Below, in pieces: positions 1-64,000 of a stretch of 64,000 bases of DNA; within the stretch, counting starts at the first letter, position 1, and each line of letters starts with the position of its first letter. The stretch comes from an uncultured Candidatus Micrarchaeota archaeon. GTDB taxonomy: Archaea; Micrarchaeota; Micrarchaeia; Burarchaeales; Fermentimicrarchaeaceae. The notes beneath the pieces are model-generated. The model did no database searches. It saw only the letters and a list, made by a program, of their open reading frames with translations, and was not told where the DNA came from. The DNA is taken from assembly GCA_903884505.1 (NCBI GenBank), contig CAISET010000002.1, positions 277,917 to 341,916 on the forward strand, written 5' to 3'. Made by a program: the position numbers and the translations under genes.

Positions 1-17
1 ATATAGTTGGCGGAACG

Positions 18-410
18 GTGAGCAGGAGATTCCTCTCCGAGCTCCAAAAGCTGGGCAAGGTTTCTTTCATATACGCCAAGCGGGAGTTCGACGGCACGCT
101 GAAGCCAAAGGACCTGGCTGGCGCAGACATCCTCGTTACGAAAATCCTCGACAACTACGGAGAAGCGCTTTTCTCAAAGGCAGACCGGCTCAAATTCATC
201 GCCTCAATGCACGTGGACACATCAACCTACGCCCTGCATCATCTGCGGAAAAGGGGCGTCACTGTTTCGAATGCGAAAGGATACTGCACTGAGGCCGTCG
301 CGGAGCTGGCAATCTCCGCAATGCTCAGCATAGTGCGCCGGACGCACGAAGCAATGAAGCAGGCAGAGAAAGCGACTGGTCCTTCACGAAGCTCCGCAGC
401 CGCGAGCTGA
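18..410 (+). pseudogene. D-isomer-specific 2-hydroxyacid dehydrogenase, N-terminal (catalytic domain) fragment; reading frame breaks near nt 365-375
   Basis: N-terminal substrate-binding domain similarity. The downstream +2 frame continues as ...DWSFTKLRSRELKWKTLGIIGYGGIGRRV (NAD-binding GxGxxG), so the two ORFs are one gene split by a frameshift. Confidence 0.6.
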
Positions 411-466
411 AATGGAAAACCCTCGGAATAATCGGCTATGGGGGCATAGGGAGGCGTGTTGCCGAA

Positions 467-892
467 TTGGCGCGTGCATTCGGAATGAATGTGGAGTACT
501 GCTCAAAATCGAAGAAAACGATGGGGCTCGATGAGCCCCTCAAATCCAGCGACATAATCTCAATCCACTGCCTGCTCAGCAACGAAACGAAAAACCTTCT
601 CAACAAGAGAAGGCTCGCCCTCCTAAAGCAAGGCGCAGTCCTCATCAACACGGCGCGCCCGGAAATCTGCGACGTTGAGGAAGTGATTTCCCTTGCGAAA
701 AGGGGAAGAATCCAGGCCTATTTCGATGAGCTCCAGGATGACGGGCAGAGGAAGAGGGCGCTCGCAGCAGGCGTATTTGCAACTCCTGACTACGGCTGGA
801 TGACCGAGGAAGCGCAGAAGAATGACGAGGAAATCACGCTGGAGAACATAAGCGCATTTCTGAATGGGGAGCCGCTGCGAACTGTAAATTAG
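467..892 (+). pseudogene. D-isomer-specific 2-hydroxyacid dehydrogenase, C-terminal NAD-binding fragment (same gene as 18..410; frame extends upstream to about nt 362)
   Basis: GIIGYGGIG Rossmann motif lies just upstream in the same frame. The C-terminal domain is typical of the phosphoglycerate/glycerate dehydrogenase family. Confidence 0.6.
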
Positions 893-963
893 CTACGCTA
901 CTTCCAGATTTCACCCGGAAAACGGCGAGCGGTCTTTTTAATCGCTCCATACAAAATTGCTCC

Positions 964-1686
964 ATGACAACATATTCCCGACCATGGACCCGCCCGCCGA
1001 ATCGCCGCCAGCTTCTAGCCCTGTTCCTAATGGCCTTTGCCGTTGGGCTCGCATTCATTTTTGCCAACCATCCGCAGGCGAGCGGCCTTCTTTACTTATC
1101 CGCAACACTCTTTTTTGTCGCCCTTTTGTTCGTGATTACTGACTTCGGGCTTGGCAAATTCATAAATCCTAGCGCGCCCGAGCCTGAAGGAGCCGCGCCT
1201 CCGTCCCCACGTGCTCCAAGCGGAGACGCCAACCAGGAATTATCCCTTGCAGTTGAAGAGGCCATGAAGCGTGCGCTAGACAGCACATACTTCAATGCAG
1301 AGATAAACTCAATCTCACGGAGCGGAGTCAAGTTCCAGGCCGGCATCCAACGGGACGGCACTGCGGCGTTCATCACCGGCTTCGTGGGCACCAGCGTCGT
1401 AATAGAAGCCGCAAAGCTTAATGTAAAACCGGTCGCGATCCGCGAGGAAATGTTTGCAGGTTTTGAACTTGATGAAAAACAGAGAAAGGCGGCCGTAAGA
1501 ATCACAGAGGCATTCGACAAAGCGGCAAAAGCGAACGCGCATCTCGTGGTGCCAAGCGTGCAAAAGCTGAAGGGAATTCTCGGGAACAAGTTTGCCACTG
1601 AAATAGTCGAGATATCGGCCAATTGCTTTCCCGGCACAACTTCGTTTGAATCGGAAATGAGCATGCTCGCCAGCAAGCTCCCATAG
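964..1686 (+). CDS. hypothetical membrane protein
   Basis: Long ORF with an N-terminal hydrophobic segment (LLALFLMAFAVGLAFIF...LFFVALLFVITDF). No recognisable family. Confidence 0.45.
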   Translation: MTTYSRPWTRPPNRRQLLALFLMAFAVGLAFIFANHPQASGLLYLSATLFFVALLFVITDFGLGKFINPSAPEPEGAAPPSPRAPSGDANQELSLAVEEAMKRALDSTYFNAEINSISRSGVKFQAGIQRDGTAAFITGFVGTSVVIEAAKLNVKPVAIREEMFAGFELDEKQRKAAVRITEAFDKAAKANAHLVVPSVQKLKGILGNKFATEIVEISANCFPGTTSFESEMSMLASKLP

Positions 1687-1709
1687 GGCGCGCACCTAAA
1701 GCCAGCACT

Positions 1710-3137
1710 TTATGCTACTTCCGAGCTCCTTCCCGACTCCTTCTTTACCCCGTAGTCGCTCATCCCCGCCTTCCACCAGGAATCGTACCTGTCGCGCACC
1801 TGGTCCTCGATGCTGCGCGACTTCCTCACCGCGTACTCCATGTGCTTGGCAGTGATCTCCTTCGCATCCTCAATCACTGCCATGTCACCGGCTAGCTTCA
1901 GCATCCCGGCAATGTCACGGAACCGCAGGGTGAGCGCGTCGCCCTTCCCGTCAATCATCTTCGCCTTAGCCTTTGCATCCCTAATGATGATCTCAAGCGC
2001 CCCGCGGTCGGCATGCGGTATCTTGCCGTCCTTGACAATCTCCTGCGCTACAAACTGCGCGAGCTTCACCCTGTTCTCATCCGTGTCCGGCATCGTCGTG
2101 TTGAGCAGCACCTCATACCCGTCCCCGAGAATCCTCGAGCGCAGGGCAGGCAAAATTGAGCCCAGGTCATTCGTGTTCAAGGCCCCTGCAAGTATGAAAT
2201 CGCAAGGCACGCCATCAACGCGCACGGACGCGCCAGTGCTCGTCGCATTCCTGCCGACAATCGGGAACCTCTTCTCCTGCATCGCGGTGAATATGAACCT
2301 CTGGAGATAGCCGAGAGTGGAAAGCTCGTCTACGAAAAGAACGCCCTGGTGCGCCTCATGAATGGCTCCGGGGACAACCCGCTGGTAAGGCGCTATTCCC
2401 GCCTCGGGGTGCCCGCCATAAGGGTCGTGCCTCACATCGCCAAGAAGCTCGGTCTCGCTCGCCCCAGTCACCTGCACGAAAGTGTTCCTGCTCAGGGGCA
2501 CAATCACCTTGCGCGGCCTGTGCTTCCTCATTCCCTCGAGCTCGCGCACCTCCTTCTCGCTGAGCACGCGCACACTGTACCCATCCGCGCGCTCGTACGC
2601 GACCGCCTCCTCCCTTCCGCCAACCGTCCTGGTTGTGCGGACGCGCTCATCCCTCTTCTCGCCGGAAGCGGAGAGCACCAAATCATCGAAAGGCGATGAA
2701 GCCCCGCGGTACTTGTCAGCGCCGCAGGTCGGGCAGACGACGGCCGATGAGGCGCTTATGCTCCCGCACCTCCTGCACCTGTAGCCCAGCCTTTCGGCGG
2801 CAATGACCGGAATATCGCGCACATCAACGAGCTTCCCAAGGCCCCTCTCGTGCCTCATGTCGCTCTTAATTTTGTCAGCCTCCCTCACCTCAACAATCGG
2901 CCTCTCAGGGTTTTCGGGGTTGTGGAGCACGGAGATTTCCTGCGTGGGCTTGGGAAGAAGAAAGGCAATCGCCTGCGCAATCATTGACTTGCCGGTCCCG
3001 GGAGGCCCAACAAGGAGAAGGTGCCTTCTCTGCGCAGCGGCTATGCGCGCCATGCGCACAGCCTCCTCCTGGCCTATCACCATGTCTAAGGGATTGGTGG
3101 GAATCTTCACATCCCTCGTGCTGTCCGGGAGGCGCAT
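1710..3137 (-). CDS. LonB-like AAA+ ATPase lacking transmembrane and protease domains, with an inserted C4 zinc ribbon
   Basis: VIGQEEAVRMARIAAAQRRHLLLVGPPGTGKSM Walker A and the VRHDPYGG...GVLFVDELSTL sensor region match the archaeal LonB ATPase module. It carries CRRCGSIS...CPTCG in place of the membrane insert, and has no S16 domain (475 aa). Confidence 0.6.
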   Translation of the reverse strand: MRLPDSTRDVKIPTNPLDMVIGQEEAVRMARIAAAQRRHLLLVGPPGTGKSMIAQAIAFLLPKPTQEISVLHNPENPERPIVEVREADKIKSDMRHERGLGKLVDVRDIPVIAAERLGYRCRRCGSISASSAVVCPTCGADKYRGASSPFDDLVLSASGEKRDERVRTTRTVGGREEAVAYERADGYSVRVLSEKEVRELEGMRKHRPRKVIVPLSRNTFVQVTGASETELLGDVRHDPYGGHPEAGIAPYQRVVPGAIHEAHQGVLFVDELSTLGYLQRFIFTAMQEKRFPIVGRNATSTGASVRVDGVPCDFILAGALNTNDLGSILPALRSRILGDGYEVLLNTTMPDTDENRVKLAQFVAQEIVKDGKIPHADRGALEIIIRDAKAKAKMIDGKGDALTLRFRDIAGMLKLAGDMAVIEDAKEITAKHMEYAVRKSRSIEDQVRDRYDSWWKAGMSDYGVKKESGRSSEVA

Positions 3138-3170
3138 GGAGGACTATTGGCAGCGCAGATTATTATGTCT

Positions 3171-4451
3171 TCACGATGCCTTCGTTGCGATGCCCATCCC
3201 AGTCGGCCTCTTGAAGATGTTGCCCATCTTCACGCCCACGAGGATTTTCACTCCCTTCCCGTCAGCAAGGTCCACGAGCCTCTGCGTGATTATCCCGTCA
3301 AGGACAACCGCGTGAATCCCGCTTCCCTCCTGCAGCGCCCTGATCAAATCGCGCACAGGCATCTCGCTCTTCAGGCCGAGCGACCCATCGTAAAGCCTTG
3401 CCCTCAGCGTGTTCTCCAGTTCGGCAAGGCTCTTCATGAGCCCCTCAGGCACCTGTACCTGTTCAACGGGGGCGGCAGGCGCCTGGGCAGCAGCTGCCTG
3501 CGCCGCTGCAGCAGCAGCGGCCTGCGCATGCAGTGCCTCCTCTCCAGGAAGCTGCAGCGGGACAGCCTTCACCCTCTTCTCAGGGAGCGGCTCCCCGCTC
3601 TCCGTCTTCGGCTTAGGCAGCCCCTCAATCTGCTCCGCAGGCACGCGTGCCCTCAGGCACTTGATTATCTCCTTGCGCGTCAGCTCCTCGACCTCCTTTC
3701 CGCGAGGCGCCCTTGCAACATAGTCTATCTCGCAGGCGTTTGCAATCTCGCGCAGGATGATGTCGCCTCCCCTGTCCCCGTCAAGGAACACGGTGGTCTC
3801 CTTCGCCCTGCACAGTGCCGCAAGCGTCCTCGGCACATTCGCGCCGCCAACCGCCACACTGTTGTTCACGTCGTTCTTCAGCAGGTTCAGGACATCTGCG
3901 CGGCCCTCGACTATTATCACCGAGTCGAAGCCGTCAATCTTTGGCCCTGACGGCAGCCTCTCAGGCCCGTATTCCGAAATCTCGGCAATCTTGACCTCCT
4001 GCCTGACGAGCTCGGAAATCTCCCTGCTCTCAGGAATCTCGGTCGTGAGCAGGTTCTTGAGCAGGCACTTCGCCCTGTCAACCACCTGCTTCCTCTTCAC
4101 GTTGCGCGTGTCCTCTATCTTCTCAACGCCGATCCTCGCATCGCAAGGGCCGACACGGTCGACAGTCTCCAGCGCAGCAGCGAGAATGGAAGTCTCAACC
4201 ATGTCAAGGGAGCTCGGGAGCATAATCTTGCCTATGCTCTTCCCTCCCCTCACCTGCAAATCGACCTCAATCCTCCCGATCCTGCCGTTCTTCTGCAGCT
4301 CGCGCAGGTCGAGCTCGTCGCCAAGCAATCCTTCGGTCTGGCCGAATATGGCGCCCACAACATCGGGCTTCTCCACCATTCCGCCGATCTCAAGGTTAGC
4401 GTAAACGACGTACTTCACTGTGTCAATATACGTTTTTCCCATATTTTTCAC
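3171..4451 (-). CDS. dnaG: archaeal DnaG-like primase (Toprim domain; exosome-associated DnaG)
   Basis: The N-terminus MGKTYIDTVKYVVYANLEIGGMVEKPDVVGAIFGQTEGLLG is the archaeal DnaG signature. Toprim acidic residues are present. Confidence 0.85.
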   Translation of the reverse strand: MKNMGKTYIDTVKYVVYANLEIGGMVEKPDVVGAIFGQTEGLLGDELDLRELQKNGRIGRIEVDLQVRGGKSIGKIMLPSSLDMVETSILAAALETVDRVGPCDARIGVEKIEDTRNVKRKQVVDRAKCLLKNLLTTEIPESREISELVRQEVKIAEISEYGPERLPSGPKIDGFDSVIIVEGRADVLNLLKNDVNNSVAVGGANVPRTLAALCRAKETTVFLDGDRGGDIILREIANACEIDYVARAPRGKEVEELTRKEIIKCLRARVPAEQIEGLPKPKTESGEPLPEKRVKAVPLQLPGEEALHAQAAAAAAAQAAAAQAPAAPVEQVQVPEGLMKSLAELENTLRARLYDGSLGLKSEMPVRDLIRALQEGSGIHAVVLDGIITQRLVDLADGKGVKILVGVKMGNIFKRPTGMGIATKAS

Positions 4452-4861
4452 CTTTCATACCTCTCCATTTTCTCTCTCAGCTCCGCGACCTTCCTGTCCA
4501 GCTCCTCAAAGAACCGGACGCCGAAAAGGGCGCGCAGCTTCCTGCGGGAATCCAGGTCAGGCCTCACGCAATGCGCCTCAAGCGCCCCAGCCATCCTCTT
4601 CGCCAGCTCCTCGCCGGCATCATCGAAGTCCGTCATCACCGCAGCAATCTCCGCCCTTGCGGCGACCTTCGCGGCGATGTCATCCGGCTTCTGGTTTATC
4701 AGCGTGATGCGGTTGGCGACCCCGACTCTCAGGAGTGCCTCCCTGTCCCTTTTTCCCTCAACGAGAACCTCGGCGCCGGACTCCTCCAGCTCCATCATGA
4801 GGCTCCCGAATCTCTTCCATTTCTGCCGGAGGAGGTGACCCTCGCGGGATTCCGCGAGCAT
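4448..4861 (-). CDS. small stand-alone Toprim-domain protein (COG1658-like small primase-like protein)
   Basis: Toprim motifs VLVEGKRD and VMTDFDDAGE. Overlaps the dnaG start by 4 nt (translational coupling). Confidence 0.55.
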   Translation of the reverse strand: MLAESREGHLLRQKWKRFGSLMMELEESGAEVLVEGKRDREALLRVGVANRITLINQKPDDIAAKVAARAEIAAVMTDFDDAGEELAKRMAGALEAHCVRPDLDSRRKLRALFGVRFFEELDRKVAELREKMERYER

Positions 4862-5218
4862 TCAGACCCCTCCCGGCTTCGCCTCCCCTATTCGCCTTCG
4901 GGCGAATGGGGCGCATTTCGCGGAGCGAAATCGCGCCGGCGAAATGTCCGCACCTTCCGGTGCGGATAGCCTCCGCTTGATTTCCTCGAGCGGAAGTCCT
5001 ACCCTAAGCAGCTTCCTCCTGTCCCTTCCTCCCCGGACAAGCTCGACGGGCGCCCCGAGAATCTTCGAGAGCTCCCGCACAAGTTCAGCGTTCGCCCGCC
5101 CCTGCTCCGGCTTCTCGGTCAGGCTGACCTTGAGCCTTCCGCTCTTTTGGTCCCAGCCTGCCGCGAACTCCCTCGAGCCCGGGCGGACCGACGCTTCCAA
5201 TTCCGTCATATTCTTCAT
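4862..5218 (-). CDS. DUF167/YggU family protein (UPF0235)
   Basis: GRANAELVRELSKILGAPVELVRGGRDRRKLLRV matches the DUF167 core. Abuts the Toprim ORF. Confidence 0.55.
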   Translation of the reverse strand: MKNMTELEASVRPGSREFAAGWDQKSGRLKVSLTEKPEQGRANAELVRELSKILGAPVELVRGGRDRRKLLRVGLPLEEIKRRLSAPEGADISPARFRSAKCAPFARRRIGEAKPGGV

Positions 5219-5407
5219 GAAAGGATGAGCAGAAACCTGCTGCTCGGATAATCATGTGCTCTGCGATGTTGACTGTCGTTCATCGCCTGTCTAACTCCCG
5301 TGGCCATCCTCGCAGAGCACTATATTTGCCCCAGGAGCGGTATTTAAACCTGTGGCTCCGACGTGATCGTATTTATCCGGCAGTCCAATTTCTACATTTA
5401 AGCAATA

Positions 5408-6736
5408 TTAGAGGGCTTTGTCCTGCAAGCATCTCTCTTTGTCCAAAACAAATACGAATTGTTTACCTCTCGACAACTTATGTAAATAACCCCTTTCTGT
5501 TAAGTCAAAAAGATCAGTTCTTGCCGTTTGATAAGTAGTATTATACCGTTCCTTCATCTCATAAATGGTTATTGATTGTTCACTTTTACTCAAACTGATA
5601 ATTAAATCAGCTTGGCGGAAATTCATTTTTGGATTTCGGCGTATTGTTTCAAAGATTCTTTTATTCTCTTCTTTAGTTTTTTCTATATACTTTTCGAATG
5701 AAGTTATTGCAATATCCATTGCGTGCAGATTAAATTTTACAAAGTACGTAACGTCATTATTGTCCGTTTCAGCATATAAATAGGCGCGAGTATACTGCGC
5801 AGGGGCATTATTAATTGCAGTAGATATGGCAACGTATTCCAAATAATCATAATTTTGTGCCAAAAGATACCAATAGAACAGCGCCCTTGCAGTCCGGCCA
5901 TTGCCGTCAAAGAACGGGTGTATCCAACCAATCATATAATGAAGCACCATAGCCTTTACAAACGGATGAAGGTAGTACTCAGTAGACTCGCCATTAACGA
6001 AATTGCAGACCTGTTCCAAAAGCTGGTCAATCTGGCTGTATTCGGGAGGATCGTAAATGATCTGCTGTCTGCCGTCTCTAGAAAAGACCTTAATGTCGTT
6101 TGTTGTCCTGAACGCCCCCTCATATTTCTTATCGTCGAGCGTATCATTTGTGATTCGCTTATGGATTTCTCGAATTAAATCAAATGTCAATTTCTGGTTA
6201 GATTCTACATGCTCCTTGATGTACCTCATAGTAATATAGTTGTTGAGTATCATTTGTTCTGAGCGAGTCCGCGGTTTTCTATTTTCTCTCAGCATTTTTT
6301 TTGCAACCAATCTGGATGTAGATGCACCTTCCAATTGACTCGAAGCTATTGCTTCTTCCATTAATGAGTTTACTAAATATTTTTTTTGTAATTCAACCCC
6401 CATTTTAGCTTCTAAGTCTTTTTCGATTTTCCCAGCTACGCGCATGTCCAGTTCATGAAGTGTTTTTTCAATATTTGGGGTCTGTATATACCGTAGTCTC
6501 AGGCCATTGATGCCAATGGTTCGCGAATCAAAACTTCTAGAGAATTCGATAAATGTCCACAACTTCTTAAGGTCAATGTCCTTGAATTGGTCATTTATTT
6601 TCAATTCATCCCAGTGTAAGTACTCGCTATTGGCGGCATTCAGATACGGCCTAAGTTTGTCAAAGTCCTCGCGTCTCAGCTTTTCGATATGTAGCCCAAC
6701 CGGTGGTTTTTCGGGAATCCTCATAGCAGCACCCAC
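5408..6736 (-). CDS. Fic/DOC family protein (AMPylation-type Fic domain with an in-cis inhibitory motif)
   Basis: Canonical Fic motif HPFFDGNGRTARAL. An SSQLEG inhibitory-helix-like motif lies upstream. The gene sits in an AT-rich island. The ORF-table start is GTG at 6736, with an alternative ATG at 6724. Confidence 0.8.
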   Translation of the reverse strand: MGAAMRIPEKPPVGLHIEKLRREDFDKLRPYLNAANSEYLHWDELKINDQFKDIDLKKLWTFIEFSRSFDSRTIGINGLRLRYIQTPNIEKTLHELDMRVAGKIEKDLEAKMGVELQKKYLVNSLMEEAIASSQLEGASTSRLVAKKMLRENRKPRTRSEQMILNNYITMRYIKEHVESNQKLTFDLIREIHKRITNDTLDDKKYEGAFRTTNDIKVFSRDGRQQIIYDPPEYSQIDQLLEQVCNFVNGESTEYYLHPFVKAMVLHYMIGWIHPFFDGNGRTARALFYWYLLAQNYDYLEYVAISTAINNAPAQYTRAYLYAETDNNDVTYFVKFNLHAMDIAITSFEKYIEKTKEENKRIFETIRRNPKMNFRQADLIISLSKSEQSITIYEMKERYNTTYQTARTDLFDLTERGYLHKLSRGKQFVFVLDKERCLQDKAL

Positions 6737-6777
6737 ATACTAATGTCACCTCTATTAGTACACATTCCCATTTATTA

Positions 6778-6880
6778 ATCTATGTACTAATTATAAACTC
6801 ATTAGTACTCATTAGTATATTGTTGGGTTCGAATGGATCAATCTATGTACTAATTATAAACTCATTAGTATTCATTAGTA
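6778..6880. repeat. tandem direct repeat: 40-bp unit (atctatgtactaattataaactcattagta[c/t]tcattagta) x2 at 6778-6817 and 6841-6880, separated by a 23-bp spacer
   Basis: Seen directly in the sequence, with internal ctcattagta sub-repeats. It lies at the right edge of the low-GC Fic island. The spacer contains gggttcgaat, which resembles a tRNA T-arm. Confidence 0.8.
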
Positions 6881-6892
6881 CGAGCTAACGGT

Positions 6893-7432
6893 TTAGGCCT
6901 CGGTTTCCTCTTCGCAGTCCTCGCAGACGAGCTTCTTCCCGACCTTCCTGAGCGATTCCGAGTAGTTGAAGCACTCCTCGCAGATTCCCGTGAACTCCTC
7001 CGCCTTCCCGAACCTCTCAATGGTGTTCCTCTCCCTTATTATGTCGAAGAGCGCGGGGCTCACGCGGACAACGTCCGTCTCGCTCAGGATTCCAATCAGC
7101 TTCCCCTTGTTGCTGACCACGGGCAGCCTCTTAATGCGCTCGTCGCGCATCATCTTCGCCGCGTCCTCGATGTCGACTTCCGGCCCGACCGCCTTCAGCG
7201 GCGAGCTCATAACCTGCTTGAGCTTGACCTTCTTCGGGTCCTTCCCAGGCGCCATCACCTTGAAGACAAGGTCCCGCTCAGTCAGAATCCCGACCGGCTC
7301 GCTCTTGTGCAACACTATTATGCTGCCGATGGCATTCTTCTTCAGAGTCTCGGCTGCATCCTTGACTGCCGCATCCTGCGGCAGCGTAATCACGCCCTTC
7401 CTCATCACGTCGCCGACTCGAACTTCTTTCAT
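6893..7432 (-). CDS. CBS-domain pair protein with a C-terminal Cys4 zinc ribbon
   Basis: Two CBS-like segments (VITLPQDAAV...; IKRLPVVSNKGKLIGILSETDV). C-terminal CEECFN...CEDC. Confidence 0.65.
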   Translation of the reverse strand: MKEVRVGDVMRKGVITLPQDAAVKDAAETLKKNAIGSIIVLHKSEPVGILTERDLVFKVMAPGKDPKKVKLKQVMSSPLKAVGPEVDIEDAAKMMRDERIKRLPVVSNKGKLIGILSETDVVRVSPALFDIIRERNTIERFGKAEEFTGICEECFNYSESLRKVGKKLVCEDCEEETEA

Positions 7433-7485
7433 GTTCGAGGTATTGGCTGCTGGCTTTTAAAATAGTTCCCGTCCCACAACAACCC

Positions 7486-7869
7486 ATGGCAAGCTATGCG
7501 AAGGGCGCAAGGTGCGAGAGGGAGCTGATAGGCCTGCTCGCAGCCAAGGGCTTCTCAGTCATCCGCGCAGCGGGCTCGGGCGTGGCCGGAGAATGCCCCG
7601 ACCTCCTCGCTTTCAAGGGGCCGCGCCAGTTCGCTTTGGAGTGCAAGGCCTGGGGCGGCGACCGCGTCGCAATCGACCACGCGCACTACCGCTCGCTGAA
7701 GCGGTGGGAGGACAACACCGGCATCACAACAATGCTCGCCTGGCGCATGGACCGCGCAGGATGGCTTTTCATCTACCTCTCCGAGCTTGAGGAGAACCCG
7801 CAGTCCTACTCCATCACGAAGAAAAGGGCGGAAGAAATAGGAAGGAGTTTCGCAGATGCCGTGCGATAG
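7486..7869 (+). CDS. hjc: Holliday junction resolvase Hjc
   Basis: KGARCERELIGLLAAKGFSVIRAAGSG...PDLLAFKG...ALECKAW matches the archaeal Hjc nuclease fold (E...D...EXK). Confidence 0.75.
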   Translation: MASYAKGARCERELIGLLAAKGFSVIRAAGSGVAGECPDLLAFKGPRQFALECKAWGGDRVAIDHAHYRSLKRWEDNTGITTMLAWRMDRAGWLFIYLSELEENPQSYSITKKRAEEIGRSFADAVR

Positions 7870-7904
7870 GGATTTAAACGCGGCGGGGCAAACCTTTTCG
7901 GGGG

Positions 7905-8303
7905 ATGATTATGAAGGAACTGGTCATAGTTACAAAGGACAGGGTCGGGCTTCTTGCTGACATCTCCGAAGCGCTCGGAAAGGGAAAGGTCAACATAGAG
8001 AGCGTCAGCGCGGATGTCGTTGGGAAGAACGCGGTCGTCAGGCTCATGGTGAGTGATGACAAGAAGGGAAATGTCGCGCTCACAAAGGCAGGCTTCAAGC
8101 CGGTTTCCGAGGACACAGTCGTAATCACGCTCGATGACAGGCCGGGCGAGCTTTCCCGCGCGGCGCGCATCCTCTCGGAGGCAGGGGTAGGGATGACGAA
8201 CGTCTTCCACCTGAGCAAGGAGAAGGGCAAGGCGCTCGTCGCGCTGCGGGTCCAGCCGGAAGACCTGATGAAGGCGAAGAAGCTGCTCAAGGAATTCCTC
8301 TGA
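7905..8303 (+). CDS. ACT-domain protein (tandem ACT)
   Basis: Two ACT-like beta-alpha-beta-beta-alpha-beta segments (VIVTKDRVGLLADISEALG; VITLDDRPGELSRAARILSEAGV). Confidence 0.55.
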   Translation: MIMKELVIVTKDRVGLLADISEALGKGKVNIESVSADVVGKNAVVRLMVSDDKKGNVALTKAGFKPVSEDTVVITLDDRPGELSRAARILSEAGVGMTNVFHLSKEKGKALVALRVQPEDLMKAKKLLKEFL

Positions 8304-8307
8304 TTTT

Positions 8308-8790
8308 ATGCGGCGCTACGAGAGGCACCCGACGCGCTCGGGGAACTCGCTGCAGGAGTGGCACAGGGTGAAGAACCCCCTGGCAGTGGTATTCAACTTC
8401 ATGGTAATCTCCCTCACCAAAATCCTCCCCTCCCTTTCGCTGAAGAGATGGCTTCTCCGCCGGACAGGGATGAAGGTCGGCAAGGGCGCGGCGATAGGCC
8501 TTGACGTGCAGTTCGACATCTTCTTCCCGGAGCTTATCGAGCTTGGCGAGAACTGCGTGGTAGGCTATGGCGCAGCGCTCCTCGCGCACGAGTACCTGAT
8601 CAAGGAATACCGGACCGGAAGGACGCGCATAGGGAATAACGCCGTGATAGGCGTGAATTCAACATTGCTCTGCGGCGTCGAGATTGGCGACGGCGCGACG
8701 GTTGCCGCTGGCGCGGTCGTTGCAGACAACGTCCCGGAAGGCGCTGCTGTCGGCGGCGTTCCCGCAAGGCCGATGAGGATGCGCGAATGA
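8308..8790 (+). CDS. hexapeptide-repeat (LbH) acetyltransferase, maltose/galactoside O-acetyltransferase-like
   Basis: Repeated [LIV]G-x-x-x-x hexapeptides (IGNNAVIGVNSTLLCGVEIGDGATVAAGAVV). Confidence 0.65.
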   Translation: MRRYERHPTRSGNSLQEWHRVKNPLAVVFNFMVISLTKILPSLSLKRWLLRRTGMKVGKGAAIGLDVQFDIFFPELIELGENCVVGYGAALLAHEYLIKEYRTGRTRIGNNAVIGVNSTLLCGVEIGDGATVAAGAVVADNVPEGAAVGGVPARPMRMRE

Positions 8791-9398
8791 AAATTCCCTG
8801 GCATCAGCTCACGCTCCTCGTCATCCTCTGGATAAACATAATCGGCTCGCTCTACGGCTACTACTTTTACCAATCCCAGCTTTCCGCAACGCCCGTTTAC
8901 CTCTGGCTCTTCGTTCCGGACTGCCCGCTCTACACCACACTTTTCGCAGCCGTGATACTGCTCGCGCTCCTCGGATACAGGAACACGCTCTTCAACCTCA
9001 TCGTCTCGATTGGGCTGATGAAGTACGCCGCATGGACGCTCTTCGTCCTCTCGTTCTTCAACGGCTTCTACTTCCACACCTCCTTCGACATAACGGTGCA
9101 GGCCGCAATCCTCTTCGCCCTCCACATAGGCATGCTCCTCGAGGGCCTGACGCTCCCGTTCCCGAAAATAAGGCCCTGGCACATCGCGGCCGCGCTCGGC
9201 TGGTTCCTGCTGAACGACATCCTCGACTACTTCGGCCCGTCCGTCCACCCGTTCATCCCGGCGGGCGGCAGCATAACCATTGTGATGGCCGCCACCTTCG
9301 CGATGACCTTCTTCTTCACCTGGCTCGCAGCCTGGCTATATGGAAAAGGAAAAAGAATCGACATAGGGCTTTTGCCTACTGCCACTCCACGAGACTGA
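8787..9398 (+). CDS. integral membrane protein (DUF1405-like)
   Basis: Five or six predicted TM helices. Overlaps the upstream stop by 4 nt. Confidence 0.45.
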   Translation: MKIPWHQLTLLVILWINIIGSLYGYYFYQSQLSATPVYLWLFVPDCPLYTTLFAAVILLALLGYRNTLFNLIVSIGLMKYAAWTLFVLSFFNGFYFHTSFDITVQAAILFALHIGMLLEGLTLPFPKIRPWHIAAALGWFLLNDILDYFGPSVHPFIPAGGSITIVMAATFAMTFFFTWLAAWLYGKGKRIDIGLLPTATPRD

Positions 9399-9427
9399 GA
9401 TGCAGGCAGCCCGACGATTGCCCTAAC

Positions 9428-10153
9428 CTACTGCCACGCCGCATACTTCCGCGCAAATCCGAGCCCGAAAACCAAGAGCCATGCGATGAGCACCTCAAGG
9501 ATTCCCTGCGCCGCATTCCAGCCGATAATCATGTACCACTGGAGAGCGGTCATGATCCCTTCTGTCGTTGCGCTGAGGTAAATCGGGCCGGCATAATAGT
9601 AATTCGCGGCCAGCATCGCGGCGATGCGGATAAAAAGAGCGACCGCAACTACCTCGGCGAGAAGCCTCGGCTGCGCGAACGGCATCGGGCTGAGCTTTTT
9701 CGAGTATCTCCCCCAAATCAGCAGGAGCCAGAATGAAAGGAGGAAAATTGCTGCGATTGGGAGCATGCCCAGGAGCAGGCCGCCGAGCTGAATCTCATTC
9801 TGGACTATCGTCACGCCCTTCTCCCCGATTACCAGCGAAGCAACGGAAAGCGGCGCGGGCGGGGTTGTCATCGCCTCGAACAGGGCGAACACAAAAAGCG
9901 CGACGAAGAGCGCAAAGAAGGCATTGAGCCACAGCCTGTTGAGGCTGAACTTCCTCTCCATGAAAAGGGCATAGAGCGCAGGGATGGAAATCATCGGCAG
10001 CGTGGCCGCAAGCTTCATGCTCGCGCCAAGCCACGAGTCCGGCGCAGTGAACGCGATGAAAATCGAGGCGAGCAGCAGCACGGCGACCGAGCTCCTATAC
10101 CCGTAGAGGAAGAATGCGAGCAGCGCAGGCACGGCCACGAGGTCGAGCGCCAT
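9428..10153 (-). CDS. integral membrane protein (about 6 TM helices)
   Basis: The ORF extends to 10633, but the internal ATG at 10153 avoids overlap with cdc48 and begins the hydrophobic core (MALDLVAVPALLAFFLYG...). Confidence 0.45.
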   Translation of the reverse strand: MALDLVAVPALLAFFLYGYRSSVAVLLLASIFIAFTAPDSWLGASMKLAATLPMISIPALYALFMERKFSLNRLWLNAFFALFVALFVFALFEAMTTPPAPLSVASLVIGEKGVTIVQNEIQLGGLLLGMLPIAAIFLLSFWLLLIWGRYSKKLSPMPFAQPRLLAEVVAVALFIRIAAMLAANYYYAGPIYLSATTEGIMTALQWYMIIGWNAAQGILEVLIAWLLVFGLGFARKYAAWQ

Positions 10154-10235
10154 CCCGTAGCCTCCCTGGATTCCCAGCACTCCGCGAAGCGCCTGCAGCG
10201 CGCAGGAAAGCGCGGCGAACAGGATTACTATTGCT

Positions 10236-12479
10236 ATGTCGTACTCCTGGCTTCTCTTCAACCCATCACCGCTTTCCTTTTGGGGGCAAGCGTTTAATGG
10301 GTTTCGCACCCAACTATACCTTGTGGCAGAAAAGGAGCTCGAGCTGAAAGTGAAGGAGGCCCTCCAGAGCGACGTAGGGAGGGGCATCGCAAGGATAGAC
10401 AGCGCGAACATGGATAAGCTCGGGGTCGAGACTGGCGACGTGCTCGAGGTCGAGGGGCAGGACGGGAAGAAGGCAGCCGCCCTCGCCTGGCGCGCAAGGG
10501 CGGAGGACGAGGGGAAGGGGGCTGTCCGGCTCGACGGAATCCTCAGGCACAACAGTGGAATAAGCGTCGACGACATCGTGAAGGTCAGGAAGGCGGACGT
10601 GAAGCCCGCGAAAGAAGTCCACGTCGCGCCCACTCAGGAAATCTCGTTCAGGGAGGACTTCATCTCATATTTCCACGAGCGCATGCTGAACGCGCCGCTC
10701 ATCTCGGGCAACAGCATTGTTTTGGAGGTGATGGGCCGCGCGCTCGTCTTCACGGTCACGAACACGGCCCCGAAAGGAGTGGTGCAGGTAACTCCTGAAA
10801 CAAAGGTGAAAATTTCCACCAAGCCCATGAAAGCCGCGGCAGCCGTGGGCGTGAGATACGAGGACATCGGCGGCCTGAAGGAGGAGATAGAGTCCATCCG
10901 CGAAATGGTCGAAATCCCAATGAAGCACCCGGAGGTCTTCAAGCGGCTCGGAATCTCGCCGCCGAAGGGCGTGCTGCTCTTCGGCCCGCCCGGCTGCGGG
11001 AAAACATTGCTCGCAAAGGCAGTCGCCTCCGAGAGTGAGGCGCACTTCATCGCGCTCAACGGCCCGGAAATAATCTCGAAGTGGTACGGCGCATCGGAGG
11101 AGAACCTCAGGAAGATTTTCGACGATGCAAAGGAGCACGCGCCCACCATCATCTTCATGGACGAGATTGACGCAATCGCCTCGAAGAGGGAGGAAGCCGC
11201 GGGCGAAGTGGAGAGGCGCGTGGTCTCGCAGCTTCTTACATTGATGGACGGGCTTGAGGCAAGGGGCGACGTAATCGTAATCGCAGCCACAAACAGGCCC
11301 GATTCGATAGACCCTGCGCTGAGACGGCCAGGGAGGTTCGACCGTGAAGTGGAAATCCGCGTCCCGGACAAGGCCGCAAGAAAGGAAGTCCTCCAGATTC
11401 ACACGCGCGGAATGCCGCTCGACAAGGACGTGGACCTTGACGAATTCGTCGAGGTGACCTACGGCTTCACGGGTGCGGACGTCGCCGCGCTCGCGCGCGA
11501 GGCGGCCATGCGCTCCCTCAGGCGCGTCCTCCCGGACATAAAGCGCAGCGAGGAGGGGCTCAGCAAGGAGGTCCTCGGCAAGCTCGTGATAAGGAGGCAG
11601 GATTTCATAGACGCGCTCAAGAAGGTGGAGCCTTCCGCGATGCGCGAGGTGCGCGTGGAAGTCCCGCGGACAAGGTGGTCTGACATCGGCGGCCTCAACG
11701 CCGTGAAGGAGGAGCTTCGCGAGGCGGTCGAGTGGCCCATAAAATACCCGGACAGCTTCGCAAAGCTCGGCATCTCGCCGCCAAAGGGCATAGTCCTGAT
11801 CGGTCCGCCCGGCTGCGGCAAGACGCTTCTCGCCCGCGCAGCAGCAACCGAATCGCAGGCAAACTTCATCTCAATCAGCGGCCCCTCCATACTCTCCAAG
11901 TGGGTAGGGGAGAGCGAGAAGGCCATACGCGAAACGTTCAAGCGCGCGCGGCAGGTCGCCCCCTCCATCCTGTTCTTCGACGAGCTCGACTCCATCGCAG
12001 GCTTGAGGGGCGCGGGGGTTGGCGGCGGAGCCGAAGTCACGGAGCGCGTCGTGGACCAGCTCCTCGTTGAGCTTGACGGGCTGGAAGAATTGCACCAGGT
12101 TGTAGTAATCGCAGCGACCAACCGGCCCGACCTCGTCGACCCCGGGCTGCTCAGGCCGGGGAGGTTCGACAAGCTGGTCTACGTCCCTATGCCGGACAAG
12201 GAGGGAAGGAGGCAGATTTTCGGAGTCTGCACGAAGAAGATGCCCCTCGCCTCCGATGTCAAGCTCGAACAGCTCATCGACAAAACCGACGGCTACAGCG
12301 GCGCGGACATCGCGGCCGTCTGCAAGGAGGCGGGGCTTTTCGCCCTGCGCGAAAGCAAAACAGCCAAGGAAGTGGGCATGAAGCATTTCGAGCATTCCCT
12401 CGCAAAGGTGCGGCCCAGCCTGACGCCGGACGATGCGAAGGCGTGGGAGGAACTGAGGGCGAAGTTCGTGCGCGCCTGA
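10236..12479 (+). CDS. cdc48: CDC48/VCP-like AAA+ ATPase (two AAA domains)
   Basis: An N-domain ([19 protein letters not shown]) precedes two Walker A motifs (GPPGCGKT, twice) with DEID/DELD Walker B motifs. The true start may be the GTG at about 10323. Confidence 0.92.
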
Positions 12480-12514
12480 AAGGTTTAAAAATCACCTAAT
12501 GTGAAAGAGACGCT

Positions 12515-13054
12515 ATGAAGCGCGGACAAAGTGCTATTGAGTATCTTACCACCTACGGGTGGGCCATCCTGATTCTGCTCGTCGTCATCGCAGCGCTGTT
12601 CTGGCTGGGCGTGATAAACCCGAAGAGCGTGCTCCAGTCGAGCTGCTTCTTTCCGGCTGACATGAGCTGCCGCGCCTATGTAATGAACACGACCGGTTAC
12701 GTCGCGCTGGACCTCGGGCAGTCCACGGGCCACCCGATAAACGTCACCAACTTCCTCTGCACCTCGCAGAACAACCCAGCCCTGATAACCCCGCTCAACA
12801 ACCCCGTTGTCATCGTGAACGGCGACCACCAGCTCATAACGGACGGCACGCAGCAATGCCTCGACTCAAGTGGCGATATCGCTTCCGGCAGTGCCGGGAA
12901 CCAGTACAAGGGCAAGATATTCATCGAATACGTCGAGCTGGACACGGGCTTCACGCACACCGTCGCAGGGGATGTTTCGCTGAAGTACGAGGAAGTAGCG
13001 ATGCCGACCCCGCAGCCCACGTCAACCCCAACATCGACCCCCGGGCCCGGATGA
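12515..13054 (+). CDS. archaeal type IV pilin-like protein (class III signal peptide, DUF361-like)
   Basis: MKRG|[22 protein letters not shown]: prepilin-peptidase site with Q+1 and E+5 followed by a hydrophobic helix. PT-rich C-terminus. Confidence 0.75.
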   Translation: MKRGQSAIEYLTTYGWAILILLVVIAALFWLGVINPKSVLQSSCFFPADMSCRAYVMNTTGYVALDLGQSTGHPINVTNFLCTSQNNPALITPLNNPVVIVNGDHQLITDGTQQCLDSSGDIASGSAGNQYKGKIFIEYVELDTGFTHTVAGDVSLKYEEVAMPTPQPTSTPTSTPGPG

Positions 13055-13058
13055 GCTG

Positions 13059-14795
13059 GTGTCTTTGGCAGGCTCAAAACGCGGCCAGATCGCCCTCGGA
13101 TCGTCTCCGGCGATAACGCGTGGCCAGACCGCTCTCGAATTCCTGACAACCTACGGCTGGGCAATCTTAGTGCTCCTGGCCGCGCTCTCAGTAATGTATT
13201 ACCTCGGAATCTTCACCCCTCCTTCGCCCAACTCCTGCATCCTTCCCTCAGGTTTCGCATGCCAGGGGTACAAGCTGTCCTCAGGCCCCGGTGGCAGTGG
13301 CGTGCTCACGCTCGACCTCTCGCAGACGACCGGCCACACAATACACATAGTCGGGCTGGCTTGTTCGGCAGAATCCGCGCCCGGCATGACTGCTGTTGAC
13401 GCAACCTTGGACACGGGCCAGAAAGCCAGCTTCCCCTCCCTCAATTGCTCCAATGTCGACGGTTCGCGACCGGCCGCAGGCGATTACTACCGCGGCAAAT
13501 TATACACCAACTACACGGACGAGGACACGGGAATAAGCCACGTCGTGAAGGGCGAACTATCCTACCGCGTCGAGGTAGCCAGTGCAGCCTCGCCCACACC
13601 AAGCCTCTCTCCCAGCCCCTCCCCGACAGTAGGCATATCCCCTAGCCCGTCACCATCGCCCAGCCCAACTCCGACCCCAACACCTACAGAAACCCCGACT
13701 CCCACTCCAACCCCGACACCGGCGCCCACATCCGCCTTCACGATAGACACGACCGCGGACTTCGACGCTGGGGCTGAGAATGGCACCGCAACGATAACCC
13801 AGAACCCTGGAACGACGGCGGCGGATACGCTCGAACTGAAGAACGCCGAGATAACACCTGATGCGAACACTGTGGGTCTCTGGCACATGGACGAGGGCTC
13901 GAGCGGCACAACCGCTGATTCAAGCGGGAATGGGAATACAGGAACGATAAGCGGCGCAACATGGAATTCCTCCGGCATGTTTGGGAACTCGCTGGCGTTT
14001 AATGGGAGTACTGATTATGTAGATGTCGGGAATAATCCAAGCCTTAGTCCTTCTAATGCCCTGACCGTAACAGCATGGGTAAAATATAATGTTATAAATA
14101 GAAACACGGCCATCTATTCAAATAGCGAAATAATAAATATTGCAGTTAGTAATAGTGACAATGCATTTTTTTATCTTACAGACGTGAATTATTGGGTCAT
14201 GCCTGCAGGTGCAATCGGGAACATCAATAACGGGCAATGGCACCAACTAGTTTTTACTTATGACAGTGCAGGCGGTGCAAATAACATGCGTGTCTATGCA
14301 GACGGCATCTTGAAGCAGCAGACAACAGCAACAGGCACGCTGGCACCAACCAGCCACCATACGAAATTAGGCGTCTGGGCTGACGCTTACTATTGGTATG
14401 ATGGCACCATGGACGACGTCGCAATCTACAACCGCTCCCTCTCGGCTGATGAGATAACCGCACGCTACAATTCCGGCCTGAAATACCACACCTCCGGCAA
14501 CTGGACCTCAGCCACCCAAACGATGCCATCCGGCAAGCAGCTCTACGACCTCAGCCTCACGGTTTCAGGAGGTGGCACCTCAGACATAAGCAAGGTTGAG
14601 GTTCTCGACTCATCTGATAATAGCGTCATCACCACATGTTCCACACCCATCACAACGAGCACCGTGCTCACTGCCGCAGACTTCGACAACGGGTTCGGCG
14701 GGACTATGAACAAGAACCTGAAGCTAAGGCTCTACCTCGTTGGCGATGGCGCAAGCAGCATCGCAATTGAGGATATCCAGGGAAGGGCGCAATAG
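13059..14795 (+). CDS. large pilin-like surface protein: class III signal peptide + pilin core + Pro/Thr/Ser linker + LamG (Laminin_G_3 / ConA-like lectin) domain
   Basis: ITRG|[18 protein letters not shown]. (SP)n(TP)n linker. LWHMDEG..DSSGNGNTGT..GATW..GMFGNSLAFNGSTDYVDV......DDVAIYNRSLSADEI is the PF13385 hallmark. Confidence 0.8.
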   Translation: MSLAGSKRGQIALGSSPAITRGQTALEFLTTYGWAILVLLAALSVMYYLGIFTPPSPNSCILPSGFACQGYKLSSGPGGSGVLTLDLSQTTGHTIHIVGLACSAESAPGMTAVDATLDTGQKASFPSLNCSNVDGSRPAAGDYYRGKLYTNYTDEDTGISHVVKGELSYRVEVASAASPTPSLSPSPSPTVGISPSPSPSPSPTPTPTPTETPTPTPTPTPAPTSAFTIDTTADFDAGAENGTATITQNPGTTAADTLELKNAEITPDANTVGLWHMDEGSSGTTADSSGNGNTGTISGATWNSSGMFGNSLAFNGSTDYVDVGNNPSLSPSNALTVTAWVKYNVINRNTAIYSNSEIINIAVSNSDNAFFYLTDVNYWVMPAGAIGNINNGQWHQLVFTYDSAGGANNMRVYADGILKQQTTATGTLAPTSHHTKLGVWADAYYWYDGTMDDVAIYNRSLSADEITARYNSGLKYHTSGNWTSATQTMPSGKQLYDLSLTVSGGGTSDISKVEVLDSSDNSVITTCSTPITTSTVLTAADFDNGFGGTMNKNLKLRLYLVGDGASSIAIEDIQGRAQ

Positions 14796-14819
14796 CCGCC
14801 AAATAACCAAAGAAGAGAT

Positions 14820-17264
14820 GTGATTATGTCCAAGATGCAACGTGCGATGCAAATCAAATCGTCTCCGGCGATAACGCGCGGCCAGACTGCTCTCGAATTC
14901 CTGACAACATATGGCTGGGCAATCTTGGTGCTTCTGGCCGCGCTCTCAGTAATGTATTACCTCGGAATCTTCACCCCTCCTTCGCCCAACTCCTGCATCC
15001 TTCCCTCAGGTTTCGCATGCCAGGGGTACAAGCTGTCCTCAGGTCCCGGCGGCAGCGGCGTCCTAACACTTGACTTCTCACAGACTACCGGCCATACCAT
15101 CCACATAACCGGCCTGGCCTGTTCGGCAGAATCCGCGCCAGGCATGACTGCGGTTGACGCAACCCTGGACACGGGGCAGAAAGCCAGCTTCCCCACCATA
15201 AATTGCTCCAATGCAGACGGTTCGCGACCGGCCGCAGGCGATTACTACCGCGGCAAGATCTACATCAACTACACGGACGAGGACACGGGAATGAGCCATA
15301 TCGTGAAGGGCGAACTATCCTACCGCGTTGAGGTAGCCGGCGCAGCCTCGCCCACACCAAGCCCCTCCCCGACTGTCGGCATATCCCCTAGCCCGTCACC
15401 ATCGCCCAGCCCAACTCCGACCCCAACTCCGACACCCACGCCAACTCCTACGCCCACGCCTACCCCGACACCAGTGCCGAACGGCTGGTTCTTCGGCACG
15501 GTCACCGGTTCCGGGCCTATCGAAGGGGTTAGCGTGAATGCAAGCAACGCGACCGGCTTTTGGGCTGACACCACCAATGCCAGCGGCCAGTATGCGATTT
15601 ATGACCTCGCGCCAGGCCAGTACGACCTGAACGCCAGCATGGCAGGCTATTATGACAATGCTACGACCGCCACCATAACCCCTGGCGCCGGAACAGAGAT
15701 GAACTTCACGCTGCAGGCTATCCCGCCTCCCGCCATATTTTTCGATCTGACGTCGACCGCGGACTTCGACGCTGGGGCTGAGCATGGCACCGCAACAATA
15801 ACCCAGAATCCCGGAACGGCAGCTGCGAACACGCTTGAGCTGAAGAACGCCGAGATAACACCTGATGCAAACACAGTGGGCCTCTGGCACATGGACGAGG
15901 GCACTGGCGTCACAACCGCTGATTCAAGCGGGAACGGAAACAGCGGTATGCTTGGCTCTTCCGTGAATTGGGCTTCCAGCAGCCAAGGTTCGACGGCATC
16001 GGCTACTTCCGTATGGGGAGCTCCCTACCCTGCGTCCAAGACTATCGATGATGTTACCAGCGGACTTGGAGGCGCTTGGGCAGCCGCCGATTACGCGGCG
16101 TACCCAATCAATGTGACAATTGATCTGGGGACTGTGCGAGACATCTACAAAGTCGTTGTTTGGCAGATTGATCTCGCGGACTATCATGTGAAAGACTATC
16201 AGGTTCAATTCTCAACAGACGGTTCGAGCTACACTACTATGGCATCCAATACCTTGCCCGACACAACCGCGTATGCCCAAACCAACACGTTCAGTTCCAC
16301 TCCAACAAGATACATACGAATCTACATTACTTCAGGCTATCACCATTATGCGTATGACTCCGCGGGGTTGGAGGAAATCCAAGCATATTCTGCCCCCAGG
16401 TGGAACTCCAGCGGCATGTTTGGGAACGCGCTGCGCTTTGACGGGGCGGATGATTATGTTGATGCTGGAAATGGGGCCAGTTTGAATATCGTTAACACAG
16501 TTAGTATCGAAGCATGGGTGAAGCCTGCATCAAATACTCAGAATAGTGCAATAGTTTCTAAATGGACAACTGGGTTAGGCACAATCAATTCTTATGCTCT
16601 ATACATCGGGCAAAATGCAGGCAACAACAAATGGGCATTTGCCATAGAACAATCAAATAATACTTATCGGGAACTTTCACCAAGTTCTCCAACTTTTAAT
16701 GCAGGAACATGGTACCATGTCGCTGCAGTGGCAGACGGCTCATACTTGCGACTTTATATAGATGGAATAGATACCGGAACAACAACTTCTTATGACGGAA
16801 CCATCAAAACCACTACTAAAAAACTGCTTATTGGAAAATTGAGAGAAGAAGACAATCTTTATGATTTTGACGGCACCATCGACGACGTCGCCGTCTACGA
16901 CCGCGCCCTCTCAGTAGATGAGATAGCCGCGCTCTACAACTCCGGCCTGAAATACCATACCTCCGGCAACTGGACCTCAGCCACCCAAACGATGCCGTCC
17001 GGCAAGCAGCTCTACGACCTCAGCCTCACGGTTTCAGGAGGTGGCACCTCAGACATAAGCAAGGTTGAGGTTCTCGATTCATCCGACAACAGCGTCATCA
17101 CAACGTGCACCACGCCAATCACAGCGAACACCGTGCTCACCGCTGCAGACTTCGACAACGGGTTCGGCGGGACTATGAACAAGAACCTGAAGCTAAGGCT
17201 CTACCTCGTTGGCGATGGCGCAAGCAGCATCGCAATTGAGGATATCCAGGGAAGGGCGCAATAG
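14820..17264 (+). CDS. large pilin-like surface protein: class III signal peptide + pilin core + PT linker + carboxypeptidase-regulatory-like domain + F5/8 type C (discoidin) domain + LamG domain
   Basis: The N- and C-terminal modules are near-identical to 13059..14795. Inserted domains: [37 protein letters not shown] (CarbopepD_reg-like); [30 protein letters not shown] (discoidin-like); LamG with [15 protein letters not shown]. Confidence 0.8.
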
Positions 17265-17314
17265 CCCCCGAAAAACCTTATAAACTATCAGCAGCCAACC
17301 TTCGCTTAAGGGGT

Positions 17315-17815
17315 GTGATTATGTCCAAAGCACAAAGCGCGATGGAATTCCTGATGACCTACGGCTGGGCGATACTGATAATGCTCACGGTCATCGCAAT
17401 CCTGTTCTACCTGGGCGTCTTCAGCCCGGCAACCGTTTCACCCAACGCATGCGTCCTTCCGGCCGGCTTCTCATGCCACGGCTACAAAGTGACATCCGGA
17501 TCAGGCGACGACGGCCGCCTCTGCCTTATCCTCCTGCAGACGACCGGCCATACAATCAACATAACGAAAATGGCCTGCTCTGACCAAGAGAATCCAGCGC
17601 CGGTTGATATACATCGGCGGCTTTACAACGGCGAAACGTTAGAGATGTCACAGCTCACATGCCTAAAGGCGGACGGTTCCCCTCCCGGAGTCGGAGACTA
17701 CTACCGTGGAACCCTTTACATCAACTATACGGACGAGACAACGAACATAGACCATCAGATAAGCGGGGAGATAGCATACAAGGTCGAGCAGCAGATAGGC
17801 CCCTGCTTCCCATAG
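17315..17815 (+). CDS. archaeal type IV pilin-like protein (class III signal peptide)
   Basis: MIMSKA|QSAMEFLMTYGWAILIML, with the same mature N-terminal consensus as the three upstream genes. Confidence 0.7.
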   Translation: MIMSKAQSAMEFLMTYGWAILIMLTVIAILFYLGVFSPATVSPNACVLPAGFSCHGYKVTSGSGDDGRLCLILLQTTGHTINITKMACSDQENPAPVDIHRRLYNGETLEMSQLTCLKADGSPPGVGDYYRGTLYINYTDETTNIDHQISGEIAYKVEQQIGPCFP

Positions 17816-17855
17816 GCAAGCAAACCGTTAAATTCGCCTGCCGCCAATCCAAATC

Positions 17856-18656
17856 ATGGCATTTTCTTTCCTAGCCATCGCCCGAAGGATTTCAAAAAAA
17901 GCCATTGCAACCGCAGGAAAGGCGGGAGGAAGCCGCATAACCGGCACGAACCCCCTCGGGCAGAAGACGATTAAGGCGGACAGGGACCTGGAGAACCTCG
18001 TAATAGACGAGCTGAAGATGTCAAGGATTCCCTGCGTCCTTGCCAGCGAGGAAGCGGGGCTGGTCGAAATCTCCCGTGAGCCGAAATGGAAGTTCGTGCT
18101 GGACCCGCTCGACGGCTCCGAGAACTACAAGCGCAACGTCCCGAGCTATTGCCTCGGGCTCTGCTACGCACCGCTCCGCGGAAGGTCCGGCGATGTCCTG
18201 GAATCCTACGTAATCAATCTCGCCCGCCCCGATGAATTCTACGCAAGGAAGGGGAAAGGCGTTTTCAGGAACGGGAAACGCGTCAGGCCAAGCCGAGTTG
18301 AAGAAATGCGTAAAGCAATCGTTTCGCTCGACTTCAACGGGGAAGCTGCCGGGGGCAGGATAAGCCCGGCGCGGAAGCTCGCGCTCCTCGGCTGCGCAGA
18401 CCATAGGAGGTTCGGCCCGGACCTGCTCGACATGTGCTACACGACTTTCGGAGGGGTCGATGCCTTCGTGGACGGGAGGGGCTCGCTCTCCGCAGTCCAT
18501 GCAAGCGGCATCGCGCTTCTCGCGGAAGACTGCGTGCTCACGAACGAGCACGGCAGGCAGGTTGATTTTGCGCTGGAGGTTGAGGCAAGCACCGGTATCG
18601 TCGCGGCCGGGACGAAGGAACTGCACGCCGAGCTTCTTGCGGCGCTGAGGAGATGA
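17856..18656 (+). CDS. inositol monophosphatase / fructose-1,6-bisphosphatase family protein
   Basis: DPLDGS metal-binding motif. IMPase fold sequence features. Confidence 0.7.
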   Translation: MAFSFLAIARRISKKAIATAGKAGGSRITGTNPLGQKTIKADRDLENLVIDELKMSRIPCVLASEEAGLVEISREPKWKFVLDPLDGSENYKRNVPSYCLGLCYAPLRGRSGDVLESYVINLARPDEFYARKGKGVFRNGKRVRPSRVEEMRKAIVSLDFNGEAAGGRISPARKLALLGCADHRRFGPDLLDMCYTTFGGVDAFVDGRGSLSAVHASGIALLAEDCVLTNEHGRQVDFALEVEASTGIVAAGTKELHAELLAALRR

Positions 18657-18660
18657 TGGT

Positions 18661-19296
18661 ATGGCAATGAAATCCGGATTTTCCGAGACTGCGGAACAAA
18701 TAGGGGTCAAGCTCGGCATAGTCTTCTCCAAAATCCCCCTCACCCCGAACCAATGGACCGTCCTCTCAATAGTTCCCGCAATCCTCGGCTTCATAGCGCT
18801 CGCGTATTACAGGGAGATGGGCTGGGCGCTTGCGCTCTTCCTCCTCTCCGGCCTCATCGATGCGGTTGACGGCGGGGTCGCAAGGGTGACCGGCAGCGTC
18901 TCGAACCTCGGCGCATACCTGGACGGGATGTTCGACAGGTTCGTTGAGGCTCTCCTCCTCTTCGGCCTGATAGCTTTCAGGCTTCCGGACTCCGCTGTAC
19001 TAGGCTACCCGGTGCCGATGTGGCAATGGCTCGTCCTCCTCCTATTCATAGGTACCTGCATGGTCAGCTACTCGCGCGCCTACGCAGACCACCGGAAAGT
19101 CCTCACAGACCCGAAAAAACTGAAGAAGATGGGTGGCCTGCTAGAGCGTGCGGAAAGGCTCGCGCTCGTCTTCCTCGGCATGCTGCTCTTCTACCTGGAT
19201 GCGGCATACCTCAACGCCGCGATAATAGTCGCCGTGCTCCTCTCCGCGGTAACGCTCCTCCAGAGGATGTGGTTCGTTGTGAAAAACGCAGAGTGA
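18661..19296 (+). CDS. CDP-alcohol phosphatidyltransferase (archaetidylinositol-phosphate / inositol-phosphate synthase-like)
   Basis: DAVDGGVARVTGSVSNLGAYLDGMFDRFVE matches D-G-x2-A-R-x8-G-x3-D-x3-D. Multi-TM. Adjacent to the IMPase. Confidence 0.75.
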   Translation: MAMKSGFSETAEQIGVKLGIVFSKIPLTPNQWTVLSIVPAILGFIALAYYREMGWALALFLLSGLIDAVDGGVARVTGSVSNLGAYLDGMFDRFVEALLLFGLIAFRLPDSAVLGYPVPMWQWLVLLLFIGTCMVSYSRAYADHRKVLTDPKKLKKMGGLLERAERLALVFLGMLLFYLDAAYLNAAIIVAVLLSAVTLLQRMWFVVKNAE

Positions 19297-19300
19297 AAGA

Positions 19301-19987
19301 ATGAAGATAGACCTGCACATCCATACCGCAAATTCGCTCGATTCCTGGATAGTCCCGGACAAGCTGCCAGCCATTGCCAAACGGAAGGGGCTTGACGGAA
19401 TCGCAGTCACCGACCATGACACCGCGAGCGCATGGCCCGCAGTTGAGAAGGCTGCAAGAAAGCTGGGAATAGCCGTCATTCGCGGTGAAGAAGTCGGCGT
19501 CAGGCCCGCAGGCAGGCGAGTAGGCGAGATAATCGGGCTTTTCATGAATGAGCCGGTTGACGGAAAAGGAAAGACGTCAGTCGAAGTAATCGACGCCCTC
19601 AAGGCGCAGGGCGCGATAGTGGTCCTTCCCCACCCGTTCGACAAATACAGGAAGATATTCCCGGAGGATGAATTGCGTGAGCTTGCGGTCAAGGTCGATG
19701 CGGTCGAGGTCTTCAACCCCCGCGTCGCCCTCCCGGAGCTCAACCGCAAGGCGAAAGCCTTCGCTGAAGAATTCGGCCTTCCGGAAACCGCCGGGAGCGA
19801 TGCGCACGTCTCATGGGAGGTCGGGAAGGCCTACACCGAGGCGAATGCCAACAGCCCGGAGCAGTTCAGGAAAGCGCTCATCTCGGGGAAAACGAAGGCG
19901 CATGGCACCTACCACCCGTTCTTCACCAGAATCTTCCCGTCAATAGCGAAGCTGAAGAGCAAGCTGCTCGGGAAAAAGCACCGCTAG
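19301..19987 (+). CDS. PHP-domain (polymerase/histidinol phosphatase-like) metal-dependent phosphoesterase
   Basis: MKIDLHIHTANS...GIAVTDHD...LPHPF...GSDAHV are PHP histidine motifs. Confidence 0.7.
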   Translation: MKIDLHIHTANSLDSWIVPDKLPAIAKRKGLDGIAVTDHDTASAWPAVEKAARKLGIAVIRGEEVGVRPAGRRVGEIIGLFMNEPVDGKGKTSVEVIDALKAQGAIVVLPHPFDKYRKIFPEDELRELAVKVDAVEVFNPRVALPELNRKAKAFAEEFGLPETAGSDAHVSWEVGKAYTEANANSPEQFRKALISGKTKAHGTYHPFFTRIFPSIAKLKSKLLGKKHR

Positions 19988-20622
19988 CACGGGACCAGTT
20001 CCGTAGTCTCGCCCGTTATCTGCGGCTCGTTCAATGCGCAGGTCTCAGGCGTAATCCACGCCCTTCCCATATAGGTTACTATGCCGCACACATTCCCCTG
20101 CTGGTAGGTGAAGCCGATTGTCGGGCTCTGCCTCAAGTCAACGGTTATCTTCGCCTTCACTTCTTCTTCGCTTAGTGGCGTGCACGGGGCAATCCCGGTG
20201 CACCAGGTCGGGTGGTAGTGCGTGAACAGCTGGTTCCTGACATTCTGTTCGCATGGATTAGCGGATGAGGGAGCTGGCGTAACCGCAGGCGTGGCGGTGT
20301 GCGTCGCAGCAGGCGAAGGGGTTGCGTTAGGGGTTGCAGTCGGAACAGGCGTCGGAGTAGGCTGGAACTGCGAGAGGTCTATCCTGCTGCCATTAGCATC
20401 AGCACAATAGGGCGGCCCGCGGCAGCAGTTCACGAATTCAGGGCCCGAAGACGCCCAGTGCCCTCCGGCCCCGCTGCACGCGTCATTCATCCAAGGCGCC
20501 GGGCTGATATACTGGGGGCAGTTGCTGTAGCCCAGCCCAAGGCAGAAATCCGTCCCCAGGCATCCGGGCAGCAGAAGCGAAGAGAGCACGGCCAAGGCCG
20601 CAACGAAGATTGTGCGTTCCAT
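19984..20622 (-). CDS. secreted cysteine-rich protein with a Pro/Thr linker
   Basis: N-terminal signal peptide (MERTIFVAALAVLSSLLLPGC). Many Cys. PTPTPVPTATPNATP linker. Confidence 0.5.
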   Translation of the reverse strand: MERTIFVAALAVLSSLLLPGCLGTDFCLGLGYSNCPQYISPAPWMNDACSGAGGHWASSGPEFVNCCRGPPYCADANGSRIDLSQFQPTPTPVPTATPNATPSPAATHTATPAVTPAPSSANPCEQNVRNQLFTHYHPTWCTGIAPCTPLSEEEVKAKITVDLRQSPTIGFTYQQGNVCGIVTYMGRAWITPETCALNEPQITGETTELVPC

Positions 20623-20631
20623 GGTGAGCAG

Positions 20632-21624
20632 TTAGCCCGCCTGCCTTAAAATTTCTTTCCCTTTCCTCGTAAGGCCGTAGAACACGAACTTCCTGCCCGC
20701 CTCCTCCTTCTTCTCGACAAATCCCGCGTCCATCAGCCTGTCAAGATGCTCGACCACGGTCGCCTTGCTCTTGCCCACCCGAGTGCTGAGGTCCGTGGGC
20801 GTCAAATCCCTCGCCTGCAGCTCGCGCATGAGCCCGAGCCGCGTATCCGAGGAAAGCGCCCGGTGCATCTCCGCATCCGGAATCTCAAACTCGACTCCCT
20901 GCCTCTTCGTAATTACCACATACGCGCCGAACGCCGCAAGCACCAGGATTACTGCGCCGCCGGCCGCATATGGCCTCGCAGTATCCGCCCAGCCGGCAAT
21001 CCCGCTGCTTTCATGGCCGCTTCCCTTCTCCGCAGCGCCAGCTGTCCCCTCCCCGGCGCCTGCCGTCCCCAAACAAAACGTCCCCTGGCAAGACGGTGCC
21101 CATTCACCGGGCGAAGGCATCGGCGTCGGAGCTGGTTGCCCGGATGGAAGGTCGTTGATGAACGGCAAATACGCGCCCGTTGACGCCCCAGTTGCCGCGT
21201 CCGGGCATGCGATTCCAGGGGCGGGATATTCCTTCGCGCCCTGAGCAGTGAAGACGTACCCTGCGAATCCTTCCCTGTATGCGACCGCGGTGTATTCGTC
21301 GCACGTGGAGAGATTGGCGTTTGTTGCGGTCGCATCTGCGAGGAAAAGTGAATACTCCTCGGGGGTCATCTTCGTCACAGAATAGCCGTGCGCGATGAAC
21401 TCCCAGACCGTTGCCTTCTCCTCATCCGTTAGGTTCAGGCCAGTCCAGTTCTCTCCGTTATTGTAAGCCATAACCGAGTCAAAATCAGTGACGTTGGCCA
21501 CGGGCTGGCTGCTCACAAAGAAAAGCTTGGTTTCCCCAACCTCAACGGATGGCGCTTCCACCCAGGCGTGCGCGATTCCCGCGAACAGCAGGGCAAATCC
21601 CAGCGCGACGAGTTCCGGCCTCAT
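20632..21624 (-). CDS. membrane-anchored winged-helix transcription regulator with an extracytoplasmic N-terminal domain
   Basis: Order of domains: signal peptide, about 200-aa ectodomain, PT/Gly linker, a single TM (AGGAVILVLAAFGAYVVI), then a C-terminal wHTH (SDTRLGLMRELQARDLTPTDLSTRVGKSKATVVEHLDRLMDAGFV). Confidence 0.55.
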   Translation of the reverse strand: MRPELVALGFALLFAGIAHAWVEAPSVEVGETKLFFVSSQPVANVTDFDSVMAYNNGENWTGLNLTDEEKATVWEFIAHGYSVTKMTPEEYSLFLADATATNANLSTCDEYTAVAYREGFAGYVFTAQGAKEYPAPGIACPDAATGASTGAYLPFINDLPSGQPAPTPMPSPGEWAPSCQGTFCLGTAGAGEGTAGAAEKGSGHESSGIAGWADTARPYAAGGAVILVLAAFGAYVVITKRQGVEFEIPDAEMHRALSSDTRLGLMRELQARDLTPTDLSTRVGKSKATVVEHLDRLMDAGFVEKKEEAGRKFVFYGLTRKGKEILRQAG

Positions 21625-21748
21625 GGGTAAAACCGCTCAATCCGGTTTTAATACCCTTTCTTTTTTGTTCGGCGCGTTCCTAACAATGTTTCTGCGTCGT
21701 AAAGTAGCGTGCGAATACCCATATTAACCCAGGCTGCGAAATCCACTC

Positions 21749-23305
21749 GTGCCTGAAGGAACTCTTGTTGACAGGGAAAAGGTGCATTCGCGCGAATACC
21801 AGGCCTCGATAGCGGAGAAAGTCCTTGCAGGCGGAAATTCGCTGGTTGTCCTCCCAACGGGCCTTGGAAAGACCATCGTCGCCCTTCTCGTCATAGAACG
21901 GAAGCTGATGGGCGGAAAGCGCGTCATCTTCATGGCGCCAACCCGCCCGCTTGCGGAGCAGCACCAGAAGACGCTCAGCGATATGCTCAAGCTTCCTCCG
22001 GACAGGGTTATTCTGCTCACCGGAACTACGGGCGCGGAGAAGCGTGGCGCATTATGGGAAAACGCTTTCATAGTCTGCGCAACCCCGCAAACAGTTGAGA
22101 ACGACCTTAAGGCGGGTAGGGTTCCGCTCGAAAGGTTCGGCCTCTGCGTGGTTGACGAATGCCACCGCTCGGTCAAGAAATACGCCTACACCTACGTTGC
22201 CGAAGCCTGCAAGAAGAAGGGCGTGCAGCTCCTCGGTCTAACCGCATCCCCAGGAGGAAAAAGGGAGCGGATAGAGGAGGTCACGAAGGCACTCGATGTG
22301 AAGTGCATAGAAATCCGCACCGAAACCGATGAGGACGTCGCCCCGTACGTGAAGAAGCTCGATGCGAAATGGGTGGATGTGGTCCTGCCGCCAGAGATGT
22401 ACGAGCTGAAGGAAGAGCTGGAGAAGGTGATAAGCGACAGGATGGCACCGCTGAGGAACATGCGCCTAATCAACACGACAAGCCCGAGGCTCCCGAAGCG
22501 CGTCCTCCTGGAAGTCGGCAAGAAGCTGATGGCAAAGCCCGATTCCGACAAATTCAAGTTCATCATGCTCTCCCACTACGCCACCGTAATGAACCTAACG
22601 CACGCGCACGAGCTCCTCGAGACGCAGGGAATCTCAAGCTTCCTCGACTTCTTCAAGAGGCTGGAGGCGCGCGAGAAGAAGAGCAAGGCAGTCACGCGTA
22701 TTCTCGACGACCCGCTCATCAAGCGAATCCTGCGCAAGGCAGAGGAGTTCAGGCTCGCGAAGGGCGAGCACCCGAAGCTCGCAAAGCTCGTCGAGCTCCT
22801 GAAGATGAGGCCAGGCAAGAAGGTGATTGTCTTCGTCCAGTTCCGCGACCAGATCAAGAGGATAGTCGAGGAGCTTAAGGCGAAGGGGATAACGGCGGAG
22901 CAGTTCGTCGGCAAGCGGCAGGGCGTAAAGCTGAAGGACCAGAAGGAGACCATCCAGAAGTTCCGCGATGGCGCGTTCGATGTCATGGTCGCCTCCTCAA
23001 TAGGCGAGGAGGGGCTCGACATACCGAGCGTTGACGCAGTAATCTTCTATGAGCCCATCCCCAGCGAAATCCGCAGCATACAGCGGAGGGGAAGGGCCGG
23101 GCGGGCGAAGGCTGGCGAAGTGGTCATATTGATTACAAGAGGGACCCGCGACGAGGCCTACCACTGGGTCGCGCGCCGGAAGGAGAGCAGGATGAGGAGC
23201 ATAGTGAAGGGGATGCAGGCAGGCTTCGTTAAAAAGGATGCCGCACAGGATATTCCGTTTATTTCAAAAGAAGGCCAGGCGAAGATGACGGACTTCTTCG
23301 AGTGA
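21749..23305 (+). CDS. Hef/FANCM/RIG-I-like SF2 helicase (helicase core only; no ERCC4 nuclease domain)
   Basis: Motif I LPTGLGKT, motif II DECH, helical insertion domain, motif VI QRRGRAGR. 518 aa. Confidence 0.7.
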   Translation: MPEGTLVDREKVHSREYQASIAEKVLAGGNSLVVLPTGLGKTIVALLVIERKLMGGKRVIFMAPTRPLAEQHQKTLSDMLKLPPDRVILLTGTTGAEKRGALWENAFIVCATPQTVENDLKAGRVPLERFGLCVVDECHRSVKKYAYTYVAEACKKKGVQLLGLTASPGGKRERIEEVTKALDVKCIEIRTETDEDVAPYVKKLDAKWVDVVLPPEMYELKEELEKVISDRMAPLRNMRLINTTSPRLPKRVLLEVGKKLMAKPDSDKFKFIMLSHYATVMNLTHAHELLETQGISSFLDFFKRLEAREKKSKAVTRILDDPLIKRILRKAEEFRLAKGEHPKLAKLVELLKMRPGKKVIVFVQFRDQIKRIVEELKAKGITAEQFVGKRQGVKLKDQKETIQKFRDGAFDVMVASSIGEEGLDIPSVDAVIFYEPIPSEIRSIQRRGRAGRAKAGEVVILITRGTRDEAYHWVARRKESRMRSIVKGMQAGFVKKDAAQDIPFISKEGQAKMTDFFE

Positions 23306-24048
23306 TTCTCATGGACGTATGGTTGAAAAGATGGATTGCGTACAAGCACGTTCTGCGCGAGTGCGACGTGGTTCTGCAGGTGCTTGACGCGCGCGACCCT
23401 GCCGGCACGCTGAACCGGGGGCTTAGCCGCTACATGAGCAAGATGATAATCGTAGTGAACAAGAGCGACCTGGTTCCCGCACTGAATCTCGAAGAGCTCC
23501 AGCGGCTCCTCAGGGGCTACCGCGGAGTTGCGGTCTCGAGCAAGACGGGAGGCGGCTTCAACCAGCTCTTCCAGGAGATCAAGGGCGTCACGCTCCGCAG
23601 GCCGATAAAGGTCGCAGTCGTCGGCTACCCGAATGTCGGCAAGTCCTCAATGATGAACCGGCTCGCGCGGAGAAAAGCGACCAAGGTCTCGCCCATTCCG
23701 GGCGAAACAAAGAATGTGCAGTGGATTTCGCTCGGAGACGTGCTCCTCTGCGACACGCCAGGGATAGTCCCTCTCGGCGAAACCGGCGTCGGCCTGGTCC
23801 TTAAGGCGGCGGTTTCGGTGGAAAAGCTTCATTCCCCGGAGCCCGTCGCAATCGGAGTAATAGAAAAAAATCGGGATGCTACAGCCAAGTATTACGGGGT
23901 GCGCATCTCGGAAAAGGACAATGCAGAGCTGATTCTCGAGAAGATAGCAAAACGGCGCGGGAAGCTCCTTAAAGGCGGCGAGCTGGACCTCCAGGAGACG
24001 GCAAGGATGGTCGTGCGCGACTACCAGCACGGGAAAATCAGGGCTTGA
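23302..24048 (+). CDS. circularly permuted GTPase, YlqF/RbgA/Nug1 family (ribosome-biogenesis type)
   Basis: G4 (NKSDL) precedes G1 (GYPNVGKSS) and G3 (DTPG). Start overlaps the helicase stop (GTG 23302 or ATG 23311). Confidence 0.7.
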   Translation: MILMDVWLKRWIAYKHVLRECDVVLQVLDARDPAGTLNRGLSRYMSKMIIVVNKSDLVPALNLEELQRLLRGYRGVAVSSKTGGGFNQLFQEIKGVTLRRPIKVAVVGYPNVGKSSMMNRLARRKATKVSPIPGETKNVQWISLGDVLLCDTPGIVPLGETGVGLVLKAAVSVEKLHSPEPVAIGVIEKNRDATAKYYGVRISEKDNAELILEKIAKRRGKLLKGGELDLQETARMVVRDYQHGKIRA

Positions 24049-24319
24049 GCATGCCGGTGAACATCAGGATGAGGATTGTCCCGAGCCCTCCAAGGCCGAA
24101 CAGTGCGATTGAGATGAGGTAAGGCAATGTCAGCGGCACCTTCACCCCCACTAACGAAAGGATGAAGACGAAAACCAGCCCAACAATCGAATTGGCCAGC
24201 AGTGCGATGAAGAACTTCATGATGTTCTTCAGCAGCCTGAAAACGATGAAAAGGACGACCAAGGCCGCAACCACGAAGAGAAACGCCGCTATCGCGAGCG
24301 TGAACATATCGAGTGCCAT
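24038..24319 (-). CDS. small hydrophobic membrane protein
   Basis: 93 aa with three predicted TM helices. Confidence 0.4.
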   Translation of the reverse strand: MALDMFTLAIAAFLFVVAALVVLFIVFRLLKNIMKFFIALLANSIVGLVFVFILSLVGVKVPLTLPYLISIALFGLGGLGTILILMFTGMLKP

Positions 24320-24660
24320 AATCCCCTTTAGCTAGGACGTGGTTTAAAAAGTTGAGCGACGGGCCATAATCCACCTTCGGTTTTGGGCAGCATTTGACTG
24401 AGCGGCCGAAAGGCCTTGCACCGCAGATGCCGCTTGCGCGGCAAACGCCTAATGCCGGGCGCGTTTCACTCCGCTCTGCCCAACGTCCTTGCGTCATCCT
24501 GCGGGCAGGCGGATCCGTTTCTGTTCCCGGCGCCGGCCTTAAACCGGCTCGGCGATTCACGGTGGGCGGAACTTCCTCAGGGAAACCCCGGAGCTGCCGG
24601 CCCATCGCTCGGGATAGAGTGCGAATCAGCAATATATAAAAGCGCTGCCAAATCCCTCCG

Positions 24661-25116
24661 ATGCTCACGGATTCAGAGAAGAAGATACTCCGCGCGATAG
24701 GCAAGGACTCCCGCGCCTCGTTCCGGAAGCTGGCAAAGCGCGTGGGAATAGCGCCTGCGACGCTCATCCAGCACGTGCGCAGCCTTGAAGAAAACGGTGT
24801 GATACGGCGCTATACCGCTGATTTTGATTTCGAAAAGCTTGGCTATACCATAACCGCTTTCATCGAGGTGCAGTCGAAGCGAGGCATGCAGCTGGAAACG
24901 GAGAAGGCGCTCGCCTCCCTGCCGAACGTCTGCGCTGTCTACGACCTCACCGGCCCGTTCGACTTCATCGTCATTGCCAGGTTCAAGGACAGGGATGACC
25001 TCAGCAGCTTCGTGCGCAAGCTCCTCCTCATGGAGCCGGTGGAGCGCACGAATACGCGCATAGCGCTCTCCACGCTGAAGGAGGATTTCAGCGGCGTCGG
25101 CTCTGCCAGCCTCTGA
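24661..25116 (+). CDS. Lrp/AsnC family transcriptional regulator
   Basis: N-terminal HTH (LTDSEKKILRAIGKDSRASFRKLAKRVGIAPATLIQHVRSLEENGVI). C-terminal RAM/AsnC_trans domain. Confidence 0.8.
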   Translation: MLTDSEKKILRAIGKDSRASFRKLAKRVGIAPATLIQHVRSLEENGVIRRYTADFDFEKLGYTITAFIEVQSKRGMQLETEKALASLPNVCAVYDLTGPFDFIVIARFKDRDDLSSFVRKLLLMEPVERTNTRIALSTLKEDFSGVGSASL

Positions 25117-25165
25117 CGCCGAGTAAAAGGTTATTAAAACGAGTCCGCAAAATACCTACCCACAT

Positions 25166-25298
25166 GCCGTGGTAGCTCAGCCTGGGAGAGCATTCGAATC
25201 TTTTCTTGGTTTCCAAGAAAAGGTGATGAAGCTGAAGGATTCCCAGACGAGGGGAGCCAGAAACCGAAGGGTCGCAGGTTCAAATCCTGCCCACGGCA
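25166..25298 (+). tRNA. intron-containing tRNA (about 133 nt; anticodon uncertain, possibly CUU/Lys). Intron of about 60 nt in the anticodon loop with a 10-bp hairpin and a GUGAUGA box-C-like motif
   Basis: Acceptor GCCGUGG/CCACGGC+A. D-arm GCUCAGCCUGGGAGAGC. T-arm GCAGGUUCAAAUCCUGC. The two halves are separated by an insert. Confidence 0.7.
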
Positions 25299-25372
25299 CT
25301 GACCCTTTTCCCAATCGCCCGGGTTCGCAGCCCGGCGATATGGTAAAAGCGTCAACGGAAAACGTCATAAAT

Positions 25373-25524
25373 GCGATCGTAGTCTAGCCTGGTAGGACTC
25401 GGCCTTGCCAAGGCCGTGGCCCGGGTTCAAATCCGAACCGCGGAGGGGGACACCCCCTCCTCAGTTTGAGGGTCCTCCGGATCCTCCCCCGTTCGACGGG
25501 GCGGTGAAACTCCCGGCGGTCGCA
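25373..25524 (+). tRNA. tRNA-Gly(GCC) with an ~85-nt intron in the T-arm (between the T-loop and the 3' T-stem)
   Basis: GCGAUCG-UA-GUCUAGCCUGGUAGGAC-U-CGGCC-UUGCCAA-GGCCG-UGGC-CCGGG-UUCAAAU, then [insert with three hairpins], then CCCGG-CGGUCGC-A. Confidence 0.7.
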
Positions 25525-25532
25525 TGTTTTCT

Positions 25533-25689
25533 GCGGTCGTAGTCTAGCCTGGTAGGACTTAGGCCCTCCAATGGCCCTTTTCCCACCGCATATCCGGCTC
25601 CGCCGGGTTGCGCATGGTAAAAGCGCCAGCGGAAAATCCGCTGGCGAAGAGGAAAGCCTATAACCCGGGTTCAAATCCCGGCGGCCGCA
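25533..25689 (+). tRNA. intron-containing tRNA, most likely tRNA-Gly(UCC) with an ~80-nt intron at 37/38. The alternative reading Trp(CCA) is not excluded
   Basis: The 5' half is near-identical to the other Gly tRNAs. UAGGC/GCCUA stem pairs perfectly across the insert. Intact T-arm CCGGGUUCAAAUCCCGG and acceptor GCGGUCG/CGGCCGC+A. Confidence 0.65.
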
Positions 25690-25693
25690 TTCC

Positions 25694-26866
25694 TTATCCT
25701 AAAAGGAGCCATCCCGTAGCATAAGCGTCGCCAAGCCCAACGGTGAACTTCGGTTTCACGGCGAGCGCAGGGACAAGAACGGCATTCGCAAACCTGTGCC
25801 CGTTGAACTTCTCCAATGCGGCGATTCCCTCTTGGCTCACGGGATGCTTCTGCGAAAGAAAATGCCTCAGCTCGACGAAGCCCGCATTCCTCCCCTTCGC
25901 CGCCTTGAAACCCGCGAGCGCATGCCCAAACAGCATTTTAGGCTCGAGCCTCTGCTTTTTCCTGCTGAAGGCGAAGGAATAGGCTTTCTCGTGAACAACC
26001 ATCCCGCCAAGCTGGTACGGGAGCTCCGCAAACACCTTCTCCGCAACCGCAAACTCGTCTCTGCCCTTTGCGCCAAGAACGGACGCGACTCCGCGCAGCT
26101 CAAGCTCATTCATGCCAAGGGAATCGGCATATGGGAGAATACGCCGCAGGACCAGGCGGAGCACGTCTTCACTCGCGAAGTCGCCGAACTCAACGTGAAC
26201 TCTCATCCGAGGGTTAACCTTCTTCCACAGCCTCATCAGCCCGGCAATCTCCGCGAGCTTGTGCTCGCACCCTTCTTCGCGAAGGTTATGGAAGCCGGAA
26301 ACGAGCGCGCACTCAAACTCTCGCGCATGCTTCAAGGTGAATTTCTTGAACGCTGTGCTCACCTTCATCTCCTCATTCGCAGGGTCATGGGTGAAGATGA
26401 GCCTTCCAGACTCGGGAATTGAAATTCCGAGAAGCTCCTGCCCCTTGCTGAATTCGAATACATAATGTACCGAGGATTCGCCTGAGGCATCGCCGATGCA
26501 CTCCACCCTGCATTCCATTACCATGCGCTGCGTTCCGGTGAGGTTCGCAACATGAAGTGCAGCCCGCACGCCCAGCTTCGCAGCCGCGTTCGCAGCATTG
26601 CCCGCCTGCCCGCCGCCCCTCCTCTCCCCGAACGGGAAGCTCCTGCGGATAAATTCAGCGGTCTTTCGGCCTATCCTGACTTCCCCGCTCTCTCCGCTCC
26701 GCATCGCCTCAAAAAGTGGCAGCATTTCTTCCGGCAAGTCGGTTCTTTCAACCAGCTGGTCGACCTTCCATACTGCGTCTATGTTCGTGTTGAAAGCAAA
26801 AATAGCTGATTTCGCAACCTCGGCCTTGCCAGCCACTTTTGCATATCCCCGCAGCCAGTCTTTCAC
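25694..26866 (-). CDS. ADP-dependent sugar kinase (ADP-dependent glucokinase/phosphofructokinase family)
   Basis: NTNIDAV...GGQAGNAANAAAKLG...GLGDAYATGWLL motifs of the ADP-PFK/GK ribokinase-like family. Confidence 0.7.
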   Translation of the reverse strand: MKDWLRGYAKVAGKAEVAKSAIFAFNTNIDAVWKVDQLVERTDLPEEMLPLFEAMRSGESGEVRIGRKTAEFIRRSFPFGERRGGGQAGNAANAAAKLGVRAALHVANLTGTQRMVMECRVECIGDASGESSVHYVFEFSKGQELLGISIPESGRLIFTHDPANEEMKVSTAFKKFTLKHAREFECALVSGFHNLREEGCEHKLAEIAGLMRLWKKVNPRMRVHVEFGDFASEDVLRLVLRRILPYADSLGMNELELRGVASVLGAKGRDEFAVAEKVFAELPYQLGGMVVHEKAYSFAFSRKKQRLEPKMLFGHALAGFKAAKGRNAGFVELRHFLSQKHPVSQEGIAALEKFNGHRFANAVLVPALAVKPKFTVGLGDAYATGWLLLG

Positions 26867-26878
26867 AAGAAGAAAATC

Positions 26879-27766
26879 TCAATCAGGCCCTTTAAATATG
26901 CAGCCGATGAGCTTGTACGCGAGCCGCGCCGCAAGGAAGTCGGATGCCGGATTCCCAGGTATCGGCGCGAGCTCCACCACATCGAAGCCGACAACCCTCT
27001 TCTGCGCGCACACCCTCCTCAATATCTGCATCACTTCATGCCAGCGGAAGCCCCCTGGCTCCGGAGTGCCTGTTGCGGGCACCTCACTCGGGTCAAACGC
27101 ATCCATGTCGATTGAGATGTAAACATCATCGCTCAGCGCAGGCAGCGCATTGTCAAGCGTGGCTGCCAACCCTTCCTCCCTTATGTCATGCATGAAGAAC
27201 GTCCTGACATTCTCGCTCCCTTTCATGAACTCCGCTTCCTCTGCGGAAAGCGACCTTATCCCGAGCTGCACAACCGGGCATATCTCGCTGGCCCTCCGCA
27301 TTACGCTCGCGTGGCCATACTTCGTCCCCTCGAACGCGTCCCTGAGGTCGGCATGCGCATCGATATGCAGGATTGAAACGCCGTCATGCTTCTCATTAAT
27401 CGCCCTTATCGCGCCTAGGGATACCGAGTGCTCCCCCCCTAGCATTACAGGGAACTTCTCCGCCTCCAATATCTCCTCGACCGCCTCCTCTACGCGCGCT
27501 ATGGTCTCCTCCGGCGACTTGAACGAAGGCTCAAGCTCATCCAGCGTGAAAATTCCGACATCCGCGGGCGAATAGCCCAGCTCCTCATCGTAGAGCTCCA
27601 TGTTCCGCGACGCCTGGATTATCGCATGCGGCCCGTTCCGCGCCCCGGCGTTGTATGACGTAGTGGAGTCATATGGCACAGGCAGGACGACAATGCGGCA
27701 ATCCTTGAACTCCTTCGCCTCTATTCCGCAGAAATTGAACGGTGGGAGTGAATGCAACAGCTTCAA
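26879..27766 (-). CDS. agmatinase / arginase-family ureohydrolase
   Basis: Mn-binding motifs DAHADL, GGEHS and SIDMDAFDP. Confidence 0.8.
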   Translation of the reverse strand: MKLLHSLPPFNFCGIEAKEFKDCRIVVLPVPYDSTTSYNAGARNGPHAIIQASRNMELYDEELGYSPADVGIFTLDELEPSFKSPEETIARVEEAVEEILEAEKFPVMLGGEHSVSLGAIRAINEKHDGVSILHIDAHADLRDAFEGTKYGHASVMRRASEICPVVQLGIRSLSAEEAEFMKGSENVRTFFMHDIREEGLAATLDNALPALSDDVYISIDMDAFDPSEVPATGTPEPGGFRWHEVMQILRRVCAQKRVVGFDVVELAPIPGNPASDFLAARLAYKLIGCIFKGPD

Positions 27767-27770
27767 AAAA

Positions 27771-28856
27771 TCACCCGTAAGTGAGCTTCAGCTCACCGTT
27801 GCCCCAGTCAAACGCCGGCTTCTTCCTTTTGCGCGCAATCTCAAGCGCATTGTCATACAATGCGTGCGCAACTATCGGGAGCGCAATCGTGGCATCGACG
27901 AACACCTGCGCGGTCTTCGCCCGCCTGCCTATTTTTCCCCATGAGACTGCCTCTTCAAACGTGCATCCGCTCAGGCCGCCCCAGTGCGGCGCGTCAGTAG
28001 TATATTGCACTGCATACTCATGCCCGGGCATCTCCACCCCAAGAATAAGGTTGAGTAGCTCGGTCTGCTGGATGAAGTTCTTTGGAACTCCCCCGCCAAT
28101 GTAGACAACTCCGGTCATCTTCGCCCTTTCCGCAATTTGCACGGTCTCATCCGCATCCGCAATATTGTCCACAACTATAAATCTCTTGTCAGTGCGCAGC
28201 AGCCGCCTCCCCTGCTTCCCGTCCTTCCATCCCCGGCGTGCCATTACGAAGGAATAGCCGATTGAAGAGTCCGCGAGCGCAGGGCAAAAGACCGGGACGC
28301 CTGCGCGCGCAGCCTCGCCGACAATCGAGTCTTCAGCCTTCAGCGCAAGCAGCTCCTTCCCAAGCAATCCTATGAACTCGCGCGAAGAGACGGGCCTTTC
28401 AAGCTCGAGCTTCTCGATTATCCCCTGCACCCACCTGTCCGTCTTCCTGAACTTCTGCTCCTCGCCGAATACGTCATACATCCTGTCAACGGACTCATCC
28501 AGGAGCTCCTCGTCATCAACGTGCGCGCTCCCTTTCCAGTGGTAGTTGCCAAGCGCTTCGTGCACATCATGGAAGAGCTGCGCGCCGGAGGAAACAAGAA
28601 CATCAATCATCCGCTCCCTTATCATCCACGCAATTATCTTGCGCATCCCGGCAGGCACCATCGCGCCGGACAGCCCCATCATTATCGTTATGTTCTCCTC
28701 CCTCAGCATGTCCGCCCATATCTGCACAGATTCCCCGAGCTTTCTCCCCTGGAATCCGGTCTCTGCCATCGCGTCCGTTAGCTGGCCGATGCTCTTTTTG
28801 CCGACCGTTACGGGTGTCACTGGCTTCTGCAAAAATTTGCTCATCTCACCACACAT
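27771..28856 (-). CDS. dys: deoxyhypusine synthase
   Basis: GGGVPKNF and DAPHWGGLSGCTFEEAVSWGKI are typical DHS motifs. Adjacent to agmatinase, as in many archaea. Confidence 0.85.
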   Translation of the reverse strand: MCGEMSKFLQKPVTPVTVGKKSIGQLTDAMAETGFQGRKLGESVQIWADMLREENITIMMGLSGAMVPAGMRKIIAWMIRERMIDVLVSSGAQLFHDVHEALGNYHWKGSAHVDDEELLDESVDRMYDVFGEEQKFRKTDRWVQGIIEKLELERPVSSREFIGLLGKELLALKAEDSIVGEAARAGVPVFCPALADSSIGYSFVMARRGWKDGKQGRRLLRTDKRFIVVDNIADADETVQIAERAKMTGVVYIGGGVPKNFIQQTELLNLILGVEMPGHEYAVQYTTDAPHWGGLSGCTFEEAVSWGKIGRRAKTAQVFVDATIALPIVAHALYDNALEIARKRKKPAFDWGNGELKLTYG

Positions 28857-28874
28857 TTTTTCTGGCAGGGCTGG

Positions 28875-30023
28875 TTAAATAATCTTCTGCTTTTTTCTCC
28901 AGCATCCGCATTCCGCAGAAATCCGTTCATAGGCTTCAATCAGCGGCATCCTCTTCCGGCGGGCTATTGCACGCACGTCGTCAAACTCAGGCTTGCACTT
29001 CTCAATCCCGGCCGAGCACTTCACGTGCACGGCCCCCAAGCTGGTCTTCACAATGACAATCTTCCGCTCGAGCATGTGCTTCTGGACCGGAATCTCCCGG
29101 ACTCCCCATGTGGTCGTTTCCCTGAGCATTGCATCGAGCACGCGTTGCCTGTCCGCAACATTGCACAGCGCCTGGAGGATGACGCCAGGGCGGCCCTTCT
29201 TCGCTATAATCGGGATGATGCACGAGTCCTTCGCGCCTTCCTCCATCAGCCTCTCAGCGGCATACTGCAAGGCTTCCCCGCTCATGTCATCGATGTTCGC
29301 CTCAAGCATGATGAAATTCGCCCCACCTTCTCGCTCCCCGAGTGCCGCGCGAAGCACATTCGGCTTTTCAAGCTCAGCCTTCCCCGCACCGTAAGCCACC
29401 TTCTCCGCAACCATCTGCACGTCTTCCGCAGGCCTCGCGGCAGCCACAATCAGCGCAGCGCCTGTCGGAGTGCATAGCTCGTGCGAAGACTCTCTTATAA
29501 CAAATGGGAACCGCGCCTTCCTCAAAATCTCCATGGCTGCGGGCCCTGCCCCGCTTCCAACCCCGACTGGCAGCGCAAGCACTTGCGCGCCGCTGAATGC
29601 GCCAAGCTCGTCGAGAAGGGCTGCAGTCCCGATAATATCCATGATTGTGTCCTCCTCCGCAAGCTCGTGCAGATGAACGTCCCTGGTTCCATGCACGGCT
29701 TTCTCAGCCGCCAGGATTATGCCGAACGCCTTTGCGCAGAACTCCTGCGCGCCCTTCGATAGCCCAGCTGCTTTCGCCCCAGCGGCAATCCTCTTCTGCA
29801 TCTCCGCAGCCGAATACCGCACCGGCTTCCCCACGGCCTTCATCAGCCTCGCGCGCACATGCCCCCTTTCAACGAATCCGAAGCCCACCCGCTTCCCCAC
29901 GCCTGCCGCGCGCAGCTTCGCGTTCAGGAGCTTTTCGCTGCCGTCAACCAGGCCCGAAAGCGCAGAGATTAGCATGTCCCCGCTCGCGCCTGAGCCGGCA
30001 TCAACCAGAATTGCCTTGACCAC
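28875..30023 (-). CDS. larC: LarC-family nickel insertion protein (DUF111)
   Basis: ILVDAGSGASGDMLISAL...LHELAEEDTIMDIIG are DUF111/LarC N-terminal motifs. Confidence 0.75.
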   Translation of the reverse strand: MVKAILVDAGSGASGDMLISALSGLVDGSEKLLNAKLRAAGVGKRVGFGFVERGHVRARLMKAVGKPVRYSAAEMQKRIAAGAKAAGLSKGAQEFCAKAFGIILAAEKAVHGTRDVHLHELAEEDTIMDIIGTAALLDELGAFSGAQVLALPVGVGSGAGPAAMEILRKARFPFVIRESSHELCTPTGAALIVAAARPAEDVQMVAEKVAYGAGKAELEKPNVLRAALGEREGGANFIMLEANIDDMSGEALQYAAERLMEEGAKDSCIIPIIAKKGRPGVILQALCNVADRQRVLDAMLRETTTWGVREIPVQKHMLERKIVIVKTSLGAVHVKCSAGIEKCKPEFDDVRAIARRKRMPLIEAYERISAECGCWRKKQKII

Positions 30024-30055
30024 GTTTTTTAATAGGCGCGCGCAATATTAAAAGC

Positions 30056-30850
30056 GTGAGCAAAGGAAGGGCAAACGGAAAGCTGAAAACCCTGCTTGAG
30101 GTGCTTAGCAGCATGGTGCCAGCAGCAGTCGCGCTCTCCGGCGGCACAGACAGCTCCCTTCTTGCAGCAGCCGCTTTCCGCGCGCACAAAGGCTCGGTCG
30201 CAATCACTGTCGACGACGCAACCCTTCCGCGCAGCGAGCTTGCGGATGCAAAAAAAGTGGCAAGGTTGATAGGAATCCGCCACATAACCATCAAAATCGG
30301 CGCCCGCCCCAAAGCCTTCTTCGCAAATGACGCGCGCAGGTGCTACTACTGCAAAAAGCAGACCTTCGGGCGCATCCGCGAAGCAGCAACCGAGCTTGGC
30401 ATAAAGCATGTTCTTGACGGCACGAATGCGGATGACATTTACGATTTCAGGCCTGGGATGCGGGCTGCGCGCGAGGAAGGCGTGCGGTTCCCGCTGCTTG
30501 AGGCGGGCATGGGCAAATCCGACGTCCGGAAACTTGCGAAGTCGCTAAGCCTCCCGGTCTGGGACAAGCCCGCCTCAGCCTGCCTCGCCTCCCGCATCCA
30601 GCGCGGCATGCCCATAACGAAGCGGAAGCTCTCCCGCATCGAGGCGGCAGAGGAATTCCTTAAGCGCAAGTTCGGCGTGAGGCTCGTCCGCGTGCGCGAC
30701 CATGGGAATCTGGCGCGCATCCAGTTCAGCCGCAGCGAGATGCGCAGGCTGCGCGAGGACGGCGGGCTGGCAGCCGCATCGAGAAGGTTAAAATCACTCG
30801 GCTACAAATTCGTCTGCATGGATGCTGATGGCTATGTGCGCGGAAGTTGA
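30056..30850 (+). CDS. larE: LarE-like ATP-dependent sulfur transferase (PP-loop ATP pyrophosphatase)
   Basis: PP-loop SGGTDSS. Conserved Cys (ASACLASR). Confidence 0.75.
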   Translation: MSKGRANGKLKTLLEVLSSMVPAAVALSGGTDSSLLAAAAFRAHKGSVAITVDDATLPRSELADAKKVARLIGIRHITIKIGARPKAFFANDARRCYYCKKQTFGRIREAATELGIKHVLDGTNADDIYDFRPGMRAAREEGVRFPLLEAGMGKSDVRKLAKSLSLPVWDKPASACLASRIQRGMPITKRKLSRIEAAEEFLKRKFGVRLVRVRDHGNLARIQFSRSEMRRLREDGGLAAASRRLKSLGYKFVCMDADGYVRGS

Positions 30851-31583
30851 GGAAGTCCTGCAAGCAGTTCGGGGCGGCCGCCTCTCGATAAATGCAGCCG
30901 CGCGCAGGCTCAGGCTCAACAGCATCACCGAGGTAAGGGATTTCGCAAGGCTCGACTCATTCAGGGCCGCACGCTCCGGCATTCCGGAGATAATACTCGC
31001 AGAGGGCAAAAGCCCGGAAAAGGTAGTTATGATAGCGAAGGCCGCAAAATCGCCTATGCTCATAACCCGGATGGGGAACGGGCACACCGCGGCTCTGAAA
31101 AAGGCGTTTCCTAAGATGACCTACAACCGGAGCGCCCGCTCCGCATTCACCGGCAGCCTACCGGCAAAATCCGCAGGAAGAATAGGCGTGCTCGCGGCAG
31201 GCACGAGCGACGTGCCAATCGCGGAGGAAGCAGCTTTCACGGCCGAGGCAATGGGCTGCGAGGCGCTCCGCGCATATGATGTGGGGGTTGCCGGAATCCA
31301 CCGCCTTTTCAAGCCGCTGAAAAGCATGGTTGGGAAGGGGGCCCGCGCATTCGTAGTCGCTGCAGGAAGGGAGGGAACGCTCCCGGCAATAGTCGCGGGG
31401 CTCGTGGACGTGCCGGTGATAGGCCTTCCCATTTCAACGGGCTACGGATACGGGGGGAAGGGCGAGGCAGCGCTCAAATCCATGCTGCAGAGCTGCTCCT
31501 TTTTAACGGTTGTCAATATAGATAATGGGATTGGCGCAGGGGCCTGCGCCGCGTTGATTGCCAAGAAGGCGGTGGGAAAATGA
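30822..31583 (+). CDS. larB: LarB-like nickel-pincer nucleotide biosynthesis carboxylase (PurE-like)
   Basis: PurE-fold C-terminal half (IGVLAAGTSDVPIAEEA...VVAAGREGTLPAIVAGL.. VIGLPIS). The upstream N-terminal extension is typical of LarB. Confidence 0.7.
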   Translation: MLMAMCAEVEEVLQAVRGGRLSINAAARRLRLNSITEVRDFARLDSFRAARSGIPEIILAEGKSPEKVVMIAKAAKSPMLITRMGNGHTAALKKAFPKMTYNRSARSAFTGSLPAKSAGRIGVLAAGTSDVPIAEEAAFTAEAMGCEALRAYDVGVAGIHRLFKPLKSMVGKGARAFVVAAGREGTLPAIVAGLVDVPVIGLPISTGYGYGGKGEAALKSMLQSCSFLTVVNIDNGIGAGACAALIAKKAVGK

Positions 31584-32434
31584 ACATAAACGCGTTCATC
31601 AGGCTGACGAGGCTCGAGCATGCAGTTATGCTGTGCGCAGCAGTGCTCGTGGGCGAGATCATCGCATTGGGCCAGCTTCCCGACCTGCAGTACATCCTGC
31701 TCACCTTCTTCCCGCCGTTCCTCATAGAGATAGCCTCCTTCTCAATAAACGACCTGTTCGATGTTGATACGGACACCGCGAACAAGCGCTACGACCGCCC
31801 CTTGGTGACCGGTGACGCAAAGCTCGGGGAGGCGTTTTTCATCTCAATCGCAGGCTTTCTCGTAGGTGTCATGGCCGCCCTGCTTATAAGCGTCCCCGCT
31901 TTCGTCGTCGCGCTTCTCTTCGGCGCATTCGCATTCCTCTACAGCTACAAGCTGAAGGACATGCCCCTCGCGGGTAACATCTACATCGCGACTACGATGG
32001 CAATCCCCTTCATCTTCGGCAATCTCGCGGTCCTGAAACCACTTTCATCATCCATAATGCTTCTCGCCCTCATCGCATTCATGGCGGGCCTGGGCAGGGA
32101 GATACTCGGCACAGTGCGCGACATGGAAGGGGACGTGGCAGCCCGCAAATCGCGCACGCTTCCGGTGATAATCGGCAAGCAGCTCGCGCTCCTGCTCGCA
32201 GCCGTGCTGCTCATCATCGCGGTAATCCTCAGCGTAATCCCATTCACGTACCTGTCAGCGTACAAGGGCGACTACAACTACCTTATTCCAGTAGCAGTTG
32301 CCGACGTCCTCCTGCTATACGTGGCGGCAAGGGCCATCGGGGATTCCGAAGACTTCCTTTCGCGGGCGCGGCTCATAACGCTCGCCGCGCTCGGATTCGG
32401 CCTCATCGCCTTCCTGCTTGGCGCAATCTATTAG
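31580..32434 (+). CDS. UbiA-family prenyltransferase, likely digeranylgeranylglyceryl phosphate synthase
   Basis: INDLFDVDTDTANKRYDRPL (NDxxDxxxD) and a second Asp-rich motif (RDMEGD). 8-9 TM helices. Confidence 0.75.
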   Translation: MNINAFIRLTRLEHAVMLCAAVLVGEIIALGQLPDLQYILLTFFPPFLIEIASFSINDLFDVDTDTANKRYDRPLVTGDAKLGEAFFISIAGFLVGVMAALLISVPAFVVALLFGAFAFLYSYKLKDMPLAGNIYIATTMAIPFIFGNLAVLKPLSSSIMLLALIAFMAGLGREILGTVRDMEGDVAARKSRTLPVIIGKQLALLLAAVLLIIAVILSVIPFTYLSAYKGDYNYLIPVAVADVLLLYVAARAIGDSEDFLSRARLITLAALGFGLIAFLLGAIY

Positions 32435-32445
32435 AGTGGTCCATA

Positions 32446-33339
32446 ATGGAGACGATAACTGAGCTCAGCCTACCAATGAAGCTTTTTTCCAGAGGAAAGG
32501 TGCGCGACACCTACGAACTGGATAGCAGGCTGCTGATGGTGGCGACGGACCGTCTCTCAGCTTTCGATGTGGTTTTCAAAGAGGGGATACCGCTCAAAGG
32601 CGCGGTCCTCACGCAGCTAAGCGCCTTCTGGTTCACGAAGACGCGCAAGATAATCCGCAACCACCTCATCTCCACTAATGTCTCTGACTTCGGCAGCGCG
32701 GCCCAAAAATTCTCCGACGAGCTAAGCTACCGCTCAATGCTGGTCAGCAGAGCAAAGCCCGTGAAGGCGGAATGCGTTGTCAGGGGATACCTCTCAGGCT
32801 CAGGCTGGAAATCGTACCAGAAAACCGGCGAAATATGCGGAATAAGGCTCCCCAAGGGCCTGAAGGAGAGCAGCGAGCTTCCGGAGCCCATCTTCACCCC
32901 AACGACGAAGGAGGACGTGGGGAAGCACGACATGAACATCACCGTGCAGCAGCTCGCCGAGAAAATAGGGACTGACTTGGCAAAGGAGCTTGAGGAGAAA
33001 AGCCTGCAGCTCTACTCATCCGCAGCCAAATACGCGAGGAAGCGCGGCATAATCATCGCGGACACGAAATTCGAGTTCGGAATGGTCGGGGATGACCTCA
33101 TACTTATTGATGAGGCGCTCACGCCGGACAGCTCCCGCTTCTGGCCAGCAGATGGCTGGGAGCCGGGCAAGCCCCAGAAGTCATTCGACAAGCAATACGT
33201 CCGCGATTACCTTGAGTCAATCGGATGGAACAAGAGCCCCCCGCCCCCACCGCTCCCAAAAAGCATAATAGAGGGAACCACAAAGAAGTATGTGGAAGCC
33301 TACGAACGGATTACGGGCGAACGATTCCCCGCGAAATAG
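32446..33339 (+). CDS. purC: phosphoribosylaminoimidazole-succinocarboxamide (SAICAR) synthase
   Basis: GKVRDTYEL...ATDRLSAFD N-terminal signature. Confidence 0.9.
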   Translation: METITELSLPMKLFSRGKVRDTYELDSRLLMVATDRLSAFDVVFKEGIPLKGAVLTQLSAFWFTKTRKIIRNHLISTNVSDFGSAAQKFSDELSYRSMLVSRAKPVKAECVVRGYLSGSGWKSYQKTGEICGIRLPKGLKESSELPEPIFTPTTKEDVGKHDMNITVQQLAEKIGTDLAKELEEKSLQLYSSAAKYARKRGIIIADTKFEFGMVGDDLILIDEALTPDSSRFWPADGWEPGKPQKSFDKQYVRDYLESIGWNKSPPPPPLPKSIIEGTTKKYVEAYERITGERFPAK

Positions 33340-33344
33340 GTGAT

Positions 33345-33785
33345 ATGATGCCGGAAGTCCTCATAGTAATCGGAAGCGAATCGGACAAGAAGATTGCGGC
33401 CGCAGCCGTGCAGATGCTCGGCGAATTCGGCATCTCCAACTCAATAGTGGTTGCCAGTGCCCACAGGACGCCTGAGGAGCTGGAGAAGCTCGTCGCCTCC
33501 TCCAATGCAAAAGTCTTCATCGCAATCGCAGGCCTGAGTGCAGCCCTCCCAGGGGTAATCGCCTCAAAAACAACCAGGCCCGTGATCGGAGTGCCAGTCA
33601 ACGTTAAGCTCGAAGGCCTCGATGCGCTCCTCTCAATGATGCAGATGCCTTCCGGCATCCCGGTCGCAACCGTGGGGATAGACAATGGCAAGAATGCCGC
33701 TCTTCTCGCGGTCGAGATGCTTGCACTCTCGAGCCCGACCTTAACCAAGAAGCTCGAAGAGCACAGAGCGCGGAGCAAGAAGTGA
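33345..33785 (+). CDS. purE: phosphoribosylaminoimidazole carboxylase catalytic subunit / N5-CAIR mutase
   Basis: VLIVIGSESD...ASAHRTP...AGLSAALPGV...VIGVP. The ORF-table frame extends upstream to 33225; ATG at 33345 chosen. Confidence 0.88.
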   Translation: MMPEVLIVIGSESDKKIAAAAVQMLGEFGISNSIVVASAHRTPEELEKLVASSNAKVFIAIAGLSAALPGVIASKTTRPVIGVPVNVKLEGLDALLSMMQMPSGIPVATVGIDNGKNAALLAVEMLALSSPTLTKKLEEHRARSKK

Positions 33786-33792
33786 ACTGCAA

Positions 33793-34149
33793 ATGAAACG
33801 ATTGGCTCCGAAGATAACGCGCCAGAGGCTCCTTATCGAAGGGTTCTACAACATCCCGGTTGATAAGAATACTGTGACAGCCTTCTTCGATGGCATTACG
33901 GGGGAGCTGGGCTTGAAAGCTTACGGAAAGCCTGCCGTCCATTCCCCCTCGGGCCAGGGCAAAGCGATAAACCAGGGATTCGACGCCTTCGTGCCGCTTG
34001 TTGACTCCGGAATCAGCCTTTACGTCTGGAGCAACGCCCGGTTCTTCTCGATTGTCATCTACAGCTGCAGGCGTTTCGAGGTCAAAAAGGCGGTAGCATT
34101 TGCCAGGCACTTTTTCAGCGCAAGGGACTTGGCCTACCATTCATTCTAG
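33793..34149 (+). CDS. pyruvoyl-dependent decarboxylase of the SpeH (S-adenosylmethionine decarboxylase) family
   Basis: DSGISLYVWSN resembles the ESHISIHTWPE processing/active-site region of class 1 AdoMetDC. About 118 aa. Confidence 0.55.
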   Translation: MKRLAPKITRQRLLIEGFYNIPVDKNTVTAFFDGITGELGLKAYGKPAVHSPSGQGKAINQGFDAFVPLVDSGISLYVWSNARFFSIVIYSCRRFEVKKAVAFARHFFSARDLAYHSF

Positions 34150-35352
34150 CAGGTCGAAAATCTTCTTCGCAATCCCGCTCTTCCTTTCGGCAAATTTCGC
34201 TCCGTCACCGTTCTTTCTCAGGATTAGCACCTCATTCGTCTCCGTCCCGAACCCGGCCCCTTTTCTTGAAACATCATTCGCAACAATCAAATCAGCGCCA
34301 CACTTCCTCATCTTCTCCAGAGCCCTCCGCTTCAGTTCAGCATCGCTTACCCCGCTCTCCGCCTTGAAAAGCACAAGCCCGGCCTTCCTGTTCCATTTTC
34401 TAACGGCATCCGAAATCTTCGGCGCAGGCAAAAGGGAGATGTTAGCGTTCTTCCTTCCCGAACTCATCTTCCCCTTCTCCTTCTTCGCAATGAAATCGCC
34501 AACTGCCGCCGCAAGGGCTATCACGGCAGCGCCTTTGGCCTCCTTCCTGGCCGCAGCGTGCATCTCCGATGCGCTTCCCGCGCGCACAACCTTCAGATAG
34601 CCCGGAACCGGCGCCTCCGTATGGCCGGCAATGAGCGTCACATCCGCCCCGCGCAGCCACGCTTCCCTTGCGAGCGCAATCCCCATCCTTCCGCTGCTAG
34701 GGTTCGAGATGAACCGCACGTCATCGATTGGCTCCCTCGTCGCGCCGGCGGTCACAAGCACCTTCTTCCCCTTCAGCGTCCCCTTCGCGAGCCTTCTTAT
34801 GCAGACATCAACAATCTCGCGGCTCTCAGCAATCTTCGCCTTCCCCTCTTCCATCCGCGGCATGATTACCTGCACGCCTTTCTTCTTCAGGCGGGCTATG
34901 TTCTCTGCGACAAACGGGTTCTCATAGATGCTCAGGTGCATGGCCGGCACAACCACAATCGGAATTTTCGCCCCGAGCGCGGTGCTTGCGCAGGTCGTTA
35001 CCGGCGTATCGTCAATTCCCCAGACCATCTTCCCAATCGTATTCGCGGTGCATGGCGCAATTAGAAGCAGGTCTGATTTCCCCGCAGTCCCGCACAGCGA
35101 AATATGCTCGCACTCGCCAGTGAGTTCCGTGACAACGGGATTGCCCGTGGACCAGTGCATCAGCTGCGGGCCTACAAGCCCCTGTGCTGCGCGGCTCATC
35201 ACGCAGAATACTTCGGCGCCATGGCGCATCAGCCCGCGCGCAAGCTCCGGTGAGTTCGCCGCGGCGACGCTGCCGGTGATGCAGAGGCATATCTTCTTTC
35301 CCGCAAGCTCAGAGCCGCTCGAGCCGATGATTGATGTCGAGCTGTGCATCAT
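34141..35352 (-). CDS. coaBC: bifunctional phosphopantothenoylcysteine decarboxylase / phosphopantothenate-cysteine ligase
   Basis: N-terminal flavoprotein domain (ICLCITGSVAA...PAMH) and C-terminal DFP ligase domain. Confidence 0.85.
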   Translation of the reverse strand: MMHSSTSIIGSSGSELAGKKICLCITGSVAAANSPELARGLMRHGAEVFCVMSRAAQGLVGPQLMHWSTGNPVVTELTGECEHISLCGTAGKSDLLLIAPCTANTIGKMVWGIDDTPVTTCASTALGAKIPIVVVPAMHLSIYENPFVAENIARLKKKGVQVIMPRMEEGKAKIAESREIVDVCIRRLAKGTLKGKKVLVTAGATREPIDDVRFISNPSSGRMGIALAREAWLRGADVTLIAGHTEAPVPGYLKVVRAGSASEMHAAARKEAKGAAVIALAAAVGDFIAKKEKGKMSSGRKNANISLLPAPKISDAVRKWNRKAGLVLFKAESGVSDAELKRRALEKMRKCGADLIVANDVSRKGAGFGTETNEVLILRKNGDGAKFAERKSGIAKKIFDLLE

Positions 35353-37169
35353 TTCCTGCGCCTCTTCGCAGCCACCCTGATTTTCTGCGCCGCCATCGCC
35401 CTTCCCTTCGATATCGCGCGCGTGTAAAGCACGATGCTCAATATCGCGGAGGTTACCAGGAGTATGCTGAGCAGCACTATCACAACGACCAGCGACTCGT
35501 TCAGCTTCTCGACGTTCTCCTGGGCCGGTATTGAGGCAGGCGTCGCTGAAGGCGCCGGGACCGCATTCGGGTTCTCGAATAGCACGAGCATCATCGTGGT
35601 GTCGTTCTCCATCCCATCGGCTATAGATCCGAGCCTAAGCACCGTGCCGGCGTCTCCGCCAGTCAGGTTGTAAAAGCTCGCATGCGCAAAGAAGAGCGCG
35701 GACCAGAGCGTCTTCCCCTTCCTCGCCAGGAACCCGCTTGCCTTCTGCGAGGCGGCGTTCTCCCCTTGGGCGCTATAGTTCGCCGCCCTGAGCGCGCCAA
35801 GCACGTAATCAGCATCATACACCGCGGCCCCGTACTCGCTCGCATTCAATGCCATCTCAGCGCTCGAGAAGTGGAACTGCAGGTCGCTGTCTTCCCCCTG
35901 CGGCCCTGCCATCGCCCCGCGCGCCTCGCCTACGCGTGCAAGCGCCAGGTTCCTGAGCGCCGCCTCATCCGCACCGCTTCCGCCCACTTCGGCAGCCGCG
36001 GAGTAAAGCTCCTTCGAAATCCCGCACCAGCTCTTCGCGAGCAGGGCGTCCTTGTAGAGCACGAGCACCTCCTCGCTGTCATTCACCGCAAGCTCCTGCT
36101 TCTTCACTTCCGCGAGCTTGTTTCTCGCCCATGTTGCGCGCAGGTCCGCCCCCACCCTGAACCCGAGGTTCTCCTTCGTTAATCTTCCGCGGTCAATCCC
36201 GTTTATGCAGCTTCCGACATCTGAAATAAGAAGCGCCAGGTCCTGCCTGTTCGGGCTGCCGTTCTTCACCACTTCCGCATTGATGCGGTTCAGGAAGGCC
36301 GTGTTCGCCGCAGTGTAGAAATACCCATTGGCCAGCATCTCCCCGCTGTCCGCAACATCCTCCCTAAGCAACGGCAGTACGGTTGCCGCCGCTATGCTGT
36401 TGCTTCTTGCCGCATCTTCGGTCTCGTTCGCAGAACTTTCCACCACCCCGCTAGCTATCTCCCCGAACCTCCCGACTCCGCAGCCCGGGCAATCGTAGGA
36501 GTAGGGCTGGAGATGCAGCGGCGCGGGCGTTTCCACGGGCAGCGGCTGCGGGTAAGTGCCCTCCGCAGCGAACGCTATATCCCTGACTTGGGTGATGTTG
36601 TCAACCTCGAATACGGTCACATTGAGCCTGCCCATCAGGCTCACGAGCGTTATCTTATCGAACGTGTCGCTTTCCCGCGGCAGCAGCACGAGTTTTATCC
36701 CGCCAGCAGAGGCCGCCTCGACCTTCTGGTATATGCCGCCAACCGCCCCCACCTTCCCGCCGTCCTCTATGGTTCCAGTTACCGTGAAATCCCCGCGCAG
36801 CGGCCTTCCCTCGAGCGCGGAAATTGTGAGCAGAGTCATCGCGGCTCCCGCGCTTGGGCCGTCAACCTGCCTCGTTTCCCCGACATCCATCGTCAGGAAA
36901 ACATCATAGTCGCTCTCATTCTTCCCGAGGACGGCCATCGCGTTCTCGACCGCCTTCCTTTCGGACTGCTGCGTGTCAATCCCAATCAGCGGGTTGGTCG
37001 AGGTGTATATGTTCCCGGTTCCATTCCTCACATCGACGGTAATAAGTATGAGCACCCCTCCGCCGTCCGTGACTACTGCAGGCACGCGCATGCTCGCATT
37101 AGCCGCGCTGGCCTGCAGCGACGCACAAATAAGCACAAAGGCAAGAACGATTATCGCATTCATCTTCAA
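35349..37169 (-). CDS. membrane-anchored extracytoplasmic Lon-like S16 serine peptidase
   Basis: Signal peptide. VDGPSAGAAMTLL...GGIYQKVEAASAGG (Ser-Lys dyad of the Lon proteolytic domain). C-terminal TM plus basic tail. No AAA module. Confidence 0.65.
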   Translation of the reverse strand: MKMNAIIVLAFVLICASLQASAANASMRVPAVVTDGGGVLILITVDVRNGTGNIYTSTNPLIGIDTQQSERKAVENAMAVLGKNESDYDVFLTMDVGETRQVDGPSAGAAMTLLTISALEGRPLRGDFTVTGTIEDGGKVGAVGGIYQKVEAASAGGIKLVLLPRESDTFDKITLVSLMGRLNVTVFEVDNITQVRDIAFAAEGTYPQPLPVETPAPLHLQPYSYDCPGCGVGRFGEIASGVVESSANETEDAARSNSIAAATVLPLLREDVADSGEMLANGYFYTAANTAFLNRINAEVVKNGSPNRQDLALLISDVGSCINGIDRGRLTKENLGFRVGADLRATWARNKLAEVKKQELAVNDSEEVLVLYKDALLAKSWCGISKELYSAAAEVGGSGADEAALRNLALARVGEARGAMAGPQGEDSDLQFHFSSAEMALNASEYGAAVYDADYVLGALRAANYSAQGENAASQKASGFLARKGKTLWSALFFAHASFYNLTGGDAGTVLRLGSIADGMENDTTMMLVLFENPNAVPAPSATPASIPAQENVEKLNESLVVVIVLLSILLVTSAILSIVLYTRAISKGRAMAAQKIRVAAKRRRK

Positions 37170-38101
37170 GCAATCGCCTCCACTGCGGCAGCGATGCGCG
37201 CCTTCGCCTCAGGCTTCGCGAGGAGCGCCCTTTCGCCGGCCTCAAATACAAATTCACGCTCGGCTTTAATAACAGCTTCGCCCTCCGCTCCTGCGGCGAC
37301 AGAGCCCGCAACCGAGACAGGCACGTACTGCATGCCTATGCTCAGGAAGTACTGCCCGCTTGAGACTCCGCCAGAGAACTTCGAAGCCTTCAATCTCACC
37401 TTAATCTCCTTCCCGCTCCTCAGCGAGCCGGGCTCGGCAAGCACGAATCCCCTCTCCAGCTCCTCGGCTTCCGCGCCCTTCATAGCCACCCCAACCCTGC
37501 TGCCGCACGATGCCTCCTCCACGTCCTCGTCCTGCACCTGCAGCGACTTCGCAACCACTTTCTTCCCAGTAGGGTAGAGCTCGAGCTCCTGGTGCTTCCT
37601 CACGCTTCCCCTTGCAACTATCCCCAGCACAACAGCGCCGACGCTCTTCACTGCAAACGAGTGGTCTATCGGGATTTTCGTGGGGCCGGCAGCCCGCTCA
37701 ACCTTGACCCCGCTCACCTTCCCCCTGATCAGGTTCGCATCCTTCGCGACGAACTCGTACTTTTCCAGCGCGGTCCCCTTCAAAAACGCTTTCACTGCTT
37801 GCTCATCCGCCCCTTCTCCAACCGCAATAAGCCCATTTTTCTTCCCGAGCAAATCGAGCGCAACAACCGTCTCCCCGAAGAACCTGTCAACCTCATTCAC
37901 CACAAGCACGACAAAATCCGCCGGGTTTATGCAGTGGAGCAGCGGCTGCAGCTTCTCGGGGTAAAGGGTTGGCTCGAAGAAGCTGACCACCTCCCCCTCT
38001 GCCTTCAGGTGGTAAATCGTGAAATCGCTCGCTGTCCCCTTTTTCGCAATCTCCTTACCGATGTTCTTGTCGCCCAGCAGCGCGACGTTCAAGTGGTCCA
38101 T
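37166..38101 (-). CDS. EF-Tu/EF1A-like GTPase-fold protein with a degenerate P-loop
   Basis: ALLGDKNIGKEIAKKGT sits in place of GHVDHGKST. A beta-barrel domain-2-like region follows. The ORF-table start (38230) would overlap the tRNA, so the internal ATG at 38101 was chosen. Confidence 0.45.
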   Translation of the reverse strand: MDHLNVALLGDKNIGKEIAKKGTASDFTIYHLKAEGEVVSFFEPTLYPEKLQPLLHCINPADFVVLVVNEVDRFFGETVVALDLLGKKNGLIAVGEGADEQAVKAFLKGTALEKYEFVAKDANLIRGKVSGVKVERAAGPTKIPIDHSFAVKSVGAVVLGIVARGSVRKHQELELYPTGKKVVAKSLQVQDEDVEEASCGSRVGVAMKGAEAEELERGFVLAEPGSLRSGKEIKVRLKASKFSGGVSSGQYFLSIGMQYVPVSVAGSVAAGAEGEAVIKAEREFVFEAGERALLAKPEAKARIAAAVEAIA

Positions 38102-38118
38102 ATTCTCATCAATTTGAA

Positions 38119-38278
38119 TGCGGCCGCCGGGATATTCAGCGAAGCTGAATGCGCGTGCGCGCACGCAACCTGCATTTGAACCCGGGTTATAAGCTTCTTC
38201 CGGTTTCTTTTCCAGGGTTTTCTTTCCCAAAGAAAAGCCTTGGGAAGCTCATGTCCTACCAGGCTAGACTACGGCCGC
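38119..38278 (-). tRNA. tRNA-Gly(CCC) with two introns: about 44 nt at 37/38 and about 42 nt in the T-arm after the T-loop
   Basis: Minus strand GCGGCCG-UA-GUCUAGCCUGGUAGGAC-A-UGAGC-UUCCCA|intron|A-GCUUA-UAAC-CCGGG-UUCAAAU|intron|CCCGG-CGGCCGC-A. Confidence 0.65.
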
Positions 38279-38399
38279 ATCAGAACCAATGGTTGGCTTC
38301 CTCGCTCGCACCCAATGCACGTCTCCCGCAACACCTGAGGGTGTTGCGCAGTTGCACTGGGGCTCGCTCGTCGCCATATCCTTGGTTCCTGAACCTCCA

Positions 38400-39179
38400 C
38401 TAACGGATATAGCTTAGCTCCTTGCCGGCGAAGCCCCCTTCCTGTATCTGCTTCTGCTTCTCGGTCTCCTTCTCCATCCTCTTCATGAACTTCTCGCTCT
38501 CCTTCGCCCTGATTTCAAGCTTGGAAAGGTCGATCTTCACCTCAAGTATCCTGGAGAGCACCTCGAGCACGCTCTGCGCGCTCTTCGCGTCAACATAGCC
38601 GCCGTGCGTCTCGCCCATCAGGCAAACACCCTTAATCCCCCTAAGCTTCCCCAGCCCGAGCAGCATGCCCGCAGCGCCGATGATCGAGCCACTAGCCTCC
38701 CCGAACAAAATTCCGTGCTTCTTCAGGCTCGTGACAACTTCCATCCTGGTCGCCGAGCCGAACACGCGGGGCTTCTCCACAACGCGGCCTACCCCGTAGC
38801 CCCCGAGCGTGAATATGAATTTTCCCCCGAGCTTCTGGTAGAAGTCCAGTATGGCCCCGCAGACCTCGAACTGCGCCTCGGGCGTCACAGCCTGCACGTC
38901 GCCAACCAGTATTACAATATCCCTTCCGCCCTTCTTCGGGTTCTTCCAGTAGTAGAACTTGTTCTTCAGCATCCGTATTATGCCCTTCTTGAGCATGAGG
39001 ACCTGGTGCGGAAAATGCGGAGAGTAGAGTTCGGCGAACTTCTCGGCCTTCAACTCCTTAATCATGTGGTCAGCAGCCAGCTTCCCAACCAATCCAATCC
39101 CGGGCAGGCCCTCAATGAGCACCGGGTCGTTCAGCTTCACCTTCTTCGAAACAATGAGCGTCTTGTCCATGCACATCAC
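38400..39179 (-). CDS. PAC2-family proteasome assembly chaperone-like protein (COG1938)
   Basis: LIEGLPGIGLVGKLAADHMI N-terminal motif. Conserved position next to nop10/eIF2alpha. Confidence 0.65.
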   Translation of the reverse strand: MMCMDKTLIVSKKVKLNDPVLIEGLPGIGLVGKLAADHMIKELKAEKFAELYSPHFPHQVLMLKKGIIRMLKNKFYYWKNPKKGGRDIVILVGDVQAVTPEAQFEVCGAILDFYQKLGGKFIFTLGGYGVGRVVEKPRVFGSATRMEVVTSLKKHGILFGEASGSIIGAAGMLLGLGKLRGIKGVCLMGETHGGYVDAKSAQSVLEVLSRILEVKIDLSKLEIRAKESEKFMKRMEKETEKQKQIQEGGFAGKELSYIR

Positions 39180-39315
39180 CTATTTCCCAAACTTCGCTTC
39201 CCTCCGAACCGCAGGGGGCCTGCGCTCTTCGCCTTGCGGCGAAGGCGCGGCGCTTTCGCCCGAAGGCGAAATGCGCCTGTCGCCCCCTTCAGTTTGAGGT
39301 TCCTCCTGATTCCCC

Positions 39316-39459
39316 TTACTCCCCATACTTCGCTTCCCTTCTGTACTTCGCCCACTTGTCCTCGGGCGAATACCTTGGCGGGTGCGCGGTCCCGGTCTTT
39401 CCGCCGCATTTCGGGCATTTCTCGCCCATCGCATACGCGCCGCACGCCCTGCACTTCAT
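39316..39459 (-). CDS. nop10: H/ACA ribonucleoprotein complex subunit Nop10
   Basis: MKCRACGAYAMGEKCPKCGGKTGTAHPPRYSPEDKWAKYRREAKYGE: zinc ribbon plus the AHPPR(F/Y)SPEDK signature. Not in the ORF table because it is under 60 aa. Confidence 0.8.
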   Translation of the reverse strand: MKCRACGAYAMGEKCPKCGGKTGTAHPPRYSPEDKWAKYRREAKYGE

Positions 39460-39471
39460 GAGCTTCTTCAA

Positions 39472-40272
39472 TTAAGCCGCCTCTCTCACGAACTCGACGG
39501 CCCCTATCCCCTTCATCAGCCTCTGCACTTCCGCAGTCGCGGCCTCAAGCGCCTTCTCAGCGCTCTTGTATTCGCCGGCCTTCACCGAAAGCCTGTACCT
39601 CGGCGCGCCAAGGTAATGCAGCGTTATCTCGGTCCCGCCTTTCTCGGTTGACTTCGCGGCGAGAAGCGCCTTCCTTATGTGGTCAATCGCATCGGGCGCA
39701 TGGGATGTTATCATCAGCGTCCCCGTGATGTTCACTTCCGGCAGGTGGATGTTCAGCTGCGCAACCTCGCCCAGCACCTTCCTCCATTCTGCGGAGATTT
39801 CTGCCCCTTTGAACGCTTTCTCCCCGTTGAAAGAAATATCCTCTAACGCAAGATACATGTCATCGTGATTCTTCAGAAGTTCGGCGCCGACCGTCTTCCA
39901 GGCAGAGGCAACCTCAACCTTCATCTTCTTCGCGCACAGCTCGAACAGCTTCGTCGCGCGCTTCTCCCTCTTGAAGCCCTCCATCTTGAGCTTCTTGTCG
40001 CTCTCACTCACCCTCCTGAGCGAGAGGTCCACCTGGTTCTTCTCCGGCGTGAGGCGGTGCACCCTTGCGACCACCTTCTGCCCATCCTTCAGGAACTCGT
40101 GGATGTTCTTCACCCACCTGCTCGCCACCTCTGAAACATGGAGGAATGCCTCCCTGCCGTTGTACTCGTCAAGCGTGCAGAACGCGCCGTAGGGCATTAT
40201 TTTCCTGACTGTGGCTATCACGAACTCGTCGAGCTCTGGCATGTCATTCTGCTGCGGGTTCGCTTCAGCCAC
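39472..40272 (-). CDS. eif2a: translation initiation factor 2 alpha subunit (aIF2alpha)
   Basis: N-terminal S1 domain (VIATVRKIMPYGAFCTLDEYNGREAFLHVSEV). Conserved gene neighbourhood. Confidence 0.85.
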   Translation of the reverse strand: MAEANPQQNDMPELDEFVIATVRKIMPYGAFCTLDEYNGREAFLHVSEVASRWVKNIHEFLKDGQKVVARVHRLTPEKNQVDLSLRRVSESDKKLKMEGFKREKRATKLFELCAKKMKVEVASAWKTVGAELLKNHDDMYLALEDISFNGEKAFKGAEISAEWRKVLGEVAQLNIHLPEVNITGTLMITSHAPDAIDHIRKALLAAKSTEKGGTEITLHYLGAPRYRLSVKAGEYKSAEKALEAATAEVQRLMKGIGAVEFVREAA

Positions 40273-40280
40273 TCATTCAC

Positions 40281-40439
40281 CTAAAGAACCTTCAAAACCT
40301 TCCCGACGATCTTTGCCCTTCCGCCCGTCGGGATTGCGAGCGTCTTCTTGCACTGCAGGCACGCCACCTTGACGGTCGCGTTGCCGAACACGTTCTGCTC
40401 GTTCCCGCATTCGCACTTCACCCTCAAAAACCTAGACAT
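40281..40439 (-). CDS. rps27e: 30S ribosomal protein S27e
   Basis: [52 protein letters not shown]: C4 zinc ribbon, 52 aa. Confidence 0.8.
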
Positions 40440-40449
40440 AATAGCACCC

Positions 40450-40734
40450 CTAAGCCGTAGTTACCTCGAGCTTCTTCCTCGTCCTCGTCCCTATGGTCCT
40501 CTCATGCTTCTTCTTGCACACGCTGCACTCGAGCACGACCTTGTTCCTCTTCCCGAGCTTCTTAACGCTCTTCTCGCCCGCCACCTTGCCCTTGTAGCCG
40601 ACCAGCTTCCTCGCATGCTTCAGCTGGCCCCAGGCCATGGTGCGCGCGTTGCCCTTCGAGTAGAGCTTCGCCTTGTGCTTCGTGTGCTTCCTGCACTTCG
40701 GGCAGTACGTGTTAACGCTTGCCGGATACTTCAT
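40450..40734 (-). CDS. rpl44e: 50S ribosomal protein L44e
   Basis: [21 protein letters not shown]...[10 protein letters not shown]: L44e zinc-binding signature. Confidence 0.85.
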
Positions 40735-40838
40735 TTCTCATCACCATCTCTAATTGTAATCGATAACAGCCCAAAATCCGAGCCTACCGACGCTGGAACC
40801 TATATTTGGGCGCTTTTGCTTTTTAAAGCCAGCGCCGT

Positions 40839-41390
40839 CTAAGCCTCGGCGGCGACCTTTCTCTTCAAAAGAAGCTCCGCAACCTTCTGCGGCACGGAGA
40901 ACGCCTCGTCCTTCCTGAAAGGCCCGTACTTCACGCCATCGACGCCCACGAACTGCGGGACATCGGCAAGCGCCTTCAGCTGCCGAACCTCGGGCGCAGC
41001 CATCACCCTTCTCTCCACTTTCTCAACCGAATTTCCGTCAAGCGACCTCTCAAACAGCTTCTCGCATTCGGAGATGGCATCCTTCACCTTCCCATACATC
41101 TCCTGCTCCTCCCTGGCAACCCCGGAGATTCCATCCCCGCCTTTCGCGCCCCGCAAGGCCCTGAAAAGGAGCTTCTGCTCCCTCACCTCGTAAATGTCGC
41201 GGATCACCTTCACCGCATTCTCATACTCCTTCGCCTTCTCGAGCGCAAATTCGCCTTCCATCCCTTTCTTCATCCTTGCGAGCATCTCCCCGGCTTTCTC
41301 GTAGAACTCCTCGTGCAGCTCACCGAGCATGCCCGTGCTGCGCTCCTTCTGCTGGACGCGCCTCAGTAATTCGTAAGTCAAATCCTCCAA
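40839..41390 (-). CDS. GINS complex subunit (Gins51/Gins15-like)
   Basis: LTYELLRRVQQKERSTGMLGELHEEFYEKAGEMLARM resembles the GINS51 N-terminal helical domain. Located immediately upstream of priS-priL. Confidence 0.5.
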   Translation of the reverse strand: MEDLTYELLRRVQQKERSTGMLGELHEEFYEKAGEMLARMKKGMEGEFALEKAKEYENAVKVIRDIYEVREQKLLFRALRGAKGGDGISGVAREEQEMYGKVKDAISECEKLFERSLDGNSVEKVERRVMAAPEVRQLKALADVPQFVGVDGVKYGPFRKDEAFSVPQKVAELLLKRKVAAEA

Positions 41391-41438
41391 AGAAACCGAC
41401 CGCTAGAGTTTTCCCGTGCTGCCATTTAACCCTTGCGC

Positions 41439-42638
41439 TCACTTCCACAAGTTGGCTTCCCGTTTGCAAATCAGATAAACAGCAGCGAACTCTGGAAGCT
41501 CCAACTCCTGGTTCTTGTAGGGTCCGAAAGTCTGATTTTTCATAATAAACACAGGCGCCTCCCCAGTCTTCACCCGAACAGGCGCATCAGAGAAGACAAC
41601 CGCATCATTCATCGGCTCAAAAGAGGCGAGCGCATCCACGCTTGCGACCTTCTTCGCAGCCAGCCCGGTCTCCCCGTGCAATGAGTTCGGCAGCCTTATC
41701 AATTTGCTGACATCGAACGTGACCCCGACATCCACCTCATCGCCGACCTTCCCCATCCCCTCAATCTGGATTGCTGCGCTCCCAATCAGCTTCTCAACCA
41801 GGTGGTCCTTCTCGGGCCCTGTCATCCTAACAGTATCCCAGTTCCCGCGCCCAACCCCCTCAATCACCTTTGCCATGCTCTTCTGCAGCCTTTTCGCAAT
41901 CACGGGCTCAACCCCGAATTCGGCCAGTTTCCCAGCCTGCAGCAGTTGCAGGAACCTCTTCGCAATCTTCCCGTGCCAGCCGGGCGTCTCAGGAGTCGGG
42001 CCCTCAAGCTTTCCCTTGAATCTCGAATAGAAAAGCGACTTCCCATTCAGCCCAGCCCCGGAGATGTAATCGGCAATCTCCCTCCTCGCCCACCCGCTCA
42101 GCTCCCGGACGGTCCCATTCCTTACATGGACGTGATAGCCGCGGTTCCCGGAGAAATTCACGGAAATCTCATCCTTCGAAAAGCCGAAATCAGGCACAAG
42201 GAACTCCTCAATTAATTTCAAGGTCTCTTCCTTCACAGCGGAAAGGCATTTCTCGCACGGGAATTTCTTCGGATGCGTCTTTCCGAGGCATTCCAGCTCC
42301 AGGTGGTCCGCATCCAAATCGAAGACCAAATCAGCGCCCATCCACCCTTTCCGCGGCATCGGCCTCCCATCCGGGAATTCGTAATACGCGGCTGAATAAG
42401 AAATGTAGAACGGCGTGTTCCTCACCAGGTAGCTCTTGAGTGCCTGTGAATCCCTGAAAGCCATGTGCCTTGACTCTATTTTCTTGTCCCAGGTCCCGAG
42501 CCCGAACTCCCTCTGCGAAATATCCGGCGGCGCAACCTGCTCGGGCTGGCACCTCTCGTAATAGGACTGGAAAAGCCTGCGGGCGAACCCCTCCTCGGGG
42601 TTCGCAATGGACAGCTGCGCCTGCGCCTCGTCAGCCAC
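41439..42638 (-). CDS. priS: DNA primase small (catalytic) subunit PriS
   Basis: Catalytic motifs DLVFDLDADH and SGNRGYHVHV. Confidence 0.85.
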   Translation of the reverse strand: MADEAQAQLSIANPEEGFARRLFQSYYERCQPEQVAPPDISQREFGLGTWDKKIESRHMAFRDSQALKSYLVRNTPFYISYSAAYYEFPDGRPMPRKGWMGADLVFDLDADHLELECLGKTHPKKFPCEKCLSAVKEETLKLIEEFLVPDFGFSKDEISVNFSGNRGYHVHVRNGTVRELSGWARREIADYISGAGLNGKSLFYSRFKGKLEGPTPETPGWHGKIAKRFLQLLQAGKLAEFGVEPVIAKRLQKSMAKVIEGVGRGNWDTVRMTGPEKDHLVEKLIGSAAIQIEGMGKVGDEVDVGVTFDVSKLIRLPNSLHGETGLAAKKVASVDALASFEPMNDAVVFSDAPVRVKTGEAPVFIMKNQTFGPYKNQELELPEFAAVYLICKREANLWK

Positions 42639-43575
42639 TCTTCCTCGCCTCCACGAAAACTCTCTTCTTGTAATTCAGCGGGTGCCTCACCCCGCAGTCG
42701 GCAATGCAAAGCCCGTAAGTATCCACGCTCGCGCAGGAAGGCACGGAATAGTTCCTCTTCGCAAGATATTCCACCTGATACCTTGTCACCTGCTCATTAT
42801 AGTCCGGCGCAGTCCTGAACGCGGCAATCACATCCTCGACCTTCATCCCGGTCTTCAGCAGGAAAGCGGCAAGGTACCAGCGCGCGGTATGCGGCAGGTT
42901 CTCGGAATTCCTCATCCTCTCGAGCAGCTTCGCGATGCAGGGCGGGTAGCTCCCCTCGTCCATGAACACCTTCCCGCCGAACCCCTCCTCTTTTGGCAGC
43001 TTTCCCCGCACCTCTTCAGCCGCTTTCCTCACGTTCTCCGGGATTCCACTCACATCAGCAGGCATCTCCTCCATCCGCATCCTGGCTGCCTCCTCGAGCA
43101 CGCGGATTAGCTCGCTCCTTCCGAGGTGCACCTTCCCGTCCCTCATCCTCATGTTGATGAGCTTGTAGTCGATGGACTTGGGCGCATACTTGAGATAATC
43201 GGCGAAAGGAAGAGCGAACGGGCTATCGGAAAAAAGCGCCACCCCGAATTCCGCGGCAACCCTCTTCAGCCCCGCATCCTCCTCTTCTGAAAGATACCTT
43301 CCGACCCTCTTTGATTCCGCAACAGCAAACCTGCCTAGGAAATACCTGTTCTTCAGGCACGCGAGCATCATCCTCGCCACTGCATAGGACGAAACCTCGC
43401 CCTCGAGCACCGCATCAACGCCAACCGTCACCGGCTTGAGCCCACCCTTCCCGAGCGCGGAAAGGAGCCTTTTCTTCGCCCTCTCCACATCATCGTAGCC
43501 CACGCTGATCTTCTTCTTCATCAGGGCTTTCGCTTCGGATGAGAACGGATAGCGCGAGCAGAAGAGCAGGTCCAT
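42631..43575 (-). CDS. priL: DNA primase large subunit PriL
   Basis: C-terminal Fe-S domain with conserved Cys (PPCIAKLLERM...SCASVDTYGLCIADCGVRHPLNY). Overlaps the priS start by 8 nt. Confidence 0.8.
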   Translation of the reverse strand: MDLLFCSRYPFSSEAKALMKKKISVGYDDVERAKKRLLSALGKGGLKPVTVGVDAVLEGEVSSYAVARMMLACLKNRYFLGRFAVAESKRVGRYLSEEEDAGLKRVAAEFGVALFSDSPFALPFADYLKYAPKSIDYKLINMRMRDGKVHLGRSELIRVLEEAARMRMEEMPADVSGIPENVRKAAEEVRGKLPKEEGFGGKVFMDEGSYPPCIAKLLERMRNSENLPHTARWYLAAFLLKTGMKVEDVIAAFRTAPDYNEQVTRYQVEYLAKRNYSVPSCASVDTYGLCIADCGVRHPLNYKKRVFVEARKSG

Positions 43576-43724
43576 TCAGAACCCCCGTTGCGCACGCTCG
43601 CTCCTCGTTGCCAAACGAGCTCGCTCGCGGCGCATATCGTCGGTTCCTGAACTTCCGTCCATAAAATCAGCTCATACAGTATTTGGCAGCGATTTAATAA
43701 AAGGCGCCTGGGGTTGGTTCCAGT

Positions 43725-44303
43725 TCAACTCTTTTGCCCGGATGCCGCGCGCTCCCTTATCGCCTGCAGCGCGGCGTTCTCGGAAACGAACCCCAAATAT
43801 TCCCGCGGTAGCTTCGCGAGGGCATAACCCGCCTTTTCCAAGTCCGTGGAGCACAGGCAGACATACTGCAGGCATTGGCCTGCAAAGTTGGAATGCCCGC
43901 CGCACCTTTTCGCGAGGATGTCAACCCCCTGCATCCACGCCCCGCGGTCCTTTGCGTACACTACTGCGGTCGCCACGTCAAGCTCCTCGTTTTTCGCCGC
44001 CCTCTCCACATCAGCAACGGTAATGCCCGCAAGCCTGGCGCGCGCATACTCTTTCATGCCGGCAATTTTTGAATTCTCGGCTGCGTCTTCCATCGCGCCG
44101 AACTTTCCCTTCCCAAACAGCATGCCCAGCCCATATTCGGCAACCTTCGGATTCTCGGTTTTCTCCGTCTTCGATATTACCCTGTGAACCCTGCCATTCT
44201 TCGCATCGCGGTCCATCCCAAGCACTGCAATCTCTCCGAAAAGCCCGGCTTCCATGAGTTTTGGATGGTTGGAATTATTCTTCGCAGTCCTGAACATAAT
44301 CAA
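43725..44303 (-). CDS. conserved hypothetical protein
   Basis: 192-aa ORF with high coding potential. No confident family assignment. Confidence 0.4.
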   Translation of the reverse strand: MIMFRTAKNNSNHPKLMEAGLFGEIAVLGMDRDAKNGRVHRVISKTEKTENPKVAEYGLGMLFGKGKFGAMEDAAENSKIAGMKEYARARLAGITVADVERAAKNEELDVATAVVYAKDRGAWMQGVDILAKRCGGHSNFAGQCLQYVCLCSTDLEKAGYALAKLPREYLGFVSENAALQAIRERAASGQKS

Positions 44304-44365
44304 ATCGTGTCCTCTTCAAACCCGCTGAATTCTACAACTCAGGAATAAAAAGATGCGCAATGCTG

Positions 44366-45130
44366 CTAATGCTTCACGCGCCCGTTATCTACGACGAGCA
44401 CCTGCCCATTGACCCCTTTCGCAGTCGCAAGGAATACTATCGCCTCCGCGACATCCTCCACTTCCACAAGCTTCCCGTTGGGCGTAAGCGCAGCATAGAC
44501 CCTCCATCTCGCCTCAGGCGTCCTCTCCATCAGCTTCGTCCGCACGGGTCCCGGCGCAACGGCATTCACTGCAATCCCGTGCTCCGCGAATTCATCCGCC
44601 CAACTGTAGGTGAGCCCTATGGCCCCGCTCTTGCTCGCAGCGTAATGGCATCCGCTCCTGCTCCCAATGATTCCTGCGATGCTCGCCACATTGACGATTC
44701 TTCCGCCCTTCCCCCGCTTAATCATCTCCCGCGCGACCGCCCGCGTGCAGAGGAAGGCTCCTTTCAGATTAACTCCCATGAGCCAGTCCCACTCCTCCTC
44801 TTGCAATTCGACAGTCGGCCGCCCCGGCTTCCTCGAATAGGCGCCCGCATTGTTCACGAGGATGTCTATCCCGCCGAATTCCTTCACAACCCGCGCGACC
44901 ATCCGTTCGACTTCTTTCGCTTTCGAGACGTCGGCCTGCACGGCAATGCATCTCGCCCCAAGTTTCTTAGCTTCCTTGACGACTTCCTGCGCCTCTTTTG
45001 CACTCCCAGAACTAGCGTAATTCACAGCTACGTTCGCCCCGAGCTTGGCAAAATTAAGAAGAGCCGCCCTCCCGAATCCCCGGCCCGAGCCGGTGACGAG
45101 GGCGGTCTTACCTGAAAGTGGCTCCATCAC
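44366..45130 (-). CDS. short-chain dehydrogenase/reductase (SDR), FabG-like
   Basis: Cofactor site TGSGRGFG, plus NNAG and catalytic YAASK. Confidence 0.85.
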   Translation of the reverse strand: MMEPLSGKTALVTGSGRGFGRAALLNFAKLGANVAVNYASSGSAKEAQEVVKEAKKLGARCIAVQADVSKAKEVERMVARVVKEFGGIDILVNNAGAYSRKPGRPTVELQEEEWDWLMGVNLKGAFLCTRAVAREMIKRGKGGRIVNVASIAGIIGSRSGCHYAASKSGAIGLTYSWADEFAEHGIAVNAVAPGPVRTKLMERTPEARWRVYAALTPNGKLVEVEDVAEAIVFLATAKGVNGQVLVVDNGRVKH

Positions 45131-45137
45131 GCCACGC

Positions 45138-45950
45138 TCAGCGCGTGAAGGTCGTCACGGTCCAGTCGTTGGTCGGGTCGTCCGCGTTCGCCTGGTCCGC
45201 CGTGAAGGTGTGGGTGTAGCTCTGCGTCTGGCCCTCGTTCAGCGTCACGCGCACTGTTGCGGTTGTGGGTGCAGTCACCCCGTGGTCGGAGTAGTACCTG
45301 ACCTTGATGGCCCACTGCCCGGTCTCCGTTGTGTTCTCGCATATGAAAGTCTCGGGCCCGTACCCGTCCGTCTTGTCAAGATCGAGGTTGCATCCCGAGA
45401 TGCCATTGAGCGCCTGGTACCAAGTGTGATCGCTGTTCAGTGTGCTGCTGTAGCCAGGGGCGTACACGTGCATATCTACATCCGTTAGGTTCGTGTCCCA
45501 GGTCAGCACCACTTCTACCTGGCGCGCAGGCAGGTTGCCCGTCACCGTGAAGGTGTCGCTCTGGCCATAGGCGCCGCCGTTTGCGTCCTCGACCTGGACA
45601 ACGACATTGTTCGTGCCCCTGCCGATGACGAAATCGGCGCCGAAGTCCCAGGTGCCATCGTCGTTCCTCGTCATGTCCGTGACATACTGCTTCTGCCCGT
45701 TGAGCACAACCGCAACCCTCCCGCTGAATATGGTCGCGTCATTGCCGCCGGGGTTGTCTACCGTGCCCGCGATGTGCTGCACCCTCTCCGTAGTAGTGCC
45801 GCCATTGGCGACAGCAGTCCCGTCCCTCCCGGTGAGGCCCGTTACATTCGCGTGCTGTGCGTTTCCGCCCGGAAACGGTATGCCGCAGCATCCGTACAGC
45901 ATCAGAGCCGCGACAATTACTGCCGCAGCCACAAACCACTGCTTCGTCAT
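45138..45950 (-). CDS. secreted protein with a DUF2135/YfaP-like beta-rich domain
   Basis: Signal peptide from the internal Met (MTKQWFVAAAVIVAALMLYGCC). VVLTWDTNLTDVDMHVYAPGYS resembles DUF2135. The ORF extends to 46019 in the table. Confidence 0.45.
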   Translation of the reverse strand: MTKQWFVAAAVIVAALMLYGCCGIPFPGGNAQHANVTGLTGRDGTAVANGGTTTERVQHIAGTVDNPGGNDATIFSGRVAVVLNGQKQYVTDMTRNDDGTWDFGADFVIGRGTNNVVVQVEDANGGAYGQSDTFTVTGNLPARQVEVVLTWDTNLTDVDMHVYAPGYSSTLNSDHTWYQALNGISGCNLDLDKTDGYGPETFICENTTETGQWAIKVRYYSDHGVTAPTTATVRVTLNEGQTQSYTHTFTADQANADDPTNDWTVTTFTR

Positions 45951-45966
45951 AGTCCCAACCCCCAAT

Positions 45967-46692
45967 TCAAGCCGCCTCAATCCGCGGCGCAAGGTAATAC
46001 GTAAGCACAGCATCGCCAATGGAATACTCCACCTTCACGGGCGCGTTCGTCTTCAAATGCAGCGTTATCTGGGAATCGTTCGGGCATGCCCTTGCGATGT
46101 CGTCAAGGAACTGCAGCGGGAAGGTCGCCCTTGCCGGCTTCTTCACGTCCATCTCGGCAGTCGCCTTCTCGTTCAAATCAGCGGAATCGCCCTTCGCATC
46201 CACGAAGAAGCCCGCCTCGGTCGCCTCGAGCACCAGATGGGACGATACGAGCGTCGCGTCCCTCAAAATCTCCTTGAACTGCCCCGCATTCACCTTAACA
46301 GTGGCATCGTAGTCAATCTTCGGCTCCTTCTGCGGCCCGGCGCTCAAATCCAGCAGCGGAATCTTGAAGCTCCTCTTGCCCTCGCCGCTGAACTCCAGCC
46401 CGAGCTTGTTCTCTTCGAGCACCATCTTCAATTTCTCCTTCTCCCTCGCCCTCGCAAGGAACTTGGAGAGGCTGTCGAAATTCAGCCCTATCTTCCCGAC
46501 TCCCTCCACCTTGTATTCCACGAAGGACTTCTTCGGCACGAAAAAGGAGACCATCGCAATCTGCGAGGGGTCCATGGCCCTGAGCGAAATGCCGTCCGCC
46601 TTGACCTCCAATACCCCCTCATCAATAAGGTTGACTATCGCATCAACGCAATTCTTCCAGAACTTCGCATCCTCGACGCTTACCTCGAACAT
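45967..46692 (-). CDS. pcn: DNA polymerase sliding clamp PCNA
   Basis: MFEVSVEDAKFWKNCVDAIVNLIDEGVLEV...: two PCNA domain repeats, about 241 aa. Confidence 0.88.
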   Translation of the reverse strand: MFEVSVEDAKFWKNCVDAIVNLIDEGVLEVKADGISLRAMDPSQIAMVSFFVPKKSFVEYKVEGVGKIGLNFDSLSKFLARAREKEKLKMVLEENKLGLEFSGEGKRSFKIPLLDLSAGPQKEPKIDYDATVKVNAGQFKEILRDATLVSSHLVLEATEAGFFVDAKGDSADLNEKATAEMDVKKPARATFPLQFLDDIARACPNDSQITLHLKTNAPVKVEYSIGDAVLTYYLAPRIEAA

Positions 46693-46858
46693 CTGAATTC
46701 ACCCCAGATTAAATAGACGGTTTATCCTTTGCAGGCAGGGGTTTAAAATCTCTCCTAACCCCGAAGCGGCTTCAGCCTTTCCTTGCTGCCGCCCGGCTGC
46801 ATTAATCTTTCCGAATCTAGGCCTCCCTTCCCTTTGTCATGTTCTCGCCCAGTTTCCA

Positions 46859-47197
46859 TTACCACCTGATGTTTGGTTCGGGTTTCTCCACCCCTGGCCC
46901 GAGAAACGCCTTCAATCTTTTTGCCTCTTCAGCAAACTGTTCCAAAAGCTCTGCTAACTTCCGGCGGTCATCGGCGTTATCCGAGTAGCCGCCGCCGTTG
47001 TCGCGAAGCGTCGAGAAGAGCCCGTTCATCCTCTTCAAACTGCCGTTCATTTCGGATACGTGCTTCACCAGGCCGGGAAGCAGTGCCGATATACTCTGGC
47101 TCGCGCTCAGCATCCTTGCAAATTCAGGATCCGGGCGGTCCGGGTTCCAGAGCAGCGAGAGGAAGATTGACGGATTCGGCTTCTCTTTCGTTTTCAT
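46859..47197 (-). CDS. hypothetical protein
   Basis: 112-aa ORF. No known motif. Confidence 0.35.
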   Translation of the reverse strand: MKTKEKPNPSIFLSLLWNPDRPDPEFARMLSASQSISALLPGLVKHVSEMNGSLKRMNGLFSTLRDNGGGYSDNADDRRKLAELLEQFAEEAKRLKAFLGPGVEKPEPNIRW

Positions 47198-47404
47198 TCA
47201 AATCACTTCCTCGCAATTTCTCGAAACCGGCCGCGAGCGCTTCCGCTCGCCATTCAGCTTCCTGAAGGCCAATTCCCCGTCGCGCAGCTCGAGCACTACG
47301 CCATCAGTTATCCCGAGCGCCTCCCTTGCATCCACTGGCAAAACTAGCCGGAACTTCGCATCAAGCCTGCAGATGTATTTGCGTGTGCCAAAGGCGCATC
47401 CCAT
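47198..47404 (-). CDS. AbrB/MazE/SpoVT-family (swapped-hairpin) DNA-binding protein
   Basis: YICRLDAKFRLVLPVDAREALGITDGVVLELRDGELAFRKL matches the AbrB-N looped-hinge helix fold. Confidence 0.55.
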   Translation of the reverse strand: MGCAFGTRKYICRLDAKFRLVLPVDAREALGITDGVVLELRDGELAFRKLNGERKRSRPVSRNCEEVI

Positions 47405-47451
47405 TCACCAATGCGAAGATTGCGGCGTTCCCACTATTTAAAACAGCCCAG

Positions 47452-48405
47452 TCAGCGCGCAAGCGTTGAATCGCATCCGGCGGGCGTCCCAAGCAGGCCG
47501 AAGAGAAAAAGCTTCACGTAGCCGACGTACGGCAGCCTCGCGGCCACTTTCCCCACCACATGCTCCTGCGAAATGGGCGAATTCCCGAACTGCAAATCGA
47601 GCTGGTCGTTGTTGTCGCCCAAGGTGAAGTAGTATTTCTTCCCTTCAACATCCATCTTCAGGTAAACGCGATGTATCGTTTCGCCGCGGAACGTGTCGCC
47701 AGGCAAAGGCGAATAGACCACCACGTCATTGCTCAAATTCTGCGCAATCCGCTGCCCATCCGCGAGCACGGCCCTGGTGCAGGGGACCTCGGCAACGCTG
47801 CCGTTGTAATACCTTCTGGTGCAAATCCCGCACTCGTACTGGAGCAGGTTCCCGCTCTGGCTCGCCTCGCCAGTCAACTGCAGCCCGAGCGGCGTAATCA
47901 CGTAGCCCGCGGTGCAGGGCTCCATGCTCCTTGCCCCGGTGCTGGAATTTATCCTCTCGCAGAGCGCGCAGACTATCTGCTCCTTCTTCCAGTCCTGCGC
48001 GGCAAACTCCGATTGCGAAACCGCGACCTCGGGCGCATTCGGCTCAGCGCCCTGCAGAATCACCATATCGCCCCGCTCAAGGTTCGGAAGCATTGAGCAG
48101 GAGACGATTGCATCGAGCGGCGCGCCCGTATGGAGCAGGAACCCTCCTCCATACCAGATTGCTGCAGCAACAAGGACCGCAACCAGAATCTCCTTAATCT
48201 CGTTCTTCCATCCTCCTTTTGATGCGCTGTGCAGGGTATCCGCAACGAAAAGCGCGATGAGGGAAAGGGCGGTGAGCGCCGCGAAGATTACGGATTTGGT
48301 GATTAGGTAAAGGGCGAATACGAGTATGAAGACAACATAAAGTGCCTTAGTCGAAACTATCCAATCAAGCATTTTGCCCGAGCCATCTTTAGACTCTTCC
48401 ACCAC
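47452..48405 (-). CDS. signal peptidase I, archaeal/eukaryotic SEC11 type (S26B) with an inserted domain
   Basis: TM anchor. Catalytic SCSMLPNLERGDMVIL (Ser in an SMxP-like box). C-terminal TLGDNND box. Confidence 0.7.
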   Translation of the reverse strand: MVEESKDGSGKMLDWIVSTKALYVVFILVFALYLITKSVIFAALTALSLIALFVADTLHSASKGGWKNEIKEILVAVLVAAAIWYGGGFLLHTGAPLDAIVSCSMLPNLERGDMVILQGAEPNAPEVAVSQSEFAAQDWKKEQIVCALCERINSSTGARSMEPCTAGYVITPLGLQLTGEASQSGNLLQYECGICTRRYYNGSVAEVPCTRAVLADGQRIAQNLSNDVVVYSPLPGDTFRGETIHRVYLKMDVEGKKYYFTLGDNNDQLDLQFGNSPISQEHVVGKVAARLPYVGYVKLFLFGLLGTPAGCDSTLAR

Positions 48406-48477
48406 TCGAGAAACCCCCGGCGCTTCCCTCCTCGCAAGCTCGTCGGTCGCTTGCGTCGGTTTCTACGCTACTTCCGC

Positions 48478-49047
48478 TCATACCTTTCCACCACTTTCCC
48501 CCCTCACTATACCGCCTGCAATGACGTGCGCGAGCCTTATTGGCTCAGGAATTCCCGGGAACCTCGCAAGGAGCTTCCCCGCATCATCGGCTGAAATCCC
48601 GGCGACCTGCGCATAAACCCTTCCGAGCTTATGCACCCCGCCAGCCCGTTTAATCTTCACCATCTTCTCCTCGCTGCAGCAGACGTTGGAGAGCGCCTTC
48701 CGGACCTCGCCCATATCCGGCTTTCTCCGCACGACCGCAATCACCGGCTTCCCAATCTCCCGGCTCAAATCATCAATGTCAACCACATTGAACCCTCCGA
48801 GCATGATTGAGTTCAGCATCACGGCCCCGACCTGCCCTGCGAACCGCGAACCCAGAATCATCGCGGCAACCTTCTCTGTCGAATCATCGCCATCGCGCAT
48901 TACTTTCGTTGAGAGCACCCCTTCAACAACCTGCCCGCGCATAAGCACTCCGACAACAAGCACCTCATCATCCGATTTGGAGAACGGCGAATCGTCTATC
49001 CCAAGGATGCGAATCCCAACCTTCGGCTGCCTCCCATCCCCAGCCAT
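48478..49047 (-). CDS. DUF99 / UPF0215 family protein
   Basis: RILGIDDSPF N-terminal motif typical of archaeal UPF0215. Confidence 0.6.
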   Translation of the reverse strand: MAGDGRQPKVGIRILGIDDSPFSKSDDEVLVVGVLMRGQVVEGVLSTKVMRDGDDSTEKVAAMILGSRFAGQVGAVMLNSIMLGGFNVVDIDDLSREIGKPVIAVVRRKPDMGEVRKALSNVCCSEEKMVKIKRAGGVHKLGRVYAQVAGISADDAGKLLARFPGIPEPIRLAHVIAGGIVRGESGGKV

Positions 49048-49056
49048 CTAAATCGT

Positions 49057-49338
49057 CTATTTCTTCCCCCTGATTCTTTTCAGCTTTCCCCTCAGCTCAT
49101 CGACCTGGTCCGAAACGCTCTCAATGGCCTTCTTGAGCGCCTCCTTGGGCGTTTTCTTCTTCGTCCTTATCACGAGCTTCGGCGCAGCAAGCTGCGGGTG
49201 CTCCATCACATGGGCGGCGAACTCGACATCCGGGTCCTTGGAAAGCGCAGCGCTGAGCAGCGCGGGGATGGAATGGTCCTCCCCCTCAAAAGTTACCACC
49301 CAGTGCTTCTCGCCCTTAATATCCACTTTAAGCCCCAT
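49057..49338 (-). CDS. rpoL: DNA-directed RNA polymerase subunit L (Rpb11 homologue)
   Basis: FEGEDHSIPALLSAALSKDPDVEFAAHVMEHPQLAAPKLVIRTK: RpoL signature. Confidence 0.8.
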   Translation of the reverse strand: MGLKVDIKGEKHWVVTFEGEDHSIPALLSAALSKDPDVEFAAHVMEHPQLAAPKLVIRTKKKTPKEALKKAIESVSDQVDELRGKLKRIRGKK

Positions 49339-49342
49339 CGCA

Positions 49343-49921
49343 TCACCCTTGTTTAACGAATGAATATTCAGTTGAAAGCTTTCTCCTCTCCTCGCTGCCG
49401 CACCTTCCGCATTTGAGCGTGCCGCCGGTTATGAGCGCGAGCGGCCCCCTGCAGTGCGAGCAATAAGCCTTCACGACCCCGAGGCCCGGCGCCTTCGTGC
49501 TCAGCCCGATTTCCCCGTCCTTCCTTATTCCCTCGACCGAGCACTTCAAAATATCGCCAATCCTGACCTCGTCATGCACATTATCCACATACCCCTGCTT
49601 CACCCTGCTCGCATGCAGCACGCTGTAGCCCTCGGGCGGGACCTGCCTCGCCTCCCCGCCCTCCACCGCCTGCAATTGGATTAGCGCAACAGGCTCGAAA
49701 ATCGCCTCAACCCGTCCGTAGACTATCGAGCCCGCGTCTATCGGCTTCGGCGCCTGCACCCTCGCGCGGACCGAGACGACCTTGTCCCGCGAGACCTCCA
49801 TGGTGCCGAACACAGCAGCATAAATCTTGCCATCCTCCACTCTCGTGCCACTGCCTGCCGCAAACTCCTCTTCAGTTCCAAGGAACTCCCCCGGAAGAAC
49901 GATATTAGCCATAATACCCAC
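49343..49921 (-). CDS. csl4: exosome complex RNA-binding protein Csl4
   Basis: S1 domain plus C-terminal zinc ribbon (CSHCRGPL...CGRCG). Conserved csl4-rpoL adjacency. Confidence 0.75.
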   Translation of the reverse strand: MGIMANIVLPGEFLGTEEEFAAGSGTRVEDGKIYAAVFGTMEVSRDKVVSVRARVQAPKPIDAGSIVYGRVEAIFEPVALIQLQAVEGGEARQVPPEGYSVLHASRVKQGYVDNVHDEVRIGDILKCSVEGIRKDGEIGLSTKAPGLGVVKAYCSHCRGPLALITGGTLKCGRCGSEERRKLSTEYSFVKQG

Positions 49922-49998
49922 ACTGCAAAATAAGCAGTTGCAGGTTTCGGTTTCTCAACAACTATTTATATATCTGCCGCCGAAATCCTCTCGATAAC

Positions 49999-51222
49999 AT
50001 GCCGAAGAAGCGAATGCTCATACTCTGCGTGGACAGGGACAACGACCTCTTCGTAAAGGCGAAGACGGCCGGCCCCATCCTGGGCAGGGAGGCCAACATC
50101 GCGGCAGCCACGAAGCTGGCCATCGCGGACCCGGAGGAGACGGACGCGAACACCATATTCGAGGCGGTCAAGGTCTTCGATGAGCTCTCGAAGGACCACG
50201 AGCTGCAGCTCGCAACCCTCACCGGCTCCGAGCGGCTCGGCTACACCGCTGACCGCGAGGTTCTCAAGCAGCTTGAGCGCATTCTCAGCGAATTCAAGTG
50301 CGACTCCTGCGTTTTCGTTAGCGATGGCGCATCCGACGAGCAGGTCATACCCATCATCCAGTCCCGCATGAAAATAGACAGCGTCCGCGTTGTCGTGATG
50401 AAGCAGGCGAAGGAGCTGGAGAAGACGTACTTCGTCCTCCTGGAGAAGCTCAAGGAGCCGCACTACGCCCGGCTCATCTTCGGCATCCCGGCCATCTTCC
50501 TCATACTGCTCGCAATAGGCGAATACCTGGGCTACGGCTGGCGCCTCGTCGCGCTCGTGCTCGGCGCCTACCTGCTCGCGAAGGGCTTCGGGATTGAGGA
50601 ATGGTTCCTCAACCGCATCTCCGCCTGGCGCTTCTCAATGGAGCGGCTGAGTTTCATATTCTACCTCCTAGCCATCCCCCTGCTCATAATCGCGTTCGCG
50701 CAGGCCTACGAGGGCTATCTCACGCAGTCGGCGCAGACCACTGATTCCCTTAAGGTGCTCGCTTACACCACCACAAAGCTGCTGCTTCTCCTCCCCTGGG
50801 CAGCCCTCCTCGTCGTCCTAGGAAAGGCGATGGACCTCCTAGCCGAGAAGAAGAAATACGAGGTGGTCAAGTACGGGACATACGGCATCTTCGTGCTCGC
50901 ACTCTGGCTCATCTTCACCATCGCAAGCAGGTGGATTCTCGCGGACGTCTATTTCTCCGACTTCGTCCTCACAATGCTCTTCACAGTGGCGCTCGTCGTC
51001 CTTTCGGTCCGCGTCATGGACTGGCTAAGGATTAGGATTGCGGAGAGGATGAAACTGGAGAACAAGGAGGTGCTGACCGAGCTCGGCGCCTACCTCGGGA
51101 AGACGGTCGGCGTTGACAGGAGGCGCGGCGTCCTAATTGTCCAGACAGCCTACGGGCAGAAGCTGGACCTCCCATTCGAGAAGATAATCGGGATAGGCGA
51201 CAGGGTGACGGTGAGGTATTGA
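49999..51222 (+). CDS. DUF373-family membrane protein
   Basis: MLILCVDRDNDLFVKA N-terminal soluble domain, then about 7 TM helices. Confidence 0.6.
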   Translation: MPKKRMLILCVDRDNDLFVKAKTAGPILGREANIAAATKLAIADPEETDANTIFEAVKVFDELSKDHELQLATLTGSERLGYTADREVLKQLERILSEFKCDSCVFVSDGASDEQVIPIIQSRMKIDSVRVVVMKQAKELEKTYFVLLEKLKEPHYARLIFGIPAIFLILLAIGEYLGYGWRLVALVLGAYLLAKGFGIEEWFLNRISAWRFSMERLSFIFYLLAIPLLIIAFAQAYEGYLTQSAQTTDSLKVLAYTTTKLLLLLPWAALLVVLGKAMDLLAEKKKYEVVKYGTYGIFVLALWLIFTIASRWILADVYFSDFVLTMLFTVALVVLSVRVMDWLRIRIAERMKLENKEVLTELGAYLGKTVGVDRRRGVLIVQTAYGQKLDLPFEKIIGIGDRVTVRY

Positions 51223-51224
51223 CC

Positions 51225-51398
51225 ATGAACCTCTCCAAGTTCAGGAAGAAGCAGGATGAGCTGAGGGAGCGCGACTTCACGAGGCGCGCAGTCCAGCTCC
51301 GCGGCGTTTCCCCCGAGAAGACGCTCAAGGTCTTTTTCGCCCTCTGCAGGGCGGCAAGTGAGCTCGCGCGCGCAGGCAGGCACGTGACCGGTGTCTAG
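51225..51398 (+). CDS. small hypothetical protein (57 aa), possible partner of the downstream nucleotidyltransferase
   Basis: ATG at 51225 runs to the stop at 51396-98, 1 nt before the next start. Basic and helical (KFRKKQDELRERDFTRRAVQL). Not in the ORF table because it is under 60 aa. Confidence 0.3.
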   Translation: MNLSKFRKKQDELRERDFTRRAVQLRGVSPEKTLKVFFALCRAASELARAGRHVTGV

Positions 51399-51965
51399 AT
51401 GCGCGAAATAAAGGATTTGGCAACCACTGTTGCGCGTTTCCTAAATAAGGAGAAGATAAGGTACGCGTTCGTCGGCGGGCTTGCGGTTTCAGCATGGGGC
51501 GAGCCTCGCACGACGCGGGACGTGGATGTCATAATGCTAATCGGGAGGAAGCACATCCACCCGCTCGTAAATTTCCTTAAGCGCAGCGGGTTCGAGGCGA
51601 GCGAAGAGGATGCGGAAGCCGCGCTTTCCGAGAAATCCCACTTCAGCGTCTTCGACCGGAACTCCGAATACTGGCTCGACGTGAAAGGCGTGTATGCCGA
51701 GCGCGATGAAGTGACGCTGAAGAGGCGGAGTAAGGTTAGGCTCGGCGGGCTGCAGGTTTTCCTTGCTTCGCCAGAAGATACGATCCTCAGCAAGCTGGAG
51801 TTCGGCTCCGAGCGGGACATTAACGACATAAAGGGAATAATCCTGCGCCAGGGAAAACGGCTCGATGAACGATACCTGGCCGCAGGCTCCAGGCGCTCAG
51901 GCACGTTCTCAAAGTATGCGAAGATAAAGCGGGAAGCGGAGGAGAGCCTCTCACGTTATATTTAG
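51399..51965 (+). CDS. nucleotidyltransferase-fold protein (AbiEii/DUF6036-like)
   Basis: YAFVGGLAVSAWGEPRTTRDVDVIM: Pol-beta-like NTase hG[GS]...D.D motif. Confidence 0.55.
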   Translation: MREIKDLATTVARFLNKEKIRYAFVGGLAVSAWGEPRTTRDVDVIMLIGRKHIHPLVNFLKRSGFEASEEDAEAALSEKSHFSVFDRNSEYWLDVKGVYAERDEVTLKRRSKVRLGGLQVFLASPEDTILSKLEFGSERDINDIKGIILRQGKRLDERYLAAGSRRSGTFSKYAKIKREAEESLSRYI

Positions 51966-52005
51966 GCTTACGATACACGGCAAGACAATAACAGAGGTAC
52001 TGCCC

Positions 52006-52662
52006 ATGTGGATAGCGCGAATCAAGTATCGCCATGATGACTGCGTCACGATGCCGAAGGTCGTCAAGCACAACATCGTAGCCTACGCCTCCCCGGGAAA
52101 CGCAACCGCACGCGGCGGATTCATCTACAGCACCGGGTTTCTCCTGCTAATCGGAGACGAAAGCGCGAAAAAGGGCTTCATCAAGGATTTGAGACACGAT
52201 GAGCGCGTCACAAAAGTCGAGATTAATGGCGACCTGGTGGTTTTCGTCGAAAAAGCCCGGCCAGGCCGGGAAGTATTCCGCTCGCGCGACATAATCTGCG
52301 TCAAGCCGGTCTTCTGCAACCCGAAGGACGGGCACGAATACTGGGAGATTGCCACCTGGGACAAGAAGTTCATCAGTGATTTTGTCAGCAGGGCCAACCG
52401 GTTCGGCAAGGCGCAGCTTCTCAGCGTAAAACGCATGGCACTCAGCGACGTCTATCTCCTCCACGTCGCGCCGAGGCTTTCCCAGAAGCAGAAGGAGGCG
52501 CTCGGGCTCGCCTACAAATACGGCTACTACGACGTTCCGCGCAAGGTCGAGCTGGCCGCCCTTTCCAAGAAGCTGGGGATAAGCGGGCAGGCGTTCTCCG
52601 AGCGCCTGCGGACCGCGGAGCGCAAGCTGCTGCCACTGCTCATCGAGAGAAGCCTGCAGTAA
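52006..52662 (+). CDS. transcriptional regulator with a C-terminal HTH_10 (bacterio-opsin activator-type) domain
   Basis: LSQKQKEALGLAYKYGYYDVPRKVELAALSKKLGISGQAFSERLRTAERKLL. Confidence 0.6.
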   Translation: MWIARIKYRHDDCVTMPKVVKHNIVAYASPGNATARGGFIYSTGFLLLIGDESAKKGFIKDLRHDERVTKVEINGDLVVFVEKARPGREVFRSRDIICVKPVFCNPKDGHEYWEIATWDKKFISDFVSRANRFGKAQLLSVKRMALSDVYLLHVAPRLSQKQKEALGLAYKYGYYDVPRKVELAALSKKLGISGQAFSERLRTAERKLLPLLIERSLQ

Positions 52663-52716
52663 AAACCTTTCATGCGCAAGGTTTAAAATTAAGTAGAAGT
52701 TCCGCGCAATCCTTGC

Positions 52717-53016
52717 ATGGCGACCAAACTAAAAACCGAGAACCCGCTGGAGCGCGTCGTGCGCCCGCCCACGGGGGATTGCATGAGCTGGGAGGACCGC
52801 AAGAACGCATTCGAAACATTCGACCCGAAGCTGCATGACCCGAAAGGAAAGTTCATTGGCAGCCTGGACGATAGGGAGGCCTACCACTTATTCACTGAGG
52901 CAGGGAACGCCCTTGTTGATAAATGGCTGGCGGCATCCCCGGGCAAAGAATTCGATGAGGCCATGCGCCGGGCGCGCAGCAGCTCTGCCTTCCACCAATT
53001 CATGGAGCTTGCCTGA
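52717..53016 (+). CDS. hypothetical protein
   Basis: 99-aa ORF with reasonable codon usage. No motif. Confidence 0.35.
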   Translation: MATKLKTENPLERVVRPPTGDCMSWEDRKNAFETFDPKLHDPKGKFIGSLDDREAYHLFTEAGNALVDKWLAASPGKEFDEAMRRARSSSAFHQFMELA

Positions 53017-53093
53017 AGATGGCTTGCTATGAGCGCATCTTAACACACTAAGATACTAATAAATACTTCAAACTCGCCGGCTTAGCGGGTCGT

Positions 53094-53558
53094 TTGATGC
53101 CACCAACTAAAATTAAAACTGGGCAGCCCAGCGTCATCCCTAAGCAGCCCGAAAAAACGGTTGGGTCGACTTTTAGGGAGAAGTTCGCGAAGCTCCTCCT
53201 TAATGATAAATCCAGCGAACTTGACTGGAAGACGAAGAAAAGGGCAACCAGGCTGCTCTCGGAAGAGAGAGCCGCGGAGAAACTGGCCAACCGCGAAACG
53301 GGCGAACGAAACAGGAGCATCGTCATAGCATCGGCTCTCACAGCGATGAGTGCAGCGCTCACATACGTAGCCACGTATACAACTGCCGGCACTGTGCTGA
53401 CGATTCCAACCGCAGGGGGGTGCCTCGTCATCGCCGGAGTGTTCGCAGCCTACGCCCTTTTCCGCCATAACCGCGTCCAAAAAGCTGCCAAACGCCTGGA
53501 GAAAGTGCGCAGCGAGCTCGACGGAATCATCCAAAAATCTACCAAGGAAGCGTCTTAA
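53094..53558 (+). CDS. hypothetical membrane protein
   Basis: Two C-terminal TM helices ([20 protein letters not shown]...[16 protein letters not shown]). Confidence 0.35.
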
Positions 53559-55632
53559 TCAGCTTGTCCCGCGCCTCGCCTTCCTTCATCGAGTTCTTGA
53601 TGACCTCCTCAATGTTGGAGACAGGAATAATCCTCACCTTCTTCCTCCTTTTCGCATCAATGTAGACGTCATCGATGTTCGCCTTCGGGATGAGGATAGT
53701 CTTGCATCCCAGCTCAATCGCGGCCTCGACCTTCGCCGTAACGCCCCCGACCGGAAGCACTTCTCCCCGAACTGAAAGTGAGCCAGTCATCGCAACCGAC
53801 TGGTCGACCGGGATGTTCTCCATTGCGGAGAGCACTGCGATTGCGGTGGATATCGATGCCGAGTCCCCTTCCACCCCTTCGTAGGTCTGCAGGAACTGAA
53901 TATGAATATCATAGCTTGAGACGTCCTTCCCCATGTGCTTCTTCACGATTGCGGAGACGTTCTCGACAGCCTCCTTCGCAATATCACCTAGCTTTCCGGT
54001 TGCAATCAGCTTCCCCTCGGACCTTGAGCTCGCAGGCGTGACCTCGGCCACAATCGGCAAAATAAGGCCGCTCGCGCCCTCCCCGAGCACCGCAAGCCCG
54101 TTCACCCTCCCGATTTTGAATCCCCTTGTAACGAACACGCTGTAATCCTTCTTCAAATCTATAATCTGCCTTGAAATCTGCTGCTCGAGCGGCGCAGCCA
54201 CCTCTCTGGCAGCAATCACGTGCTTCTCATCAACGAGCTTCGCCCCTTTCTCCTTCGCAATATCCCCGGCAGCTCTCACAAGGCCCCCGAGCTCCCTCAA
54301 CTTCAAGGTAAGCCTCTCCTTCCTCGCAGCCTTCCTCCTCGCCTCCTCTATTATAACATCAACTGCGCCTTTCGTGAAGTGCGGGATCTTCCCGTCCTTC
54401 TTCACCTCCTGCGCCACGAACTGCACCAGCTTCGCCTGGCTCTCAGCATTATCGGGGATGGAATCCTCCATGTAGACCTCGTACCCATACCCGCGGATTC
54501 TGCTCCTCAGCGCCGGGTGCATGTTCTGCATATCCAGAAGATTCCCGGCGGCCACAAGCACGAAATCGCAGGGCACGGGCTGAGTCTTCACCAGCGCGCC
54601 GGAGCTCATCTCGCTCTGCCCCGTGATCGAGAACTTCTTCTCCTGCATCGCACTCAGCAGATCCTGCTGCGACCTAGGGGTAAGGGAGGAAACTTCATCG
54701 ACAAACAGCACTCCCTTGTTCGCCCTGTGAATCGCCCCGCTCTCAACCCTCTGGTGCGCGGGCGTGCCAAGCCCCCCGGATTGAAGTGGATCGTGCCTCA
54801 CGTCGCCGAAAAGCGCCCCAGCTCGCGCTCCCGTGGCATCAACGAAAGGCGCGTTGCTCTTCCCGGTGTTATCCACTATGAGCTTCGGCTCAGCCGACTC
54901 AAACGGAGAAACCCTGCGCGAAAGCCCGGATGTGAGCATGAACGCAGCGGAAAATATGAACAGCCCAAGAATAGTTGCCGCAAAAATCCACCCGTTATTC
55001 CCCTGCCCGTAATCCGTGAATGAAAGGACGAGCAGCACCCCGACAGAAATCAGCAGGAACAGGATAGGCATCGAAATCCCCTTGCCTTTCATCCTCCCCT
55101 TCATCCTATCCTCCTCAATCAGAACCCTCCCATACCCGTTCATCGACTCAAATGGCGCCTTCTCCTTCGCATACTTCGCCTTCAGTTCAGGCGGGTACGT
55201 CTTCACGGCCTTAACGATAGGCTGGTTCTCATCGTTCGGGTTCGGATAAACAAGCACGTCCTCCAGGTCCTCGCCAGGCATAAGCTCAGCCATCGCCTGT
55301 GCGAGCATGGACTTCCCCGTCCCCGGCACGCCCATGAGCAAAACATTCCGCCTCTGCGCAGCCGCCTTTTTTATTATCCTAACTCCCCGCTCCTGCCCGA
55401 TAATCCAGTCAATCAGCTTCGCAGGCACGGGAATCTCGGCAGTGCTGTGGAAATGCATCTTCGGGGCCTCTTTCACAGCCGCCTTCGCCGCAGGCTTCGC
55501 CTTCATTGCATTCGGCTCCCTGTTCGCAACAGGTCCGGCCTTCGCTGCCCCCTTCTCCCCCTTCCTCACCTTCTTCTTCGCCATCGCAATTCTCTTACAG
55601 CGCGCCTTAATTACCTTGCCCTTTTCGGCCAC
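53539..55632 (-). CDS. lonB: archaeal membrane-bound ATP-dependent Lon protease LonB
   Basis: GVPGTGKSM Walker A. TM insert ([16 protein letters not shown]...[12 protein letters not shown]). S16 domain with GDSASIS (catalytic Ser) and a Lys dyad. Lys/Ala-rich N-terminal extension. Confidence 0.9.
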
Positions 55633-56607
55633 TTAAGCCGGCCTTAGCTTCTTCCCCAGCACTTCCAGCATGTCCTTGGTCATCTCAGCAAGGTTATACT
55701 TGGGCTTCCAGCCCCACTCCTTCCTCGCAGCAGAATCATCAATGGTCTTGGGCCAGGAATCGGCAATCTTCTGCCGCTCATCCGGTTTGTACGAAATCGT
55801 AAATTCCGGAATGTGCTTCTTAATTTCAGCTGCAAGCTCCTTCGGCGAGAAGCTTATCGCCGCGAGGTTGAAGTCCGTGTGGTGCTTCAGCCCGGAGGCA
55901 TCTGCATCCATGAGCTGCAGCGTCGCATTTATGCAGTCCGGCATGTACATCATGGGGAGCGTGCTGTCATCGCGCAGGAAGCAGGTGTAGCGCTTGTTCT
56001 TAATCGCCTCGTAGAATATCTCCACCGCGTAATCAGTCGTCCCGCCTCCGGGCAAAGTCTTGTTGCTGATAATCCCCGGGTAGCGGACTCCCCGAATATC
56101 AACGCCGAACTTCCTGACGTAATACTCCCCGAGCTGCTCTCCCGCGACCTTCGTAATGCCATAGATGGTCCTCGGCTTCAGCACGGTTTCCTGCGGAGTG
56201 TTCTCGCGCGGGGTCTCGGGCCCGAACACGGCGATTGAGCTCGGGTGGAACACCCTTATCCCGTTCTCCCTCGCAATCTCGAAGATGTTGTAGGTGCCGT
56301 TGATGTTCACGTCCCAGGCATGCTGCGGGTTCTTCTCCCCGGTCGCGGACATGATGGCAACCATGTGGTAGATGGTGTCTATCCCGTACTTCTTCACGAC
56401 CGCCTCAATCGTATCCCTCTTCGTAACTTCCACGGTTTCGAACGGCCCGGTCTCAGCCAAATCTGCTGAAGGCGGCCTCTTGTGCCCGCCAACGACTACA
56501 TTCTCCCCGCCATACCTCTTCCGGAGCTCGGGCACAAGCTCGGAGCCTATCTGCCCGGTCGCCCCAGTAACCAGTATCCTTTTCGTAGGCCTTGCCATGA
56601 AATTCAC
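55633..56607 (-). CDS. tdh: NAD-dependent L-threonine 3-dehydrogenase (UDP-glucose 4-epimerase-like SDR type)
   Basis: ILVTGATGQIGSEL Rossmann motif. YGITK catalytic motif. Adjacent kbl. Confidence 0.7.
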   Translation of the reverse strand: MNFMARPTKRILVTGATGQIGSELVPELRKRYGGENVVVGGHKRPPSADLAETGPFETVEVTKRDTIEAVVKKYGIDTIYHMVAIMSATGEKNPQHAWDVNINGTYNIFEIARENGIRVFHPSSIAVFGPETPRENTPQETVLKPRTIYGITKVAGEQLGEYYVRKFGVDIRGVRYPGIISNKTLPGGGTTDYAVEIFYEAIKNKRYTCFLRDDSTLPMMYMPDCINATLQLMDADASGLKHHTDFNLAAISFSPKELAAEIKKHIPEFTISYKPDERQKIADSWPKTIDDSAARKEWGWKPKYNLAEMTKDMLEVLGKKLRPA

Positions 56608-56608
56608 C

Positions 56609-57805
56609 TCACTTTATTATCCCTAGCGTCTTGCCCGCCGCCTCAATCTCGCTGATTGCGAAGTCCAGGTCCTGCTGCGTCATCTGCGCGTGCATCTGGC
56701 ACCTTATCCTCGCACTGTCCTTGGAGACCATCGGGAAGACGATTGGCAGCACGTAGATTCCGCGCGACCAGAGCGTCTCGCTCAGCGCCCTCGCCTTGTG
56801 GCTCTCTCCGCAGATGATTGGGATGATTGGCGTCTGCGAATTGCCTGTGTTGAAGCCCAGGTCGTTCACCGCCTTCTTGAAGTATGCGGTGTTCTTCCAC
56901 ACGTTCTGCACATGCTGGGGCTCGGTCTCAAGCACCTCGATTGCCGCAATGCATGCCGCAAGGACTGCGGGCGACTGCGCGCTGCTCAGCAGCCAAGTCC
57001 TGCTCTTGTTGTATGCGAAATTAATCAAATCGCGCGAGCCGACCACATGCCCTCCGACCACGCCGAATCCCTTGCTGAATGTTCCCATCTCCACGTGCAC
57101 ATCCTTGTGGGTCAGATGGAAGTGGGACATCGCGCCCCTTCCGCCCTCGCCGAGAACGCCATCCCCGTGCGCATCATCAACATATACCATCGCGCCGTGC
57201 TTCGCGCCCAGCGCCGCAATCTTGTCCAAAGGCGCAATGTCTCCGTCCATGGAGAACACGCCGTCCGTAATTATCAAAATTCTCCTCGGCGGCTTCTCCC
57301 TCTTCTCAGCCTCCTCCAGCACCCTCGCAAGGTCAGCCATGTCGCAGTGCTTGTAGACCGCGCGCTCGGTCTTGCTCAGCCGGACCCCGTCAATTATGGA
57401 GCCGTGGTTGAGCTGGTCGCTGATGGTGAGGTCGCCTTCTCCGACCAGCTGCGGAATCAAACCAGCGTTCACCGCAAACCCAGTCGGGTAAGTCATCGCC
57501 GCCTCGGTTTTCTTGAAGCGTGCGAGCGCCTCGTAGAGCTTGGTATGCAGCGTCATGGTTCCCGCAATTCCCGGGACCGCGCCCGCACCTGCGCCGTATT
57601 TCTTCGTCGCCTCAATCGCCGCGTTTATCAGCTTCGGGTGCGTGCTCAGGCCGAGATAATTGTTCGCGCAGAGCAGCAGCACATCCTTCCCGGCCATCCT
57701 CGCGCGGGGCTTGCTCATCCCCTGCAGCTCCTTGGGCCGCCAGTCCAGCGCGTCCTTTACCATCACGTCATATTCCGTCTTAAGAAAAGCAGTCGGATTC
57801 CTCAT
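56609..57805 (-). CDS. kbl: 2-amino-3-ketobutyrate CoA ligase (glycine C-acetyltransferase), PLP-dependent
   Basis: Alpha-oxoamine synthase family, with the PLP lysine in FSKGFGVVGG. Start taken at the ATG at 57805, preceded by a GGAGGTCGAG Shine-Dalgarno-like sequence. The ORF extends to 57889. Confidence 0.8.
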   Translation of the reverse strand: MRNPTAFLKTEYDVMVKDALDWRPKELQGMSKPRARMAGKDVLLLCANNYLGLSTHPKLINAAIEATKKYGAGAGAVPGIAGTMTLHTKLYEALARFKKTEAAMTYPTGFAVNAGLIPQLVGEGDLTISDQLNHGSIIDGVRLSKTERAVYKHCDMADLARVLEEAEKREKPPRRILIITDGVFSMDGDIAPLDKIAALGAKHGAMVYVDDAHGDGVLGEGGRGAMSHFHLTHKDVHVEMGTFSKGFGVVGGHVVGSRDLINFAYNKSRTWLLSSAQSPAVLAACIAAIEVLETEPQHVQNVWKNTAYFKKAVNDLGFNTGNSQTPIIPIICGESHKARALSETLWSRGIYVLPIVFPMVSKDSARIRCQMHAQMTQQDLDFAISEIEAAGKTLGIIK

Positions 57806-57879
57806 TTTCTCGACCTCCCCTGCCCATATTTGGTGCGGACTTTTTAAAAAGCAGCGCCCAGAAAAGAAGCGGTGATGGC

Positions 57880-59097
57880 TTGTTTTCACACGAAACCCTT
57901 TCCCCGCGCATGGAATACGTGCAGTACGCGATACGGGAGCTTTTCCCGGTCGCCGAGCGGATAGAGAAGTCCGGCGTGAAGGTCACAAGGGTGAATGTTG
58001 GCGACCCCGTCCCCTACTTCGGCACGCCGAAATACATACTCGATGCAATGGCAAAGGCCGCGCACGAAGGGAAGACTAGCTATGGCAGGCCACCGGGCGA
58101 GACGCCCTTCCTTTCAGCGATTGCGAACAGGTACAAGCGGCTCTACAATTTCGATGCAGGCCAGGACTCAATTTTCGCGACCTACGGAGTCAGCGAGGCA
58201 ATCCAGTTCCTCAACGCGAGCCTCATGGGCGAGGGAAGGGGCTGCGCCATGTTCTCCCCGTATTACCCGGCATACATCCCCCAGCTGAGGATTTACGGAG
58301 GCGAGCCGTGCTTCTCAACATGCGATGAGGAAAGGGGCTGGGCGCCCGACTTCGACGATTTGAAAAAGCAGCTGAAGAAGGCAAAGGAGGCGGGGACGGA
58401 CCTGAAATACCTCCACGTAATCAACCCATGCAACCCGACGGGCGCGGTCTGGGGGAAAAAGCAGCTCGAGGAAATTGCGGCAATCGCGAAGGACGAGGAA
58501 CTTCTGCTAGTTAGCGATGAAATTTACGATGAGATGATTTTCGACGGCAAATTCACGAGCATGTGCCAGGTCGCGACTGGGCAGCCGCTCGTGGTTCTCA
58601 ACGGCCTCTCGAAAAACTGGTGCGCGACCGGGCTGAGGCTCGGCTGGGCAATCCTCCACGGAAAAGATGCGCACATGGGCACGCTGCGCGACGCATTCGT
58701 CCGCCTCTCGTCCGTGCGCCTATGCGCGAGCGTGCCAGCCCAATACGCCGGAGTGGAAGCCCTGAACAACGAGAAGGCGCATTCCGAATTCATCAAGGGC
58801 TTCAACAAGGAGGTCAAGAATAGGTCCGACTTCTGCTGGAAGAGGCTGAACGAAATTCCGGGAATTTCCTGCCAGCGGGCGAAAGGCGCATTCTACCTCT
58901 TCCCAAAAATCGACCTGAAGCTCTCGGGCTGCAGGACCGACAAGGAATTCATCCTCAAGCTCTTGGAAAAGGAACACGTCTGGGCAGTGCAAGGCTCGGG
59001 ATTCGGAGTAGGCGGCCACCTGCGCATCGTCACCCTTCCGCCGCTCGAAACTCTCGAGACTGCATGTGCCGGGATAGCGCGGCTTATGAAGGGCTGA
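57880..59097 (+). CDS. class I/II PLP-dependent aminotransferase (aspartate/alanine aminotransferase-like)
   Basis: NPCNPTG and the LSKNW...GLRLGW PLP-lysine region. Confidence 0.75.
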   Translation: MFSHETLSPRMEYVQYAIRELFPVAERIEKSGVKVTRVNVGDPVPYFGTPKYILDAMAKAAHEGKTSYGRPPGETPFLSAIANRYKRLYNFDAGQDSIFATYGVSEAIQFLNASLMGEGRGCAMFSPYYPAYIPQLRIYGGEPCFSTCDEERGWAPDFDDLKKQLKKAKEAGTDLKYLHVINPCNPTGAVWGKKQLEEIAAIAKDEELLLVSDEIYDEMIFDGKFTSMCQVATGQPLVVLNGLSKNWCATGLRLGWAILHGKDAHMGTLRDAFVRLSSVRLCASVPAQYAGVEALNNEKAHSEFIKGFNKEVKNRSDFCWKRLNEIPGISCQRAKGAFYLFPKIDLKLSGCRTDKEFILKLLEKEHVWAVQGSGFGVGGHLRIVTLPPLETLETACAGIARLMKG

Positions 59098-59110
59098 AGG
59101 TTTAATCCCT

Positions 59111-59236
59111 CTACGACTGCGCGACGGATTGCGGCGGGAGCGGCATGTGCGCGATGCCGGAAAGGAGGAGTAAGACAATCGCAACCGCGACAGAAACAAT
59201 GATGAACACCACAAGGAAGAGGCGGGTGGTCTCCAT
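59111..59236 (-). CDS. possible small single-TM membrane protein (41 aa)
   Basis: METTRLFLVVFIIVSVAVAIVLLLLSGIAHMPLPPQSVAQS from the internal ATG of ORF 59111..59380. Confidence 0.2.
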   Translation of the reverse strand: METTRLFLVVFIIVSVAVAIVLLLLSGIAHMPLPPQSVAQS

Positions 59237-59313
59237 CGTGAATTCCACGGCTACCACCGGCCGCGAAAGTCCGCGCTGGCGATTTATAAACGTTCCCTCC
59301 CTGAAATTACACC

Positions 59314-60201
59314 ATGCTAAAGCTCGTTGTCCTCGGCAGTTCAGCAGCGGTTCCGAGCACTGAAAGGGGCCTCTCGGCAATCGGCCTCCGCTACGAGGGC
59401 GACGTCTACCTCTTCGATTGCGGGGAGGGGACGCAGAGGCAGATGATGAAGTACGGCCTCAGCTTTTTCAAGGTCAAGGCAATCTTCATCACCCACACGC
59501 ACGCGGACCACATAGTCGGAGTTGCGGGCCTCGCGCAGACGCTCGACCTCTCCGGGAGAACGGAGCCTCTCCCAATCTTCTGCCCCGCGGGGCAGGAGCG
59601 CGACATAGAGGCGCTCCTCAGCATCAGCAAGTACTCCTACCAGATTGAGGTGCGCGGAATCGGCGAGGGCGAGATTCTCAAAGGCAAGGGCTTCTCGGTT
59701 TCCGCATTCCCGGTCGCGCACTCGCGCCCCTCACTCGGCTACGTCTTCGAGACCGGCCCGAGGCGCAATTTCGACGAGGAGAAGTGCGAAAAGCTCGGGA
59801 TAAAGGGGAAGATGTTCGGCGAGCTCGAGGAGAAAGGCGAGGCTGTGGTGAAGGGGAAAAAAATCCGCTACCAGGATGTCACCACCGAAAAGCCGGGCAT
59901 CAAAGTCGCATACACCGGCGACTGCGCCCCGGGTGAATCCACGGTTCTCGCAGCGAAAGGCGCGGACCTGCTAATCCACGAGGCGACCTACGGCTCGGAC
60001 CACGAGAAGGAGGCTTTCGAGAACAAGCACTCAACCGCGGCGCAGGCAGCGGCAATCGCCAAGAAAGCTGGCGTGAAGCGCCTGCTCCTCACGCACATCA
60101 GCGGTAGATACAAGGAAACCGCGCAGCTGGAGAAGGAGGCTCGCGAAATCTTCCCTGACTCAGATGCTGCCGAAGACGGGGCCGAAGCCCTGCTCAAATA
60201 A
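59314..60201 (+). CDS. rnz: ribonuclease Z (tRNA 3'-processing endonuclease, metallo-beta-lactamase fold)
   Basis: HTHADH zinc motif. Overall length and spacing typical of short-form RNase Z. Confidence 0.8.
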   Translation: MLKLVVLGSSAAVPSTERGLSAIGLRYEGDVYLFDCGEGTQRQMMKYGLSFFKVKAIFITHTHADHIVGVAGLAQTLDLSGRTEPLPIFCPAGQERDIEALLSISKYSYQIEVRGIGEGEILKGKGFSVSAFPVAHSRPSLGYVFETGPRRNFDEEKCEKLGIKGKMFGELEEKGEAVVKGKKIRYQDVTTEKPGIKVAYTGDCAPGESTVLAAKGADLLIHEATYGSDHEKEAFENKHSTAAQAAAIAKKAGVKRLLLTHISGRYKETAQLEKEAREIFPDSDAAEDGAEALLK

Positions 60202-62235
60202 CTACTTTTTCGCAACCCACGCGGCACCGATTCCGGCGAACAGCAGCGCGAATCCAGTTGGGCATATCCCTCCGCCTTGGCCGGGAGTTGCCGTTGCGGT
60301 AGGCGCAGGCGTCGCGGTCGCGGCCGCAGTTGGCGCAGGAGTCAGCGTCGGCACCGGAGTCGATGTGGGCGCAGGTGTCGCAGTCGCATTTCCCCCAGGC
60401 GTCGGGCTTCCCATCGGGCTTGCTGTCGGAGAAGCCGCTGGCGTGGGCGAAACCCCGGGCGACGGCGAAACTGCAGGCGTGGGGCTTGGCTGCGCGCACG
60501 CGCCTATGCTGAAGAACTTGACCTGCTGCGGGTATCCGCTCTTGTCAGCCACCGCTTTGTAGCTGCCCGCGCTTGAGGGCGTGAAGTTGGCCCTCCCGTT
60601 CGCGTCGCCGGTCAGGTTCGCAACCAAATCCCAGTTCAGCGAAGTGTTGTAGATGAACACCCCGACGCCCGCCCCGGGAATCGGGTTGCCGGACTGGTCC
60701 TCCACGCTCAAATTAATCCCCTCTTGCGTGCAGTTCCCGGCCACCGAAATCTTCAGCGCCCTAGTTGCATTCGGGCCGAACCCGTTGTCCTGCAGGTAAT
60801 AAATATCATAATTCCCCTGGAAGTTGTCCTCGAAAACCGCATGCACCCTGTTCCTGCCATCCAGCATGAAGTCATGGGAATACGAGTTCGAGTTGGTGTT
60901 GCTCACATCCCGCGCACCCCTCCAGGAGGAGTTCCACCCATTCCAATAAATCTCGCTGTTCCCGGGCGTGTCGTCCCCCCAGAGGACATGGAGGTAACCG
61001 TTCCCGTCCGCTCTTATCGCAGGCAGGTAGGAGAATCCCGTCGTGTTAGAGATGTCCGTCCAGTTGGAGAAGCTCACCCCGCCGTCATTGCTCCCAGAAT
61101 AAAGTATCTCATAGTTCCCGGGCGCGCCGTCCATCCAGGCCACATGCAGCTTATCGGACGCATCAACCTCGATTCTCGGCCAGTTCGAGTCCTGGTCCGG
61201 CGTGTTCGAAATGTCCTGCGAATTATGCGCCGCCCCGTTCTTCACGTTCGCATACCAAACATCCCACTGCGCGGGCAAGCTGCCGCTCGTGCCGTTCGCC
61301 TCCCTCCATGCCACATGCGCCACATCGAGCGAATCCGCATCCACGTCCGGCTTCTCCGAGCCTCCGATGGTGTTCGAGACATCAACAAGGTTGCCGCCTG
61401 TGCTGCGCGCATACCAAATCTCCATGCCCCTGTCCCACACCACGTGGAACCCGCCATTCTTGCTCGGCGCAAGCCTCGGGTGGTTCCCGCCGGCCGCATT
61501 ATCCAGCCACCTGGGGGCTGCCCACGGCTGCGGCACTCCAACATACTCCATGAACGACGCCATGGTCGCGCCATCCACGAACGCGAGCCCAGGCTGGCCG
61601 TTCTTGTCAATCGCGAGCTCGTAATAGATACTGGGCATCCCGCCAGCCACCGTGCTGGCCAGCCCGACGTCCGTTGCCTGCGCAGCGGCATCCCACGTCC
61701 TTCCGCGGTTTATCGAGCGCGAAAACCAGGGCGTATACTGCCATGCCTGCCCATGAACCTGCTCAGCCCAGACGACATACACGACCCCCTGCGAATCAAC
61801 AACTATCCTTGGCTGGATAGAATCATTGGTCGTGTTCGAAATGTCAATCGGCGCATTCCAGCTTCCGCCGAAATTGTTCGTGTATAATATCTCCCAGTTC
61901 CTCCCGCTCGGGCAATCGGCGAGCGGCGGCTCGGGCTCGCCAGCCGGGGGTGGCGTTGGCGAAGGCGTCACGCTCTGCGACGGCGTGGGAGTTGGCGTCG
62001 GGGTGGGAGTTGTTGTCGTGGCCGGCGTTTCAGTTGGCGATGGGCGCGGCTGGGGAAACACGCACTCCTGCCAGACGGCATGCACCACCCCGTTCGAGTC
62101 AACATAGACTCTCGGGTTTATCGAATTGCTCCCGGTATTCGATATGTCTACTGGCGCGCCGAAAGCAAGAACAAGCGAAGCTGCAAGAATCAGGGCTAGC
62201 CCTGCTCTAAATTCCCACGAGGCCATGCTAACCAC
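60202..62235 (-). CDS. cell-surface protein with repeated BNR/sialidase-like beta-propeller blades, a carboxypeptidase-regulatory-like domain, PT linker and a PGF-CTERM-like C-terminal TM anchor
   Basis: Signal peptide. At least six repeats of the pattern DISNT...P(R/A)I.VD..G..H.VW.D/E. C-terminus PTGFALLFAGIGAAWVAKK. Confidence 0.6.
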   Translation of the reverse strand: MVSMASWEFRAGLALILAASLVLAFGAPVDISNTGSNSINPRVYVDSNGVVHAVWQECVFPQPRPSPTETPATTTTPTPTPTPTPSQSVTPSPTPPPAGEPEPPLADCPSGRNWEILYTNNFGGSWNAPIDISNTTNDSIQPRIVVDSQGVVYVVWAEQVHGQAWQYTPWFSRSINRGRTWDAAAQATDVGLASTVAGGMPSIYYELAIDKNGQPGLAFVDGATMASFMEYVGVPQPWAAPRWLDNAAGGNHPRLAPSKNGGFHVVWDRGMEIWYARSTGGNLVDVSNTIGGSEKPDVDADSLDVAHVAWREANGTSGSLPAQWDVWYANVKNGAAHNSQDISNTPDQDSNWPRIEVDASDKLHVAWMDGAPGNYEILYSGSNDGGVSFSNWTDISNTTGFSYLPAIRADGNGYLHVLWGDDTPGNSEIYWNGWNSSWRGARDVSNTNSNSYSHDFMLDGRNRVHAVFEDNFQGNYDIYYLQDNGFGPNATRALKISVAGNCTQEGINLSVEDQSGNPIPGAGVGVFIYNTSLNWDLVANLTGDANGRANFTPSSAGSYKAVADKSGYPQQVKFFSIGACAQPSPTPAVSPSPGVSPTPAASPTASPMGSPTPGGNATATPAPTSTPVPTLTPAPTAAATATPAPTATATPGQGGGICPTGFALLFAGIGAAWVAKK

Positions 62236-62275
62236 CGCTAATTAGTGGCAGCCCGGCCAATATATATTGCTGCCC

Positions 62276-62710
62276 TCAGGCCGCCTTGTCGGTCTGCCCG
62301 GTGACCGCGCCCGGAGGCACCGGCCCCTTCCCTATCCTCACGGGCATGAGCATGACCGGCGCGTTAAGGCCGAGCGGCTGCGAGAAGAATGTGCCGTTCA
62401 CGGCGCAGGCGTAGGTTATGCCGTTCATCAGCACCTCTGCGAACTCATCAGGGAGCTTCTTCTTGTCCTTCCACTCCTTCGTTATCTCCTTCGCCCTCTT
62501 CGCATCCTCGCGCAGCATCACGAGGCCGCCAATCTTCATCTTGCCGACATTCTCATTGTAGGTGACCGTGAGCGTGTACTTGACAGTCATCTCGTCCTTC
62601 TCGGCTGCGACTTCCTCTATCGAGACGTTTATCGCCAGGCCCTGTACGGGCTCCAGCTTGTCCCTCTTCACTTCGACCGAAACAACCCTCCCTCCGATTA
62701 TAGTTGCCAT
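62276..62710 (-). CDS. hypothetical protein
   Basis: 144-aa ORF. No known motif. Confidence 0.4.
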   Translation of the reverse strand: MATIIGGRVVSVEVKRDKLEPVQGLAINVSIEEVAAEKDEMTVKYTLTVTYNENVGKMKIGGLVMLREDAKRAKEITKEWKDKKKLPDEFAEVLMNGITYACAVNGTFFSQPLGLNAPVMLMPVRIGKGPVPPGAVTGQTDKAA

Positions 62711-62734
62711 TCAAATCATCCTCCAAAACGGAAT

Positions 62735-63400
62735 TCAAATCTCAATTTTCTCACCGAACTTCATCACGACTGCCTTCTTCTCCGAGCCCGCGAGCGCTTT
62801 CGCGAACTCCTGCGGGTTCACCAGTATGTTGTCGAAACTCGAGTAATGGGTCGGCACGAAATACTTTGCATGTATCTCCTTCGCGGCCTTCTCAGCCGAA
62901 ATCACGTCCATCGTGTAGGTCCCGCCTATCGGGAGGAGCGCCCAGTCCGCCCGTATATCCATCATCCCGGAGAACTCGTAGGTGTCCCCTGCCGCGTAGA
63001 TTCGCTTCCCTTCCCCCTCGATCAGGTAGCCTACCGGGTAAGCGGACTGCGGGTGCACGGCCTGCAGCACATCGATGTTCACGCCCTTGAGCTGGAACTT
63101 GTCCCCCACCTTCACGTCCACCTTGAACTTGTCCGGAATCCGTATGTCCTTGAGCGCGGGCTTGGGGCCCACGACGGTCGCGAAGGTCCTCTCCGCGATT
63201 TCCATGACGGTCGCCGGCTCGCAGTGGTCGTGGTGCTCGTGCGTGAGGAATATTATGTCGCACTCCTTCACGTCATGCACGTCCTTCCTCGCGCTCGGGA
63301 ATTTCCTTCCCGAGGCAGTGAAGTAGGGGTCTATGAACATCACGACCCCGCCCAGCACTATCTCGAAACTCGAGTGCCCGAAGTAGCGGATATACGCCAT
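62735..63400 (-). CDS. metal-dependent hydrolase of the beta-lactamase superfamily (UPF0173-like)
   Basis: LTHEHHDH zinc-binding motif. Confidence 0.7.
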   Translation of the reverse strand: MAYIRYFGHSSFEIVLGGVVMFIDPYFTASGRKFPSARKDVHDVKECDIIFLTHEHHDHCEPATVMEIAERTFATVVGPKPALKDIRIPDKFKVDVKVGDKFQLKGVNIDVLQAVHPQSAYPVGYLIEGEGKRIYAAGDTYEFSGMMDIRADWALLPIGGTYTMDVISAEKAAKEIHAKYFVPTHYSSFDNILVNPQEFAKALAGSEKKAVVMKFGEKIEI

Positions 63401-63460
63401 AATTGTCCGTTAGTAATTTTGGGCTACTAATATAAATATGCCACCTCCAACATTTACCTC

Positions 63461-63580
63461 GATGAATTTGCCCCTATCTGTGCTATCAGGCAAAATATCT
63501 CGCAATCCTGCGGATTGCTCAATGAATTTGCCCCTATGTGCGCTGTCAGGCAAAATATTTCGCAGTCCTGCGGACTGCTC
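63461..63580 (+). repeat. tandem direct repeat, 60-bp unit x2 (about 88% identical), plus a partial third copy that contains the start codon of the downstream gene
   Basis: gatgaatttgcccctatctgtgctatcaggcaaaatatctcgcaatcctgcggattgctc / aatgaatttgcccctatgtgcgctgtcaggcaaaatatttcgcagtcctgcggactgctc. Each unit begins with an in-frame ATG. Confidence 0.8.
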
Positions 63581-63581
63581 A

Positions 63582-64000
63582 ATGAAATTCATAATTTTCA
63601 CGGCCCTGCTGCTTCTGATGGCCTTTGTGGCAGTGGCATCGGCCGACAACGTCACCGGGTTCGATGACTACTCCCTCACGGTCACGGTCACCGCCAACCC
63701 GGACGGGACCGCGCACGTGGACGAGGAGGTGCAGCTCATCGCCTCCCCGAACGTCTTCGACCTCTACAAGAACAGCCTGCGCTCGACCCGCCTCACCATA
63801 TCGGACTGGCAGAACACCACGGGCTCAAAGAACCTGCGCTACCACATCCTCGCCACCCCGATGAATACCCGCGTGTTCCCCCACCCTCTCCAGCCCTTCA
63901 CCTACGTGGACAAGTCCGTCGCCATCATCACGGTCGAATACGACACCTCGGCTCCCGTCTTCAACGTGACCGCGGCAGGCCCGCGCAAGACGCTCTACGC
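63582..64000 (+). CDS. secreted hypothetical protein (partial; continues beyond the window)
   Basis: ATG at 63582. Signal peptide MKFIIFTALLLLMAFVAVASA. Open frame runs to the window end. An in-frame upstream ATG at 63438 is possible. Confidence 0.5.
   Translation, partial: MKFIIFTALLLLMAFVAVASADNVTGFDDYSLTVTVTANPDGTAHVDEEVQLIASPNVFDLYKNSLRSTRLTISDWQNTTGSKNLRYHILATPMNTRVFPHPLQPFTYVDKSVAIITVEYDTSAPVFNVTAAGPRKTLY

Follow-up and report, generated by a model that had tools for sequence, protein, structure and literature searches.

A protease-less LonB-type ATPase encoded beside dnaG in a Micrarchaeota genome

Lon proteases are defined by the presence of an unfoldase and a protease on one polypeptide chain. 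ClpX, from the same AAA+ clade, carries an entry-side C4 zinc domain for substrates and adaptors and has its peptidase, ClpP, as a separate protein. DnaG is exosome-associated in other archaea, and in a 2003 study of the Sulfolobus exosome both Cdc48 and DnaG reportedly co-purified with it. Here we analyzed a 64,000-nucleotide stretch of Micrarchaeota DNA (hereafter the window) in which a LonB-type ATPase without a protease domain is encoded just after dnaG.

The ATPase gene is the last of four genes in a minus-strand cluster (Table 1), whose layout agrees with the initial annotation: the DUF167 and small Toprim genes abut (0 nt), the small Toprim gene and dnaG overlap by 4 nt, and 33 nt separate dnaG from the ATPase gene. 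Profiles, PDB matches and motifs also upheld all four identities assigned there, namely DUF167, small Toprim, archaeal DnaG and LonB-type ATPase. The DUF167 protein matched PF02594 at 54.9 bits (Pfam cutoff 30.9) and TIGR00251 at 51 (cutoff 35), and its PDB matches were PF1765 (E 5e-8) and MTH637 (E 1.5e-7). DnaG scored 499.2 bits against NF003108 (cutoff 300) over residues 13-422, with Toprim Pfam matches as well. The translation of the small Toprim protein contains the motifs EGKRD and DFDDAGE (the Toprim Glu and DxD); NCBIfam PRK04017 models matched it below their cutoffs (E 6e-16; the best, NF003090, at 58.4 bits versus 120), and the PDB Toprim protein 1t6t was matched with E 3e-5. Inspection by eye located a TTTAAATA element at about 5340-5347 on the minus strand, upstream of the cluster; this candidate archaeal TATA box could function as a promoter. 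The window also encodes Hjc nearby and a PAC2-family protein.

Table 1. Features of the dnaG-ATPase cluster and the LonB gene of the window
Feature	Position	Strand	Basis
LonB-like AAA+ ATPase, 475 aa	1710-3137	-	ORF; similarity and profile searches, fold search
Archaeal DnaG, Toprim primase-like, 426 aa	3171-4451	-	NF003108 and Toprim Pfam matches
Stand-alone small Toprim protein, 137 aa, PRK04017-like	4448-4861	-	Motifs in translation, sub-cutoff models, 1t6t
DUF167 / UPF0235 (YggU family), 118 aa, first gene of the cluster	4862-5218	-	PF02594, TIGR00251
Upstream intergenic region of the cluster	5219-5407	-	GC 0.487
ATPase insertion domain, residues ~84-214, C4 zinc ribbon	2495-2887	-	Family-specific
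ATPase C-terminal tail, residues ~443-475	1710-1811	-	Conservation and pLDDT
Canonical membrane LonB protease, 697 aa	53539-55632	-	AAA+, two membrane helices, S16 domain

A PDB sequence search identified Thermococcus onnurineus LonB (3k1j, E 5e-83) as the best solved relative of the 475-aa ATPase, whereas Mg-chelatase (ChlI), ComM, RuvB and MCM all gave E values of 1e-4 or higher. Foldseek agreed, with 3k1j at E 1.5e-34 and a target-normalised TM-score of 0.85 for 4zpx, the LonB ATPase domain, and a Pfam Mg_chelatase match was restricted to residues 17-67 around Walker A. The protein is thus a LonB paralogue, as first annotated, and not a Mg-chelatase- or MCM-like ATPase. It shares 37% identity with the LonB of the window over residues 6-447, across the whole AAA+ module, and scores 340.4 bits against TIGR00764 (LonB), below the cutoff of 516.6. 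Its motifs comprise Walker A (44-51), the pore loop HDPYGG (237-242), Walker B (266-271), sensor-1 (N321), the arginine-finger region (R333/R335) and sensor-2 (R405/R407). Comparison of 59 family members showed that G44, P46, G47, G49, K50, D270, E271, N321, R333, R335, R405, R407 and H237-D238-P239-Y240-G241 are invariant, in line with the reported retention of the Walker A/B and sensor motifs. The pore loop aligns with HDP[F/L]QSGG of LonB. Judged from these alignments, the ATPase keeps both the ATP-hydrolysis residues and the substrate-gripping pore loop of LonB.

Pfam found no Lon_C/S16 domain in the ATPase, tblastn with the LonB protease domain detected no remnant adjoining or downstream of its gene, and at none of 80 loci did the corresponding ORF give a protease match. 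The initial statement that the protein has no S16 domain, and that none has been split off downstream, is thus borne out. With a membrane segment taken as a 19-residue window of Kyte-Doolittle hydropathy of at least 1.6, the ATPase has no hydrophobic segment (maximum 1.15). The LonB of the window, correctly recognized at the outset as a bona fide membrane protease, contains Lon_C, the LonB lid domain and the membrane hairpin, with hydrophobic segments at residues 183-209 and 213-238. In the ATPase the place of this hairpin is taken, as had been noted, by a C4 zinc ribbon (CRRC...CPTC, residues 121-138; cysteines C121, C124, C135 and C138), which was found in 120 of 120 close homologues. The surrounding insert of about 125 aa is conserved and basic (pI 9.3, net charge +7). 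It contains an R-C-R-R-C knuckle and a cluster of basic and aromatic residues (Y119, R120, R122, R123, K142, Y143 and F150), both conserved, followed by a three-stranded sheet and then a helix. It is confined to protease-less proteins, and the structural search returned no match for it.

Where LonB carries its protease domain, the ATPase has a conserved C-terminal extension that includes the segment IEEQ..RYGSWWKAG.SDYG and ends in a stretch predicted to be disordered (pLDDT < 50 at residues 467-475). The free end is conserved in two forms. The window protein, which ends SEVA, and 118 Micrarchaeota homologues terminate in E/D-V/I-small, without Tyr. Members of the Thermoplasmata-query set end in [G/S]-Y-X, typically GYQ, SYD, SYQ or GYR; among the full-length proteins of this set the penultimate residue is Tyr in 114/117 and Phe in two more, and T. 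acidophilum Q9HLX6 ends SYE. In sequence, the penultimate-Tyr tail resembles the proteasome-docking HbYX tail. The hydrophobic/small-Tyr-X motif is absent from the window protein, and a proteasome-docking step is therefore unsupported in the host organism.

The protease-less LonB-like family has at least 573 species representatives, distributed over Micrarchaeota, Thermoplasmata, Aciduliprofundum, Methanobacteria, Thor-, Jord- and Korarchaeota. Its members are about 440-540 aa long, have a CxxC-x9-10-CxxC ribbon in the insert between Walker A and Walker B and lack a protease domain, and the window protein shares all of these properties. In a neighbour-joining analysis (a rough distance tree without support values) the family was monophyletic and grouped apart from LonB, to which a long branch leads; it broadly tracked taxonomy, with the Thermoplasmata members grouping with the window protein. 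We reject a truncation or pseudogene, since hundreds of proteins share the conserved length, motifs and tail. We conclude that the family is old, monophyletic and archaeal, and is not a decayed gene. Databases name it only as a "putative Lon protease homolog" or the like (e.g. Q9HLX6), and full-text literature searches returned no paper on it. A paper on a Methanobrevibacter smithii "Lon-like" protease concerns a different, 77-kDa protein in which the protease domain is present.

The linkage to dnaG extends well beyond the window. At 32 of 80 loci dnaG lies directly upstream on the same strand: 18/18 in Thermoplasmata, 2/2 in DHVE2, 2/2 in Methanobacteria and 10 of the 48 evaluable loci in Micrarchaeota. 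An adjacent dnaG is missing from the other 38 Micrarchaeota loci, the Jordarchaeia locus and the Korarchaeota contig. Thorarchaeota have the order dnaG-OsmC-ATPase-Pelota, with one gene in between; with this arrangement included, the linkage spans at least five archaeal lineages, and the adjacency first seen here is a recurrent one. In Thermoplasmata and DHVE2 the overlap between dnaG and the candidate ATPase start codons ranges from 1 to 19 nt, and the two genes as called in the T. acidophilum genome overlap by 19 nt. Overlapping genes are usually translationally coupled. Apart from dnaG, no neighbour is conserved across phyla. The small Toprim gene lies upstream of dnaG at 9 Micrarchaeota and 2 Methanobacteria loci only, and DUF167 is linked at only 4 loci, all from Micrarchaeota. 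Of the two Toprim proteins to which the initial proposal coupled the ATPase, only DnaG thus has a consistently linked gene; linkage of the small Toprim gene is limited to Micrarchaeota and Methanobacteria. Other neighbours (DUF2070, NMD3-like, CxxCxxCC, HerA, AP-endonuclease-like protein, DUF5611, XerA-like recombinase, archease/RtcB, VWA/PP2C, cytidine deaminase and Pelota) are each confined to one lineage and were set aside as functional evidence. Gene adjacency is in itself no proof of a physical or functional interaction.

Our preferred reading, held tentatively and at somewhat less than even confidence, is that the ATPase is a soluble hexameric AAA+ protein unfoldase/translocase that arose from an ancient LonB duplication and is tied to DnaG; its hexameric state is assumed from homology. 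The protein probably unfolds or remodels other proteins in connection with DnaG, and it possibly feeds a separate peptidase. The zinc-ribbon insert would be a substrate or adaptor recognition domain, placed on the substrate-entry face of the ring because the LonB hairpin projects from that face in the LonB structure, and may recognize nucleic acid-bound proteins. The ring would then thread the bound polypeptide through its pore, while the C-terminal tail on the exit face would dock to a partner, which in lineages with [G/S]-Y-X tails might be the 20S proteasome. As favoured client or partner we envisage DnaG or a DnaG-containing assembly, for example the exosome cap or a primase complex, which the ATPase would disassemble, recycle or turn over.

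The initial annotation had suggested a non-proteolytic remodelling role in RNA or DNA metabolism. The ATPase itself does lack a protease, is conserved and has intact catalytic residues, but "non-proteolytic" does not follow, because its conserved C-terminus, HbYX-like in the Thermoplasmata-query set, would suit an unfoldase that docks onto a peptidase. We infer a possible involvement in RNA or DNA metabolism from the gene neighbourhood and the basic zinc-ribbon insert. The window contains a second S16 match (35349-37169), but its sequence appears to carry a signal-like segment at the N-terminus and a membrane anchor at the C-terminus, which makes it an unlikely partner protease for a cytosolic ATPase.

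An alternative that we regard as unlikely is that the protein is another proteasome-activating ATPase whose tail docks into the 20S alpha-ring pockets like those of PAN, Cdc48 and AMA, with DnaG as a preferred substrate or the dnaG link as incidental; this overlaps our main explanation and does not exclude it. Such a role is suggested by the Tyr- or Phe-bearing ends of the Thermoplasmata-query set, including that of Q9HLX6, and by the predicted disorder of a tail that forms the polypeptide end in the place of the LonB protease. Two points from Forouzan et al. (2012) are also in its favour: hydrophobic or small residues were accepted before the Tyr, and the count of a single proteasomal ATPase in Thermoplasmata came from classical AAA proteins, the only ones examined. 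The PAC2-family protein adds to this, as a proteasome system therefore probably exists in the host organism. Against a proteasome activator stand the Tyr-free ends of the window protein and its 118 Micrarchaeota homologues, and the predominance of G or S, not a hydrophobic residue, before the Tyr elsewhere. It also leaves the dnaG linkage unexplained, and we know of no proteasomal ATPase within the Lon/HslU/ClpX/RuvB clade. When the window and the first 80 loci were searched for motifs of proteasome subunits, no alpha subunit and only spurious beta-motif matches came up, but this sample is too small to be informative.

A point against our preferred reading is that nucleic acid would suit the basic zinc-ribbon insert no less than protein as a substrate. 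It is doubtful, and a little less probable than proteasome activation, that the ATPase is a nucleic-acid motor or loader acting with the DnaG primase. The ring would then translocate along DNA or RNA, much as RuvB, a fellow member of its AAA+ clade, moves along DNA, and the template-binding zinc domain missing from archaeal DnaG would be provided in trans by the zinc ribbon. The charge, knuckle and conserved aromatics of the insert are consistent with this, as are the two Toprim proteins of the cluster, the Hjc gene nearby, the XerA-like recombinase just downstream of the ATPase in both Methanobacteria loci and HerA downstream in four Micrarchaeota loci. RuvB, RuvBL and ComM are distant structural neighbours, and RuvBL has an insertion domain, which topologically falls between Walker A and Walker B as it does in the ATPase. 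However, the pore loop with its surrounding motif is invariant and almost the same as in protein-translocating LonB, LonB outscores RuvB, ComM and MCM in similarity by many orders of magnitude, and the remaining downstream neighbours (Pelota, archease-RtcB, HisRS) are RNA-related or unrelated.

That the protein is instead a regulatory or accessory subunit of membrane LonB, forming mixed rings or delivering substrates, with the dnaG gene order functionally meaningless, is highly improbable: the two paralogues do coexist in the window and in locus L001, are similar across the whole AAA+ module, and dnaG adjacency has been lost in most Micrarchaeota loci, but the insert and free C-terminus are conserved features peculiar to the family, it has no membrane segment and a long branch separates it from LonB, and the overlapping dnaG and ATPase frames across Thermoplasmata argue for co-expression rather than accidental order.

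Returning to the DnaG-linked unfoldase, a bolder version, which we offer as speculation with little confidence, is that the family represents a Lon-derived class of archaeal unfoldases that dock by the tail onto a separate ring-shaped degradation machine (the 20S proteasome in the [G/S]-Y-X-tailed Thermoplasmata, Methanobacteria and Asgard members), while the zinc ribbon detaches DnaG, or RNA- or DNA-bound proteins, from nucleic acid. If this were true, Thermoplasma, thought to have only Cdc48/VAT, would gain a second proteasomal ATPase, and protein unfolding would be physically linked to the DnaG/exosome machinery. T. acidophilum, the classical model organism for proteasomes, has a member of the family (Q9HLX6) whose gene overlaps dnaG and on which our searches found no study. 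Several questions thereby become testable: the cellular job of archaeal DnaG and its regulation, whether Thermoplasma has a second ATPase feeding the 20S proteasome, and how ClpX-type free-standing unfoldases originate from fused AAA+ proteases.

Among described systems, archaeal LonB (3k1j, 4zpx, TIGR00764) shares with the window ATPase the AAA+ module, lid domain, pore-loop motif and ATPase residues, but the ATPase has a basic zinc-ribbon domain of about 125 aa in exchange for the membrane hairpin, and about 30 aa of tail, conserved at its free end, in exchange for the S16 domain. Q9HLX6, T. volcanium P58275 and Picrophilus Q6L1E9 ("Protease La homolog type 2") are members of one family with the window ATPase, sharing its length class and zinc ribbon, and in T. 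acidophilum dnaG is adjacent as in the window; Thermoplasmata members end [G/S]-Y-X, whereas the window protein ends SEVA. ClpX is similarly an unfoldase with a C4 zinc domain and no covalent protease, but by analogy only: the sequence relation is no closer than the AAA+ fold, its zinc domain is N-terminal and not an internal insert, and it docks via IGF loops and not a C-terminal tail. PAN, Cdc48/VAT and AMA are ring unfoldases with a flexible tail and a penultimate Tyr, a combination matched by the Thermoplasmata-query set; they belong to the classical AAA clade, whereas the window protein lacks the Tyr and the family usually has G or S before it. LonC of Meiothermus and Thermus, the second-best structural match (E about 3e-12), is likewise a Lon derivative with uncoupled activities, but it keeps the protease and has an inactive ATPase. 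The protease-less family is its clean opposite, in which the motor and its ATPase residues are conserved, the protease is lost and the membrane anchor has been swapped for a zinc ribbon.

ORF calling in the window placed four minus-strand genes exactly where the initial annotation had put them: DUF167 and the small Toprim gene abut, the latter overlaps dnaG by 4 nt, and a gap of 33 nt separates dnaG from the gene of the LonB-like ATPase. The small Toprim protein was matched by the PRK04017 small-Toprim models, at scores below the model cutoffs, and by the PDB Toprim protein 1t6t. The 189-nt AT-richer spacer upstream of DUF167 (5219-5407) contains a TTTAAATA element that could be an archaeal TATA box. 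Among solved structures, P. furiosus PF1765 (UPF0235) is nearest to the DUF167 protein; its sequence is now in 10 PDB entries (the listed ones include 9unt and 9vyq-9vyw). These entries suggest that a series with ligands or in complexes was solved recently, which might shed light on DUF167 function; no literature on the function of PF1765 was found.

Features of the window considered here, with positions and supporting matches
Feature	Position	Strand	Remarks
ORF in a different frame from the next	18-410	+	
ORF adjacent to the previous one	467-892	+	matches D-isomer 2-hydroxyacid dehydrogenase, both domains
LonB-like ATPase	1710-3137	-	475 aa
DnaG	3171-4451	-	426 aa; NF003108, 499 bits (cutoff 300)
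Small Toprim protein	4448-4861	-	137 aa; Toprim Glu and DxD motifs
DUF167	4862-5218	-	118 aa; PF02594 and TIGR00251 (family scans)
Fic/DOC-family protein, DeoR-like HTH	5408-6736	-	442 aa; 38.8% GC
Cdc48 homologue	10236-12479	+	ends FVRA
Lon-related protein	35349-37169	-	606 aa; S16 (Lon_C) protease domain, DGPSAG motif
PAC2-family protein (proteasome assembly chaperone-like)	38400-39179	-	ends SYIR
Canonical LonB	53539-55632		S16 domain, LonB lid, two hydrophobic helices

The neighbours of the Fic/DOC-family gene have GC contents of 58-64%, its flanks (5219-5407 and 6737-6892) are AT-rich, and related Micrarchaeota loci carry a CBS gene directly before DUF167, the small Toprim gene and dnaG. 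The gene looks like a foreign insertion splitting a conserved CBS-DUF167-small Toprim-dnaG block. By eye, the first of the two adjacent plus-strand ORFs looks like the N-terminal part of the same dehydrogenase as the second; the gene may be split or frameshifted, or the sequencing may be at fault. The Lon-related protein, product of the third Lon-related gene of the window, has on reading an N-terminal signal-like segment and a C-terminal membrane anchor, and is probably extracytoplasmic.

The 475-aa ATPase is a LonB paralogue, as had been proposed. It shares 37% identity with the window's own LonB over the whole AAA+ module and lid, and among solved structures it is matched best by T. onnurineus LonB (E = 5e-83), whereas Mg-chelatase, ComM, RuvB and Cdc6-like chains gave E values of at least 1e-4. 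An AlphaFold2 model (mean pLDDT 84.5, pTM 0.75, with pLDDT below 50 only at the pore loop and the last nine residues) gave a TM-score of 0.85 when superposed on the LonB ATPase domain 4zpx; LonC ranked second in structure, and ComM, RuvBL, BchI and RuvB were far behind. Because the LonB match is far stronger by both sequence and model, an Mg-chelatase/MCM-like identity, the alternative that the initial annotation had raised against itself, was rejected. The ATPase gave no match to the Lon_C domain in the family scan and has no hydrophobic segment. A tblastn search with the LonB protease domain as query found no protease remnant beside or downstream of the gene.

The alignment between the ATPase and LonB breaks exactly at the LonB hairpin, and the gap is occupied in the ATPase by CRRC-x10-CPTC; a C4 zinc ribbon has indeed replaced the membrane hairpin. 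In the model, the inserted region (residues ~84-214) opens with two helices separated by a short strand; after these come the zinc ribbon, a linker of poor order, a sheet of three strands and, last, a long helix. It is basic (median pI 9.3, net charge +7), with Y119, R120, R122, R123, K142, Y143, F150 and Y181 conserved. In work on 3k1j, the LonB hairpin reportedly projects from the ring face opposite the protease; therefore, the insert should decorate the substrate-entry face, the usual site of recognition domains.

A sequence search with the ATPase returned more than 120 clusters, all of 448-499 aa and 54-81% identical, whose named members are Micrarchaeota. Both CxxC pairs were present in 120 of 120 relatives. 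Invariant over 59 members were G44...K50 (Walker A), D270 and E271 (Walker B), N321, R333, R335, R405, R407 and the pore loop H237-D-P-Y-G241, which aligns with HDPFQSGG of T. onnurineus LonB; the Phe of that motif is reportedly an axial pore residue (Cha et al. 2010). The ATPase belongs to a conserved family and is not a decayed gene. An insert-only profile run against 1.84 billion representative proteins matched 30 at E <= 1e-10. The inspected matches with family features were all of 540 aa or less and without a protease domain, no canonical LonB (600-700 aa) among the profile matches covered the whole insert, and longer proteins lower in the list were matched through repeated short stretches only. 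Thus, the insert is a defining character of a protease-less lineage.

Two family representatives of ~442 aa (P0124 and P0129) have a degenerate Walker B (ISDL/LPDL for DE) and have lost the HDPYGG pore loop and the C-terminal tail, with the zinc ribbon intact; they may be inactive paralogues. Another profile match (P0121, 539 aa) follows the LonB-like ATPase up to the lid and continues into an apparent histidine-kinase-type ATP-binding domain; it is a genuine fusion or an artefact of chimeric assembly.

Two peptide patterns derived from the insert, run against a single genome of each GTDB species, led to at least 573 confirmed relatives. The best 80 of these loci lie in Micrarchaeota, Thermoplasmata (including Cuniculiplasma), the DHVE2 group, Methanobacteria and Jordarchaeia, and cluster look-ups added members in Aciduliprofundum boonei, Thorarchaeota and Korarchaeota. 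Others of the kind were on record before the window gene, since databases have listed the family from the Thermoplasma genomes onwards, though under placeholder names: 'Putative lon protease homolog' for T. acidophilum Q9HLX6 and T. volcanium P58275, and 'Protease La homolog type 2' for Picrophilus Q6L1E9. We found no literature study of the family, and no prior description of its protease loss, zinc-ribbon insert, cross-phylum dnaG linkage or docking-like tail; the survey of Forouzan et al. (2012) covers classical AAA proteins only. In a neighbour-joining tree, a rough distance tree, the family formed one clade on a long branch from LonB, with a Micrarchaeota clade apart from a Thermoplasmata/DHVE2/Methanobacteria clade. 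This topology points to an old duplication followed by mostly vertical descent.

Six-frame ORFs from the best 80 of the at least 573 loci were searched with the window proteins, and all neighbours were also clustered without prior assumptions. The commonest neighbour by far was dnaG, found immediately upstream on the same strand at 32 of these 80 loci: 18/18 in Thermoplasmata, 2/2 in DHVE2, 2/2 in Methanobacteria, 10 of the 48 evaluable in Micrarchaeota (with 4 more within 8 kb) and 0/1 in Jordarchaeia. At Thermoplasmata and DHVE2 loci candidate ATPase starts fall inside dnaG, giving overlaps of 1 to 19 nt; by the gene calls of the T. acidophilum genome, dnaG extends 19 nt into the ATPase gene. 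On a short Korarchaeota contig dnaG was not seen. The spread over several lineages refutes an adjacency unique to this genome. The four-gene coupling envisaged at first stands only in part: dnaG and the ATPase gene recur together, but among the 80 loci the small Toprim gene lies ahead of dnaG in Micrarchaeota and Methanobacteria alone, linkage of DUF167 is limited to four Micrarchaeota loci, and all remaining neighbours are confined to one lineage each. Conservation extends to the pair of dnaG and the ATPase gene, not to all four genes.

In Thorarchaeota (L081 4061-8565 and L082), dnaG, OsmC, the LonB-like ATPase and Pelota lie on one strand, an order that in this Asgard lineage links the ATPase to an mRNA-surveillance or ribosome-rescue factor. 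Two Methanobacteria loci have a XerA-like tyrosine recombinase gene directly 3' of the ATPase gene (L062 9222-10235; L079 9262-10260), in the order small Toprim, dnaG, ATPase, recombinase.

In the family, the lid is followed by a conserved IEEQ..RYGSWWKAG.SDYG segment and then by a spacer that varies, whereas the end itself is conserved. Of 118 Micrarchaeota ends, 106 have E/D at -3, 98 have V/I at -2 and 83 have A/G/S at -1; the tail of the window ATPase is without Tyr. A search with a Thermoplasmata query gave 117 full-length proteins, of which 114 have Tyr and 2 have Phe as the penultimate residue, with typical ends GYQ, SYD, SYQ and GYR. The T. acidophilum protein ends SYE, and a penultimate Tyr also occurs at Methanobacteria, DHVE2 and Jordarchaeia loci. 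With its conserved free end, predicted disorder and position on the exit face, the tail looks as docking tails do.

From the anatomy, conservation, distribution and gene linkage observed for the family, we tentatively infer that the ATPase is a soluble, LonB-derived protein unfoldase functionally coupled to DnaG, in which the zinc-ribbon domain would recognize a client or adaptor and the C-terminal tail would dock to a partner. That it is a proteasomal ATPase is compatible with this but unlikely. A nucleic-acid motor or primase accessory would suit the basic insert and the DNA-related neighbours; the pore loop of the ATPase, however, is nearly identical to that of LonB, and we consider this role rather improbable. 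An accessory subunit of LonB, for which the gene order would be meaningless, is very improbable.

For the putative DnaG-coupled unfoldase, the plain label 'non-proteolytic' of the initial annotation is doubtful, since the family has a conserved tail of the docking type, which is HbYX-like in members with a penultimate Tyr and may dock to the proteasome; the window protein itself lacks the Tyr. The PAC2-family protein and the Cdc48 homologue of the window do not end in a canonical penultimate-Tyr HbYX either, which leads one to ask by what means, if at all, the proteasome of this organism is docked. In the wider family, the [small]-Tyr-X tail resembles HbYX, the proteasome-docking C-terminal motif, at whose first position small residues are permitted (Forouzan et al.).

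Follow-up and report, generated by a model that had tools for sequence, protein, structure and literature searches.

A 64-kb stretch of archaeal DNA (hereafter the window) contains, between a CBS-domain gene and a DUF167 gene, a low-GC block with a lone Fic gene and two repeats of about 40 bp at one edge. The locus raises the question of what these repeats are: scars of the event that brought the gene in, as the original prediction held, or part of the equipment of the gene itself. Our analyses indicate that the repeats are most likely the putative operator sites of the Fic protein and not integration scars.

The AT-rich block is real. Measured in 300-nt windows, GC is 0.33–0.45 across approximately 5250–7050, compared with 0.54–0.66 on either side, and the lowest 1-kb GC of the whole 64-kb window falls in the region of the Fic cassette. 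The Fic gene has a GC content of 0.39 against 0.59 for the rest of the window, and its GC3 is 0.409, compared with 0.708 ± 0.069 across the 43 remaining ORFs that reach 250 aa. The best syntenic relatives place the host as DPANN/Micrarchaeota-like. In two related genomes (L005, a Micrarchaeota MAG with a CBS 77% identical, and L006) the order is CBS, DUF167, Toprim, DnaG and Mg-chelatase-like, with DUF167 next to CBS and no Fic gene. Their CBS–DUF167 spacer is ~140 bp long and aligns to positions 5225–5350 of the window, immediately past the cassette. Because both related genomes lack the block at this locus, and because its GC and GC3 deviate, it is foreign DNA, a horizontally acquired single-gene insertion between the CBS-domain and DUF167 genes. 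The island had been drawn from 5230 to 6892; this extent holds from 5351 onwards, and the left 120 bp (5230–5350) are native intergenic DNA of normal GC, conserved in the related genomes.

The cassette is bounded by the CBS stop codon (6893–6895) and by TTTAAATA, a conserved sequence within the native intergenic element, with borders that were taken from the alignment and are accurate to a few bp only. A single-gene acquisition, set exactly into the gap that separates a stop codon from the following promoter, accounts for the compositional anomaly. Housekeeping genes surround the cassette and there is no defence island. When cassette ends were compared at five loci, no conserved terminal sequences or target-site duplications were detected besides the operator module described below. 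At one of the five (L173), and only there, the homologous cassette is flanked by duplications, namely 70-bp and 55-bp direct repeats derived from the 3' flank of a 23S rRNA gene.

The Fic ORF was correctly described as the only gene of the block. It is intact, contains every invariant residue of the family, and can be read as 442 aa or, from an alternative ATG at 6724, as 438 aa; homologues begin at the equivalent position (MR[IL]PEKPP). An exact look-up of the 442-aa product gave no match. The identical protein is called as 438 aa (P0121) in other assemblies, along with truncated calls of 295 and 281 aa, and at least 8 contigs, drawn from several samples, encode the identical protein. Pfam Fic (PF02661) matches with 73.8 bits (cut-off 24; 2e-20), and the full catalytic motif HPFFDGNGRTAR noted originally is present, with H273, F275 and D277–R284 invariant across homologues. 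The protein has both the motif and the fold of Fic/Fido AMP-transferases. AMPylation activity is plausible because the catalytic motif is complete, and would appear once the inhibitory Glu136 is displaced.

The SSQLEG motif was likewise recognized correctly. S132-S-Q-L-E136-G137 lies inside a predicted helix (114–135/137) and aligns to the alpha-inh region of CccR (PMC9755527), and SLMEEAIASSQLEGA is invariant in 27 homologues. Because this [S/T]xxxE[G/N] motif sits N-terminal to the Fic core, we assign the protein to class II, with a predicted in-cis inhibitory helix in the same chain. [quoted passage not shown] Pfam HTH_DeoR matches marginally at aa 378–421 (21.1 bits, cut-off 21), and the AF2 model (pLDDT 86.7) contains helices at 373–385, 391–398 and 402–414 and strands at 418–423 and 426–431, giving domain 373–431 three helices and a beta-hairpin. 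Alignments to SoFic and 9vjc extend through aa 427–430. The N-terminal extension (aa 1–112) has no recognizable fold relative, and its residues P8, Y39, W42, W60, R67, L93, H94 and D97 are conserved family-wide.

In Foldseek the best structural match of the AF2 model is SoFic (3zcn; E = 4e-11, TM(target) 0.68–0.70), with CccR (7xux, 8e-11), FICD and others (~1e-10) also matching. The best PDB match by sequence is CccR (7xux, 3.4e-15), and SoFic scores 1e-10. The PADLOC SoFic HMM (PDLC03963) matches strongly (E = 6.4e-48, 161.9 bits, profile positions 49–349 of 361), yet the NCBIfam SoFic equivalog NF046030 gives 67.5 bits, far below its cut-off of 550. We therefore consider the protein to be a relative of SoFic, with its superfamily and architecture, and not an orthologue.

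SoFic is a standalone single-gene Fic system of anti-phage defence (Millman et al. 2022, 10.1101/2022.05.11.491447) and binds the 100 bp of DNA that precede its own start codon (bioRxiv 10.64898/2026.07.09.737422). Like SoFic of S. oneidensis (SO_4266, PDB 3eqx/3zcn), the window gene stands alone and encodes a class II Fic protein with a C-terminal wHTH; unlike SoFic, to which identity is only ~21%, the protein has an extra N-terminal domain, and the gene is archaeal, with a TATA-type promoter and a defence role suggested by its likeness to SoFic. E. coli SoFic is paired with a small downstream antitoxin, AS1 (47 aa), whereas the cassette contains no antitoxin resembling AS1 and no plausible small ORF; the sole ORF downstream (30 aa) lies in conserved, native, GC-rich DNA.

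CccR, a class II Fic toxin of Yersinia pseudotuberculosis, represses its own promoter via its C-terminal HTH, through palindromes that overlap the -35/-10 boxes (PMC9755527). It shares with the window protein the in-cis inhibitory helix (SxxxEG), the Fic core and the C-terminal HTH (PDB 7xux), but at 380 aa it lacks the N-terminal domain of ~85–110 aa, and it is a bacterial effector, secreted by the T6SS, with FtsZ as its AMPylation target, whereas the window protein is archaeal and has no secretion context. In the class I systems FicT/FicA and VbhT/VbhA (type II TA), the Fic toxin is also inhibited by the glutamate of an SxxxE(G/N) helix, and these loci repress their own promoter and are small, AT-rich and horizontally mobile, as appears to be the case here. 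By comparison, a single polypeptide in the window unites inhibitor, toxin and putative DNA-binding autorepressor, and the cassette has no separate antitoxin gene.

Features of the Fic cassette, in coordinates of the 64-kb window
Feature	Position	Strand	Description or basis
Inserted low-GC cassette	5351–6892	-	~1542 bp; operators/promoter, Fic ORF and 57-bp tail
Fic family ORF	5408–6736	-	442 aa from GTG at 6736; intact
C-terminal wHTH	5444–5620	-	Pfam HTH_DeoR, AF2 elements, SoFic alignment, half-site covariation
Predicted recognition helix	5495–5533	-	aa 402–414; contains Y-Q-T-A-R-T-D-L
Fic catalytic motif HPFFDGNGRTAR	5885–5920	-	HxFx[D/E]GNGRxxR, aa 273–284; read from sequence
Inhibitory-helix motif S-S-Q-L-E-G	6326–6343	-	[S/T]xxxE[G/N], N-terminal to Fic core; read from sequence
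N-terminal domain	6401–6736	-	aa 1–112; three helices, beta-hairpin, long helix
Third palindrome	6738–6760	-	TACTAAT-AGAGGTGAC-ATTAGTA; between TATA-like box and start codon
Putative operator module B (proximal 41-bp repeat)	6777–6817	-	palindrome TACTAAT-N9-ATTAGTA at 6785–6807
22-nt inter-repeat spacer	6818–6839	-	sense GATCCATTCGAACCCAACAATA; includes gggttcgaat at 6825–6834
Putative operator module A (distal 41-bp repeat)	6840–6880	-	sense TACTAATGA-A-TACTAATGA-GTTTATA-ATTAGTA-CATAGATT; palindrome TACTAAT-N9-ATTAGTA at 6848–6870

The direct repeats described originally do exist; they are two 41-bp copies with one mismatch at a 63-nt period, and the similarity extends to 53 nt at 89%. Their 31-nt core AATCTATGTACTAATTATAAACTCATTAGTA is present exactly twice (6777–6807 and 6840–6870) and in none of 100 shuffles, and all four copies of TCATTAGTA in the window fall in the repeat region. 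Eight of the ten TACTAAT sites of the 64 kb lie within 6738–6880 (1.4 expected), and the three TACTAAT-N9-ATTAGTA sites of the window are all upstream of Fic. The architecture of the module is TACTAATGA-N-TACTAATGA-N7-ATTAGTA, each copy enclosing one palindrome. On the sense strand, module B is followed by ATTAATAAAT (6770–6779), the counterpart in alignment of the TATA-like box (TTTATAAAT/TTTATAT) in homologues; the 22-nt spacer weakly resembles this stretch. The third palindrome covers a Shine-Dalgarno-like GAGGTGA (6746–6752) and occupies the position of the proximal module of homologues. Compared with the CccR operator (AGATAATCAT-N26-ATGATAATCT, 10-bp inverted repeats 26 bp apart), the only footprinted case, the window operator combines half-sites of 7 bp, repeated directly every 10 bp, with an N9 palindrome, and is present two to three times. 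No intrinsic terminator was found in a scan, and a sigma-70 promoter scan, a model not relevant to an archaeal promoter, did not exceed shuffle level.

Two alleles occur in the population, with a CBS–Fic gap of 105 nt in the one-copy form, which lacks module A, and of 168 nt in the two-copy form, which holds 22 nt missing from the other. The cassette is still polymorphic for repeat copy number. Within the spacer, the sequence GGGTTCGAAT (6825–6834), originally compared to the remnant of a tRNA T-arm, is present once, which is chance level (19 of 100 shuffles), and has no flanking stem. We therefore reject a T-arm remnant. ARAGORN finds no tRNA or tmRNA over 5100–7000. Rfam detects no tRNA, tmRNA or riboswitch in the same interval; a sub-threshold mt-tmRNA match over the repeats (23.7 bits, gathering score 65, E = 0.36) is a chance one.

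The module is not confined to this locus. We identified TACTAATGA-N-TACTAATGA-N6-7-AATTAGTA upstream of four Fic homologues (62–68% aa identity) in unrelated contexts: after a 23S rRNA gene, beside gyrB, between L7Ae and ProRS, and beside MazE/ParE. A pattern search finds it twice in L173, L174 and L179 and once in L175, where the second copy is degenerate, and a TATA-like box lies between the module copies. Four-fold degenerate sites of the homologues are only 27–45% identical, that is, saturated. The operator modules are conserved together with the Fic gene across contexts, so that the repeats belong to a conserved promoter architecture, an outcome that the original prediction had itself named as its refutation. 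Some Fic homologues adjoin AbiEii or MazE/ParE genes. A metagenome scan with the family alignment had relatives at 36–43% identity among the matches listed, and closer homologues were collected individually.

Across the wider family, 58 of 71 members have at least three copies of one half-site class at most 180 nt upstream. The architecture is constant and the half-site differs by subfamily. Specifically, the two residues before the T-A-R of the recognition helix predict the half-site in the 71 members: YQ/YE occurs with TACTAA (28 of 36), YD with TACCAA (8 of 8), RA with TGTCAA (3 of 3), LP with TGTAAA (3 of 3), and H/S/L/R-Q pairs with TGCTAA. The purity of this association is 57/71, compared with a mean of 35.6 and a maximum of 45 in permutations, none of 10000 of which reached 57, although the shuffle ignores phylogeny and the half-site classes are a hand-curated list. 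A nearest-neighbour check, which compensates only partly for the phylogeny-blind shuffle, places YD/TACCAA and non-Y/TGCTAA each in several lineages that have members of other classes as their nearest relatives. The half-site covaries with the recognition-helix residues. Seven viral contigs contain TACTAATGANTACTAATGA, mostly in 10-bp tandem arrays, and none of the seven encodes a Fic relative. On one of these viral contigs, L182, a complete module precedes an unrelated ORF, which is followed by a ParB_N gene.

How do these observations bear on the origin of the repeats? If repeats and spacer were att-site or tRNA remnants of an integrated element that delivered the Fic gene, one would welcome the facts that the block is truly foreign, that the repeats lie at one insertion edge, the CBS stop codon being 12 nt away, and that the L173 cassette carries border duplications, which do occur in such settings. 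The claim of an integrated element stands as far as foreign DNA is concerned (synteny, GC, GC3), but we give almost no credence to the att footprint. Both repeats are upstream of the gene and neither is downstream, and copies of the repeat, GGGTTCGAAT and the palindrome, sought as an att duplication, were found neither at the other border nor elsewhere in the 64 kb. The 1.5 kb of 5351–6892 hold no integrase, recombinase or transposase ORF (among ORFs of 100 aa or more, Fic alone has any family support), and there is no tRNA or tRNA-like match by ARAGORN or Rfam. The same module stands upstream of homologues in unrelated loci, where its distances to start codon and TATA-like box are conserved, and it covaries with the recognition helix. 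The conservation of the module across homologues with saturated synonymous sites also speaks against an inert or decaying passenger gene, with a low GC inherited from its donor and repeats that are a functionless recent slippage duplication. The segregation of one-copy and two-copy alleles and the frequent breaks of assemblies in or near the Fic region would suit such a passenger; we consider it very unlikely, given the intact ORF with all invariant residues and the identical protein on contigs of several samples. Moreover, a simple fresh duplication within the one-copy form would not yield the two-copy form, 22 nt of which the former lacks.

Alternatively, the repeats may be regulatory but bound by another host or virus factor, or form an iteron array, with the wHTH serving target recognition or toxin activation. 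Viral contigs L180 and L186 carry 10-bp tandem TTACTAATGA arrays without a Fic gene, the complete module on L182 precedes an unrelated ORF, and the C-terminal domain of E. coli Sofic has been linked to toxic activity in one study (PMC12249575). In every context examined, however, the sites are confined to the 160 nt upstream of the gene, and because several independent lineages show the half-site class shifting with the recognition-helix residues of their linked Fic protein, an unlinked reader of the sites is hard to explain. We regard this alternative as unlikely. The operator sites could also serve a dual role, being bound by the wHTH and taking part in sensing or activation.

Given these analyses, we think it likely that the cassette is a horizontally acquired class II Fic-wHTH toxin or defence gene of the SoFic/CccR type, which carries its own operators and probably represses itself. 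Two TACTAATGA direct half-sites, one helical turn apart, and the inverted ATTAGTA would make up one operator module. The protein, as a dimer or oligomer, would bind such modules via the wHTH recognition helix (Y-Q-T-A-R), and occupied operators would block access to the transcription start and the TATA/BRE region. Fic expression may thereby be kept low and self-limited, a mode of control that has been demonstrated in CccR and proposed for SoFic. DNA binding and repression are predicted here from the recognition helix and its putative sites. We infer that the enzyme is most likely a latent AMPylating toxin, held off by the inhibitory glutamate.

The cassette most likely serves in antiviral defence or addiction, because genes of the bacterial SoFic type provide abortive-infection defence against phages. 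Function may be transferred from SoFic only by analogy, because the equivalog cut-off failed and the window protein has an additional N-terminal domain. We tentatively offer a wider view, which we hold to be possible but rather doubtful: the ~440-aa family (N-terminal domain, class II Fic and wHTH) would consist of pan-prokaryotic promoter-plus-toxin cassettes, each lineage with a private operator specificity set by a two-residue helix code that has been switched repeatedly; the window gene would be the first SoFic-like defence or addiction gene recognized in a DPANN archaeon, and the N-terminal domain would be an infection sensor. If such a code is real, switching perhaps avoids cross-repression among co-resident cassettes or hijacking by viruses. 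An exact module stands before an unrelated gene on one viral contig.

This kind of toxin or defence gene is already known, and the locus is no new kind of system; what is unusual is its host and its clear pattern of DNA recognition. Fic-wHTH proteins (SoFic, CccR) were shown to bind their own promoters only recently, and the operator logic of the family is without prior description. New for the family are the conserved operator architecture, the simple covariation of half-site and helix, and the extension of this feature to archaeal TATA-type promoters. These findings yield testable predictions, for example that specificity may be swapped through one or two substitutions, and they extend a type of gene known from bacterial anti-phage defence to the DPANN archaea.

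We identified a low-GC block between a DUF167 gene and a CBS-domain gene, in which GC content falls to 0.33-0.45 against 0.54-0.66 around it, the deepest GC trough of the 64-kb window. The one ORF supported there encodes a Fic protein and has a GC3 of 0.409, compared with 0.708 +/- 0.069 for the remaining long ORFs in the window. The protein carries a Fic domain (aa 183-291, 73.8 bits, Pfam) and a marginal match to a DeoR-type HTH (aa 378-421), and direct reading of the ORF places both SSQLEG and HPFFDGNGRTAR where the original prediction had them. The GC profile, GC3, ORF and Pfam results agree on a low-GC island with Fic as its only supported ORF, as had been claimed. The ATG at 6724 is equivalent to the start in all homologues compared (MR[IL]PEKPP) and gives 438 aa; a Shine-Dalgarno-like GAGGTGA lies 9 nt ahead of the GTG, so both starts are possible. 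Two milder GC dips, at 14001-15000 (0.495) and 16001-17000 (0.478) against about 0.58, fall inside a pair of long plus-strand ORFs, 13059..14795 and 14820..17264 (GC3 0.59-0.61).

Features of the Fic locus in window coordinates, with the sense-strand layout of the 168 nt from the CBS stop to the ATG, by direct reading
Feature	Position	Strand	Content
DUF167 gene	4862..5218	minus	
Inserted cassette	~5351-6892	minus	168 bp 5' of ATG, ORF, 57 bp 3'
Fic ORF	5408..6736	minus	442 aa from GTG; sole supported ORF in trough
CBS-domain gene	6893..7432	minus	
CBS stop onward		minus	TAA-ACCGTTAGCTCG
Module A	6840-6880	minus	TACTAATGA A TACTAATGA GTTTATA ATTAGTA CATAGATT
Between modules		minus	GATCCATTCGAACCCAACAATA
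Module B	6777-6817	minus	TACTAATGA G TACTAATGA GTTTATA ATTAGTA CATAGATT
After module B		minus	AATAAATGGGAATGTG
Palindrome C		minus	TACTAAT AGAGGTGAC ATTAGTA
To start codon		minus	TGTGGGTGCTGCT-ATG

The neighbouring genes are archaeal, including those for a DnaG-type Toprim primase, Hjc resolvase, an ACT protein and DUF1405 (Pfam). The best syntenic relatives by CBS protein, a Micrarchaeota MAG (L005, 77% identity) and a DPANN MAG (L006, 68%), share the order CBS, DUF167, small Toprim protein, DnaG and Mg-chelatase-like ATPase, and Fic is absent from their CBS-DUF167 spacer of ~140 bp, which supports acquisition of the island. This spacer aligns well to window 5225-5350, starting with a common GGTTTAAATACC within ~15 nt of the CBS stop in both relatives, which sets the inserted DNA at about 1542 bp. 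Thus, of the interval originally outlined (5230-6892), the left 120 bp (5230-5350) are native and only the remainder is inserted. The identical Fic protein occupies the same locus in same-population contigs from several samples, indicating an acquisition older than the population and younger than the split from L005 and L006.

The native spacer contains a hairpin of ~62 nt (window 5225-5350, with minus as the sense strand; 8548-8672 in both L005 and L006). Its stem, GTGCTCTGCGAGGATG.../...CATCGCAGAGCAC at 5256-5320, comes after TTTAAATA and before ACA. The hairpin is conserved in two related genera, with compensatory changes in 6 of the 20 predicted pairs, and has no Rfam match at E <=1. Candidates for its identity are a small archaeal ncRNA, for example a single-hairpin H/ACA-like guide, and a leader of the DUF167 gene.

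The direct repeats at the right border proved real, with a 41-nt core, one mismatch and a 63-nt period; their 31-nt exact core occurs twice in the window and in 0/100 shuffles. They had been read, together with a tRNA-like fragment, as att-site remains of an integrated element. ARAGORN detected no tRNA near the region, Rfam at E <=1 returned just a chance mt-tmRNA match (23.7 bits; gathering score 65), and GGGTTCGAAT, present once in the window, reached at least one match in 19/100 shuffles, so that the fragment is at chance level. An ORF scan found no integrase or transposase in the cassette. The second repeat copy sought as a sign of att duplication was found neither at the opposite border nor elsewhere in the 64-kb window, and both repeats sit on one side of the Fic gene, where att duplication would not put them. 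The module is moreover part of a promoter architecture conserved in four homologue contexts (below), a finding that the original prediction had itself named as refuting it. The att and tRNA readings are therefore not supported. Elsewhere, ARAGORN reports an 89-nt tRNA-Phe with anticodon AAA at 25600-25688, beside a tRNA-Gly; its length and unusual anticodon suggest a misread intron-containing archaeal tRNA.

Within each 41-bp repeat, TACTAATGA occurs as two direct half-sites spaced by 10 bp, together with a TACTAAT-N9-ATTAGTA palindrome. This palindrome has three matches in 64 kb (0.05 expected), all upstream of Fic, and 8 of the window's 10 TACTAAT heptamers lie within 6738-6880. The modules are at -156 and -93 from the ATG, and palindrome C (-36 to -14), which spans the ribosome-binding site, occupies the proximal-module position of homologues. 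Behind module B, ATAGATTAATAAAT aligns to ATAGGTTTATAAAT of homologues and is the best candidate for the TATA box.

Two alleles of this region occur in the population. A two-module allele with a CBS-Fic gap of 168 nt is present in the window and in two contigs (L003 and L004), and is known from the gap alone in three contigs; a one-module allele with a gap of 105 nt is found in L001 and one more contig. The latter equals the former minus exactly one repeat plus spacer. Since it lacks 22 nt of the two-module form, deletion by recombination between the repeats would be the simpler direction. Several independent same-population assemblies end 280-360 nt into Fic (window 6360-6450) or within the repeats, which may reflect differences between strains or reduced coverage of the AT-rich cassette.

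Relatives of the Fic protein number in the thousands; those nearest to it, which share 60-68% identity across 98% of the length, come from Micrarchaeota, Diapherotrites, Methanosarcinales, Methanoperedens and unassigned archaeal contigs. At each of four homologue loci Fic stands alone as a low-GC ORF (0.34-0.41, flanks 0.45-0.59): in L173 it directly follows a 23S rRNA gene and has AbiEii as a neighbour, in L174 it is divergent from gyrB, in L175 it adjoins MazE/ParE, and in L179 it lies between the L7Ae ribosomal protein and ProRS genes. The module TACTAATGA-N-TACTAATGA-N6-7-AATTAGTA lies upstream of Fic in all four. A distal copy at -101 to -117 is followed by a TTTATAA/TTTATAT box, and L173, L174 and L179 have a second, proximal copy at -46 to -52; in L175 the pattern search matched the distal copy alone, the proximal one being degenerate. 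Four-fold degenerate sites are only 27-45% identical between the homologous genes, that is, saturated, and the module is nearly invariant, indicating that it is selected as part of the Fic control region.

In L173, a Micrarchaeota MAG (3734-3850, 5336-5613), the cassette sits directly 3' of the 23S rRNA gene; direct repeats consisting of rRNA 3'-flank DNA, 70 bp (97%) and 55 bp (93%) long, flank it, and a solo shortened module without an ORF lies downstream. The arrangement resembles what a tandem duplication of the cassette would leave once one gene copy had been lost. A GC-rich viral contig (L182, IMGVR_UViG_3300037041_001843) has one exact module (TACTAATGAATACTAATGAATGTCAAATTAGTA, 195-243), 17 nt ahead of the ATG of a 222-aa ORF that is unrelated, lacks a Pfam match and is followed by a ParB_N-domain gene. 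It could place a viral gene under the control of a host Fic-wHTH (winged-helix) protein, serve as a decoy, or be what is left of a replaced cassette. The 10-bp tandem arrays TTACTAATGA / ATACTAATGA in other viral contigs (L186 3760-3900, L180 1700-1735, L181 840-1000), near which no Fic gene was found, may be iteron-like arrays or simple satellites.

Profile scanning of metagenome contigs with the family alignment recovered at least 80 more distant members (36-43% identity). Among those listed with enough upstream sequence, most share one layout in the 160 nt ahead of the start codon: two or three direct half-sites with a ~10-bp period plus an inverted half-site, usually as two modules that often enclose a TATA-like or -10-like box. 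The half-site varies by subfamily: CTACTAA/TTAGTAG, CTACCAA/TTGGTAG, CTGCTAA/TTAGCAG, CTGTAAA/TTTACAG, ATGTCAA/TTGACAT, CTCCTAA/TTAGGAG, CTTTAAA/TTTAAAG, CTATCAA/TTGATAG and ATCTCGC/GCGAGAT. In the alignment (n=71), the half-site tracks the two residues ahead of T-A-R in the predicted recognition helix, which in the window protein is T-Y-Q-T-A-R-T-D-L (aa 401-409). Specifically, YQ/YE goes with TACTAA (28/36), YD with TACCAA (8/8), RA with TGTCAA (3/3), LP with TGTAAA (3/3), and H/S/L/R plus a following Q or M with TGCTAA. The classes reach a purity of 57/71 against a permutation mean of 35.6 and maximum of 45 (0/10000 reach the observed value), in a shuffle that ignores relatedness; nearest neighbours outside the helix were therefore also compared. 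At least four lineages (the L014 group, L042, L065 and L078) carry YD/TACCAA and have their nearest relatives in other classes, and the same holds for the TGCTAA class. A linked wHTH that reads these sites would be expected to give such a distribution.

Against solved structures, the protein matches CccR (7xux, 3.4e-15, from aa 89) and SoFic (3eqx, 3zcn, 9tc4; ~1e-10, with the alignment starting at aa 118-123 and reaching aa 430). It hits the SoFic defence model of PADLOC at E = 6.4e-48 and scores 67.5 bits on the NCBIfam SoFic equivalog, whose cut-off is 550, suggesting SoFic architecture but not orthology. An AlphaFold2 model (27 homologues in the alignment; pLDDT 86.7, pTM 0.82) retrieves SoFic (Foldseek E = 4e-11, TM(target) 0.68-0.70), Coxiella Fic2 and CccR, and ends in a three-helix domain plus beta-hairpin (aa 373-431). 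No AS1-type small antitoxin gene was found after the Fic ORF.

CccR, a class II Fic toxin whose C-terminus carries an HTH, represses its own promoter via AGATAATCAT-N26-ATGATAATCT at the -35/-10 boxes and AMPylates FtsZ (PMC9755527). As a dimer, SoFic shows specific binding to the 100 bp in front of its own start codon; it also AMPylates EF-Tu (bioRxiv 10.64898/2026.07.09.737422). SoFic, a standalone Fic protein, has been reported to be an anti-phage defence system (bioRxiv 10.1101/2022.05.11.491447), and a later study treats it as an abortive-infection toxin (PMC12249575). The self-regulation proposed here is thus a known mechanism. The cassette differs in its archaeal (DPANN) host, TATA-type promoter, additional N-terminal domain and operator geometry. 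Our limited literature search found no description of a family-wide correspondence between operator and recognition helix.

The evidence supports reading the island as acquired and as carrying a class II Fic gene. The cassette is best explained, from sequence comparison, as a horizontally acquired single-gene toxin/defence cassette of the SoFic/CccR-type Fic-wHTH kind that is probably self-repressing, with the upstream repeats as putative cognate operators of the Fic-wHTH protein.

Follow-up and report, generated by a model that had tools for sequence, protein, structure and literature searches.

Predicted type IV pilin-family proteins, two of them fused to lectin-like modules, at a four-gene locus of a DPANN archaeon

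Layout of the locus

The DNA is that of a tiny symbiotic archaeon of the DPANN group, probably one of the Micrarchaeota to judge from its nearest relatives and from synteny. Four open reading frames, which we call genes A to D, lie one behind the other on the + strand of the window (the whole stretch of DNA that was analyzed, 64 kb or 64,000 nt). They are co-directional and are separated by gaps of just 4, 24, and 50 nt. The features of the locus, by position in the window, are as follows.

12483..12490, + strand: candidate promoter of the cluster, TTTAAAAA, which resembles an archaeal TATA box and lies about 25 nt 5' of the ATG of gene A (read from the sequence)
12515..13054, + strand: gene A, small pilin-family protein, 179 aa (ORF, motif, Cys positions, family alignment)
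13059..14795, + strand: gene B, predicted modular pilin, 578 aa (ORF, Pfam, BLASTP against C, motif)
14001..14456, + strand: Laminin_G_3 domain (ConA-like lectin fold) of B, residues 315-466 (Pfam E=1.6e-23, 83.9 bits vs. a cut-off of 27.6)
14820..17264, + strand: gene C, predicted modular pilin, 814 aa (ORF, Pfam, BLASTP, motif)
15495..15716, + strand: CarboxypepD_reg domain (transthyretin-like β-sandwich) of C, residues 226-299 (Pfam E=1.1e-11, 45.4 bits vs. a cut-off of 32.3)
15996..16343, + strand: F5_F8_type_C domain (discoidin, CBM32-like) of C, residues 393-508 (Pfam E=1.4e-15, 58 bits vs. 28.2)
16440..16928, + strand: main part of the Laminin_G_3 domain of C, residues 541-703 (Pfam E=2.8e-32, 112.4 bits vs. 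27.6)
16929..17261, + strand: C-terminal domain of C, about 110 aa, with no Pfam match (BLASTP of B vs. C; β-rich in the AF2 model, pLDDT 63-80)
17277..17314, + strand: putative upstream elements of gene D, CTTATAAA (TATA-like) and GGGGTG (Shine-Dalgarno-like) (read from the sequence)
17315..17815, + strand: gene D, small pilin-family protein, ORF of 166 aa (164 aa from the likely ATG at 17321)

Gene A encodes a leader (MKRG) with predicted cleavage before Q5 (codon at 12527), a hydrophobic helix, a four-cysteine core that is predicted to be a β-sandwich, and a short Pro/Thr tail. Its product is identical to a database protein (P0002), and searches of Pfam and NCBIfam with it gave no match. 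In gene B, the leader is long and contains an additional, degenerate KRGQIAL motif; cleavage is predicted before Q23 (codon at 13125). Its pilin core runs to about nt 13580 and is followed by a Pro/Thr/Ser linker (about 13581-13736), an "ADFDAG" segment, the LamG domain, and finally about 110 aa that make up the C-terminal domain. A 576-aa database protein (P0121) is 99% identical to the product of gene B over the 497 residues that were compared, via P0391. Gene C probably starts at the ATG at 14826; the alternative start at 14847, which is the database call, gives a protein of 805 aa. Its predicted cleavage site is before Q22 (codon at 14883), its pilin core extends to about nt 15338, and its Pro/Thr/Ser linker spans about 15339-15485. 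Gene D has the leader MSKA and a predicted cleavage site before the Q encoded at 17333.

Thus, the locus is much as a sequence-only reading of this DNA had described it: four genes on the same strand with prepilin-type signals, two of them small and two large, with a Pro/Thr/Ser linker (about 50 aa) between the pilin module and the C-terminal modules of B and C. One detail of that reading needs correcting: the leaders of B and C are about 20 aa long, in contrast to the short leaders of A and D.

The shared N-terminal module

The four proteins have in common an N-terminal module of about 150 aa, whose alignment contains 38 invariant columns, including four cysteines. All four carry the motif [KR][GA]-Q-[ST]-A-[ILM]-E-[YF]-L-x-T-Y-G-W-A-I-L, with a hydrophobic stretch after it. 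When the ORFs of at least 60 aa in all six frames of the window were scanned with a FlaFind-like pattern and a hydrophobicity filter, only A to D matched. (The signature of an archaeal class III signal is a short basic leader and then a [KR][GA] cleavage motif, with about 20 hydrophobic residues right behind it.) The N-termini, ...RGQ[ST]A[IL]E[YF]L, are of the archaeal type and lack the bacterial N-terminal methylation motif of IPR012902 (G-F/M-T/S-L-x-E).

The sequence-only reading had also classed these signals as the EppA/PibD substrate type, and this is partly borne out. The DUF361 motif is QXSXEXXXL, with Q at +1 (PMC2910488). A to D have the Q at +1 and the E at +5, but they have A at +3 and T at +9. 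Of the four proteins, only B matched PF04021 (DUF361), and only at a relaxed threshold (E=0.17, 12.4 bits vs. a cut-off of 23.7), so the HMM check that had been proposed for the class III signal did not recover the four proteins above the cut-off.

In the AF2 model of D (pLDDT 92.5), a 30-residue helix is followed by a β-sandwich. This modeled arrangement, a long N-terminal α-helix and then a β-rich globular domain, is that of archaeal type IV pilins; the predicted β-sandwich, which is Ig-like, is the four-cysteine core of D. Foldseek found no significant match to the model of D in the PDB.

A large family and its gene neighborhoods

A to D share this module with a large DPANN family that has no annotation: none of its 9,175 cluster representatives match Pfam or NCBIfam. 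The signal is strictly conserved among relatives of the module: G or A at -1, Q at +1, and E at +5 are each found in 109 of 109, and K or R is at -2 in 97 of the 109. The four cysteines are present in 102 of 120 family proteins, and most called leaders have 4-6 aa. Of the 150 best-scoring family representatives, about 62 (about 40%) exceed 300 aa in length and begin with the pilin module. Among the long fusions within these 150, the most common partner is a β-helix module (NosD/pectate-lyase-like; 23 proteins), followed by CarboxypepD_reg (10), DUF2341 (5), and LamG (3). Since such fusions are common in the family, B and C are typical "modular pilins." In the closest MAG, the ADFDAG segment, the LamG domain, and the C-terminal module (47% identity) are attached to a different class III-like N-terminus, and the gene that encodes them ends a run of four small pilin-like genes.

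We also examined the neighbors of family members in related genomes. A T2SSE ATPase is encoded in the fetched flank of 18 of 80 related loci, on the same strand as the pilin in 17 of the 18. In 14 related loci, the genes are colinear in the order ATPase-T2SSF-T2SSF-pilin(s), with family members directly downstream, and Pfam scans of representative loci confirmed both T2SSE and T2SSF. The only pilin-like genes in these operons are short members of the family. Two solitary paralogues (P0054 and P0097) have just housekeeping genes as neighbors.

The locus itself is different. We found no homologues of T2SSE or T2SSF among the ORFs of the 64-kb window and no Peptidase_A24 in the Pfam annotations, which cover most of its genes; this agrees with the sequence-only reading, which had reported neither an assembly ATPase nor a prepilin peptidase in the window. 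A search for A24 peptidases by regular expression and hydrophobicity, across the window and 84 loci, found nothing either. So, the genetic association with the T2SSE ATPase and the T2SSF platform holds for the family but not, within 64 kb, for genes A to D.

These results bear on whether the module is a pilin at all. It might instead be an ordinary transmembrane anchor on the Ig-like stalk of envelope proteins, with only a coincidental resemblance to class III signals. However, the invariance of -1, +1, and +5, together with the basic residue at -2, would be hard to explain by coincidence, and family genes repeatedly lie colinear with, and immediately behind, a T2SSE gene and two T2SSF genes. 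We consider a plain anchor to be very improbable. That A to D are archaeal type IV pilin-family proteins, as had been proposed, is well supported by the invariant motif, by the predicted architecture (a helix and a β-sandwich), and by the T2SSE-T2SSF-T2SSF-pilin gene order of relatives.

The C-terminal modules of B and C

The LamG domains that the sequence-only reading had named in both large proteins, and the carboxypeptidase-regulatory-like and discoidin domains that it had named in C, are all recovered by Pfam, and all four matches exceed the gathering scores. The first LamG strands of B (LWHMDEG...SSGNGN) begin at nt 13878, which is upstream of the Pfam match. In C, the LamG domain is interrupted by the discoidin domain, with the first LamG strands (SSGNGN, residue 369) on one side of it and the remainder (WNSSGMFGN, residue 528) on the other: these landmarks are separated by 14 residues in B and by 159 in C, and the AF2 model of C is confident on both flanks of the insert. 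A discoidin/CBM32 domain nested inside a LamG domain is the one unusual feature of the two large genes.

The LamG region of C is modeled with a pLDDT of 85-96, and its fold is confirmed by this model and by Foldseek. The most similar structures to the LamG domain of C, from Foldseek, are the lectin-like receptor-binding domains of clostridial neurotoxins (E=7e-12), domain 4 of AbnA, and the LamG domain of PAPP-A. The discoidin domain of C has sequence matches in the PDB to the CBM32 modules of NagH and NagJ from C. perfringens (E=4e-5). The CarboxypepD_reg and discoidin parts of the model have a pLDDT below 50 because few aligned homologues cover them. The model covered residues 222-814 only, and a composite alignment of pilin and LamG proteins misplaced most of the short pilins.

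When we searched for homologues of full-length C, just 14 matches were returned, swamped by the low-complexity Pro/Thr linker, and the search was repeated without the linker. The nearest relatives of the C modules are then multi-LamG surface proteins that have no catalytic domains. The closest relatives of the modules of B and C are LamG proteins of CPR bacteria. A motif scan for bacterial pilins among these found none; just two (P0184 and P0189) looked pilin-like by eye.

B and C are the products of a tandem duplication. Their C-terminal domains of about 110 aa are nearly identical (14457-14792 in B), and the corresponding DNA repeat (D2) has 90% identity. Because flanks with about 90% identity enclose a LamG core that has diverged, the two sequences suggest two different ligand specificities. 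The LamG and CBM32 modules are predicted to bind sugars; a ConA-like fold alone is no proof of lectin activity.

Alternatively, the C-terminal modules could be surface enzymes, combining a ConA-like glucanase with a CBM, that degrade or remodel glycans rather than adhere to them. PF13385 does belong to the ConA-like lectin/glucanase superfamily, the discoidin domain of C resembles CBM32 modules that accompany glycoside hydrolases (NagH and NagJ), and the family's most common partners are β-helix modules that resemble pectate lyases. On the other hand, neither B nor C matches any glycoside hydrolase family in Pfam, even at E≤1, the best structural matches are receptor- or carbohydrate-binding LamG domains, and the nearest sequence relatives have no catalytic domains. 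Enzymes at this locus seem improbable, if less so than a plain anchor.

Comparison to known systems

The principle of the modular type IV pilin is established for PilB and PilC of S. sanguinis (PMC8179133, PMC9934059). [quoted passage not shown] B and C have the same design, with a pilin module at the N-terminus joined to a module that is not specific to pili, and so they are modular type IV pilins in the sense of Raynaud et al. (2021). PF13385 and PF13620 are among the most common modules of bacterial modular pilins (PMC8179133), and both occur at this locus. However, PilB and PilC have the IPR012902 motif, a bacterial pilin fold, and a short linker, while B and C have the archaeal signal (Q at +1 and E at +5), the four-cysteine core (a predicted β-sandwich, as modeled for D), and the linker of about 50 aa. 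C also has the nested discoidin domain, which PilC does not, and the functions of B and C are predicted ones. The sequence-only reading had described the architecture as uncharacterized. This holds for experiments in archaea but not more generally: besides the bacterial examples, modular pilins of archaeal system 1 have been noted computationally (PMC4858521; preprint 10.64898/2026.04.22.720090).

System 1 has two platform genes and has been reported in some DPANN (preprint 10.64898/2026.04.22.720090; PMC4858521). The Epd pili of Methanococcus maripaludis and its relatives (system 1/clade 1) are built with an ATPase and two TadC-like platform genes, as in the operons of related DPANN, and Epd pilins share the Q at +1 (DUF361 type) with this family. 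But the major Epd pilin has about 70 aa and lacks a globular domain; the core of this family alone has about 120 aa and is predicted to be a β-sandwich; the family does not reach the PF04021 score; and we found no EppA in the window. Also, no assembly machinery is encoded near A to D.

TafC, from haloarchaeal Tat-fimbriae, has an N-terminus that resembles the major subunit and a laminin G-like C-terminus; there is about one TafC per 100 major subunits, and it is modeled at the tip (PMC11821415). Tafi subunits have Tat signals and are joined by donor-strand exchange, in contrast to the class III signals and helix packing of A to D. We rejected membership of B and C in the TafC family (NF052521): they scored 43.1 and 68.2 bits vs. 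a cut-off of 410, over the LamG region only, and there is no twin-arginine motif at their N-termini.

Finally, the bindosome proteins of Sulfolobales resemble B and C in combining a ligand-binding function with a pilin-type signal, and they depend on an assembly system like that of type IV pili. But they bind solutes for uptake, have no pilin-like globular core, belong to subsystem 4I of Thermoproteota, and are not related in sequence to this family. They raise the possibility that B and C act as lectins at the cell surface, where the class III signal would serve just for processing and for anchoring in the membrane or in a pseudopilus, in a short "bindosome-like" structure with A and D as structural partners. 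According to the FlaFind census (PMC2910488), class III signals of archaea also occur on proteases, redox proteins, and substrate-binding proteins, and the bindosome is a recognized T4P-type subsystem (PMC4858521; preprint 10.64898/2026.04.22.720090). There are no assembly genes near A to D, and modules of 400-640 aa are bulky and would not fit easily along a shaft. However, the pilin modules of B and C retain all invariant positions of the family, including the four cysteines, and are 49% identical to D; the operons of relatives have short family members as their sole pilin-like genes; and in bacteria, comparably large modules do not keep pilins out of pili (PMC8179133). We regard this alternative as unlikely, though more plausible than surface enzymes.

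Proposed function

Our favored explanation, which we consider fairly likely to be correct, is that A to D are paralogous subunits of one archaeal type IV pilus, and that this pilus is of the Epd/Tad-like "system 1" kind that occurs in DPANN. Once inserted into the membrane, each protein would be cut before the glutamine by a prepilin peptidase whose gene lies elsewhere. A, D, or other short paralogues would then be polymerized through their helices by the ATPase and platform machinery, and B and C would join the same filament by means of the conserved pilin module. Because of their bulk, B and C would most likely be placed at the tip or sparsely along the filament, as minor pilins. Their lectin modules would be kept clear of the shaft and could bind glycans on a host cell, a neighbor, or a surface. 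The probable role of the locus is thus adhesion of the cell to sugars, whether on a host or on a surface.

We see no new type of machine in this locus. The "modular pilin" principle, with lectins borne on pilins, is proven in bacteria and is extended here to archaea only by prediction. Still, most DPANN are uncultured episymbionts, and pili-like connections to their hosts have been imaged (PMC7906910); the locus offers concrete candidates for the adhesins that attach them. It also links a very large "hypothetical" family to type IV pilus operons. This family commonly carries predicted glycan-binding modules and is ready to be annotated with an HMM.

More speculatively, the unannotated pilin module may be a general display scaffold of DPANN, with thousands of variants whose interchangeable modules (β-helix, LamG, CBM32, DUF2341, and propellers), carried on type IV pili, set the host of an episymbiont. 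Loci like B and C would then be recombination cassettes, with gain or loss of C and swapping of tails between strains. We hold this idea tentatively and think it doubtful as it stands. If it were true, populations could switch or diversify the specificity of their adhesins by means of such cassettes, and there would be a parallel to the pili of CPR bacteria.

Four adjacent genes with a prepilin-type signal

ORF calling in the window places four pilin-family genes on one strand, as a sequence-only reading had proposed, with spacings of 4, 24 and 50 nt:

12515-13054, + strand: gene A, 179-aa ORF
13059-14795, + strand: gene B, 578-aa ORF
14820-17264, + strand: gene C, 814-aa ORF
17315-17815, + strand: gene D, 166-aa ORF (164 aa when started at ATG 17321, the start used in public assemblies)

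Over their first ~150-170 residues, the four proteins align with 38 invariant columns, which include Q-x-A-x-E-x-L-x-T-Y-G-W-A-I-L and four cysteines. We scanned the window for class III signals in all six-frame ORFs of 60 aa or more, using a FlaFind-like pattern and a hydrophobicity filter, and A-D were the only ORFs returned; the signal claimed for all four genes is present in each of them and in no other ORF scanned. Cleavage is predicted after G or A and before Q5 (A), Q23 (B), Q22 (C) or Q7 (D, in the GTG-started ORF). The leaders of A (MKRG) and D (MSKA) have 4 amino acids. Those of B and C have about 20, and each holds a degenerate second copy of the motif upstream of the intact site (TRG/QTALEF), which looks like a duplicated signal region:

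13077-13100, in B: KRGQIAL
14826-14850, in C: MSKMQRAM (compare MSKAQSAM in D)

Called leaders of 15-25 aa also occur in about 18 of 109 family members.

The proposal that these are substrates of the EppA/PibD type held in part: Q+1 and E+5 of A-D match the published DUF361 motif, whereas the locus does not reach the Pfam model for DUF361 (PF04021; E = 0.17). Neither A, D nor the N-terminal module common to A-D (~150 aa) has a match in Pfam or NCBIfam.

A large family linked to type IV pilus genes

A profile of this module found 4,134 clusters in a word-indexed database search and 9,175 representatives (at 50% identity) in an exhaustive HMMER scan, with 5,452 at E ≤ 1e-10 and 240 at E ≤ 1e-30. 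Among the best family matches, which are those listed, none had a precomputed Pfam domain or an informative name; the named sources are MAGs of Micrarchaeota, Marsarchaeota, Woesearchaeota, Nanoarchaeota, and other DPANN. In 109 motif-bearing relatives, G or A at -1, Q at +1 and E at +5 are each invariant (109/109), -2 is K or R in 97, and called leaders are mostly 4-6 aa. Exactly four cysteines are present in 102 of 120 family proteins.

We then consider gene context in 80 genome loci around relatives, whose ORFs were searched with one pilin-adjacent T2SSE-like ATPase. A homologous ATPase lies in the fetched flank of 18 loci and is on the pilin strand in 17 of them. Fourteen of the 80 loci have the order ATPase, T2SSF, T2SSF, and then one to three family pilins, usually with the pilin start within ~100 nt of the second platform gene and often with a conserved HTH-containing gene before the ATPase. 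On those representative loci that were scanned, Pfam confirmed both T2SSE and T2SSF, and in three Micrarchaeota or Marsarchaeota loci the ATPase directly adjoins family pilins. A platform gene pair distinguishes archaeal clade 1 or system 1 (Epd-like) pili (PMC4858521), and a 2026 census reported system 1 in DPANN (10.64898/2026.04.22.720090). This gene order makes a well-supported case, from comparative sequence, that the family is the pilin of a DPANN type IV pilus. It is also hard to reconcile, as are the invariant -1, +1 and +5 positions, with a plain membrane anchor unrelated to pilins, which we consider highly improbable. A-D themselves agree with archaeal type IV pilins in sequence and predicted fold (a helix and sandwich in the model of D), and their family does so in gene context.

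The DPANN pilus operons also have a conserved protein of ~385 aa with a weak N-terminal winged-helix match immediately upstream of the T2SSE ATPase (L052 4691-5857, L073 1359-2516, and 9 other loci). A role in dedicated regulation or in assembly is possible.

Within the window, a homology search of the ORFs found no ATPase or platform homologue, and the annotations, which cover most of the genes, include no A24 peptidase. This bears out the earlier remark that the window has no assembly ATPase or prepilin peptidase, and the assembly machinery must be encoded elsewhere. Two solitary paralogues that we checked (database proteins P0054 and P0097) also lie among housekeeping genes, and archaea commonly have pilin genes that stand alone (PMC4858521).

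Lectin-like modules of B and C

In B and C, the pilin core is followed by ~50 residues that are nearly all Pro, Thr and Ser. The C-terminal domains named from sequence were all recovered above Pfam gathering scores: Laminin_G_3 (LamG) in B, and CarboxypepD_reg, F5_F8_type_C (discoidin) and Laminin_G_3 in C. Between the LamG landmarks SSGNGN and WNSSGMFGN the distance is 14 residues in B but 159 in C; the discoidin domain of C (residues 393-508) occupies this gap and is therefore inserted inside LamG. The AF2 model of C agrees with an insertion: pLDDT is 76-96 on either side of the insert, and the model is unreliable within it. The discoidin domain resembles CBM32 modules of Clostridium perfringens NagH and NagJ, while the LamG model matches the lectin-like receptor-binding domains of clostridial neurotoxins, AbnA domain 4, and PAPP-A. 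The nearest relatives of the LamG module (P0136-P0253) are Patescibacteria/CPR proteins of ~700 aa with three tandem LamG domains, most of which have ordinary signal peptides; exchange of the module between these two groups of ultrasmall episymbionts is possible.

Within the family, fusions like B and C are not unusual. Among the best 150 of the 9,175 representatives, ~62 exceed 300 aa and have the N-terminal pilin module; the fused modules include NosD/β-helix (23), CarboxypepD_reg (10), DUF2341 (5), LamG (3), SdrD_B (3), and assorted propellers. Fusions of 430-890 aa are also found in 10 of the 80 genome loci. No other fusion among these best 150 has an F5/8 type C domain, which leaves the nested discoidin as the single peculiarity of C.

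One family paralogue in the closest MAG (L005) is a pilin with a β-helix. About 3 kb downstream (6462-10431) are four consecutive small class III-like genes, with N-termini RKGQASVELL, RRGQQGVELM, RKGQVWSYD and RKGIVLTLD, followed by a protein of over 630 aa with a different pilin-like N-terminus (RKGFIFTLLVVV...). This protein carries the LamG module of B together with the preceding segment (ADFDAG) and the C-terminus, at 47% identity. The arrangement resembles a set of minor pilins accompanied by their adhesin. That two different pilin-type proteins carry one and the same binding module argues for a module intended for display by a pilus.

Duplication and strain variation

B and C are tandem paralogues: their DNA is ~90% identical in three stretches (the pilin core, the part leading up to LamG, and the final ~300 nt), versus only 58% protein identity in the LamG region as aligned. 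In other assemblies of the population (L001 68-1189, L003 1-573), D directly follows a B-type C-terminus, and C is therefore absent there. In some strains, moreover, the B tails have C-type residues (P0121 versus P0391); taken together, the two patterns suggest that the ~90% identical repeats have recombined. At a syntenic locus from another Micrarchaeon (L006), the same CDP-alcohol transferase and PHP genes are preceded by just one short pilin, so the cluster of four looks like a lineage-specific expansion.

Other features of the window

5408-6736, - strand: Fic/DOC-domain protein with a C-terminal DeoR-like HTH
19984-20622, - strand: Cys-rich protein of 212 aa that has a lipobox-like LLLPGC as well as a Pro/Thr linker
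20632-21624, - strand: 330-aa protein combining an N-terminal signal or extracellular part with a TM segment and, at the C-terminus, an HTH_5/MarR-like domain
25166-25689, + strand: tRNA cluster
25372-25443, + strand: tRNA-Gly(GCC) (ARAGORN)
25600-25688, + strand: tRNA-Phe with an odd AAA anticodon (ARAGORN)
60202-62235, - strand: 677-aa protein with a signal-like segment at the N-terminus, matching CarboxypepD_reg and Big_1 weakly
63458-63586: 60-nt tandem repeat (2.2 copies, 89% identity) inside an ORF at the window edge

The pair at 19984-21624 is just downstream of the pilin cluster, and the 330-aa protein may be a membrane-anchored regulator. The 677-aa protein is probably another surface protein. 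Two Rfam tRNA matches in the cluster at 25166-25689 span 133 and 157 nt, so introns are probable.

Proposed function and precedents

We count as observed the signal motif, the helix and sandwich predicted for D, the family's operon linkage, the identities of the domains, the linker, the insertion of discoidin in LamG, and the duplication pattern. In the proposed mechanism, an EppA- or PibD-type peptidase would cut before the glutamine and system 1-like machinery would polymerise the subunits. B and C would co-assemble via the conserved core, at the tip or sparsely because of their bulk; their LamG and CBM32 modules would bind glycans, and the role would be attachment to a host or surface. Class III signals are also found on substrate-binding proteins, which makes a bindosome-like, non-filamentous display of surface lectins plausible, and we give it a minor share of the probability. 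That the modules are displayed enzymes instead of adhesins seems improbable.

For pilus subunits with grafted modules, there are direct bacterial precedents: PilB and PilC of S. sanguinis are pilins with vWA and ConA-like lectin modules (PMC8179133, PMC9934059), and PilC binds defined glycans and was modelled at the tip (PMC9934059). Here, such an arrangement is predicted from sequence. In bacterial modular pilins, PF13385 and PF13620 rank with the most frequent modules (PMC8179133). The locus has the architecture that defines modular pilins and does not have the bacterial signature (IPR012902); the literature searched contained no use of the term for archaeal proteins. An archaeal analogue of B and C, in a different class of filament, is TafC, which has a subunit-like domain and a laminin G domain at the tip of Tat-fimbriae (PMC11821415). 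Membership of the locus in the TafC family was rejected by comparison with NCBIfam. Type IV pilins with adhesive modules are a known kind of system, and the value of the locus lies less in surprise than in annotation and in candidate host-attachment adhesins of DPANN.
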